Origin: Gammaproteobacteria bacterium
Lineage (GTDB): Bacteria; Pseudomonadota; Gammaproteobacteria; Eutrophobiales; Eutrophobiaceae
Direction of reading: 5' to 3'
DNA: 43,052 bases
Assembly: GCA_038922895.1 (NCBI GenBank)
Contig: JBCKWF010000002.1
Coordinates: 1 to 43,052, forward strand
Under the pieces are notes generated by a model that worked only from the letters and a program-made list of their open reading frames with translations, was not told the origin of the DNA and searched no databases. Each line of letters begins with the position of its first letter. The stretch's first letter is position 1. Position numbers and translations under genes: made by a program. Of the stretch, positions 1 to 43,052 are shown in pieces.

Positions 1-617
1 AGGTTGGCGCCGCTCACCGATATTTAGCTTGGCCGGACGGGTCTGGTCGAACCATCCTCGCACGCTTGAATAGGTCTGGTGTTGCCGCAGGTTGTACAGG
101 TGCCGGTTGGAAATACCCGCCAGCTGTGCTCGCAGCGGGTATCGCCATGCACCCTGAATGCACGCTCACACAGCTTGCGCGTGGTACTACCGGATAGCGT
201 GCCGTGTAACGCGTCCACCTGCGCTAACCGGCGGATGTCCTGCGCCGTATAGCGCCGCTCGAAGGGCACGGCAGGCGCATGACGCCTGTCCTTGATGTCC
301 CCGCCAGCGGCAAACTGCGTGATGCAGCGCGTAACCGCGGCACGGGACCAGCCGGTCACCTTGATAAGATACTGATGAAACTACTAGCCATTCGACTAAG
401 CGCGATGAAACATGCGCTAAGTCGCTGGTTATGCCGCAGCACGCCACGGTCGGCGCGTTTGCAGCGCACCTAACGCTTAAGCCTTAAGCGTGTCGGTCAT
501 CCAGCCATAGGCCGATTGGCGATCTGTCAACGTAAACGAAATGGGCTGGTTGCCCTCCACCAAGGCGCGTATCTGCGCCAGTGTCTGTAGTTCTTGGGTG
601 GGTATAGTCACGAGCAT
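1..617 (-). pseudogene. rve/DDE-type transposase gene (5' part, ISNCY-like by recollection), heavily degraded, runs off the left edge
   Basis: One minus-strand frame from the ATG at 615-617 reads MLVTIPTQELQTLAQIRALVEGNQPISFTLTDRQSAYGWMTDTLKA. Six in-frame stops (2 TAA, 4 TAG) follow between about 494 and 385. The frame then resumes as FHQYLIKVTGWSRAAVTRCITQF...HGTLSGSTTRKLCERAFRVHGD (track ORF 24..359). A frameshift near 130-145 is needed to continue as QLAGISNRHLYNLRQHQTYSSVRGWFDQTRPAKLNIGERRQP, which stays open to position 1. The LSG..T.KL.ERA and LAGIS..HLYNLR motifs match my memory of the N-terminal region of this integrase-type transposase family. The family name is from memory only. 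Confidence 0.75.
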
Positions 618-724
618 GCCTCTAGGATCCCAACTTTCGCCTCGCCAGGCTCATCTTACGGTGGAAACACGACCCTTCGTCCAGGCTCACTTGTCATTGG
701 ACAAGGCTGTCCCGCTTTAACGAA

Positions 725-1228
725 TTATTGTATTTCAATTTTACCTGCCATGCCGGCTTCCAAATGCCCAGGAATAAGACAAGCGAAGTCGACAATGCCT
801 GTCTTGTCAAAGTGCCATACCAGTCCACCGCGTTGTCCGGGCGCGAGCGTAACTGCGTTCGATCCGACATGCTTCATATCCGGCATATTCCGCATCATCT
901 CCGCATGCTCCTTGAGTTCACTCAAGGTACCGATCACCATCTCGTGCGGTATCTTGCCCGTGTTCTTGATGAAAAAGCGTACGGTTTCCCCCTTCACGAT
1001 ACTGATCTGGCTCGGCGTGAAGCGCATGTTGTCATCCATGGTCACATCGATAGTGCGGACGACCTTGGCTGAATCGCCCGGTTTGCCCACCATCGAAGTA
1101 TCCGTATCCTTGTGCATGGCGTCCATATTATGGTTCTGCATTTGATGGCTTTTCATGTCATGTTCGCCAGCCGCCAGCGTAATGGTGGACAAGCTGGCCA
1201 GGATCAAAATTGATAGTGCCTTCTTCAT
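725..1228 (-). CDS. periplasmic cupredoxin (type-1 copper protein, CopI-like), last gene of the copA-copB operon
   Basis: Signal peptide MKKALSILILASLSTITLAAG. His/Met-rich stretch HDMKSHQMQNHNMDAMHKD. Blue-copper ligand pattern: His in KIPHEM, then C-x4-H-x4-M in FACLIPGHLEAGM. Lies 61 nt downstream of copB on the same strand. Confidence 0.8.
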   Translation of the reverse strand: MKKALSILILASLSTITLAAGEHDMKSHQMQNHNMDAMHKDTDTSMVGKPGDSAKVVRTIDVTMDDNMRFTPSQISIVKGETVRFFIKNTGKIPHEMVIGTLSELKEHAEMMRNMPDMKHVGSNAVTLAPGQRGGLVWHFDKTGIVDFACLIPGHLEAGMAGKIEIQ

Positions 1229-1289
1229 AAATAATCTCCTTTAGTTGAATTGAAAACCCGGGTGCTTCCAGTGAGATATACCGGAAAAT

Positions 1290-2312
1290 CTAAAACCAGA
1301 AACGCATACCAGCAACCCAGCGCATTTCCGATTGCTGCTCGCTGACGGCACGTGCGAAATCCGCGGTCTCGCCGAACCTGCCTACCCACTCGACACCCAC
1401 ATAGGGTGCGATCTGGCGCGTGAATTCATAACGAAGACGCAAGCCGGCGGTGGCATCGGAGAGGCCGCGACCGATCTGCCTCGCTTCGTCTCGCTTTCCA
1501 TACAGATTCATTTCAACGCGTGGCTGCAGGATGAGTTTTTGCGTCAGCAACAGTTCATAGTCCGCACTCAGGCGCAGAGCCGTTCGTCCGGCTATGCCCA
1601 TATAGGCGGTCGCATCGATGTTAAACCAGTAGGGTGCAAGCCCCTGAATTCCGAAGGCTAGCCATTCACGGTCTGGTCCAACTCCGCTGTCATAACGCAC
1701 ACCCAGTTGTGTGTCCCAGAATGTGGCTACCGCGTGTCCCCAGAATAGTTCGGTCCGGGCCTCTTGCAGTCTCCCCCGATCAATATCTCCTTCAACCTTG
1801 AGCACCAGGCGATTGTAGTCACGGCCAAACCAGCCCTGCGCGTCATAGACATAAGCGTTATCGTGGTTGGTATATACCTGCTCCAGGCGTTCGACCATCA
1901 ACGAAGCAAAATTGTGTTCATCTCCCAGATGAAGTAGTCGCTTCGAGGACAAAATATATGGTCCCGAATCAAGGGTATAGCCTCCCGACCAGGCATGTGG
2001 ATCGCGGGCATCGGGCGGAACTGAACCACCCTGCATTTTCATGTCGCCACTTTCCATACCACTCATGTCCTGCTGATTCGAAGGACTGTCATGTTCCGTA
2101 CCTGATATCTCGTTCGAGCGGTCTGTCCCAGGCATGTCATGTTGCATGTCGGGGTCCTCGGCTACCATTTTATCGGGAATGGCTGTTCTCGGAGTAGTGT
2201 TGCCATGTTGAGTATGCACGGGGATCTCTGGTTTTGTTTGCGCCCATCCCGGCATCACACTGAGACTCGCGATTGCTATCGCCAGCACACCCATACGCTT
2301 GTGATTCGACAT
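1290..2312 (-). CDS. copB: copper resistance outer-membrane protein CopB/PcoB
   Basis: Track ORF 1290..2402, trimmed to the internal Met that gives MSNHKRMGVLAIAIASLSVMPGWAQ (signal peptide). The N-terminal region is rich in Met, His and Asp (DMQHDMPGTD, QQDMSGMESGDMKMQGG). It is followed by a beta-barrel-like C-terminal part ending in aromatic MRFWF. The gene starts 26 nt after the copA stop. Confidence 0.85.
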   Translation of the reverse strand: MSNHKRMGVLAIAIASLSVMPGWAQTKPEIPVHTQHGNTTPRTAIPDKMVAEDPDMQHDMPGTDRSNEISGTEHDSPSNQQDMSGMESGDMKMQGGSVPPDARDPHAWSGGYTLDSGPYILSSKRLLHLGDEHNFASLMVERLEQVYTNHDNAYVYDAQGWFGRDYNRLVLKVEGDIDRGRLQEARTELFWGHAVATFWDTQLGVRYDSGVGPDREWLAFGIQGLAPYWFNIDATAYMGIAGRTALRLSADYELLLTQKLILQPRVEMNLYGKRDEARQIGRGLSDATAGLRLRYEFTRQIAPYVGVEWVGRFGETADFARAVSEQQSEMRWVAGMRFWF

Positions 2313-2338
2313 CGTTTGCCTATCGTTTCTGTCAGCGT

Positions 2339-4084
2339 TCACGCCACCACCACTTCGCGGAACATACCCGCATCCATATGCAAGGACAGGTGACAATGCC
2401 ATGCCCAGCGGCCGCGCGCATCGGCAGTGACCAGACAGGTGACACGTTGAGCCGGCTGCACGGTGATGGTGTGTTTGCGCGCCTGGAAGAATCCTTCAGG
2501 ACTTTCCAGTTCGCTCCACATGCCGTGCAAATGCATGGGGTGCGTCATCATGGTGTCGTTGACGAAAATCACGCGCAGCCGTTCGCCGTAGCGAAAGTGC
2601 ACCGGCGTGGACTTGCCGAATTCGAGACCGTCGAGCGACCAGGTATAGCGCTCCATATTGCCGGTGAGATGCAACTCTATCTCGCGCTCTGCGCCACGCG
2701 GGTCTATCGGTCCGCCGATGGTGTGCAGATCGGCATAGGTAAGCACGTGGCGGCCGTTGTTGCGCAGTCCAATGCCGGGGTCATCGAGGTTGGTGCGCGG
2801 AGAGTCAACACGCATGTCCACACTCGAACCGTACTCGGATTTGGCGTGACGTGCGTGCACGATATTATTCCCCATGGCCATACTGCCGTGCTTCATCCCC
2901 ACCATGCCAGCCATACCACCGTCATTCATACCCGACATGTCACCCATCATGTCCTCCATGGTGAGCGGCCCAGGTTTATTCAGCGCAGGAACCAGTGCCG
3001 TCATGCCTGCGCGCAGTGCCAGCGTTCCGCGGGCAAAGCCGGTGCGATCCATGGACTGCGCGAAGATCGTGTACGCCTCATCCTTCGGGCTGACGATAAC
3101 ATCGTAGGTCTCGGCCACTCCAATTCGAATCTCATCCACCGTCACCGGTTCGACGTCCTGACCATCAGTCTGGACCACGGTCATCTCGAGTCCCGGAATG
3201 CGGACGTCAAAAAAGGTCATCGCGCCGCTGTTGATGAAGCGTAACCGCACCCTCTCGCCCGGACGGAACAATCCGGTCCAATTCCCAATCGGTGTCGTGC
3301 CATTCACGAGATAGGTATAGGTGTAGGCGGAGACATCGGCGAGATCAGTTGGGTTCATGCGCACCTGGCCCCACATCTTGCGCTTGGCAAGAGCAGACGA
3401 AAGCCCCTCATCAGAAACATCGCGGAAAAAATCGAGGGCCGTTGGCTGGTTAAAGTTGTAATAGTCGCTTTGTACCTTGAGCTTGGCGAAAACCCGCATC
3501 GGATCTTCATCGGTCCAGTCGGACAACTGCACCACATAGTCGCGATCGGCGTGAATCAGGTCGGTACCGACCGAATCGATGATGATGGCACCGTACATGC
3601 CGGTTTGCTCCTGCATGCCGGAATGCGAGTGATACCAGTAGGTTCCAGACTGTTCTACCTTGAAGCGATAGACAAAGGTTTCTCCAGGCGCTATACCTCG
3701 GAAACTGATTCCCGGAACACCGTCCATCTCGAAGGGGAGCAGGATGCCGTGCCAATGTATTGAGGTGACCTCTTGCAGTTTGTTCGTCACACGGATTGTG
3801 ACCGTGTCACCCTCGCGCCAGTGCAAGGTTGGCGCAGGGATGGAGCCATTGATAGACGTAGCCATGCGTGGTTTGCCGGTGAAATTCACCTGCGATTCGG
3901 CGATAACCAGGTCGAATTCCGTACCGCTGAGGACAGGCGCTGTACCCGTAGCCGTGCTCACCCCGTTTGCCCATGCCGGTTTGATTGGTTGTGACAGACC
4001 GAGTAGCACACCGCCCGCGACCAGGCCTTGAACGAAGCGTCGACGGGGCAAATCAGTGCCAAATCTTTGCAAACGATATTTCAT
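2339..4084 (-). CDS. copA: periplasmic multicopper oxidase CopA/PcoA
   Basis: Start trimmed to the ATG at 4082-4084, giving MKYRLQRFGTDLPRRRFVQGLVAGG (twin-arginine signal). Multicopper oxidase His clusters are present: SIHWHGILLP, WYHSHSG, HPMHLHG, WHCHLSLHMDAGM. There is a Met-rich insertion, MEDMMGDMSGMNDGGMAGMVGMKHGSMAMG. Confidence 0.95.
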   Translation of the reverse strand: MKYRLQRFGTDLPRRRFVQGLVAGGVLLGLSQPIKPAWANGVSTATGTAPVLSGTEFDLVIAESQVNFTGKPRMATSINGSIPAPTLHWREGDTVTIRVTNKLQEVTSIHWHGILLPFEMDGVPGISFRGIAPGETFVYRFKVEQSGTYWYHSHSGMQEQTGMYGAIIIDSVGTDLIHADRDYVVQLSDWTDEDPMRVFAKLKVQSDYYNFNQPTALDFFRDVSDEGLSSALAKRKMWGQVRMNPTDLADVSAYTYTYLVNGTTPIGNWTGLFRPGERVRLRFINSGAMTFFDVRIPGLEMTVVQTDGQDVEPVTVDEIRIGVAETYDVIVSPKDEAYTIFAQSMDRTGFARGTLALRAGMTALVPALNKPGPLTMEDMMGDMSGMNDGGMAGMVGMKHGSMAMGNNIVHARHAKSEYGSSVDMRVDSPRTNLDDPGIGLRNNGRHVLTYADLHTIGGPIDPRGAEREIELHLTGNMERYTWSLDGLEFGKSTPVHFRYGERLRVIFVNDTMMTHPMHLHGMWSELESPEGFFQARKHTITVQPAQRVTCLVTADARGRWAWHCHLSLHMDAGMFREVVVA

Positions 4085-4211
4085 GGCAGTAAAAATGCCT
4101 CCAACAAAGTAAACAACTCTTAAGGAAACTGACTCCATACATTGCAAATAGCCGTGTATGGCCTAAGTTCTAAGTGTAAAGGACCATAAGTGTCATACCC
4201 ATGACTCGACC

Positions 4212-4227
4212 ATTACATTTCTGTAAT
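4212..4227. promoter_or_regulatory. copper-box-like palindrome ATTACATTTCTGTAAT in the copA/copR divergent region
   Basis: Perfect inverted hexamers TTACAT/CTGTAA-type (ATTACA-N4-TGTAAT). It lies 97 nt upstream of the copR GTG and 127 nt upstream of the copA ATG. The architecture resembles the CusR/PcoR/CopR copper boxes (TGACAA-NN-TTGTCA type). A TAGAAT hexamer at 4247-4252 sits 19 nt downstream on the plus strand, consistent with a box overlapping the -35 of a copRS promoter. Confidence 0.55.
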
Positions 4228-4324
4228 CTTCATGTCAGCACTGGATTAGAATAAAATCGCATATACTGTGGGGTATGCACACTAGAAAAAATGCGAATGA
4301 AGCATTAGCAGCAATAGGCACATC

Positions 4325-5008
4325 GTGAAACTTCTTGTCGTTGAGGATGAAGCAAAGACGGGCGAATACATCCGCCAGGGATTGACTGAAGCCAGTTTCG
4401 TTGTCGATCTTGCAAGAAATGGGCTGGATGGTCATCACATGGCCATGAAGGAATCCTATGACCTGATCGTGCTTGACGTGATGCTACCCGACGTGGATGG
4501 CTGGCATATCGTACAGTCGCTACGCGAGGCCAACAAGAATACGCCCGTGTTGTTTTTGACAGCCAGAGACAGCGTGATGGATCGCGTCAAAGGCCTGGAG
4601 TTGGGGGCGGACGATTACTTGGTCAAACCTTTTGCGTTCTCGGAGTTGCTCGCGCGGATTCGTTCCTTGCTACGTCGGGGTAGTAGCCAGGTTATGGCCG
4701 ATCGCCTGCAAGTGTCTGACCTGACTCTCGATCTACCACGCCGGCGTGCTACCCGCGCAGGCACACTTATCAACCTGACCAACAAGGAGTTCATTCTGTT
4801 GGAATTACTGGTGCGAAGACAGGGTGAGGTATTGCCACGCTCTCTCATCGCTTCTCAAGTGTGGGACATGAATTTCGACAGCGACACCAATGTGGTTGAT
4901 GTCGCTATTCGACGATTACGCGCCAAAATTGACGATCCTTTCGAAATCAAACTTATTCGTACAGTTCGTGGTATGGGTTATACCCTGGACGTTCCCGATG
5001 ATGACTAA
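4325..5008 (+). CDS. copR: OmpR-family copper-responsive response regulator (CopR/CusR)
   Basis: GTG start. Receiver domain MKLLVVEDE...[16 protein letters not shown]. Winged-helix output domain ending in [14 protein letters not shown]. Divergent from copA and overlaps the copS start. Confidence 0.92.
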
Positions 5009-6392
5009 GCGCATGAACCGCCGTCCCGTTTCTCTGGCGTTACGGGTCACAGTCCTTGTCGGCATAGCAACGACACTGGTATTCATGATCTCTGCATTAT
5101 TCATAGAACGTTCGATTGAACAACACTTCGCCGAACAGGATCTTGGGGAACTTCAGGCCGTCTCCCAATCTATAGGGACGATACTTGGCGATATACCATT
5201 GGCAGACAGCCGGGAAGTATTGCAACAACGACTTGCTGGCGCGGTCGCGGGGCACCACGGCGTTTACTTTGCCGTGCTGGATAAACAAGGACAACGGTTA
5301 TATGCAACAGCAGACTCTGATCTCTCAGAGTATGCGCGCATTCAGACCGCGGTATCCAGCATGGATGCTGACACACTTCGAATCTGGTCGACACCGGGTA
5401 AAACCTATCGTGGTGAACTATTGAATATGAGTGGATACACCGTATTGGTGGCCACTGCCATGGATTTTCATCTGCGTTATCTCGAACAACTTAAACGCGG
5501 ACTGTGGATCGGCACCTTCGTTGCGAGCATAATCGCCATTTTTGTAGCGTGGTTGGCGGTACAGCGGGGGCATGCACCCATCCGTCGCATCAGCACCAGA
5601 ATGCGCGGCGTTACCTCTGAACGCCTGGATATCCGGCTTGATCCGGGGCAAGTACCCATCGAGCTGGCGGAACTGGTGTCATCCTTTAATGCGATGCTCG
5701 AGCACATCGGAGAAAGCTATCATCGCCTGTCGCATTTTTCGGCTGATATTGCCCACGAGTTGCGCACGCCAGTGACCAACCTCACGACCCAGACGCAGGT
5801 AGCCTTATCAAAGGTGCGTAGCATCGAGGCATACCGGGAAATACTTTACTCGAACCTGGAGGAATTCCAACGCATGGCTAAAATGATCGGCGACATGCTG
5901 TTTCTCGCACAGGCCGATCATGACCTGATCAAACCTGAGCAGGGCGATGTCAACCTGGCTGTCGAAGCCCGCGCATTATTCGAATATTTCGAAGCCTGGG
6001 CGGATGATCGCGGAATCTCTCTCGTGCTGGAAGGTGCGACGCCAATCGTTCGAGGTGATCGACTGACACTGCGCCGCGCACTCAGCAACTTGATTTCCAA
6101 CGCCATTCCCCATACGCCTTCTGGCGGGGCTATTACCGTAAGGCTCACGATTGACTCGGGAATTGTCGTAGTGGAGGTGGAAAACCCCGGCCCTGATATC
6201 CCCACCGAGCATTTGTCACGACTATTCGATCGCTTCTACCGTGTTGATCCATCTCGACAGTACACGGGCGATGGGGTAGGACTCGGACTTGCCATTGTCA
6301 AATCCATCATTGATGCACATTCCGGAACAATCTCCGTGACTTCCATCAATGGTTTAACGCGGTTTCGGCTCTCGCTGCCTGGTAAGGATTAA
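4998..6392 (+). CDS. copS: copper sensor histidine kinase (CopS/CusS)
   Basis: Start taken at the ATGATG overlapping the copR stop (ATGATGACTAA), giving [29 protein letters not shown] (TM1). Also has a second TM segment, the H-box [13 protein letters not shown], and the ATP-binding boxes SNAIPHTP and [14 protein letters not shown]. Confidence 0.9.
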
Positions 6393-6548
6393 CCACTATT
6401 TTAGGCAAGATCACTGTTGAATTCGACAGCTCGTTCAAAAAAAGTTACTTCCACACTTCGGATTCTGTACCATTTCCAGTATGACTAATCTTTACGACCT
6501 TATAATGGCAGCAGACATAAATATTCCCTCTAGAGAAGAACCAAGTCC

Positions 6549-7166
6549 ATGAAACACCAAGAACACTGGAACCAAGTCTATCAGAGCAAACCGCCCACTG
6601 ACGTTAGTTGGTATAAGCATCGTCCCGAAGTTTCACTCGCTCTTATCTCTGCATCTTCCATACACAAGAACAGCGGCATTATTGATGTTGGTGGCGGGGC
6701 TTCCACACTTGTCGATTGTCTATTGAATGATGGATACATGAACCTTGCCGTTCTCGATTTGTCTGGTGTTGCCCTGAGTCATAGTCGCTCACGTCTCGGC
6801 GCGTTAGCCGTTAAGGTCGAATGGTTCGAGGCTAGCGTAATCTCATTTGAGCCACCACATCGCTTTGGCCTCTGGCATGACCATGCTCTGTTTCATTTTC
6901 TGACTACAGCCGATGACCGTCGTGGCTACGTAGCGACGCTGTTGCAGACTTTAGTGCCAGGCGGCACAGTAATCATCTCCACTTTTGATCTGGATGGCCC
7001 GAAGAAATGCAGTGGTCTTGATATTATCCGCTACGATGAGAAATCCATCGTTGAAGAATTAGGCCCACAGTTCGCACTTCGCCAGGTGCGCCGGGAGACC
7101 CACATTACCCCTAGGGAATCCGAGCAGCGATTCATCTACTTTCGTTTCGAGCATCTCACCCAATAA
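6549..7166 (+). CDS. class I SAM-dependent methyltransferase
   Basis: Motif I IIDVGGGASTLVDCLL, acidic post-I residue in LAVLDLS, and VPGGTVIISTF. The HW..VY......VSW N-terminus and WHDHALFHFL match a methyltransferase family I recall from metal/arsenic islands. Substrate unknown. Confidence 0.8.
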   Translation: MKHQEHWNQVYQSKPPTDVSWYKHRPEVSLALISASSIHKNSGIIDVGGGASTLVDCLLNDGYMNLAVLDLSGVALSHSRSRLGALAVKVEWFEASVISFEPPHRFGLWHDHALFHFLTTADDRRGYVATLLQTLVPGGTVIISTFDLDGPKKCSGLDIIRYDEKSIVEELGPQFALRQVRRETHITPRESEQRFIYFRFEHLTQ

Positions 7167-7298
7167 AATCAGTAAATTTGCTTAAGTTTACTGATAGAAC
7201 TTAAATTTCTCTGATTTAGGTAGGTACCATAATCCTCTCTTTGCGTTCTTGGTCTCCCCTTCCTCCCGCAGTAATGACTTATACTGAAGGTTGTTTGT

Positions 7299-7487
7299 TC
7301 ATGTCCTATCAGGCGCGCCATTACGTTCTATTTCCTCAATGAGACGAATAACATTTTCTTTTATAGAATCCCGGACTTTATTGAATTCGTCCGTCTCCAT
7401 GTGTTTTGGATCTGGTATGTTCCAGTCTTCGCGGTGTCTGGCTTGGACATAGGGACATTCATCACCGCATCCCATCGTTATAACATA
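7299..7487 (-). pseudogene. arsC: C-terminal fragment of a thioredoxin-type (LMW-PTPase fold) arsenate reductase ArsC
   Basis: Minus-strand translation gives NTSYVITMGCGDECPYVQARHREDWNIPDPKHMETDEFNKVRDSIKENVIRLIEEIERNGAPDRT*. A TAG lies immediately upstream in frame, and there is no N-terminal CxxxxxR P-loop region. The VITMGCGD.CP....EDW..PDP pattern is typical of the C-terminal half of LMWP-type ArsC. Confidence 0.7.
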
Positions 7488-7543
7488 AGATGTATTCTAA
7501 TTCGTGGTCAGACGCGCAATAACGGTTTTATATTAACGTTTCA

Positions 7544-8811
7544 TGAAGTGGCCCCCTTTACATGGACAACCTGAGATTAATTTAAGCCCTGACATGCTTG
7601 ATTATTCAAGCTCAGGCGACTTGAGAAATTGTTCGGTATTGATAGTACACTTCATCCGGTGTCAGATCATCCAGACTCTGATGAAACTGCTCCTGGTTAT
7701 ACCAGTCAAACCACTGTACTAAACTTAGCTTTACCTCCTTCAGATTGCCAAATGCCCGGGTGTACAGATGCTCATACTTGACGCTACGCCATAACCGTTC
7801 AACGAAAATATTATCACGCTAGCAGCCTTTGCCATCCATGCTGATCTGGATGTGATTGTCCTTCAGCATGTCTGTAAATGCCTCACTGGTGTACCGGGCA
7901 CCCTGGTCGGTGTTGACTATCTGTGGACAACCATAGTCCTGCATAGCGGCCTCCAGCGCCTGGACACAAACGTCTGCCTCCATCGTATTGGACAGCCGCC
8001 AACTGAGTACCTTGCGGGAATACCCATCCAGGATGACGACCAGATACGCAAAGCCTTTCTCCATCGGCACATAGGTAATATCCGATGCCCGGACCTGATT
8101 AGCCCGGTCAACTCCCAAGCCCCTCAGCAGATAGGGATAGACCTTGTGTAGCTTGCCTCACGGTATTGGTCTTAGGTTTGGGGGCCGTACTGCTAATGCC
8201 CACAGTCACCATCATGCCCGCTGCCCTGTTCCGGCCCACATCTTAGCCCCTGTCGTTTGAACCAGGTGGCATAACTGCGGGCGCCGTATTGGGGTGTGTT
8301 CAAATATTGCTCATCCATCCGCCGCAATAATACCAACGCCTCTGCATGCAGTGACCGTGGCTGATAGTAGTAGCCCGAGCGAGACAGGCCGAGCCATGCG
8401 CACTGACGGGTCGTGCCCGGATTATCATGGGGCTCAATCATGGCCTTGCGCTCCGCAGGTCTCAGTGATCGAGCCTTCTGGCTAAAAAATCCCTTGCCAC
8501 CGTCAGTTGACCTATCACCCGATGCCAATCATCCACACTGTGATTTTCGGTTTTGTTATGCCCGTTCCCGAGTGCAAATAACGCCGCCAGAGGCGGAGGC
8601 ACCCGTCTTTTCCAGCTAGTGATCCGGGTCGGATGGGGTCCATACCGAGTGGCTAACTGGGGGACCGTTTCATCACTTCGGATTACCGCCAGGGCCACTT
8701 TTGCCTTGAAATCATTGGAATACTGCTTGCGCTTCCTGGCTCATGTTGATTGCTCTCTTTATGATTCATATCAGAGCTTAACAACCTGTCCAGTTTTTGG
8801 GTACCACTTCA
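7544..8811 (-). mobile_element. IS3-family insertion sequence (1268 bp) with decayed orfA/orfB
   Basis: Terminal inverted repeats are TGAAGTGGCCCCCTTTACATGGACAAC (7544-7570) and, on the opposite strand at 8785-8811, TGAAGTGGTACCCAAAAACTGGACAGG. The first 8 nt are identical and about 18 of 27 match. Identical TCA triplets flank the element at 7541-7543 and 8812-8814, a 3-bp target duplication. Confidence 0.85.
7612..8744 (-). pseudogene. IS3-family transposase orfA/orfB, multiple lesions
   Basis: The orfA ATG at 8742-8744 is out of frame by one base with RKRKQYSNDFKAKVALAVIRSDETVPQLATRYG. At least two extra frameshifts occur between ...WFKRQGL and HKVYPYLLRGLGVDRANQV. The DDE core reads DITYVPMEKGFAYLVVILDGYSRKVLSWRLS...NTDQGARYTS. 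An in-frame TAG at 7819-7821 sits where Trp is expected (GKGC*RDNIFVERLWRSVKYE). The stop is at 7612-7614. Confidence 0.85.
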
Positions 8812-8823
8812 TCAATATGTTAA

Positions 8824-10126
8824 GGGCACCTCTAAAAATTGCTGCCAAATTTCCGCTTAGACAACCGAGGTGCGGACTAACCGGGTAAAATTGCGTACAT
8901 TGAAACCCCCGGGTACAAACGATGAAAAGTAAAAGGCAACCAGGATTTTTTGACATGGCGGAACGCACCGCCAAGCTCGCCCGGATGGGCGACCCGCTGG
9001 TTGGGCTGAAAGACCAAATCAAATGGGAAGCGTTCCGCCCCGACCTGAATCGTGTGCACGAGAAGGAACCCAAAAGCAACGCGGGCGCCAAGCCGATTGA
9101 TGTCGTGCTCATGTTCAAGGTGCTGGTGCTGCAACAACTGCACAACCTGTCCGATGAGCGCATCGAATACCAGATACGTGACCGGCTCTCCTGCATGCGC
9201 TGTCTGGACTTGCAGATCGAAGATCGCGTACCGGATGCCAATACCGTCTGGCTGTTTCGCGAGCGCATGAAAGAACTGAAACTGGTTGACGTGTTGTTTG
9301 CCCGCTTCCACGAACAATTGGCCACGCAAGGCTACGCGGCACGTGCCGGCCAAATGATTGACGCCACCTTTGTCGAAGTACCGCGCCAGCGCAACACCCG
9401 CGAAGAGAACGCCCAGGTCAAGGCAGGCGAGACGCCCGCCGAGTGGCAATAACCCGCACAGAAATCCAAGCTGCGCCAAAAGGACGTAGACGCCCGCTGG
9501 CCGAAGAAGAACCACGAAAATCACTACGGCTTCAAGAACCACGTCAACGCGGACCAAGGTAACAAGCTGGTGCAAAGCTACGAGGTCAGCGATGCTGCGG
9601 TACACGACAACCAGGTGTTTGAAACGTTGCTGGATCAGACCGAAGACAAAGAGGGGAAGAAGCGTGCGATCTATGCGGACAGCGCCTATCGCTCAAAGGA
9701 AAAAGAAGAACAACTGGCCGCCGCCAACATGCCAAGCCAGATCTGCGAGAAGGGCGCGCGTAACCATCCGCTGACCGAAGAACAGAAAGCATCGAACAAA
9801 GAGAAAAGCAAAGTTCGCTCACGCGTCGAACATGTGTTTGGAGCGCAAGCGCAGATGGGTGGGCACATCGTGCGCACCATCGGCCTACTGCGTGCCAAGG
9901 TCAAAATCGGCATGATGAATCTGGTGTACAACATGATGCGTCTGGGGCACACCGCTACGCTGCTCAGACGCGACAGGAGAGGTGCGCCCGCTATGGCGTG
10001 AAATGGCAGAAATGCCTGGAAAATAGGCGGCATTCGGACGAATTCAACAGAAAAATCGCTCGGGTTGCTGAAATTTTATGAAAGGTTGAAACTGAGAGAA
10101 ATTAGATTGGATTTTTAGAGATGCCC
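8824..10126 (+). mobile_element. IS5-family insertion sequence (1303 bp)
   Basis: Inverted repeats are GGGCACCTCTAAAAAT (8824-8839) and the reverse complement of 10111-10126, GGGCATCTCTAAAAAT (15 of 16 match). TTAA flanks the element on both sides (8820-8823 and 10127-10130), a 4-bp target duplication. It lies 8 bp from the IS3 end. Confidence 0.9.
8922..10001 (+). pseudogene. IS5-family DDE transposase interrupted by one in-frame TAA
   Basis: Track ORFs 8922..9452 and 9570..10001 are in the same frame. Reading through the TAA at 9450-9452 gives ...GETPAEWQ*PAQKSKLRQKDVDARWPKKNHENHYGFKNHVNAD..., the conserved IS5 KD.DARW.KK....YG(F/Y)K.H block. I saw no other lesion. Confidence 0.85.
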
Positions 10127-10330
10127 TTAATAACGTTACAAGTTAAGTGGAAGTTACCGCAGCTATTTTGTAACATTCCATGATTTATCCAGCCAAGTTA
10201 AGATTATATTCTGGCTACATTAAGAATTTGGGAGCGTCGCAAGGTGTTGATTTGTAAAGCACCTGTATTTGCCCTGATATAGATATGCCTTTAGGTTACG
10301 TAAAATTGAGGCCTGTGTTATTCTGAATCC

Positions 10331-10699
10331 ATGAAATTCCGTACGCTCATCTCTCAGATGCTGGCGGTTCTTGCCGTTATGGGCCTGCTATTGACACCGA
10401 TGGTGCGCCCAGCCAGCGCCATGCCTGCCAACATGGCCGACATGATGGACATGGCGGGCGATAACACAGCAATGGACATGCCTGCAGATATGCCTTGTTG
10501 CCCGGACCAGGCCCCAAAGTCAGATTGCACCAAAGATTGTCCCTTCCTGGCGTTGTGTATTTCAGGCAGTGTTCTGAACTTGCCTGCAAGCGCCGGGTTG
10601 TTGCTACCACTTGAAGCTATGCAGTTGGTATTTCCCGACAATAATGCAGACTTTGCCAGTCTCAACTACGATCCTCCCCTAAGACCTCCCAAACACTGA
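10331..10699 (+). CDS. small secreted/membrane Met- and Cys-rich protein leading the cus-type operon (CzcI-position; possibly DUF2946-like)
   Basis: Signal peptide MKFRTLISQMLAVLAVMGLLLTPMVRPASA. Met-rich block MPANMADMMDMAGDNTAMDMPADMP. Cys cluster CCPDQAPKSDCTKDCPFLALC. A second hydrophobic segment, then a C-terminal DPPLRPPKH. No convincing Shine-Dalgarno sequence. Confidence 0.6.
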   Translation: MKFRTLISQMLAVLAVMGLLLTPMVRPASAMPANMADMMDMAGDNTAMDMPADMPCCPDQAPKSDCTKDCPFLALCISGSVLNLPASAGLLLPLEAMQLVFPDNNADFASLNYDPPLRPPKH

Positions 10700-10703
10700 A
10701 GTT

Positions 10704-10802
10704 CAGCATCAGTACCTGATGGTGCTGATGCTGTCGTATGCGTAATTGCTGCGGCGGTGACGTGATATTGCCACGATAACGCCGTCCGTCCCGGACGGCG
10801 TT
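10704..10802 (+). other. intercistronic RNA structure: alternative hairpins plus an 11-bp GC-rich stem
   Basis: CAGCATCAG (10704-10712) can pair with CTGATG (10716-10721) or with CTGATGCTG (10725-10733). AACGCCGTCCG (10778-10788) pairs perfectly with CGGACGGCGTT (10792-10802) across a 3-nt loop. No T-run follows. Confidence 0.5.
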
Positions 10803-10826
10803 GAACTGAACTTTGGGAGATAAACA

Positions 10827-11234
10827 ATGAAAGTATCAAACAACATGCGTGCCGTGTTCGCGGCGCTGATCGGTCTGTTATGGACAGTAGGTGCATCGCC
10901 TGTCCTGGCAGATGTGAAGGACTATCAATTCGAGTTGGTAGAAAGCCAGTTGAAGAAAGGGGATGAGGTGATCATCGCCGTCCGCCTTCTTAACAAGAAG
11001 ACTGATCAAGTGGTGCCGGACGCGGTGATTTTCGCCAGGCGCATCGACATGGCGCCGGATGGAATGGCGACCATGACCGCACCATTAGAGGCCCTGCCAT
11101 CGACCGAGCCAGGCGTGTACCGCTTCCAGACTAATCTGATGATGGCGGGTGGCTGGCAGTTGTCGTTGGGCGCAAAGATCCAGGGTGAAGAAGGAACGGT
11201 AGAGAGCAGGCTGGTACTGAAGATCCTGCCATGA
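10827..11234 (+). CDS. periplasmic FixH/YtkA-like domain protein
   Basis: GGGAGA Shine-Dalgarno sequence 7 nt upstream. Signal peptide ...LLWTVGASPVLA. The pattern MAPDGMATMTAPL...GVYRFQTNLMMAGGWQLSLGAKI matches my memory of YtkA/FixH-type beta-sandwich proteins found in copper operons. The stop overlaps the cusB start (ATGA). Confidence 0.6.
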   Translation: MKVSNNMRAVFAALIGLLWTVGASPVLADVKDYQFELVESQLKKGDEVIIAVRLLNKKTDQVVPDAVIFARRIDMAPDGMATMTAPLEALPSTEPGVYRFQTNLMMAGGWQLSLGAKIQGEEGTVESRLVLKILP

Positions 11235-12637
11235 ACCGCACCATTTGGGTACTTCTGATCCTCGCAGTGCTGGTGGCGGTGGGGGTTGGCGGATATTGGG
11301 CCGGGGAGCACGATGTCGGTATGCCTGCATCGATACCAGTGGAGACGTCAACCGTCACAAATGCGCCATACGGTCCGGTGATTTATTACCGGGACCTGGA
11401 TGAGAAGCCGTTCTACTCGCTTGAACCGAAACTAACTCCGGATGGCCGCCCCTGGCGTCCTGTACTGGCCAGCGAAGATGTAAGTTTCGATGGACAGACC
11501 AAAGCGCTGGTACCTACGGCTGTAAACCAGTCTGCGCCTGGGCGGATCATTTACTACCGTCACCCCATGGGACTTCCAGATATCTCACCAACACCGAAGA
11601 AGGACTCGATGGGAATGGATTACATCCCTGTCTATGGAGATGAGGGTAACGAGGGGGCCGGTATCAGGATAAGTGCGGGAAAACTGCAACAGATCGGCGT
11701 CAAGTCGGAGGCTGCACAACAGCACATCATTGTCGAACCGGTACGTGCGCCAGGTATCATCCAACTCGATGAGCGACGTATCGCGGTAATTTCCTTGCGT
11801 TCTGAAGCATTCATAGACACTGTTGAGGACATCACTACAGGGAGCGAGGTCAGACTAGGCCAGCCGTTGATGCGAATTTACAGTCCGGCGGTTGCCGCGG
11901 CCGCTGCTGAATATCTCTACAACTTGAAGCTGGGGAGTGATGAGGCAAGGCTCCGGGGAACAAGGCAACAGCTATTGAATCTTGATGTTCCGTCAGATTT
12001 CATTAAGGATATTGAGCGCACACGCGAAATACCGTTGACCTTTACCTGGACCTCGCCCCGAGACGGTATTGTGCTTGAGCGTAATGTGGCCGATGGAATG
12101 CGAATTATGCCGGGCGATGTGCTGTTTCGCATCGCAGATCATCTAATCGTATGGGCACTGGTTGATGTTACAGAACGCGATCTCGCTGACGTCGATATCA
12201 ACCAGCCTGTCGTAGTACGGGTGCGCAGCTATCCTGACCTTACTTTCCCAGGAAAGATTGCACTTGTCTACCCGCATCTCAATCCATCCACCCGTACGGT
12301 ACCGGTGCGGATCGAGATTGCCAATCCGGATTTCCTGCTGCGGCCTGGCATGTATGCAGAGGCTGAAATTGACACCGGCAGCGGCCAGCCAGTACTCGCC
12401 GTTCCGGATAATGCCGTGATTGACAGCGGCAGCCGCCAGTATGTCATTGTCGATAAGGGCGAAGGGCGTTTCGAACCGCATCCCGTCCAACCCGGACGCC
12501 GGGGTGGTGGTTATGTAGAAATCCGCGAAGGTATTGCTGAAGGTGATTTGGTGGTTATTTCTGCGAATTTTTTAATCGATGCAGAAAGTAATCTTAAAAG
12601 TGCACTCAATAGTTTGACCAGCGCAGGAACACCTTAG
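11231..12637 (+). CDS. cusB: HME-RND periplasmic adaptor, CusB family
   Basis: N-terminal TM segment. The CusB-type motif IIYYRHPMGLPDISPTPKKDSMGMDYIPVY is comparable to E. coli CusB YWYDPMYPNTRFDKPGKSPFMDMDLVP. Barrel-sandwich and beta-barrel regions follow. Translationally coupled to both neighbours. Confidence 0.9.
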   Translation: MNRTIWVLLILAVLVAVGVGGYWAGEHDVGMPASIPVETSTVTNAPYGPVIYYRDLDEKPFYSLEPKLTPDGRPWRPVLASEDVSFDGQTKALVPTAVNQSAPGRIIYYRHPMGLPDISPTPKKDSMGMDYIPVYGDEGNEGAGIRISAGKLQQIGVKSEAAQQHIIVEPVRAPGIIQLDERRIAVISLRSEAFIDTVEDITTGSEVRLGQPLMRIYSPAVAAAAAEYLYNLKLGSDEARLRGTRQQLLNLDVPSDFIKDIERTREIPLTFTWTSPRDGIVLERNVADGMRIMPGDVLFRIADHLIVWALVDVTERDLADVDINQPVVVRVRSYPDLTFPGKIALVYPHLNPSTRTVPVRIEIANPDFLLRPGMYAEAEIDTGSGQPVLAVPDNAVIDSGSRQYVIVDKGEGRFEPHPVQPGRRGGGYVEIREGIAEGDLVVISANFLIDAESNLKSALNSLTSAGTP

Positions 12638-15600
12638 TGATAACGAGATTGATCGAAGCCTCCGCCCGCAATATTACGCTCGTATTGATTGGTACCGCGT
12701 TCGCTGTGTTGGCCGGTATCTATGCGATTTTTAATATGCCGCTCGATGCGATTCCGGATCTGTCCGATACGCAGGTCATCGTTTATACCGAGTATCCAGG
12801 TCAGGCACCCCAGGTGGTTGAAGACCAGGTCACCTATCCGCTGACAACGGCGATGTTGAGCGTACCTAACTCGCGAGTAGTGCGCGGTTTTTCTTATTTT
12901 GGTGTCTCCTTTGTTTATGTGATCTTTGATGAGGGCACTGACATTTATTGGGCACGTTCCCGTGTACTCGAATATCTGAATGCGGCGGTCAGGCGTTTGC
13001 CCGCTGGGGTCACACCAAGCCTTGGACCGGATGCAACCGGGGTCGGTTGGGTTTATCAATATGCCCTGTTATCCAGGGACCATACACTAGCCGAACTTCG
13101 TTCTTTGCAGGACTGGTATGTACGTTACGGCCTTGCCGGGGTGGACGGTGTGGCGGAGATCGCCAGTGTCGGCGGTTTCGTCAAGCAATACAACGTGGTC
13201 GTCGACCCGCAGCGACTACGCAGTTTTGATATTCCCCTCTCTGCGATCCGTGAGGCTATACGCGCCAGTAACATGGATGTGGGCGGCCGCACGGTCGAGC
13301 TGTCTGAATTCGAGTTTGTAATACGTGGGCACGGCTACCTTAAAGGTATCCCTGATCTGGAAAAGATCGTCCTCAAGAATGACGGTGGCACACCGGTATT
13401 GTTGCAGGATGTGGCGCGGGTCGAACTGGGACCGGACGAACGCAGGGGCATAACTGAACTTAATGGCGAAGGCGAAGTGGTAAGCGGTATTGTCTTGCAG
13501 CGCTTTGGCGAGAATGCGCTGGAGGTTATTGAGAATGTCAAAGAACGCATTGTGAAAATTACTGAAAGTCTGCCGTCAGGTGTGAAGATCATACCGGTCT
13601 ATGATCGATCGACCCTGATTTATGCTGCGATGGATACCTTGCGGCGCACATTATTTGAAGAGGGTGCGGTAGTAGCACTGGTGTGCATTGTATTTCTTCT
13701 GCATGTTCGAAGTGCACTGGTCGCAATTCTGATGCTGCCGGTCGGTGTACTGATGGCCTTTGCTGCCATGAACGCGCTCGGCATGGGTTCCAACATCATG
13801 AGCCTTGGCGGGATAGCCATTGCAATCGGTGCTATGGTAGATGCAGCGATCGTCATGATCGAGAATGCGCACAAACACCTCGAACGAAGTAAGCCTGACA
13901 AACCACGTCTGGAAATTCTGATTGAGGCGGCCGGCGAGGTTGGTCCTGCCTTGTTCTTCAGTCTGTTGATCATCACTGTCTCGTTTTTGCCTATATTCAC
14001 GCTGGAGGCCCAGGAAGGCAGACTGTTCAGCCCGCTCGCCTATACCAAGACATTTGCAATGGCGGCAGCAGCGCTCCTCTCGGTGACGCTTGTGCCCGCG
14101 CTGATGGTGATCTTTATTCGTGGACGGATTATCCCGGAACACAAAAATCCGCTGAACCGTTGGTTAATCTGGCTTTACCGTCCGGTGATCCGGGTTGTCC
14201 TTAAGGCAAAGCTGCTGACACTTGCCCTCGCGGCGGTGGTACTTGCTGTGACCCTGTGGCCTGCAAGGCAACTCGGAACGGAATTCATGCCGAACCTGAA
14301 CGAAGGTACGCTGCTCTATATGCCGACCACGTTGCCGGGCATTTCCATCACCAAGGCTGCCGAATTACTGCAAATACAAGACCGGATCATAAAATCGTTT
14401 CCGGAAGTGGAATCAGTTTACGGCAAGGCTGGTCGTGCCTTGACCGCAACCGACCCGGCCCCGCTCGAAATGACAGAGACGGTAATTAATCTGAAGGCCA
14501 AGGCCGCATGGCGGACAGGGGTAACTATTGACTCACTGGTGGCGGAAATGGACAGTGCACTACAGTTCCCCGGTGTCTCAAACGCCTGGACCATGCCGAT
14601 CAAGGCACGTATCGATATGCTTTCCACCGGTATCCGGACCCCGGTTGGGATCAAGGTATTCGGTACTGACCTCGCTGAAATGGAGCGACTGGCCCGCGAG
14701 ATTGAACAAGTGCTGAAAACTGTTCCCGGGACATCCAGCGCCTACGCGGAAAGGATCAGCGGTGGCTATTATCTGGATATCACACCTGACCGCGATAGTA
14801 TTGCGCGTTATGGCCTTATGGTCGGTGATGTACAGGACGTCATTGCGACTGCGCTGGGCGGTGAGGCGGTGACCACGACTATCGAGGGTCGGGAGCGTTA
14901 TACAGTCAATGTCCGTTACCCGCGTGACCTGCGTGATAGCCCGCAGGCGATTGCGAGCAATGTACTTGTGCCGTTGCCCGGTGGTGGGACGGTACCTCTG
15001 GGCGATGTGGCGTCGGTTCAGCTTACGCGGGGGCCCACAAGCATCCGTACCGAAGATGGCCAGCTTGCGGCTTATATTTTCGTCGATATCCGTGACCGCG
15101 ACCTGGGCGGCTATGTTACCGATGCGCAAAAGGCGGTGACAGACAATGTAGAGTTTCCATCCGGGTACTATGTTACCTGGAGCGGTCAGTATGAATATCT
15201 TGAACGTGCAAAGGCACGCTTGCAGGTCGTGGTGCCGGTAACATTGCTTATTATATTCCTGTTGCTGTATCTGAATTTCCGCACCTTGAGTGACACATTC
15301 ATCGTGATGCTTTCCCTGCCCTTCGCAATGGTGGGCGGCTTCTGGCTGTTGTGGGGGTTGGGATTCAATCTGTCGGTAGCTGTGGTGGTTGGATTCATTG
15401 CGCTCGCGGGCGTGGCAGCGCAGACAGGTGTGGTGATGTTGCTTTATTTAAATAATGCTTTTAACGAAATTATAGCAAAGCGGGCTGCTGCAGGACAACA
15501 TCTCACTCGTATCGATGTGCATGAGGCGATTATGCTCGGGGCGGTGGAGCGTGTGCGTCCGAAGATGATGACGGTGACGGCGATCATGGCCGGATTGTTG

Positions 15601-15765
15601 CCTATCATGTGGAGTACCGGTGCCGGCTCGGAAGTAATGCAGCGCATAGCGGTACCGATGCTAGGCGGTATGGTTTCTTCGACAGCACTGACATTGGTAG
15701 TCATCCCCGCCATTTACGGTCTGGCAAAAGGCTGGGGGCTGCCAAAAAAACTTCCCAAGGCCTAA
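12637..15765 (+). CDS. cusA: HME-RND inner-membrane pump, CusA type (monovalent Cu/Ag)
   Basis: GTG start overlapping the cusB TAG. TM4 signature GGIAIAIGAMVDAAIVMIEN (AIG-DAA-EN, the monovalent class). The three CusA methionines are conserved in context: LLYMPT, APLEMTET, RIDMLSTG. Length 1042 aa. Confidence 0.95.
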   Translation: MITRLIEASARNITLVLIGTAFAVLAGIYAIFNMPLDAIPDLSDTQVIVYTEYPGQAPQVVEDQVTYPLTTAMLSVPNSRVVRGFSYFGVSFVYVIFDEGTDIYWARSRVLEYLNAAVRRLPAGVTPSLGPDATGVGWVYQYALLSRDHTLAELRSLQDWYVRYGLAGVDGVAEIASVGGFVKQYNVVVDPQRLRSFDIPLSAIREAIRASNMDVGGRTVELSEFEFVIRGHGYLKGIPDLEKIVLKNDGGTPVLLQDVARVELGPDERRGITELNGEGEVVSGIVLQRFGENALEVIENVKERIVKITESLPSGVKIIPVYDRSTLIYAAMDTLRRTLFEEGAVVALVCIVFLLHVRSALVAILMLPVGVLMAFAAMNALGMGSNIMSLGGIAIAIGAMVDAAIVMIENAHKHLERSKPDKPRLEILIEAAGEVGPALFFSLLIITVSFLPIFTLEAQEGRLFSPLAYTKTFAMAAAALLSVTLVPALMVIFIRGRIIPEHKNPLNRWLIWLYRPVIRVVLKAKLLTLALAAVVLAVTLWPARQLGTEFMPNLNEGTLLYMPTTLPGISITKAAELLQIQDRIIKSFPEVESVYGKAGRALTATDPAPLEMTETVINLKAKAAWRTGVTIDSLVAEMDSALQFPGVSNAWTMPIKARIDMLSTGIRTPVGIKVFGTDLAEMERLAREIEQVLKTVPGTSSAYAERISGGYYLDITPDRDSIARYGLMVGDVQDVIATALGGEAVTTTIEGRERYTVNVRYPRDLRDSPQAIASNVLVPLPGGGTVPLGDVASVQLTRGPTSIRTEDGQLAAYIFVDIRDRDLGGYVTDAQKAVTDNVEFPSGYYVTWSGQYEYLERAKARLQVVVPVTLLIIFLLLYLNFRTLSDTFIVMLSLPFAMVGGFWLLWGLGFNLSVAVVVGFIALAGVAAQTGVVMLLYLNNAFNEIIAKRAAAGQHLTRIDVHEAIMLGAVERVRPKMMTVTAIMAGLLPIMWSTGAGSEVMQRIAVPMLGGMVSSTALTLVVIPAIYGLAKGWGLPKKLPKA

Positions 15766-15808
15766 CCGATAGTTTTTCCGTATACTTTTTAATCTCTCCG
15801 GGTTCAAT

Positions 15809-15838
15809 TCCCCGCCCCTTGGGGCGGGGAAATTTATT
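15809..15838 (+). terminator. rho-independent terminator after cusA
   Basis: TCCCCGCCCC (15809-15818), TT, GGGGCGGGGA (15821-15830), followed by AATTTATT. Confidence 0.75.
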
Positions 15839-15942
15839 AATGAGTTTTTTCCGGTTAGCCAATATCAGCGTTTACGGTAGTTAAGTCGTATTATATCCAG
15901 CAAAACTGGACACGCGGGGAAAAAAGAATTACTGTTGATTTT

Positions 15943-16350
15943 ATGGCAAGGTGGAGAAGATGTATTCAACATTATCCGGCAATCGGCTTGTTGCTGGTTG
16001 TAACGCTGGTTGTGCAACTGCTGTTTCAGTTACGATTTCATTTACATCATGATCCCAACCCGCAATCACAAGGACATGAGCATGTTATTGATTTTCATGT
16101 CCTGGTAGACGATCATGAAACTGATCATAATGGCCAGGAAAATGTACATGAATTGAAATCCGCACCGGACGCTATTGTCAAAAAATTTCTGGGCGGTGAT
16201 ACCGGTTTCTTGTTCTCCGTTTGCCTGTTATTACTCTTTCCGGTTGTAATCATTGCCATTAATCGTCAGTGGTCATTGCCGCGAAATTCAGTTATTCACA
16301 GCCTGTACTACGGTCTCGCCCCACCACTTCGCGCACCTCCCGCACTCTAG
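15943..16350 (+). CDS. small His/Asp/Glu-rich membrane protein leading the czc-type operon (CzcI-position; possibly DUF2946-like)
   Basis: N-terminal hydrophobic segment AIGLLLVVTLVVQLLF. His-rich block HLHHDPNPQSQGHEHVIDFHVLVDDHETDHNGQENVHE. Second hydrophobic segment FLFSVCLLLLFPVVIIAI. C-terminal GLAPPLRAPPAL. Weak ribosome-binding site. Position and architecture parallel ORF 10331..10699. Confidence 0.5.
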   Translation: MARWRRCIQHYPAIGLLLVVTLVVQLLFQLRFHLHHDPNPQSQGHEHVIDFHVLVDDHETDHNGQENVHELKSAPDAIVKKFLGGDTGFLFSVCLLLLFPVVIIAINRQWSLPRNSVIHSLYYGLAPPLRAPPAL

Positions 16351-16461
16351 TCCCATTCTGTCGTTGACATAATACCGGCCGCAGGCGGCTTTATCTCCTG
16401 TGCGTCAGTATTCCTTTGTCCCTATGGCCGGATAACCACGCTTATCCGGAGGAATTGAGCG

Positions 16462-17705
16462 ATGAACACTAGATTAATGTTTCTGCTTTACGGCACTTTT
16501 TTATCTGTGGCGGTGTCTGCACAGAGTGTTGCACAAGAGGGCCTGACACTGAATCAGGCCATAATCCAGGTACTGGAAAACAATCCTGGATTGCAGATTG
16601 CCGACTATGAGGCACAGGCGATGGCGGCACGCATGCGCCATGCCGTTCAGCCGCCGTCAGACAGGATTGCCCTGACTCTGGAGAATTTTGCGGGTACTGG
16701 TCAGACTGTCGCTATGCGCAGTATTGATGCTACGCTAAGCCTGTCCCGTACGCTGGAACTGGGGAACAAGGCCGCCAGCCGTGGAGATGTTGTGCAGGGA
16801 GAGACGCAATTGTTACGCACGCAAAGGGACATCGACCGTCTTAACCTGCTCGCGGACACGGCACAGCGGTTTCTGCACGTGGCAGCTGATCAGGAAAGGC
16901 TACGGTTGATCGAAAAGGCCCTGGCGCTGGTTCGACTGACTGAGCATGCCGTTCAGGAGCGCATTCAGACAGGCAGTACAGCGGAGACGGAACGGCACCG
17001 GGTCGTCATTGATCTGGCGAACCACGAGATCGAGATCGAGCATATCCGGCATGAACTTGAAAATTCGCGGTTGAGTCTGACGACGCTATGGAATGTCCGG
17101 CAGCCGGATTTTGATAGTGTTGCTGCGGACATCTTTAGCCTCGATGAATTGCCGGATTTTGAACAACTGACTAACCTGCTCGACCGCAATCCTCAACTGA
17201 TTCAGCATATCCGGGCGGAAGACCTTGCCCGGGCCAGAATAAGACTGATGCAGAGTCGCAGCAGACCCGATGTGGATGTGACGGCGGGTCTACGTTATCT
17301 CGGCGGCAGTAACGATGTTGCCGCGATGTTATGGGCCAGCATCCCGCTGGGCTCCACCTCGCGTGCCCAGCCTGGTATTGACGAGGCCGAATCGCTGGCC
17401 AGAATCGAACCGTTAAACTTTGAACAACAGCGACTGGAGCTGTACGCCACCCTGTTTGAGTTTTACCAGGAAATGAAACATGCGAGAGAAGCCGTTGCAA
17501 CATTGAATGAGAAGATTATTCCGGCCGCCGAACAAATGTTGAATGACTATGAGAGCGGTTACCAGGCCGGGAGGTATTCCCTGCTTGAACTCATCCAGGC
17601 CCAACAGTTATTACACAATGCACGAACGCAGTTGCTTGAGATGGCGGTCAATTTTCACAGCCGCAAGATCGAAATCGACCGGCTGACTGCCGCCCAACTT
17701 ACGGA

Positions 17706-17712
<7 letters not shown>
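16462..17712 (+). CDS. czcC: outer-membrane efflux factor (TolC-like, CzcC family)
   Basis: GGAGG 9 nt upstream. Signal peptide MNTRLMFLLYGTFLSVAVSAQS. Two OEP-type repeats, including LTLNQAIIQVLENNPGLQ. The stop overlaps the next gene. Confidence 0.88.
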
Positions 17713-22132
<4,420 letters not shown>

Positions 22133-22174
22133 GCTTAATATTTAAGTAATAAACGGTGATAGAGGAAAAATTCA

Positions 22175-23275
22175 ATGTTGGTCAAACGCAACTATATTTC
22201 TCTGGGAATGGGCATGTTGCTTTACACACTGCTGTGTCCACTTGTCTATGCGCACGGTATGACCGAGGCTGAAAAACTGATCATTATGGAAGGCGGCAAT
22301 CTGGGTTATATGGAGATCGGTGCAACACATATGTTGACCGGCTATGATCACCTGTTGTTTGTATTCGGGGTCATCTTTTTTCTGCGCACATTCCGTGACA
22401 TCGTTAAATATGTCACTGCGTTCACACTCGGACACAGCGTTACCTTGATTTTCGCTACACTTAACGCCATACAGATAAATTACTTTCTTATTGATGCGGT
22501 GATTGGTCTGAGTGTCAGCTATATTGCCTTTGCCAACATTGAGGGCTTCCGTAGATATCTTGATATTAAACCGCCCAACATGCTGGTGATGATCACATGT
22601 TTAGGCCTGATCCATGGCCTCGGATTATCTTCGCGATTACAAGAACTACCTCTAAGCGAAGACAGTTTATTGCTCAATATTATTTCGTTCAATGTCGGTA
22701 TTGAACTGGGGCAGATTTTTGCCCTGTTGCTGATGATATTGGCCATTGATATCTGGCGCAAAACTGAGTCGTTCCAAAAATTCAGTCTAGTGTCAAATTA
22801 TCTGCTCATATGCGCAGGCGTGTTGCTTTTCCTGATGCAAATGCACGGATATACTCATCTGAGCGACCCGCTACAGTTCGCTGTTGCATCAACGCAGGTT
22901 CAGGGGGGTGTGAACGGGACAGACACTGTCACCATTGCTGCCAGCACTGGATCCAGGATTCAATGGAAGGATACGATCAATATCACGATACCGGCGAATG
23001 GCTCAAAAGAATACAAGTTCCAGATGCTGGAAAACGGCGTGCTTGAATATGCATGGAAAACTGACATTGAAAAACTGTTTTACGAATTTCACGGAGAGCC
23101 CAAGGGAGACACAACGGGTTATTTTAAAAGCTATGAAAAAAATACAGCCGATCAGGCTACGGGTATATTAAATGCGCCGTTTGAGGGTATCCATGGCTGG
23201 TACTGGCAGAATAATACCTTGTCACCCGTCAATATCGTTCTGAATGTAAAAGGCGAGTATAAACGCCTGGATTGA
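22175..23275 (+). CDS. HupE/UreJ-like (HupE_UreJ_2-type) membrane protein fused to an unassigned ~120-aa C-terminal domain
   Basis: AGAGGA ribosome-binding site; the gene starts 42 nt after czcA. Signal-like N-terminus. Motifs THMLTGYDHLLFVFGV, FTLGHSVTL, GLIHGLGLSS and FNVGIELGQ resemble the HupE/UreJ_2 family as I remember it. Residues from about 245 to 366 (WKDTINITIPANGSKEYKFQMLENGVLEYAWKTD...FYEFHGEP...HGWYWQNN...) are non-membrane and beta-rich. Confidence 0.7.
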   Translation: MLVKRNYISLGMGMLLYTLLCPLVYAHGMTEAEKLIIMEGGNLGYMEIGATHMLTGYDHLLFVFGVIFFLRTFRDIVKYVTAFTLGHSVTLIFATLNAIQINYFLIDAVIGLSVSYIAFANIEGFRRYLDIKPPNMLVMITCLGLIHGLGLSSRLQELPLSEDSLLLNIISFNVGIELGQIFALLLMILAIDIWRKTESFQKFSLVSNYLLICAGVLLFLMQMHGYTHLSDPLQFAVASTQVQGGVNGTDTVTIAASTGSRIQWKDTINITIPANGSKEYKFQMLENGVLEYAWKTDIEKLFYEFHGEPKGDTTGYFKSYEKNTADQATGILNAPFEGIHGWYWQNNTLSPVNIVLNVKGEYKRLD

Positions 23276-23661
23276 AGAAATGGCACTGGCAACAGAGTAA
23301 CCATCGTACTTTATAGAGCGCCCTGCCAATTAATAGTTTCCGTCCAGGTCGAATACCGGGCCTGTTATTTTTGCCCTTGTTATTTGCATCGTTGCAGGTG
23401 CCTGCGCAAGAACCTGTAGCCTGGGGTGCCGGAGAAGAACTGGAAGACGCAGCAGAGTAAAATACACCATCCCCCCAGTGGCAAGGTCTGCCATTCTGGC
23501 GGGTATTTTCAGGGGTTTACTTCGTCACATATCAACCGTCTAATTCTGGCTTGTCAATCCTGTAATTACTGTCCTACAGCTGAGATATGTCTATGATTCT
23601 CTAAGTTATTAAAACGCTACTTGTTCACCTGCTGAAAGATAGCCTAGTATCCAGTGTTCAT

Positions 23662-24990
23662 ATGCTGGACATTCAAAAAGATCACATCTGGCCCCGCTTC
23701 ATTGCTTTGATGGATATGAACGCTTTTTTTGCGTCCATCGAGCAACTGGACCACCCTGAATTACGCGGTAAACCTATAGGGGTCACTAACGGCAAAACAG
23801 GCACCTGTATTATCACTTGTTCCTATGAAGCCCGTGCCCACGGAATCAAAACCGTCATGCGGGTCAAACAAGCAAAGCAGTTATGTCCTGAATTCATCCA
23901 GGTACCAGCGAGACCAGAACGTTATACCGAGGTCTCTATTGGCATCATGGACGCGCTACAAGCCGTTACCCCCGATGTAGAAGTATTTTCCTGTGACGAG
24001 GCCTTTCTGGATTTGACGCATTGCCAGCGCTATTGGAAGCGTTCTCCCGAAACTATGGGAAAGATGATAAAAGATATTGTAAGAGAAACCTCCGGACTTA
24101 AATGCTCTGTGGGATTGAGTGGCGACAAGACTACAGCCAAGTATGCTGCCAAATTAAACAAGCCCGACGGCCTGACCATTATTCCGCCCTGGGAAGCCAA
24201 GGGACGATTAAAAAACGTACCTGTTACTGAATTATGCGGTATCGGGCCGGGGATTGGCGAATTCCTGCGAAAACGTGGTGTAAAGGTTTGTGGCGATATG
24301 GCAAAGTTACCCATGAGTGTACTGGGAGATCGATTTGGACCTCTGGGCACACGAATATGGATGATGTGCCGGGGAGAAGATCCCTCCAGGGTAGAAACCA
24401 TTGTTCAAGCACCCAAATCAGTCGGGCATGGCAAGGTGATGCCACCGAATACCAGGGACAAAGATGTGATCCTCATGTATCTCATTCACATGGGCGAGAA
24501 AGTAGGACAGCGATTACGGCAACATTCCCTGACCGCGCAGAAATATTTTATTGGCCTGCGTACTTACGATGGCTGGGTAGGTACAAATAAAATCAAAACA
24601 AGATTTCCAACAAATGACAGTCGTATGATCCATGAATTAAGTATGGTTATACTGAATCAATACTGGCATGGTGAGGGAATACACCAGGTGCAAATTACGG
24701 CATTAGATCCCAGGGCACAGAAGGAGCAGCCTGATCTGTTTGCAGAAGATAATTCAAAGGCAGATCGTCTGAATCATGCCATGGATAAGATAAATAACCG
24801 GTACGGGGAATTCACCCTGTCACCGGCCATCCTGATGGAACGCTCAGATATGCCAAATGTGATTGCTCCGGCCTGGAAGCCATACGGACACCGGCAGACA
24901 ATTGTGCCTACTGTGGAAAGGAAGAAACTAAAGGGACCCGTTCAATTAACTGCTGACCCTGATTTCGCGGACTATACGCCCGAGTACTGA
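23662..24990 (+). CDS. Y-family DNA polymerase (DinB/Pol IV-like, long form)
   Basis: Catalytic motifs LMDMNAFFASIEQ and FSCDEAFLDLT. Also SVGLSGDKTTAKYAAKLNKPDG and a little-finger region. At 442 aa it has a C-terminal tail, APAWKPYGHRQTIV..., that E. coli DinB lacks. Confidence 0.85.
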   Translation: MLDIQKDHIWPRFIALMDMNAFFASIEQLDHPELRGKPIGVTNGKTGTCIITCSYEARAHGIKTVMRVKQAKQLCPEFIQVPARPERYTEVSIGIMDALQAVTPDVEVFSCDEAFLDLTHCQRYWKRSPETMGKMIKDIVRETSGLKCSVGLSGDKTTAKYAAKLNKPDGLTIIPPWEAKGRLKNVPVTELCGIGPGIGEFLRKRGVKVCGDMAKLPMSVLGDRFGPLGTRIWMMCRGEDPSRVETIVQAPKSVGHGKVMPPNTRDKDVILMYLIHMGEKVGQRLRQHSLTAQKYFIGLRTYDGWVGTNKIKTRFPTNDSRMIHELSMVILNQYWHGEGIHQVQITALDPRAQKEQPDLFAEDNSKADRLNHAMDKINNRYGEFTLSPAILMERSDMPNVIAPAWKPYGHRQTIVPTVERKKLKGPVQLTADPDFADYTPEY

Positions 24991-25188
24991 CAGGCCAAAA
25001 ATCATATTTCCCATGAAGGGACGACAAGTTTTTTCCCACCTTACTCTAACCACTCGTCATAATCATCCAGCTTGATGATAACAGGGGGCTATGATGAATA
25101 GGGGCTATTTGTTCACTTAGGGGAATAGTATAAGGCAAGCCTTCTCTTTAATACTGTCCTGCAAGCATGCAAAGCGGCCATGTCGCAC

Positions 25189-26682
25189 TCAGAGCAGGGT
25201 ACGGATCGACATCACAGTAAAGAAGCAGTAAAAAAGCGACATGCAAACAAGTACAACGCGTCTCCACATTGGCGGGCGTACCTGTTCGGGGAGCAGGCAG
25301 GTATTAATGTAGAGCAGATGGATTGAGGCGATCATCAAAACAATTCCCGCCATGTTGGCGCTGAGTTGCAGCAGCATGATCGGCTGGGCGAGACGCAATG
25401 CAATTATGCCCCAGACGACGACAATACCCAGCACGCTGTAATAAAGCTTGCGGACATCGCGGCGGGTCCAGTCACGGCACCGGCGACTGCCGGTCCAGAG
25501 CATGTCGGTAATGGCCCGCACCATGCCTTCAAGTATATCCAGCTGCGTTTTAACCAGAATCCATACACCGAGGAACGCCACAACGCCGGCCATAAAAGCA
25601 CCACCGACGGGTCCGACTCCCTGCGCCAGGGCCGCGCTGATCCCGGGCCCGCGGATGTCACTGCCAGCCGGTATAAGTACCACGTATAACATGGCTGGAA
25701 GCATCATGCCTAACAGGGCACCAACAAAAAATATACCCCATTGGTCGGCCTTGATAATACGCCACCAACCGTGCCACCGGACCATTGCTTCCGTGTCTGG
25801 CGTAAAGGTAAAACCGGTATGGGACAGATCTACCTTTTCACCACTCATCGCGGCGGGAATATAGCCAGCCATCTTTGCCATTCCATAGCCCTTGTCCCGG
25901 GCCCAGTTTGACAGCATCAGGTTTATCATGCCGCCAGCGCCCGAGTAGGCTGCCAGCGCGGCCAGCAGAAAATAATCTGCCCCTGCAGGGAGAAAGCTGA
26001 ATTGACTATTGATGGTATCGTAACCAACGAATCCAACCACAGCAGAAAACCATGTGCCGAACGGGACGAGTAATATGGCCAGCAACAGGAAACCACCCAG
26101 GATGCAGACTACCAGTATCCAGTTAAGAACTTCCAGAGTACGTTCGATCCGGTTTCCAACTAGCAACACCGCCGCGCACACCAGGAAAGTTCCAACACCG
26201 ATCAGGTACACCGTGCCGGCGTCCGTACTGACTGGAAGATGCCCGGCAAACAGAAAAAAGACCGCGCCTGCCGCTGTGCCGGCCCAGGCCGGCCAACCGA
26301 CCTGCAGGAGAAAGAGCACCGCATAAAACCACGCCCATGCCGTTGAAGATGGACGTGTCCGCATGAATCCGGTGACTGCCGGTTCGCCTGTTGCCATTGT
26401 GTAGCGCATCAGTTCGGTATTGAAAACAGTCTGGAAAAACACCGCAACCAGCGTGACCCAGAGCAGTGACAGGCCCAGCCTGACAAATACCGCCGGCCCG
26501 AGCAGAAACTCGCCGCTTCCAATCGAAGCGCCCAGGACAATAACACCCGGTCCGACTACCGCAAGCCAACCTAGTCCCTTCGGCACAGGCGGTACTGGCA
26601 TTTCCATCCGTTTCCATGCACTCAATCCTGAACGGGCTTCCAGGCTTGCTTCAAGCTTACTATTGATAGACTGTTGGGACAT
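25189..26682 (-). CDS. Nramp-superfamily membrane transporter, non-canonical metal-site motifs
   Basis: Polytopic 497-aa protein. VVGPGVIVLGASIGSGEFLLGP aligns by eye with the Nramp TM1 block GPGFL....YIDPGN. AYSGAGGMINLMLSN aligns with the TM6 block GA.IMPHNLYLHS. GGAG ribosome-binding site upstream. Confidence 0.6.
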   Translation of the reverse strand: MSQQSINSKLEASLEARSGLSAWKRMEMPVPPVPKGLGWLAVVGPGVIVLGASIGSGEFLLGPAVFVRLGLSLLWVTLVAVFFQTVFNTELMRYTMATGEPAVTGFMRTRPSSTAWAWFYAVLFLLQVGWPAWAGTAAGAVFFLFAGHLPVSTDAGTVYLIGVGTFLVCAAVLLVGNRIERTLEVLNWILVVCILGGFLLLAILLVPFGTWFSAVVGFVGYDTINSQFSFLPAGADYFLLAALAAYSGAGGMINLMLSNWARDKGYGMAKMAGYIPAAMSGEKVDLSHTGFTFTPDTEAMVRWHGWWRIIKADQWGIFFVGALLGMMLPAMLYVVLIPAGSDIRGPGISAALAQGVGPVGGAFMAGVVAFLGVWILVKTQLDILEGMVRAITDMLWTGSRRCRDWTRRDVRKLYYSVLGIVVVWGIIALRLAQPIMLLQLSANMAGIVLMIASIHLLYINTCLLPEQVRPPMWRRVVLVCMSLFYCFFTVMSIRTLL

Positions 26683-26802
26683 TAGAGCTCCTTATGCTTC
26701 GACACGTATGTTGTTTGCTCGAGCTATGACCTGACTATGTGTTTCGGGAAAACAGGAAGTGGTAAACCAATGCAGACATCTGACAAACCCCTGGCGGATT
26801 CA

Positions 26803-27721
26803 AGTTTGAAGTGCAACTTTTGTAAGATTGTTTGGAGGCCAGCTGCGTTAGCATCGGAGCCTCTCAAACGACCCAGTAAAAGGGGCACACATGAAGGGCT
26901 ACCAGCAGCTTACCAGCGAGCAACGATACCAGATTTCCGGGTTAAGGGAAGCAGGTTTGAAACCAGCACAAATTGCGGATGAGGTTGGGGTGGACAAGTC
27001 TACGATTTCGCGTGAACTCAGGCGGAACCAGGGTCAACCCGGTTGGCGACCGCAACCGGCTCAGGCATTGAGGCACGCGCGGCGTCAGGCCTGTACCAAT
27101 GCCAAGCAGTTTTGATTGAATGACTGGGCACAAGTCGAGAAGTTGATTCAGCCGGGCATGAGTCCAGATCAAGCGGCACAGCGGCTTGCATTGGCAGATA
27201 GCTTGCAGATCAGTCACCAGAGCATCTACCAGTACATCTACGCGGACCAGCGCCGAGGTGGCGACATAGGGAGGCACCCGGAGCAGCCAGAAACCGCGCA
27301 GGGGGCGTTATGCAAGCGGGCAGGAGCGCCGGGGCATGCTCAAGCACAGAGTCAGCATTGACGAGCGTCCGCAGATCCTGGATCAAAAGATCCGTATAGG
27401 CGCCTGCGAGGGCGACACGCTCATCGGCAAAAATCATCGTGGTGCATTGGTCAGGTTGGCCGAGAGGAAATCGCGCTATGTGCTGGCATCCAAAGTGTCC
27501 AGCCAACATGCAAAAGGCGTGACGGCGGCGCCCCTACCAACGCCAGTGCCACACCGTGACGTTCGACAATGGGAAGGAGTACACAGAACCTGAGAAGATC
27601 GCGGCAGCTTTGCAGGCCGACATCTACTTCGCGCATCCTTACAGCTCATGGGAACAAGGGCTGAATGAGAACAGCAACGGATTGCTCAGACAGTATTTCC
27701 CCAAGGGGATGGGCGGTTTCA
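26803..27721 (+). pseudogene. IS30-family element A: left end plus frameshifted, 3'-truncated transposase gene
   Basis: Left terminus contains GAAGTGCAAC (26809-26818), which resembles the IS30-B terminus. HTH N-terminus MKGYQQLTSEQRYQISGLREAGLKPAQIADEVGVDKSTISRELRRN. Later pieces in other frames include SIDERPQILDQKIRIG..EGDTLIGKNHRGALV.LAERKSRY and TFDNGKEYTEPEKIAAALQADIYFAHPYSSWEQGLNENSNGLLRQYFPKG. It breaks off at the IS30-B end. Confidence 0.8.
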
Positions 27722-28815
27722 AGCTCCAAGTGCAAATAACGCAGCGTAATGCTGCTTAAAGTCATACGCGTCTGGTGTAAACAACTGCGCTGGACACTTG
27801 AACCCTAGTGACTTGCGTGGCCGCGTATTCAGCCGCCATGCAATCGCATCCAACTCCTCCTGTGAGAAGATGCTCAAGTCACTGCCTTTGGGCAGGTACT
27901 GCCGCAACCAGCCATTGGTATTCTGGTTGATGCCGCGTTGCCAAGGGCTATGCGGGTCGGCGCAGTATACCTTTACGCCAGTGTCTGCCGTGAGCTGACA
28001 TCTCTTTGCCCTGATCGTATGTCATCGACAAACGCTTCTGCGCCTCAATACGATTGAGCACATGACCACAGCCCTGCAGTGCTAATCGGCACCGGCATTA
28101 TCCAGCTTGGCCAGCACGGTGAACCAGGTGATGCGCTCAACCAGCGTACCTACCGAAGCACGGTTACCTGCACCTTTGCTGAGGTCGCCTTGCCAGTGTC
28201 CTGGTAGCAGGCGCTCCTCAATCTCCGGCGGCCGGTCATGGATACTGACCAAGTCGGGTATCTGTCCGCGTCGATCTTCAGCCCCTGATCGCGGCCGACG
28301 CTGGGCCTGACCAAGGCGCAACCAACCTATGCCTGCAGCGCGCAACTCCCTCGCGGCATGGCGTAGATGGCGGTGTAGAGGCTTGCGTGAGCAACCTGCA
28401 ATGCGGGAAGGTCAGGCTGCAGGTCGCGCAGTGTGGCCGCGATCTGTGCGGGTGAGTAGCCCGTCTTGAGATAACCCATCACCCAATTCCACAACCTGTT
28501 GCCCAGCGGCAACCGAGGTTCAAGGCGGGCTTTAACCAAACAGATTTGCGCCCGCTGTTCAGCTACAAGCAGCACGCTAGCCACCCGCTACCCAAGGCCG
28601 GCCTCGACTCCGAAACGTCGGCGGACGAACCCAGCCGTTGCGCCTTAACTCACGGCTGATTGTTGAGGGGAGTCGCCCCAGCTCGCGCGCCATCGCAGCA
28701 GGCTTGATTCCCATCGAGAGTTGCGCTTGGATCATCATAGGTTGTTCTAAACTCAGGTGCTTGTAGGTTTTTTCCATGCAGCATTCTCCTATGAATGAAT
28801 GTTGCACTTGGAGTT
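27722..28815 (-). mobile_element. IS30-family element B (about 1.1 kb) with frameshifted transposase gene, inserted into element A
   Basis: Terminal repeat core CTCCAAGTGCAA occurs at 27724-27735 and, on the opposite strand, at 28802-28813 (12 of 12). Transposase pieces on the minus strand: MEKTYKHLSLEQ...PSTISRELRRNG (from 28777), GYSPAQIAATL, SIHDRPPEIEERLLPGHWQGDL, MTYDQGKEM, PWQRGINQNTNGWLRQYLPKGSDLS...NTRPRKSLGFKCPAQLF (stop at 27719). Several frame changes are needed. Confidence 0.85.
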
Positions 28816-30040
28816 AGAGCGCGCCCTGGCTTCTTACTGTCCCTGCCAGATTTTTATCCTGGATAAACTTGCCTGGATCAGCAGGGATGGAGGTATCAGT
28901 CATAAAACATTGCAGCAGATCATTAAGATAATTCAGTCCTGCAACTGTGGGACGCGTTGTCTCATTACTGGTTTGCAACCAACCCCGTGTACGGGCAGCA
29001 TCCAGCTGGACTGCGATCATCTCGAGAGGCAATCCTGTCCTGTCTGAAAACAGCCTGTGCTCAAAACCATCCGTCAATCTGAGCGCATTCATCATGAATT
29101 CCAGGATCAGATCCGGTTGCTGCAGTGGTCTGGTTTCTGAAATCACCTCCGCCCGACCAGCCAGTTGCATATAACGCTCTGGCAAGCGGTGCCGGACAAA
29201 GCGCGATATGACACCTGCAACCGGATCGGTCAGTTTGCCATGTGCACCGGCACCAAGACCAAGGTAATCACCGAATGACCAGTAATTCAGGTTATGTCTG
29301 CATTGCTGTGCATGCTTCGCGTAGGCAGATATCTCATATTGATGGAAACCGGCACTGGACAGCTTATGCTGGCCTGACTGCTGGATGTCCCAGACAAGAT
29401 CGTCCCCCGGTACTGCCGGCGGATTTTTATAAAATACTGTATTTGGTTCTATCGTCAACTGATACCAGGACAGGTGTGCCGTTGCATGCTCTATGCCTTG
29501 CCCAAGGTCGTCCATAGCCTGCGTCAATGTCTGTTGCGGCAGACCATACATAAGATCGATGTTAATCCTCTCAAATCCGGACGACTTCGCAATCCGGATT
29601 GCCTCAGTCGCGGTTGCTGCATCATGTATGCGTCCAAGCCGGGTCAGCATCTGATCATCGAAACTCTGTATGCCAATGGAAAGCCGGTTTATGCCAAGCT
29701 CCCGGTAAGCATGAAAGCGACGCGCTTCTACCGTGCCGGGATTCGCCTCCAGTGTGATTTCTATATCAGCAGCAAGCTGAAGACGTGACCGGATCGCTGA
29801 TAATAATATCTGCAAGGACGCGGCCGAGAACAGGCTGGGCGTTCCTCCGCCGATAAAGATGCTGCGAATTTCGCGGTGCTGTACCTTTGCCAAATCAAAA
29901 TCAAGGTCACGGATCAATGCCTCGATGTAGGCCTGCTCCGGAAAGGGGGCATTATCCGTAGCATGAGAATTGAAATCGCAGTACGGGCATTTTTTTATAC
30001 ACCAGGGTAGATGTATATATAGTGACAAGGGAGACTGCAT
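28814..30040 (-). CDS. hemW: radical-SAM heme chaperone HemW (HemN-like, YggW)
   Basis: SLYIHLPWCIKKCPYCDFNSHA (CxxxCxxC), FIGGGTPSL, HLSWYQLTIEPNT, QCRHNLNYW. Collinear by eye with E. coli YggW but about 25-30 codons longer at the C-terminus. The stop TAA at 28814-28816 abuts the IS30-B terminus. Confidence 0.9.
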   Translation of the reverse strand: MQSPLSLYIHLPWCIKKCPYCDFNSHATDNAPFPEQAYIEALIRDLDFDLAKVQHREIRSIFIGGGTPSLFSAASLQILLSAIRSRLQLAADIEITLEANPGTVEARRFHAYRELGINRLSIGIQSFDDQMLTRLGRIHDAATATEAIRIAKSSGFERINIDLMYGLPQQTLTQAMDDLGQGIEHATAHLSWYQLTIEPNTVFYKNPPAVPGDDLVWDIQQSGQHKLSSAGFHQYEISAYAKHAQQCRHNLNYWSFGDYLGLGAGAHGKLTDPVAGVISRFVRHRLPERYMQLAGRAEVISETRPLQQPDLILEFMMNALRLTDGFEHRLFSDRTGLPLEMIAVQLDAARTRGWLQTSNETTRPTVAGLNYLNDLLQCFMTDTSIPADPGKFIQDKNLAGTVRSQGAL

Positions 30041-30073
30041 TATGCCTGTCCTACCACATCTGCCAGTTCATGA

Positions 30074-30694
30074 TCAGCTTGTACAAGACTTGTCCGTCCC
30101 TTTCAGTTTCTGCAGCAGTATTTGCAGTGCCTTACCCCGGTGGCTGATCCTGTTCTTCACCTCCGGTGCAAGTTCTGCGGAGGTACAGCCGTGTGTCGGC
30201 ACAAGAAAAACCGGGTCGTAACCAAATCCATTATTACCTCTCGGCTCGAAGACCAGACAACCCTCCCAGCTTGCCTGAGCAATTACCGGGGAAGTATCGT
30301 TTGCATGCTTAAGATAGACGATAACACACTGATATCTGGCAAGCGGTTGCTGTGTACCTGTGGCCCTGACATTGTGCAGTAACAGTTCCAGATTCTGCTG
30401 ATCGGTCGCAGACTCTCCCGCATACCGCGCGGAGTAAAGGCCAGGCGCACCTTTCAAAACATCGACTTCAATACCGGAATCATCCGCAATTGCCGCTAAG
30501 CCGGAAACTGCTGCTGCAGCCCTGGCCTTCAATAGCGCATTTTCCACATAACTGAGCCCTGTCTCGGCCACAACCGGCACATTAAAGCGGGATTGTGGTA
30601 TCAGTACGATGCCGATACCGGCAAGGATCTCTCCTATCTCACGCAGCTTGCCTGAATTACCGCTGGCAAGCACAACCTGTTGCTGCTGGGGCAC
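30074..30694 (-). CDS. rdgB: dITP/XTP pyrophosphatase RdgB (Ham1 family)
   Basis: GTG start. VVLASGNSGKLREI, ETG.SYVENALLKA, GFGYDPVF, KNRISHRGKAL. Lies between rph and hemW, as in enterobacterial yggV-yggW. Confidence 0.92.
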   Translation of the reverse strand: MPQQQQVVLASGNSGKLREIGEILAGIGIVLIPQSRFNVPVVAETGLSYVENALLKARAAAAVSGLAAIADDSGIEVDVLKGAPGLYSARYAGESATDQQNLELLLHNVRATGTQQPLARYQCVIVYLKHANDTSPVIAQASWEGCLVFEPRGNNGFGYDPVFLVPTHGCTSAELAPEVKNRISHRGKALQILLQKLKGTDKSCTS

Positions 30695-30697
30695 GAG

Positions 30698-31414
30698 TCA
30701 CCCGTTCAACGCAAGTTTCTGGAAATCAAACAGCTGCTTAATCCCGTTCTTTGCCAGCAGCAACATAGTGTTCAGTTCATCCTGACTGAACGGATGTCCT
30801 TCCGCTGTCCCCTGGATCTCGATGAAATCACCGGCATCATTCATAACGACATTCATGTCGGTCTGTGCATCCACGTCTTCATTATAATCCAAATCCAGGA
30901 CCGGCTTGCCATTACAGATACCTACCGAAACCGACGCAATCATGCCTTTCAGCGGATCGGTCTTTATCAGTTTTTCACGCTGCGCATAGCGCAGGGCCTC
31001 GACCATCGCCACATAACCACCGGTAATCGACGCTGTGCGGGTGCCACCATCGGCCTGGATAACGTCACAATCGATGGTGATGGTATTCTCACCAAGTTCC
31101 TTCGTATCAATGACCGCCCGCAAGGACCGGCCAATCAGACGCTGGATCTCCATAGTACGTCCGCCCTGCTTGTTAGCAGTAGCTTCACGCCGCATACGTT
31201 GATTGGTTGAACGAGGTAACATTCCATATTCAGCTGTTACCCAGCCACGTCCCTGTCCTTTCAAAAAGGACGGGACCGACGACTCGAGCGTCGCCGTACA
31301 AATGACCTTGGTCCGTCCGAATTCAATTAAAACCGAACCTTCGGCATGACAGGTGAATTCCCGGGTAATCCTGATATCACGCAGTTCATCCGGTTTTCTT
31401 CCACTTGGTCGCAT
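30698..31414 (-). CDS. rph: ribonuclease PH
   Basis: [51 protein letters not shown]. 238 aa. Confidence 0.95.
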
Positions 31415-31495
31415 TCATTATTCTCCTATAAGCTATGTTTTATTATACCTGTAATACCCTATAATCCGTTATCACATATATATGGAGCAGAAACG

Positions 31496-32356
31496 ATGCT
31501 GGCCAGCATGACAGCTTTCGCCCGGGCTGAAACAACAGACAACCGGGGAAGTGCGATCCTGGAAATCAGGACAGTCAACCACCGCTACCTCGATATGTCG
31601 ATACGGCTGCCGGATGAGTTACGCGCGCTTGAGACCATGTTCCGTACAAACATCCAGGAACGACTCAGTCGCGGCAAGGTCGATTGCACCTTGCGGATTG
31701 ATACCAGCAATACAAATATGGCGGACTTGCCGCTAAACATTGAACTGGCGGCAAAACTGATCCAGGCAGCCAACAGCCTGCCAATTGAGCATCCGCAACC
31801 CGTAAATCCTCTGGATATTTTGCGCTGGCCTGGTGTTATCAATCGCGAACCTGTCGATATTGATGCGCTCAGCAAACAGATCCGGGGCTTGTTGACGAGA
31901 ACGCTGGATTCGCTGATCGAGACCAGGAACCGCGAAGGCACAAAAATCCGCGAGATGATACTGGATAGATGTGCCGGCATCGATATACAGATTGGCTTTA
32001 TAAGGCGCAGGTTGCCCGAAATCACAGCCGGCATTCGTGTACGCTATCAGCAGCGAGTAAAGGAACTTCTCGCAGAGCCGGATAATACGCGACTGGAACA
32101 GGAACTATTGTTGCTGGCCCAGAAAATGGATGTGTCAGAAGAACTGGACAGACTCGAGACACATGTGGCCGAGGTAAGACGGGTGCTGGACCAGAACGAA
32201 CCGATCGGCCGACGTCTGGATTTTTTGATGCAGGAAATGAACCGTGAAGCAAATACCTTGTCTTCAAAATCCGTACACTCTGATACAACCGGTGCATCGG
32301 TCGAACTGAAGGTACTAATCGAACAGATGCGTGAACAAATCCAGAATATAGAATAA
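31496..32356 (+). CDS. yicC: YicC-family stress-induced protein
   Basis: Track ORF trimmed to the ATG at 31496 (MLASMTAFARAE...EIRTVNHRYLD). C-terminal motif DFLMQEMNREANTLSSKS. Divergent from rph as in E. coli. A TATAAT hexamer at 31460-31465 is a possible -10. Confidence 0.9.
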   Translation: MLASMTAFARAETTDNRGSAILEIRTVNHRYLDMSIRLPDELRALETMFRTNIQERLSRGKVDCTLRIDTSNTNMADLPLNIELAAKLIQAANSLPIEHPQPVNPLDILRWPGVINREPVDIDALSKQIRGLLTRTLDSLIETRNREGTKIREMILDRCAGIDIQIGFIRRRLPEITAGIRVRYQQRVKELLAEPDNTRLEQELLLLAQKMDVSEELDRLETHVAEVRRVLDQNEPIGRRLDFLMQEMNREANTLSSKSVHSDTTGASVELKVLIEQMREQIQNIE

Positions 32357-32369
32357 CCCTGGCAAAAAA

Positions 32370-32999
32370 ATGACTACTAAAGCTGGCAACCTGTTTGTTA
32401 TCTCTGCACCTTCCGGGGCGGGCAAAACTTCACTGGTACGATCGCTAATCGAGATGATGCCGGTCCTATATGTTTCAATCTCGCATACAACCAGGCAGAG
32501 ACGACCCTACGAGAAAGACGGTATTGACTATCACTTTGTCGACCAGAAAAGCTTTTTGTCTCTGGTCAAGGCAGGCCAGTTCCTGGAATACGCCAAGGTA
32601 TTCGATCATTATTACGGGACTTCGCGGCCGTGGGTTGAAAAACAGATGTCTGAAGGCAAGGACATTATTCTGGAAATCGACTGGCAAGGCGCAGAACAGG
32701 TCAGGAAGCAGATTGCCAATACCGTGAATATATTCGTCCTGCCACCTTCATACAGTACTTTGGAGTCGCGCCTGGTCGGCCGGGGCGATAATTCAGAAAA
32801 CGTGGACAGGCGTATGCTGGAGGCCAGAAACGAGATAACTCATTACCGGGACTATGATTTTCTGGTGATAAATGACAAATTTGACGCGGCATTACAGGAG
32901 TTAATTACAATAATCCGTGCGATGAAACTTGGTTATCCGCAGCAAAAGGCCTATTACGACAAGTTTGTAAACCAGTTGTTGAACGAGGGCGAAAATTGA
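32370..32999 (+). CDS. gmk: guanylate kinase
   Basis: P-loop ISAPSGAGKTSL, SHTTRQRRPYEKDGIDYHFV, ILEIDWQGA. Confidence 0.95.
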   Translation: MTTKAGNLFVISAPSGAGKTSLVRSLIEMMPVLYVSISHTTRQRRPYEKDGIDYHFVDQKSFLSLVKAGQFLEYAKVFDHYYGTSRPWVEKQMSEGKDIILEIDWQGAEQVRKQIANTVNIFVLPPSYSTLESRLVGRGDNSENVDRRMLEARNEITHYRDYDFLVINDKFDAALQELITIIRAMKLGYPQQKAYYDKFVNQLLNEGEN

Positions 33000-33041
33000 G
33001 TAAAATACCCGCCCTACTACCCATATACCCGAGGATTAAAA

Positions 33042-33290
33042 ATGGCCAGATTAACTGTCGAAGATTGCATGAATAATGTCGACAATCGCTATGATCTGGT
33101 AATACTCGCCAGCAAACGTGCCCGCCAGCTTGCAATGGGAGCCGATGCCCTCGTGCCCGAGGACGGGGACAAGCCGACGGTCATTGCGCTACGTGAAATC
33201 GCCAATGGCCTGGTAACCAGCGAGAATGTTGAAAAATTGAGACCTGGCGCCCGCGACGACGCCGATCTTGGTTTTTTCCCACACAGCTAG
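33042..33290 (+). CDS. rpoZ: RNA polymerase omega subunit
   Basis: [30 protein letters not shown]. 82 aa. Lies between gmk and spoT. Confidence 0.95.
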
Positions 33291-33299
33291 TCTGCAACC

Positions 33300-33329
33300 C
33301 GCCAACCATTCCATCAGGAATGGTTGGCG
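33300..33329 (+). other. 13-bp perfect hairpin between rpoZ and spoT
   Basis: CGCCAACCATTCC (33300-33312), loop ATCA, GGAATGGTTGGCG (33317-33329). No following T-run, so it is not a classical terminator. It may be an attenuator or a processing/stability element. Confidence 0.4.
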
Positions 33330-33400
33330 CGATTCACTTTAGGGCCGTAATCAGTCAAATCATGCCTGCAGCCTGTCCGCTGCTGCGTTACAATTAGTCC

Positions 33401-35521
33401 ATGATTAGCATCAGTGATCTTGAAAAACTCACACGCAGCTACCTGCCCGCAAACGAGGTAGCGATTATGCGTCGCGCCTATGAATTAGGTTCAAAAGCGC
33501 ATGAGGGTCAGCACCGTAAAAGCGGTGAACCCTATATACATCACCCACTGGAAGTCGCCCGTATTCTTTCGGACATGCACATGGATTACCAGACACTGTC
33601 TGCAGCCATCCTGCATGATGTGATTGAAGATACAGACACCGCCAAGGCAGAAATCAGCAAACTGTTCGGCAAGGAAATCGCGGAACTGGTAGATGGCGTC
33701 AGCAAACTGACCCGGATTGAATTTGACAGTCATGCCGAGGCCCAGGCACAGAATTTCCAGAAAATGCTGATGGCCATGAGTCAGGATATCCGGGTCATAC
33801 TCGTGAAACTGGCAGATCGCCTGCATAATATGCGTACGCTGGGTGCACTGCATCCGGACAAACGGCGGCGCATTGCGCGTGAAACTCTGGAGATATATGC
33901 ACCGATAGCGCAACGCCTCGGTATTAATAATATCCGCCTCGAACTGGAAGAACTCGGTTTCATGACACTGTATCCGCTGCGGTATCGCATACTCGAAAAA
34001 CAGGTAGTGAAGGCCCGGGGCAACCGTAAAGAAGTCATCAACAAAATCAGAAATGCACTGAAACGCAGGCTGCGTCAGGAAAAGATCCATACGCGGATCC
34101 TCGGCCGGGAAAAACATCTTTACGGTATCTATCTGAAGATGAAAAAAAACAGGCTCTCATTTAACGAAGTCTATGATGTTTATGCCTATCGCCTGATCGT
34201 GGACAGTGTCGAGACATGTTACCGTGTACTCGGGACAGTACATAACCTGTACAAGCCTGTACCCGGCAGGTTCAAGGACTACATTGCCATACCGAAAGCC
34301 AATGGATACCAGTCATTGCACACTGTGCTGTTCGGACCGTTCGGCGTCCCAATCGAGGTCCAGATCCGCACGAATGAAATGAATGATGTGGCGGAGGCCG
34401 GCATTGCCGCTCACTGGCTATATAAAACTGGCAGTTCAAATGAACACAAGACTGCCCAGAAGCGCGCGAGGGAATGGCTGAAAAATATCATCGATATGCA
34501 AACTACCGCAGGCAACTCGCAGGAGTTCCTCGAGAACGTCAAGGTCGATTTATTTCCGGACTCGGTATATATCTTTACCCCGAAAGGTAAGATCGTTGAA
34601 CTGCCTAAAGGCTCGACTGCTGTCGACTTTGCCTATGCGATCCATACCGATGTCGGTAACCGCTGCGTGGGGGCCCGTATCAACAGAAGACTAGCACCAC
34701 TCGGCACACTGCTGATCAGTGGCCAGACTGTCGAAATCATCAATGCACCCGGTGCCAGACCCGACCCGGCCTGGCTGAATTTTGCCGTCACTGCAAAGGC
34801 ACGATCGACTATCAGGCATTACCTGAAAAATCTGAAAACCAGTGAAGCAATCTCATTGGGTAGACGCCTGCTGATTCGGGAGCTGAAAGTATTCTCCATT
34901 AAATATGATGATATTGATCCACTACGCATGCAAAAAGTCCTGGCTGAATATCATCTGGAAAACGAACAGGCCTTGTTAAAGGATGTGGGCCTGGGTAACA
35001 GGATTGCCAGACTGATTGCCCGTCAACTGATTGAAAACCCGGACTCCGGGGACAAGCAGGCAAAAACGGAAAGAAATGACAATTATCCGCTGTTGATCCG
35101 GGGCACAGAAGGAATGGTCGTCAATTTTCCCAAATGCTGCCTGCCGATACCCGGAGACAAGATACTCGGGTTTGTAACGGCTGGACGCGGGATTGTGATC
35201 CATCATCAGTCGTGTCCGAACGTGACGGAATTCCGTAATCATCCGGAAAAGTGGATTAATGTACAATGGGGATCCGGAATAGCCGGCAGTTTCCAGACCA
35301 ATATCACGATTGATGTGACCAATCAGCGCGGCGTGCTTGCGAAACTCGCATCGGCCATTTCCGAGGAACAGGCAAACATCGTGCATGTGGAAATGAAAGA
35401 CCGGGACGACAGATATACCACACTGAAATTTGTCATTGAGGTCAGGGACAGGATCCATCTGGCCAGGATTTTGCGTAAGGTCCGTAATATCAATAATGTC
35501 GCAAAAATATCCAGACGCTGA
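33401..35521 (+). CDS. spoT: bifunctional (p)ppGpp synthetase/hydrolase SpoT
   Basis: HD hydrolase motifs HRKSGEPYIHHPLEVA and HDVIEDT. Synthetase motif RFKDYIAIPKANGYQSLHT. TGS (IFTPKGKIVELPKGSTAVDFAY) and a C-terminal ACT-like region. Follows rpoZ. Confidence 0.93.
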   Translation: MISISDLEKLTRSYLPANEVAIMRRAYELGSKAHEGQHRKSGEPYIHHPLEVARILSDMHMDYQTLSAAILHDVIEDTDTAKAEISKLFGKEIAELVDGVSKLTRIEFDSHAEAQAQNFQKMLMAMSQDIRVILVKLADRLHNMRTLGALHPDKRRRIARETLEIYAPIAQRLGINNIRLELEELGFMTLYPLRYRILEKQVVKARGNRKEVINKIRNALKRRLRQEKIHTRILGREKHLYGIYLKMKKNRLSFNEVYDVYAYRLIVDSVETCYRVLGTVHNLYKPVPGRFKDYIAIPKANGYQSLHTVLFGPFGVPIEVQIRTNEMNDVAEAGIAAHWLYKTGSSNEHKTAQKRAREWLKNIIDMQTTAGNSQEFLENVKVDLFPDSVYIFTPKGKIVELPKGSTAVDFAYAIHTDVGNRCVGARINRRLAPLGTLLISGQTVEIINAPGARPDPAWLNFAVTAKARSTIRHYLKNLKTSEAISLGRRLLIRELKVFSIKYDDIDPLRMQKVLAEYHLENEQALLKDVGLGNRIARLIARQLIENPDSGDKQAKTERNDNYPLLIRGTEGMVVNFPKCCLPIPGDKILGFVTAGRGIVIHHQSCPNVTEFRNHPEKWINVQWGSGIAGSFQTNITIDVTNQRGVLAKLASAISEEQANIVHVEMKDRDDRYTTLKFVIEVRDRIHLARILRKVRNINNVAKISRR

Positions 35522-35551
35522 CCAGTCCCGTATAATAACTACAGGAATACC

Positions 35552-35956
35552 ATGACTCGCAAGATAATTACAAGTAACCAGGCCCCACGCGCTATAGGTA
35601 CCTATTCGCAGGCAATCAGGGCGGGAAATACAGTCTGGCTGTCCGGACAGATACCGCTGGATCCCGCCAGCGGAGAAATAGTCAGTGAGCAAATCCACGC
35701 ACAGGTACGGCAGGTATTTGCCAATCTCTCCGCCGTTGCAGCCGCCGCAGGCGGATCCCTTGCCGATGTGGTCAAGCTGAATGTCTATCTGACGGACCTC
35801 GGCAACTTTTCTGTTGTCAATGAAGTAATGGCAGAGTTGTTTCAGCAAGCTTATCCTGCACGAGCGGTTATCGGTATCTCCAGTCTGCCCAAAGGCGCCA
35901 AGGTAGAAATTGACGGTGTCCTCTATCTAGAACCTATCTCAACACGCTGCGACTAA
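35552..35956 (+). CDS. ridA: RidA (YjgF/TdcF) family enamine/imine deaminase
   Basis: APRAIGTYSQAIRAGNTVWLSGQIPLDP, NVYLTDL, PARAVIGISSLPKGAKVEID. Confidence 0.9.
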   Translation: MTRKIITSNQAPRAIGTYSQAIRAGNTVWLSGQIPLDPASGEIVSEQIHAQVRQVFANLSAVAAAAGGSLADVVKLNVYLTDLGNFSVVNEVMAELFQQAYPARAVIGISSLPKGAKVEIDGVLYLEPISTRCD

Positions 35957-36000
35957 TTAATGATACTGTGTTAATAGTGAACTCGAAAATGCGTGGCTGC

Positions 36001-36302
36001 GAAGCGGCAAACTGTCGTGTAAACTCCGCTTCTTACTTCGGGCGTCCTCGAAAGCTGTTCCAGACGCTTTTCTACCTCCTCCATCCCTGGAGTCGTGCTT
36101 CGCTCTCGGTCTCTGTTCGAAAACTTGTTCCGGACGTTTTCTACCGCCTACATCCGTGTAGGCGTCCAGACTCGACCCTACCGATTCCATCCATGGAATC
36201 GTACCGCCTGCATCCATGCAGGCGTCCGCTTCATCGTCCATTTTTGCCTTGTCTGACCGCCATGGATGGCGGAAATGCAGTAGGATTGCCAGGAGCAATC
36301 CT
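36001..36302. repeat. array of seven palindromic (REP-like) hairpins, five sharing a CATCC(N)TG core
   Basis: Perfect stems: 36001-36032 (GAAGCGG/CCGCTTC), 36079-36092 (CTCCA tccc TGGAG), 36145-36164 (CGCCTACA tccg TGTAGGCG), 36182-36201 (CGATTCCAT cc ATGGAATCG), 36205-36224 (CGCCTGCAT cc ATGCAGGCG), 36257-36272 (CCGCCAT gg ATGGCGG), 36282-36302 (AGGATTGC cagga GCAATCCT). Four units start with (C/G)TACC. Two ~69-nt direct repeats start at 36048 and 36117 (TCGAAA(G/A)C.TGTTCC(A/G)GACG.TTTTCTACC). Confidence 0.7.
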
Positions 36303-36364
36303 GGCCGCCTGCGCTCGCTTGATTTTGAGATAGGTTCTGGAAGCTTGAGCTGTATTATCGCGTA

Positions 36365-38458
36365 ATGCGTGCTGCCCAGCATCTTATTTCCCCGGTGACC
36401 GCGCTTGCCGGTGTCGGGCCAGGTCTGGAAACCCGTTTACACAATCTCGGTATCAGAACAATACAGGATCTGTTGCTGCATCTTCCCTCCCGGTATGTTG
36501 ACCGGACCCGCATCGTAGCTGTACACAGCCTGCTGCCCGGACAGGAAGTCTGTATCCAGGGCAAGGTTGAACTGACCCAGATCAAATACGGCAGAAAACG
36601 CTCATTGCTGTGCCTGCTGAATGATGGAACAGGTATACTCAGTTTGCGGTTTTTTCATTTCAGCCAGTCCCAGCGTGCCGGTCTGAAAGACGGGACGCTG
36701 TTGCGCTGTTGGGGCCAGATCAGGGCCGGAAGCAACGGTCTCGAAATGATACACCCGGAATATCAGTTTATCAGCGCGAATGCACAGGACACACTCGAAA
36801 AAACCCTGACCCCGATATACCCGGCCACCGAAGGACTCGCCCAGACCCGGTTACGCAAACTGGCCGGACAGGCCCTGGCCGTACTTGAACGTAATCCAGC
36901 CGTACTGGAAGAATTAATCCCCGCGGAGATTACTACAAGTCAGCGCATGCCTCTGTTGCGTGACTCGCTACGGTTCCTGCACAACCCGCCTGCCGATGCC
37001 GATGTGGAATTACTCAGGGCAGGCCTGCATCCGGCACAACAACGCCTGATATATGAAGAACTGCTCGCACACCAGATCAGTCTGCGACAATTACGCCGGC
37101 AGATACAACAAGCAAGTGCCTGCAGCCTGCGACATACCAGTCATACGCCGGCTGATACATTTCTGCATAACCTGCCCTTCAAATTGACCAATGCGCAGAA
37201 CCGGGTACTGGATGAAATCAATCAGGATCTGGACAAGGATGTGCCAATGCTCAGGTTGATTCAGGGTGATGTCGGATCCGGTAAAACCGTAATCGCTGCG
37301 CTCAGTGCTATCCGGGTGATTACCGCAGGCTTTCAGGTTGCCATAATGGCACCAACGGAATTACTTGCAGATCAGCATTACTACAACCTGCAACAATGGC
37401 TGTCCAGACTTGATCTTACTGTCGTGCTGCTTACCGGCAAACTGAAGGCCGGGATACGTAAAAAGACCAACGAACTGATCGCCTCCGGCAAGCCGTTGCT
37501 GGTGGTCGGTACGCATGCGCTGTTTCAGGAGGGCACGGATTTTGGCAAGCTGGGCCTGGTCATCATTGATGAACAACACCGTTTTGGCGTGCATCAACGC
37601 CTGTCACTGATGGAAAAAGGCAATAATGATAATCACAGACCACACCAACTGGTCATGACTGCGACCCCGATTCCGCGTACGCTGGCGATGTCATTGTTTG
37701 CTGAACTGGATGTTTCCACGATTGATGAGTTGCCCCCTGGCAGACAAACTATCACGACTGTGGTCCTTTCCAACCAGAAACGTGACGAAATCACCGAACG
37801 GATTACCCGGGTCTGCAACCAAGGCCGCCAGGTATACTGGGTCTGCCCGTTGATTGAGGAATCGGACGTGCTGCAGCACCAGGCCGCCGTCAAAACCTTT
37901 GAATATCTTGGCGAAATGCTTCCGCACCTGACGACAGGACTGATCCACGGCCGCTTGCGCAGTCAGGAAAAGCAACAGGTAATGCAATCGTTCAAGGACG
38001 GCAGGATCAATCTGCTGGTTGCAACCACCGTCATAGAAGTCGGTGTCGACGTACCCAATGCCAGCCTGATGGTGATCGAAAACCCGGAACGGATGGGACT
38101 GGCCCAATTGCATCAACTGCGCGGACGGGTCGGACGCGGCAAGGCCAAAAGTGTCTGTGTATTATTATACCAGTCGCCCCTGTCAGAGCAGGCGCGGGCC
38201 CGACTTGAAGTCATGCGCAATCATACCGACGGTTTTATCATTGCAGAAAAGGACCTGGAACTGAGAGGGCCTGGCGATTTACTCGGGACCCGCCAGACCG
38301 GATTGCCACAAATGCGCATTGCCAATCTGATCCGGGATGCACGATTTCTGCCGGGTATCCGCAGAATTGCTGATAAAATGCTCAGGGACAATCCGGGACA
38401 ATCCAAAAAACTGATGAACAGATGGTTGTCAAACCGTATCGAGTATGGGAACGTATAG
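36365..38458 (+). CDS. recG: ATP-dependent DNA helicase RecG
   Basis: Wedge-domain N-terminus, Walker A GDVGSGKT, DEQH box VIIDEQHRFGV, TATPIPRT, QLHQLRGRVGRG. Confidence 0.95.
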   Translation: MRAAQHLISPVTALAGVGPGLETRLHNLGIRTIQDLLLHLPSRYVDRTRIVAVHSLLPGQEVCIQGKVELTQIKYGRKRSLLCLLNDGTGILSLRFFHFSQSQRAGLKDGTLLRCWGQIRAGSNGLEMIHPEYQFISANAQDTLEKTLTPIYPATEGLAQTRLRKLAGQALAVLERNPAVLEELIPAEITTSQRMPLLRDSLRFLHNPPADADVELLRAGLHPAQQRLIYEELLAHQISLRQLRRQIQQASACSLRHTSHTPADTFLHNLPFKLTNAQNRVLDEINQDLDKDVPMLRLIQGDVGSGKTVIAALSAIRVITAGFQVAIMAPTELLADQHYYNLQQWLSRLDLTVVLLTGKLKAGIRKKTNELIASGKPLLVVGTHALFQEGTDFGKLGLVIIDEQHRFGVHQRLSLMEKGNNDNHRPHQLVMTATPIPRTLAMSLFAELDVSTIDELPPGRQTITTVVLSNQKRDEITERITRVCNQGRQVYWVCPLIEESDVLQHQAAVKTFEYLGEMLPHLTTGLIHGRLRSQEKQQVMQSFKDGRINLLVATTVIEVGVDVPNASLMVIENPERMGLAQLHQLRGRVGRGKAKSVCVLLYQSPLSEQARARLEVMRNHTDGFIIAEKDLELRGPGDLLGTRQTGLPQMRIANLIRDARFLPGIRRIADKMLRDNPGQSKKLMNRWLSNRIEYGNV

Positions 38459-38729
38459 ACAGGACATGCCGCTGACAGCAATGCTGAATAATATTAAAGA
38501 CAAGGTCCCATTGCAGTTATTGCGCACCTGCTATCTGAATGCCCTTTCCCTGCTTGACAAAATATTCAAAACCACGAAAAATCATGCAGGGATCCTGGCC
38601 GGCAAATTACAACAATGGATCGCCACCAACTGGCCTGTGATAAGGCAACGCTTGTTATTGTATTCCCGTCAGTTGCATACCTTTTTGCTCGAGCTTGCAG
38701 ACAAGACGCTAATACTGTTCCGGAAATGC

Positions 38730-39623
38730 ATGCAGGAGTTGCGGGCCTGGATTTCACAATACTGGCCGGCGGTCAGAAAACGCCCGTTACTTTATGTCAA
38801 TCTGACCCGGCTGGACAAACCTGTCGGGATATTGCTGCTGTTATGGCCGACCCTGTGGGCGGTCTGGATTGCGGCAGAAGGACACCCGACATTGCACCTG
38901 TTCCTGGTTTTCACACTGGGAGTCATACTGACACGATCCGCAGGTTGCGTATTTAATGATATGGCGGACCGCAAATACGATGTGCATGTCAGGCGCACTT
39001 CACAGCGTCCGCTGGCTACCGGGATTATCAAGCCAACCGAGGCACTGCTGGTCGCTTGCGTATTATTACTTGCAGCATTTCTGCTGGTATTGACTACAAA
39101 TCAGTTTACTGTGTTGCTGTCATTTGTTGCCATTCCTCTGGCAGTAATCTACCCGTTAATGAAACGTTATACCTACATACCGCAATTCTTCCTAGGCCTC
39201 GCATTCAGCTGGGGTATACCGATGGCATTCGCAGCACAGACAGGTTCCATTCCGAATATTGCCTGGTTATTGTTTATTGCAAATATACTCTGGAGCGTTA
39301 TCTACGATACCATCTATGCGATGGTTGACAGGGAAGACGATCTCAAGGTCGGCATAAAATCAACTGCGATTTTATTTGATGACGCGGACACATTGATAAT
39401 CGGTATCCTGCAAACGATGTTGCTGGCCGTATTGATCATCATTGGCATACAAATCAAGGCGGAAATGCCTTATTATAGTTTTCTGGTTCCGGCTGCGGCA
39501 CTGATGATTTATCACCAGTATTTAATCAGGCACAGGACTCCGGAAGGATGTTTCAAGGCGTTTCTCAACAATCACTGGGTTGGACTAACTATATATGCGG
39601 GGATATGTTTAAATTATTTATGA
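38730..39623 (+). CDS. ubiA: 4-hydroxybenzoate polyprenyltransferase UbiA
   Basis: LTRLDKPVGILLLLWPTLWAVWIA, NDMADRKYD, YDTIYAMVDREDD. The open frame extends upstream to 38445. I chose the ATG at 38730 because it gives an N-terminus collinear with E. coli UbiA. See the finding on the upstream duplication. Confidence 0.85.
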   Translation: MQELRAWISQYWPAVRKRPLLYVNLTRLDKPVGILLLLWPTLWAVWIAAEGHPTLHLFLVFTLGVILTRSAGCVFNDMADRKYDVHVRRTSQRPLATGIIKPTEALLVACVLLLAAFLLVLTTNQFTVLLSFVAIPLAVIYPLMKRYTYIPQFFLGLAFSWGIPMAFAAQTGSIPNIAWLLFIANILWSVIYDTIYAMVDREDDLKVGIKSTAILFDDADTLIIGILQTMLLAVLIIIGIQIKAEMPYYSFLVPAAALMIYHQYLIRHRTPEGCFKAFLNNHWVGLTIYAGICLNYL

Positions 39624-40651
39624 CTACTGCCAGACAATCCATTATTGCTTACCTGTTGCTGCTGTCATTGCTGTTACCCCCTGTAATTTCGGCCCAAACA
39701 GACGAGCAGGCCGCTGCCCCGGTGGAATCCTCTGATGTAAAGGAACCCGCGGCGGAATCTATCAGCAGCGAACAGCCTGTAACAACCAGCGGCGCCACCG
39801 ACAATGAAACTATCCCTATGCAGGCCGATGTCCCGGCCCGGCTTGATGGCAATCAATCTATAGATACTCTATGCCGCAAAATCGACGACAAGCTCGGCAG
39901 TGTCAGTTACGACGAATGTATTACACTTGACCTCAATCTGACCGGCGCTGCCTCCGCTACCAATACTCCTATCCTGTTCAAGGAATATGCCCCTCTCGCC
40001 AACAAAATCCCGCAAGGCAGGGTCCTGCTGCTGGGCGGAGTACATGGAGATGAATATTCATCTGTCAGTATCGTATTCAAATGGTTGCACACTCTGGACC
40101 AGTTTCACTCCGGCCTGTTTCACTGGCATATCGTCCCTCTGGTCAACCCTGATGGCCTGCTAATGGAGAAGTCGACCCGTACCAATGCGAACGGTGTAGA
40201 CATAAACCGGAATTTTCCTACACCGGACTGGAATGAAACCGCGCTGAAATACTGGACAGACAAGACAGACAGCAATCCAAGACATTATCCGGGAGCGGAT
40301 GCTGCCAGTGAACCTGAGACAGCATGGCTGGTGGATGAAATAGAAAAGTTTGACCCCGATGTGATCGTCTCGGTCCATGCCCCTCATGGTGTTGTGGATT
40401 ATGATGGTCCCCAGGGTGGTCCCTACAAACTGGGACGTTTATACCTGAACCTGCTGGGAACGTTTCCGGGTTCGCTCGGTAATTATGCAGGGATTCAGAA
40501 AGACATTCCGGTTGTAACGATAGAACTACCCTACGCGGGAATTATGCCCTCACCTGCTGAAGTATCTGATATCTGGCGGGACCTGGTCAGATGGCTTACG
40601 CGCAACGTACCCGCACAGGAAACAGTTGCTCAGGAAACCGATCCCTCATAG
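39620..40651 (+). CDS. secreted M14-family zinc carboxypeptidase/amidase (MpaA-like)
   Basis: ATG overlaps the ubiA stop (ATGA). Signal peptide IIAYLLLLSLLLPPVISAQT. Zinc and catalytic motifs GGVHGDEYSS, VNPDG, NANGVDINRNFP, SVHAPHG. Confidence 0.8.
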   Translation: MTTARQSIIAYLLLLSLLLPPVISAQTDEQAAAPVESSDVKEPAAESISSEQPVTTSGATDNETIPMQADVPARLDGNQSIDTLCRKIDDKLGSVSYDECITLDLNLTGAASATNTPILFKEYAPLANKIPQGRVLLLGGVHGDEYSSVSIVFKWLHTLDQFHSGLFHWHIVPLVNPDGLLMEKSTRTNANGVDINRNFPTPDWNETALKYWTDKTDSNPRHYPGADAASEPETAWLVDEIEKFDPDVIVSVHAPHGVVDYDGPQGGPYKLGRLYLNLLGTFPGSLGNYAGIQKDIPVVTIELPYAGIMPSPAEVSDIWRDLVRWLTRNVPAQETVAQETDPS

Positions 40652-41847
40652 ACAATTCGCCACTGACCGTCTTTTTCCATATGCCAGTACTGGCGCTTGA
40701 TGAAATCCTTGATCAGGTTATCGCTCTGGTATTTCTGCCTGAAGGTGACAACAATCAGACCCTGTTCACCGGGATATAAAAAGATACTTTTTTCCGTGAT
40801 ACCGACCTTGATATATTGCTTGGACGGATTTACCCGCTGCTTGTAATTAACCCAGTTGTAATAATCCATACCCAAGCCGGAATATTCGGGAGAATAGTGA
40901 CTCAGATAAAGGTCCGGATCCCGGCTTTCCCAGTCTTTCCGCCATTGTTCAACCAGGGCAGCGTAATCACCCTGCCGTTTCAACCAGTCTTTTTTGTCAA
41001 CCCACTCGATGCTTTCAGACAGGATCACCGGCGTATTACCCTCCAGATAGGGCGCGATCAATTCCAGATTGCGGTTGCTCAGAATGACGCAACCGTCACT
41101 GTCGCGTGGCGGCCGGTTCAGTGTATAGCTTGGTGTACCATGTAACCAGATACCGGAACCGGTACGGCCATAACGCTTGTCCCATACATTCGGATAATCG
41201 ATCGGGAAGGCACCTGCACCATAAAAGTCCGGCAGCTTTTCAGGGTCAATAAAACCGGTAACAAAATAGACACCTACGGGGGTCTTCTGATCGCCTTCGG
41301 CAAACTTGCGCGTTCCATTCTTGCCTATAGTCGCATAAAAGTCGTAAACCAGTTCCGGTATACCATTGTGATTTTTATATACGTATAACCTGGATACCTT
41401 CATATCGACGATAACAGCGTACTTCTGGTTTTCGCTCAGTTTGACCATTGAAGCCGGTAAGCTTTGCGATGGTGGCAGGGCCTGGTGATACTGCCAGCGC
41501 GCTTTTGCTTCATCAAGCAGGCCAGCTATCTGTTCATAAGGCGCAGACTGAAAATTGCCAAAATCCCTGATTGGACGGCTTTTTGCCATCAGCAGATCTG
41601 CATAGACCAGTTGGGCCAATCTGTAATTTGGATAGGCCTTCACAACCAGACCGAGACTGGTCATCGCACTGTCGATATCTCCCTGGCCAATACTTTCCAG
41701 TGCACTGATCAATATTTTTTCGTGACTGGAATCCAGCTGATCCAGCCCGATAGAATTCGCAACAGTTTCAGCCGCCTGCAATGTCATACAAAACAGCAAA
41801 AGGCCGATAATATGAAAACCTGGCATATAAATCTTCAGTCGTTGCAT
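40630..41847 (-). CDS. YkuD-fold L,D-transpeptidase-family protein with a C-terminal NTF2-like module
   Basis: Start trimmed to MQRLKIYMPGFHIIGLLLFCMTLQAAE (ATG at 41845-41847). Catalytic-region pattern GSGIWLHGTP...DSDGCVILSN. The C-terminal ~100 aa is homologous to the C-terminus of the upstream TPR protein. Confidence 0.75.
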   Translation of the reverse strand: MQRLKIYMPGFHIIGLLLFCMTLQAAETVANSIGLDQLDSSHEKILISALESIGQGDIDSAMTSLGLVVKAYPNYRLAQLVYADLLMAKSRPIRDFGNFQSAPYEQIAGLLDEAKARWQYHQALPPSQSLPASMVKLSENQKYAVIVDMKVSRLYVYKNHNGIPELVYDFYATIGKNGTRKFAEGDQKTPVGVYFVTGFIDPEKLPDFYGAGAFPIDYPNVWDKRYGRTGSGIWLHGTPSYTLNRPPRDSDGCVILSNRNLELIAPYLEGNTPVILSESIEWVDKKDWLKRQGDYAALVEQWRKDWESRDPDLYLSHYSPEYSGLGMDYYNWVNYKQRVNPSKQYIKVGITEKSIFLYPGEQGLIVVTFRQKYQSDNLIKDFIKRQYWHMEKDGQWRIVYEGSVS

Positions 41848-41852
41848 GTCGG

Positions 41853-43034
41853 TTACCTCGTCTGCTCCTCGGTAATCAACCATTTATTATTATCCAGTTT
41901 TAGCAGCAGTGTTTTCTTGACCCGATCGGTGTAAATATCAGACTGGTAATTTTGGGTAAAGGTTGCCTGTGCATGTTCAGGACCAAGCATTTCCACAACC
42001 AGATCCGCGATCGTCACCTTGATAACGCCCGACTGACCAAGCCGTTTTTGCCGCAACATTCGCCACTGCTCTGTGGTTCTGCCATCCGGAGGGGTAAAGT
42101 CATTGGCATATAAGGATAGATAGGCATTTATATCCCGTGCCGACCACGCCAGCGACCAATCAATCACACCTTGCTTGACTGCCGACACAATTTGTTGCTC
42201 ATCCTGCGATTTAAGCTGCTGCTGTTCTGTCAGCTTCCGCTCAGCCTCCTGCTGTTCCCTGAGCTGCTGCTGTTCCCTGAGCTGCTGCTGTTCCCTGAGC
42301 TGCTGCTGTTCCGCCAGCTTCTGTTCAGTCTGCTGCTGTCCCCTGAGCTGCTGCTGTTCCGCCAGCTTCCGTTCAGACTCCTGCTGTTCCTTAAGCTGCT
42401 GCTGTTCCGCTACCCTCTGTTCAGTCTCTTGCCTTTCCCTAAGTTGCTGCTGTCTGTTCTCACCTACCGCTGTGTCAGCAAGCTGGACAGGTAGTTCACT
42501 GCCAGCCTGCGGCACCGAAAAAAGTTCGTTTACGAGTGACAGTTTTGTCTTTGCTGTATTATTTTCCTTGTCCAGTTCGAGTGCCTGGTTATAGGCCTGA
42601 CTGGCGAGCTTCGCATAGATATCGCCGAGGTTTTCATGCGCGGTAGCATAGGCAGGATGCGTATTAATTGCCTGCTCCAGCGCCTGCCTGGCCTTGTCAA
42701 AATCTCCCATTGAGGCATAAATCACTGCAAGATTGTTGTAAGGTTCCGGCAGCTCCGGATGACTGCGGGTTATACCAACAAATACTTCCCGGGCAAGTTC
42801 CAGCTTCTCCTGCCTAGTCAGGATCAGGCCTTTCAGGAACTGGTAGCTGAGGTTTTGGCTGTCCTTTGCAAGTTCACTGTTGGTCAGGCTCAACGCTTCT
42901 TGCAGGTTTCCGTCAGCTATCAGTTTTTGTACCTGGACCTGATCCGAGAGTACCGTCAGCGAAGTCACTGCCAGCAACAGGCAGCTCACCGTTACCGGTA
43001 TCAGTCTTGATCGATTCAGATTCCTGGTTATCAC
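41853..43034 (-). CDS. secreted TPR protein with a Gln/Glu-rich coiled-coil repeat and a C-terminal NTF2-like module
   Basis: GTG start and a signal-like LIPVTVSCLLLAVTSLTVLS. TPR-type repeats, including PYNNLAVIYASMGDFDKARQALEQAINTHPAYATAHENLGDIYAKL. The EQQQL repeats follow, then WSLAWSARDINAYLSLYANDF...FTQNYQSD. Confidence 0.8.
   Translation of the reverse strand: MITRNLNRSRLIPVTVSCLLLAVTSLTVLSDQVQVQKLIADGNLQEALSLTNSELAKDSQNLSYQFLKGLILTRQEKLELAREVFVGITRSHPELPEPYNNLAVIYASMGDFDKARQALEQAINTHPAYATAHENLGDIYAKLASQAYNQALELDKENNTAKTKLSLVNELFSVPQAGSELPVQLADTAVGENRQQQLRERQETEQRVAEQQQLKEQQESERKLAEQQQLRGQQQTEQKLAEQQQLREQQQLREQQQLREQQEAERKLTEQQQLKSQDEQQIVSAVKQGVIDWSLAWSARDINAYLSLYANDFTPPDGRTTEQWRMLRQKRLGQSGVIKVTIADLVVEMLGPEHAQATFTQNYQSDIYTDRVKKTLLLKLDNNKWLITEEQTR
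42211..42455 (-). repeat. in-frame tandem repeats (48-nt units with nested 18-nt units) inside the TPR gene
   Basis: The plus strand shows CTGCTGCTGTTCCCTGAG three times in a row (about 42249-42299), embedded in 48-nt units ending in ...CCTGAG or ...CTTAAG. The protein reads LRERQETEQRVAEQQQ / LKEQQESERKLAEQQQ / LRGQQQTEQKLAEQQQ / LREQQQ / LREQQQ / LREQQEAERKLTEQQQ. Confidence 0.9.
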
Positions 43035-43052
43035 CCGGATATATCCCCTTGA

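Follow-up and report, generated by a model that had tools for sequence, protein, structure and literature searches.

Known Metal-Sensing Leader Peptides

Switches in which a leader peptide senses metal were described between 2022 and 2025 (PMC9973294; 10.1101/2025.02.05.636593; PMC9426467; PMC12992588), and their architecture and mechanism are defined by the CutF, CruR and RAPP arrest peptides (PMC9973294; 10.1101/2025.02.05.636593; PMC9426467; PMC10951233; PMC12992588). CutF of Rhodobacter capsulatus (cutFOG), a small exported ORF product (<150 aa) that heads a metal-resistance operon, needs a signal peptide, a CxxxC motif, a PPP motif and a stem-loop that shields the Shine-Dalgarno (SD) sequence (PMC9973294; 10.1101/2025.02.05.636593), and is degraded on export (PMC9973294). 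In the rule-based set of Ozturk et al. (2023), CutF-like ORFs with Cys, His or mixed motifs are already reported ahead of genes for OEP, ACR_tran, HlyD_D23 and CusF (PMC9973294), and the metal motif stands about 45 residues from the tail in both DUF2946 proteins and CutF (PMC9426467; PMC9973294). CruR (Bp2923, Bordetella pertussis, DUF2946/PF11162), for which arrest has been demonstrated in vitro (PMC12992588), senses Cu by a CXXC motif and negatively regulates a TonB-dependent importer by acting through Rho (PMC9426467). RAPP itself is an experimentally established arrest motif: ordinary proteins strongly avoid it, and it is overrepresented at the C-terminal ends of small exported proteins encoded by uORFs (PMC12992588). 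In the RAPP/RAGP peptides, among them SecM, ApdA, ApdP and ApcA (MifM being a membrane-insertion sensor), a pulling force that arises as the chain is exported or inserted releases the arrest (PMC10951233; PMC7897499; PMC12992588). An earlier note on the DNA analyzed here had called the function of the class to which its two small operon-leading ORFs belong essentially unknown; these papers, which give a mechanism, make that statement out of date (PMC9973294; PMC9426467; PMC10951233; PMC12992588).

Two RND Operons and Their Leaders

The window (the whole stretch of 43,052 nt that was analyzed, contig JBCKWF010000002.1 of a Gammaproteobacteria bacterium) carries two RND operons on the + strand, each headed by a small ORF at the coordinates claimed earlier. 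ORF1 (10331-10699, +; 122 aa; family 1) is the leader of a Cus-type operon whose genes, proposed as regulated (10827-15765, +), encode a YtkA-like protein (10827-11234, +), a CusB-type adaptor (11231-12637, +) and a CusA-type pump (ACR_tran; 12637-15765, +; signature AIGAMVDAAIVMIEN). ORF2 (15943-16350, +; 135 aa; family 2) leads a Czc-type operon (proposed as regulated: 16462-23275, +) with a CzcC-type OEP (16462-17712, +), a CzcB-type adaptor (17706-18965, +), a CzcA-type pump (ACR_tran; ~18977-22132, +) and, as the last gene, HupE_UreJ_2 (22175-23275, +). An intrinsic terminator-like hairpin with a T-rich tail (15808-15831, +) separates the two operons. The spacers between leader and next gene are 127 nt (ORF1) and 111 nt (ORF2), both above the <100 nt reported as typical.

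No adjacent regulator precedes either operon. The claim that regulators are missing is thus right for the operons themselves but not for the island, which holds a CusR/CusS-type pair (4325-6392) beside copA/copB and a perfect cop box (4212-4227); transcription could be controlled by this pair, which lies 4 kb upstream. No cop box was found ahead of ORF1 or ORF2.

Both ORFs are genuine and conserved (~80 loci for ORF1, 264 clusters for ORF2) and always head heavy-metal RND operons; as protein families that also keep their synteny, they stand far beyond chance. Pfam and NCBIfam searches gave no matches for ORF1, ORF2 or 28 ORF1 relatives. For PF11162 (DUF2946), ORF1 and ORF2 had no match at E<=1, and the 28 ORF1 relatives none at E<=10; 13 of 110 ORF2 relatives had DUF2946 matches, all of them sub-threshold (best E 0.013), and weak SecM_small and DUF2946 matches arise only through the ORF2 family. 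Alignment of CzcI (L107:15177-15521) by hhalign gave a probability of 2.4% with the ORF2 family and of 1.0% with the ORF1 family. The earlier note had cautioned that homology to CzcI or DUF2946 could not be confirmed, and this caution was sound, the Pfam threshold not being reached and the hhalign probability against CzcI being <=2.4%. ORF1 and ORF2 likewise have no detectable homology to each other (hhalign probability 0.5-2.9%); their Pro-rich tails read as claimed, but common descent does not follow, and the common tail is therefore taken as a functional motif. Sequence homology of either ORF to CutF is not evident, nor does either match Pfam DUF2946.

ORF1: A Probable Secreted Cys/Met Leader

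The ORF1 family comprises ~80 genome loci in Bradyrhizobium and allied genera, nearly all with YtkA-CusB-CusA downstream; a pump of the A[IV]GAM[VI]D[AG]AIVMIEN type follows in 66/78 distinct loci, the remainder being cut by contig ends. Residues 1-30 of ORF1 (10331-10420, +) read as a Sec-type signal peptide, with K2, R4, a hydrophobic core (Kyte-Doolittle maximum of 2.02 over residues 7-25) and RPASA followed by Met; a small-x-small site is present in 85/90 relatives. Signal peptides of both ORFs were called by inspection and hydropathy. The second hydrophobic segment of ORF1 is weak (Kyte-Doolittle 1.64), with Lys/Gln there in relatives, and ORF1 is predicted to be largely disordered (pLDDT 53). 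A secreted peptide with a cleavable AxA signal peptide is a better description of ORF1 than a membrane protein. The second hydrophobic segment of ORF2, by contrast, is genuinely transmembrane.

Behind the signal peptide, a Met-rich block (residues 31-55; 10421-10495, +) contains 8 Met, close to the nine claimed; its sequence varies among relatives, in which Met makes up 17% of the segment (65 relatives). ORF1 as a whole has 13 Met and, as claimed, five Cys. There follows an invariant Cys motif, CCPD-x6-C-x3-C-P-x4-C (residues 56-76; 10496-10558, +), which includes CxxC in most relatives and CTKDC (CxxxC) in ORF1 itself. The second Cys of this CxxC/CxxxC is 48-49 residues from the last PP in 75/75 distinct family sequences, which have just 30-40% identity in common. 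The proposed ribosome-stalling tail, PPLRPPK (residues 115-121; 10673-10693, +), lies two residues before the stop, and the C terminus reads SLNYDPPLRPPKH. P115, P116, R118, P119 and P120 are invariant among close relatives, and the four prolines across 28 family members; the tail takes the form PP(P)D[HQ]PPR or PPPRPP[KR] in ~85 loci.

ORF1 resembles CutF in being a small exported ORF at the head of a metal-resistance operon, in the distance from Cys metal motif to C-terminal Pro-rich stalling motif (~45 residues in CutF, 48-49 in ORF1), and in hiding the SD of the following gene within RNA structure (in ORF1, in silico). It differs in its five Cys and Met-rich stretch, and in preceding YtkA-CusBA, whereas the CutF operon encodes a multicopper oxidase. 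As in CruR, a CxxC-type motif in ORF1 keeps a conserved spacing to the tail (PMC9426467). RAPP is not present in ORF1, the tail of which is LRPPKH (PPR or PPK in relatives); RPPK in place of RAPP counts against the arrest model. As EF-P normally relieves pauses at diprolyl motifs, strong arrest on ORF1 is not assured.

ORF1: A Predicted RNA Switch

The last codons of ORF1 are predicted to act as an anti-SD: CUCCCAA at 10686-10692 (+), the codons of Pro119-Pro120-Lys121, would pair with UUGGGAG at 10813-10819 (+), the SD region of the ytkA-like gene, at pair probabilities of 0.64-0.97. In CutF a separate intergenic stem-loop provides the anti-SD, whereas in ORF1 the PP[R/K] codons would do so. 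Positions 10640-10850 fold with z = -5.76, and the structured intergenic region (10700-10826, +) adds a second arm of the closing helix (10700-10706 with 10806-10812) and three internal hairpins; no Rfam match was found for it, and ORF1 relatives show a similar multi-hairpin architecture. Imposing a ribosome footprint at 10673-10702 lowered the probability that the SD is paired from 1.0 (free) to 0.22.

This arrangement recurs across the family, the SD of the next gene pairing with the last leader codons at P>0.5 in 59/65 loci, and mean SD pairing was 0.76 for native sequences vs 0.28 after synonymous recoding (Wilcoxon p = 6e-12; 65 loci). Codon choice in the tail is equally skewed: the Arg after the last PP is CGA in 63/73 cases vs 49/484 for the other Arg codons of the same ORFs (Fisher p = 3e-41), and Pro is CCT in 149/362 tail codons vs 94/733 elsewhere (p = 5e-25). 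CGA is otherwise an uncommon Arg codon in these ORFs. The tail codons of the ORF1 family are under selection as RNA. Covariation in the closing helix (MAFFT alignment) is weak, 30-81 of 500 shuffles reaching the observed value on four of five measures and 268/500 on the fifth, which admits further pair types; a slid-register control favors the helix (72.6% vs 27-49%).

ORF2: A Predicted Membrane-Anchored His Leader

At a cut-off of E<=1e-3, the ORF2 family consists of 264 clusters of full-length matches, each ~130 aa, and an OEP/adaptor (CzcB)/ACR_tran (CzcA-type) operon follows in 12/12 contexts examined. TM1, or signal anchor, taken to be uncleaved, was read from the sequence at residues 12-30 (15976-16032, +), with R3, R5 and R6 ahead of it, and AlphaFold predicts a helix over residues 2-27 with moderate confidence. 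The His-rich, acidic block (residues 31-70; 16033-16152, +; HLHH..., HEHVIDFH...), predicted to be periplasmic, is modeled with a beta-hairpin (30-37/46-53; pLDDT ~65). H33 and H52 are invariant in one family alignment, and H31, H36 and H47 nearly so. Residues 33-70 hold 9 His and 9 Asp/Glu, and the protein 11 His, close to the figure of about ten in the earlier note. TM2 spans residues 88-106 (16204-16260, +; Kyte-Doolittle 2.89). ORF2 and its family are predicted to form a hairpin of two TM segments whose His-rich, acidic loop faces the periplasm.

The RAPP-type arrest motif, PPLRAPP, occupies residues 127-133 (16321-16341, +), two residues before the stop, with RAPP itself at 130-133 of 135; the C terminus reads SLYYGLAPPLRAPPAL. 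R130, P132 and P133 are invariant in 110 family sequences, PPLRAPP is found in 155/218 members, and 1-2 residues follow the motif in 196/218. From the end of TM2 to the Arg of RAPP there are 24.1±2.1 residues (218 members), and from the H.H..D.H motif to this Arg 83±4.5. No Cys is invariant in the family (mean 1.3 Cys), which has His motifs instead. RAPP codons vary synonymously, and selection therefore acts on the peptide.

At the RNA level, a local hairpin, CCU..CCGGAUAA/UUAUCCGG AGG (16421-16452, +), is predicted to occlude the czcC SD, GGAGG, at 16448-16452, and a similar CCGGA...UCCGG(A/G)G hairpin is found in relatives L095, L096, L098 and L101. SD sequestration in the family is not above shuffle controls (11 loci, p = 0.37), the fold has a z-score of 0.4, and a stalled ribosome modeled on ORF2 did not free the SD (0.91 to 0.85).

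Like CutF, ORF2 is a small exported ORF heading a metal-resistance operon, and in both ORF1 and ORF2 a PP stands 2-3 residues from the end, as in the CutF-like rule; ORF2 lacks Cys ligands, has two TM segments, and ends in RAPP instead of PPP. CruR and ORF2 both start with a signal for export or anchoring, carry RAPP at the C terminus (2-3 residues from the end) and head a metal operon, but ORF2 has His residues, a second TM segment and an exporter downstream. A link to DUF2946 and RAPP, suspected earlier, is supported, and both ORFs match the CutF/CruR design. Like SecM, ApdA, ApdP and ApcA, ORF2 is a small protein, secretory or membrane-bound, that is encoded upstream of a regulated gene and has the R-A-P-P motif at its C terminus. 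Those peptides report Sec/YidC activity, whereas the genes downstream of ORF1 and ORF2 are metal pumps, and what is sensed would presumably be whether metal occupies a loop that has already been exported. CzcI of Cupriavidus metallidurans pMOL30 occupies the same position, upstream of czcCBA, and has a signal peptide, the His-rich stretch HLGHHEHRH and a CGVCH motif. Its tail, SSLNARAPDRPQ, locally resembles ASLNYDPPLRPP of ORF1, but unlike ORF1 and ORF2, it has no diprolyl or RAPP motif (PMC9973294 says likewise); a role as a regulator has been discussed for CzcI (PMC9973294).

Ligand Chemistry and Pump Class

The proposal that the ligands of the leader track the class of the pump holds within the two families but not as a general rule. 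Among ORF1 relatives, all of which accompany Cus-type pumps, the mean content is 7.1 Met, 5.2 Cys and 2.3 His; among ORF2 relatives it is 11.6 His and 1.3 Cys, and 8/10 have DFG..DG..VEN pumps. Exceptions occur both ways: AIG[VI]LVDAAVVVVEN pumps follow two leaders of the His type, and DFG-type CzcA follows leaders that contain Cys (Methylophaga L106, CzcI).

Proposed Mechanism and Alternatives

Taken together, the sequence features suggest that ORF1 and ORF2 are probably cis-acting, metal-sensing translation-arrest leaders, the same kind of device as CutF and CruR, which would sense metal outside the cytoplasm during their own synthesis, stall the ribosome and, after transcription start, switch on the RND operon behind each of them; most likely they represent two unannotated families of a known kind of switch. 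Metal-specific sensing, one of the functions offered in the earlier note, is supported as a reading, and substrate delivery or pump modulation is not favored because the tail codons are selected as RNA and the spacings to the tail are exact. In ORF1, the nascent chain would thread SecYEG such that the Cys/Met site is just periplasmic when the ribosome decodes PP. Binding of Cu(I)/Ag(I) would remove the pulling or folding force that helps the ribosome past the diprolyl motif, so that it would dwell on 10673-10702; the SD at 10813-10819 would thus be freed and ytkA-cusB-cusA translated. In ORF2, insertion of TM2 would normally pull the chain free of arrest; Zn/Co/Cd at the His loop may change this force and prolong the arrest, which would raise czcCBA-hupE expression, possibly through unmasking of the hairpin-occluded SD or a block of transcription termination. 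The direction of the metal effect (prolonging vs relieving arrest) is inferred from the logic of efflux; CutF and CruR differ in it. More tentatively, the ORF2 family may constitute a regulator-free sensor of divalent metals (Zn/Co/Cd/Ni) in which RAPP arrest is gated by TM2 insertion force and tuned by metal on the exported His loop.

Metal-ligand-rich segments conserved in both families, the helical hairpin and His-rich beta-hairpin predicted for ORF2 with moderate confidence, and the regulator role discussed for CzcI in the same position (PMC9973294) would also suit stable pump accessories: ORF1 as a periplasmic Cu(I) chaperone or buffer, ORF2 as a membrane-anchored Zn/Co/Cd modulator (a role like that proposed for CzcI), and the Pro-rich tail as a protein contact. 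We regard this as unlikely, given that conservation of the tail codons extends to their nucleotides, which pair with the next SD, that exact residue rulers lead to a motif 1-4 residues from the stop, that ORF1 is predicted to be largely disordered, and that CutF is degraded on export (PMC9973294); furthermore, RAPP is avoided in ordinary proteins and C-terminally enriched in small exported uORF products (PMC12992588). The accessory and arrest readings are compatible, and a dual role is possible.

We give even less credence to plain translational coupling, in which any ribosome finishing the leader opens the SD helix, prolines only slow termination, and metal control is transcriptional, for example through CusRS (4325-6392) or a CzcRS encoded far away. 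With or without arrest, coupling would follow from a helix that closes over the stop region, and the island does contain a CusR/CusS pair, but this reading leaves unexplained the invariant Cys/His motifs, the export signal, and the fixed gaps of 48-49 (ORF1 family) and 24±2 residues (ORF2 family), and the perfect cop box lies at 4212-4227 and not upstream of ORF1 or ORF2. Finally, metal might relieve arrest, as in CruR, such that bound metal would switch the pumps off, or control might be exerted by Rho-dependent termination within the long spacer instead of at the SD. ORF2 shares RAPP with CruR, which works via Rho (PMC9426467), and has a 111-nt spacer and no significant SD switch; this scenario is nevertheless highly improbable, as it is physiologically senseless for a substrate to turn its efflux pump off and as the SD-sequestering helix is strongly supported for ORF1.

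If the tentative reading of the ORF2 family as a divalent-metal sensor is true, nascent-chain metal sensing would extend from copper and Cys to hard-ligand metals and to membrane-insertion force, and a single island would hold two orthogonal arrest-peptide switches side by side, one of Cu type and one of Zn type.

Genomic Context of the Two Leader ORFs

The two RND operons of the window are each headed by a small ORF, and it is fairly probable that these ORFs form a pair of metal-sensing arrest-peptide leaders. Their presence and positions, proposed in an earlier note, were borne out on the sequence: ORF1 (10331-10699, + strand; 122 aa) heads a YtkA-like gene, a CusB-type adaptor, and an RND pump containing AIGAMVDAAIVMIEN, and ORF2 (15943-16350, + strand; 135 aa) heads an OEP, a CzcB-type adaptor, an RND pump, and a HupE_UreJ_2 gene, with a terminator-like hairpin (15808-15831) downstream of the ORF1 operon and upstream of ORF2. 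The metal-ligand counts of that note were close, if not identical, to ours: the ORF1 block has eight Met (nine in the note) and the protein has the five Cys reported, and the ORF2 block has nine His (about ten in the note) plus nine Asp/Glu.

Both operons lie in an island that also holds copB, copA, a cop box, CusR/CusS, and IS fragments, and that adjoins housekeeping genes (hemN, rdgB, rph, yicC, gmk, spoT, and recG). The copper-resistance module (1290-6392) comprises copB (1290-2402, - strand), the multicopper oxidase gene copA (2339-4147, - strand), a CusR-type response regulator (4325-5008), and a CusS-type kinase (to 6392); the cop box, a perfect palindrome (ATTACATTTCTGTAAT; 4212-4227), is located at copA/cusR. 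The window contains no metal regulator pair besides CusR/CusS, and a methyltransferase gene plus IS fragments lie between this pair and ORF1. A cop-box search of the window found only the copA/cusR site and none upstream of ORF1 or ORF2; a sigma-70 promoter scan gave no + strand candidate upstream of either ORF, an Rfam scan of 9900-16600 gave no match, and nothing informative came of two ad hoc palindrome searches upstream of ORF1. Directly upstream of ORF1 (7800-10001) are several transposase ORFs, broken or overlapping (DUF772, DDE_Tnp_1, and an integrase-like fragment), which suggests that the RND operons were brought in or rearranged through IS activity.

The HupE_UreJ_2 protein (22175-23275; 366 aa) is encoded by the last gene of the czc-type operon; its Pfam domain spans residues 45-197 only, and the C-terminal ~170 residues have no match. 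The corresponding operon of a Beggiatoa relative of ORF2 (locus L103) likewise ends in HupE_UreJ_2, and these endings echo the published link of His-only CutF-like clusters to adjoining HupE/UreJ genes (PMC9973294). A 497-aa ORF (25189-26682, - strand) with no Pfam match at E ≤ 0.001 adjoins a UmuC/DinB-type polymerase gene (23662-24990).

Conservation and Synteny

ORF1 and ORF2 are genuine conserved genes with conserved synteny, annotated throughout both of their families as "hypothetical protein" and escaping the Pfam and NCBIfam models. For ORF1 and its relatives (family 1), a word-based search gave four relatives, and tblastn against plasmids together with a genome scan gave about 80 loci, in Bradyrhizobium, Afipia, Tardiphaga, Rhodoplanes, Agrobacterium, Shinella, and Mesorhizobium. 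At nearly all of these loci the next gene, about 85-140 nt downstream of the leader, is YtkA/FixH-like, and a CusB-type adaptor and then a CusA-type pump come after it; the pump signature A[IV]GAM[VI]D[AG]AIVMIEN was present in 66 of 78 distinct loci and DFG in none, the others ending at a contig edge. ORF2 and its relatives (family 2) became visible through a full HMM search, which gave 264 clusters at E ≤ 1e-3 (nearly all 125-145 aa, with full-length matches), mostly from marine and environmental Gammaproteobacteria; a word-based protein search gave only three relatives, a metagenome locus scan one short contig, and tblastn of ORF2 against plasmids no match. The order leader, OEP and/or CzcB-type adaptor, ACR_tran was found in 12/12 contexts, as far as the contig reaches.

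Relation to Known Arrest-Peptide Leaders

Cu strengthens the arrest of CutF, and EF-P counteracts it (PMC9973294; 10.1101/2025.02.05.636593). In B. pertussis, the DUF2946 protein CruR has CXXC and RAPP 45 residues apart and acts via Rho (PMC9426467); arrest by CruR was shown in vitro (PMC12992588), and the structure of RAPP arrest has been solved (PMC10951233). Among 5,334 "CutF-like" proteins, the commonest downstream neighbors are OEP, ACR_tran, HlyD_D23, and CusF genes (PMC9973294), and RAPP/RGPP is enriched at the C termini of small secretory or membrane uORF products upstream of metal genes (PMC12992588). The leader class and its mechanism are therefore already published; none of the leaders experimentally characterized in the papers cited here is one that leads an RND operon.

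Both ORFs agree with the rule-based definition of CutF-like proteins; ORF1 has in addition the Cys motif and its spacing, and ORF2 has RAPP. Searches of Pfam and NCBIfam (DUF2946, CopL, and others) gave no match for either, the PF11162 model was passed by neither (sub-threshold matches occurred only among ORF2 relatives), and profile comparison rejected homology of family 1 or family 2 to CzcI; the caution of the earlier note, that homology to CzcI or DUF2946 was unconfirmed, therefore stands. We accordingly file ORF1 and ORF2 by mechanism rather than by family, as putative leaders that would work like CutF and CruR, with membership in the CutF/CruR family unproven. Homology between ORF1 and ORF2 was also rejected (BLASTP E 0.01 over a gapped 88-residue alignment; hhalign probability 0.5% and 2.9%), and the two have only the tail motif in common.

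CzcI is described as lacking a Pro motif (PMC9973294). The tail of C. metallidurans pMOL30 czcI (L107, 15177-15524), SSLNARAPDRPQWQRLA, locally resembles that of ORF1, ASLNYDPPLRPP, and looks like a decayed RAPP/diprolyl tail; the RefSeq product name, "CDF family transporter", is plainly wrong for this 115-aa protein.

Family 1: A Cys-Diprolyl Ruler and a Tail Predicted to Pair as RNA

Family 1 proteins begin with a typical Sec signal peptide (K/R, hydrophobic core, and AxA-type site), followed by a sequence-variable Met-rich segment (17% Met) and an invariant ADMPCCPD...C-x2/3-C-P...C motif, with all five Cys invariant over 28 members. The second hydrophobic segment ascribed to ORF1 in the earlier note did not hold up as a TM, being weakly hydrophobic and poorly conserved. 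The tail, PPPRPP[KR] or PP(P)D[HQ]PPR, lies 2-7 residues before the stop. From the second Cys of CxxC/CxxxC to the last PP there are 48 or 49 residues in 75/75 distinct sequences, which share only 30-40% overall identity; this ruler is of the same kind as those of DUF2946 (45±2 residues; PMC9426467) and CutF (45 residues; PMC9973294).

The tail codons are strongly biased: the Arg codon after the last PP is CGA in 63/73, against 49/484 for other Arg codons of the same ORFs (p = 3e-41), and CCT makes up 41% of tail Pro codons versus 13% elsewhere (p = 5e-25). This bias appears to arise because the tail pairs with the ribosome-binding site of the next gene, the partners being CCUCGA/UCGAGG for the Bradyrhizobium group and CUCCCAA/UUGGGAG for both the window and relative L015. 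The mean probability that the downstream Shine-Dalgarno (SD) pairs with the end of the leader (last eight codons, stop, and six further bases) was 0.76, with P > 0.5 in 59/65 distinct loci, and synonymous recoding of the last 14 codons with local codon usage lowered it to 0.28 (Wilcoxon p = 6e-12). For the window, folding of 10640-10850 gave z = -5.76, and the pairs from C10686-G10819 through A10692-U10813 have probabilities of 0.64-0.97; in the model, SD pairing is 1.0 with the RNA free and 0.22 with a ribosome footprint blocked at 10673-10702.

This long-range helix was missed when RNAalifold was applied to 58 MAFFT-aligned leader-spacer regions, owing to register shifts in the alignment; seven trivial pairs (-3.4 kcal/mol) were returned. 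When the helix was specified by hand on the same alignment, column-wise covariation was weak: the core is 88% paired yet nearly invariant, the extension is misaligned, and the observed values were reached by 30-81 of 500 shuffles on four of five measures and by 268/500 on the fifth (further pair types). A slid-register control favored the stated register (72.6% vs 27-49%). Given the weak column covariation, which we weighted less than the recoding test, we relied on per-sequence pairing probabilities with the synonymous-recoding control. This comparative evidence indicates that the family 1 tail is under selection also as RNA, and we consider it likely, with good confidence, that ORF1 is a metal-sensing arrest-peptide leader.

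Just upstream of the ytkA SD is a perfect 11-bp hairpin (10779-10803; AACGCCGUCCG-UCC-CGGACGGCGUU) with no U tract, part of a multi-branch leader with GC-rich equivalents in relatives; it is a candidate stabilizer of the closed state, or a candidate pause element.

Family 2: A Predicted His-Rich Membrane Hairpin with a RAPP Tail

Family 2 proteins have a positive N terminus, TM1, H-x-H-L-H-H, H-x-H-x-x-D-x-H, an acidic His-rich loop, PD..KK, TM2, a ~24-residue linker, PPLRAPP, and one or two residues before the stop. In 110 sequences R130, P132, and P133 are invariant, and H33, H36, H47, H52, P127, L129, and A131 are >90% conserved; in 218 members PPLRAPP occurs in 155, merely one or two residues follow RAPP in 196, and the proteins average 11.6 His, 1.3 Cys, and 3.1 Met. 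The charge distribution of ORF2 fits an N-in/C-in hairpin with a predicted periplasmic His loop, in agreement with a moderate-confidence AlphaFold model (pLDDT 68); this model and that of ORF1 (pLDDT 53) were too weak for a fold search. TM2 ends 24.1±2.1 residues before the Arg (218 members). In SecM-based force-profile sensors, translocon pull starts when a hydrophobic segment ends about 27-28 residues from the arrest point, and the TM2-RAPP spacing would fit that pulling distance by analogy.

The RAPP codons vary synonymously among family 2 loci, so selection here acts on the peptide. The Ala codon (16333-16335) is GCA in 10/11 loci, with Arg and Pro codons varying freely; this constancy may reflect a tRNA-specific contribution to arrest.

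How arrest would be coupled to expression of the ORF2 operon is less clearly a matter of SD release. A local hairpin (16421-16452) hides the czcC SD (16448-16452) for the most part, and similar CCGGA...UCCGG(A/G)G hairpins occur in four relatives; about 25% of the ensemble has this SD paired with CCUCC, the codons of Pro132-Pro133. SD pairing was not above shuffled controls in 11 family 2 loci (p = 0.37), the window fold at the ORF2 leader gave z = 0.4, and a modelled ribosome stall leaves the czcC SD paired; Rho-dependent control of the CruR kind is a live alternative for this step. That ORF2 is itself a metal-sensing arrest-peptide leader we rate at slightly better than even.

Ligand Type and Pump Type

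The earlier note proposed that leader ligands track pump class. This was upheld within both families, where the contrast is family-wide and the pump type consistent (Cus-type in 66/66 family 1 pumps; DFG..DG..VEN in 8/10 family 2 pumps), and failed as a general rule. Two His-type leaders head AIG[VI]LVDAAVVVVEN pumps (L007, 6866-9958; L103, 2136-5240), followed by P-II/DUF3240 and with CDF or HupE neighbors, a subtype outside both the classical Cus and the classical Czc type; in L103 no adaptor gene is called between OEP and pump. In Methylophaga (CDFCMHCQC...YRPPRS) and C. metallidurans (CzcI), the leader ahead of a DFG-type CzcA contains Cys. Leader chemistry therefore goes with the operon, but a rule of "His for Czc, Met/Cys for Cus" does not hold in general.

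The Methylophaga pinxianii plasmid leader (L106, 1553-1897), annotated "hypothetical protein", is 114 aa long and has a signal peptide, CDFCMHCQC, and a MYRPPRS* tail; it lies 64 nt upstream of TolC-adaptor-CzcA (DFGLIVDGAVIIVEN), a Cys-type leader on a divalent-type pump. On the same contig as one ORF1 relative, a 105-aa ORF (L001, 3603-3920, - strand; HCYVC ... RLDTPPPKHLT*) heads a separate OEP-CzcB-PII-ACR_tran operon and is a third, unrelated CutF-like leader type.

Implications for Metal Resistance

The kind of system is known; as far as we found, both sequence families are undescribed, as are arrest codons that double as anti-SD (family 1) and, for family 2, a two-TM RAPP leader of the His type in which the TM2-RAPP distance is fixed. 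Control of heavy-metal RND pumps is usually ascribed to two-component systems or MerR/ArsR regulators. If the proposed leader function is right, a built-in, regulator-free, post-transcriptional sensor of periplasmic metal would be part of many Cus- and Czc-type operons, with a scope of about 80 Bradyrhizobium-group loci and 264 family 2 clusters, and operon predictions or resistance-gene transfers that omit the leader would misjudge expression. The ORF1 family would offer an unusually clean test case, since arrest codons and anti-SD are the same nucleotides, and the ORF2 family a test of whether arrest peptides may read divalent metals via His ligands and TM insertion.
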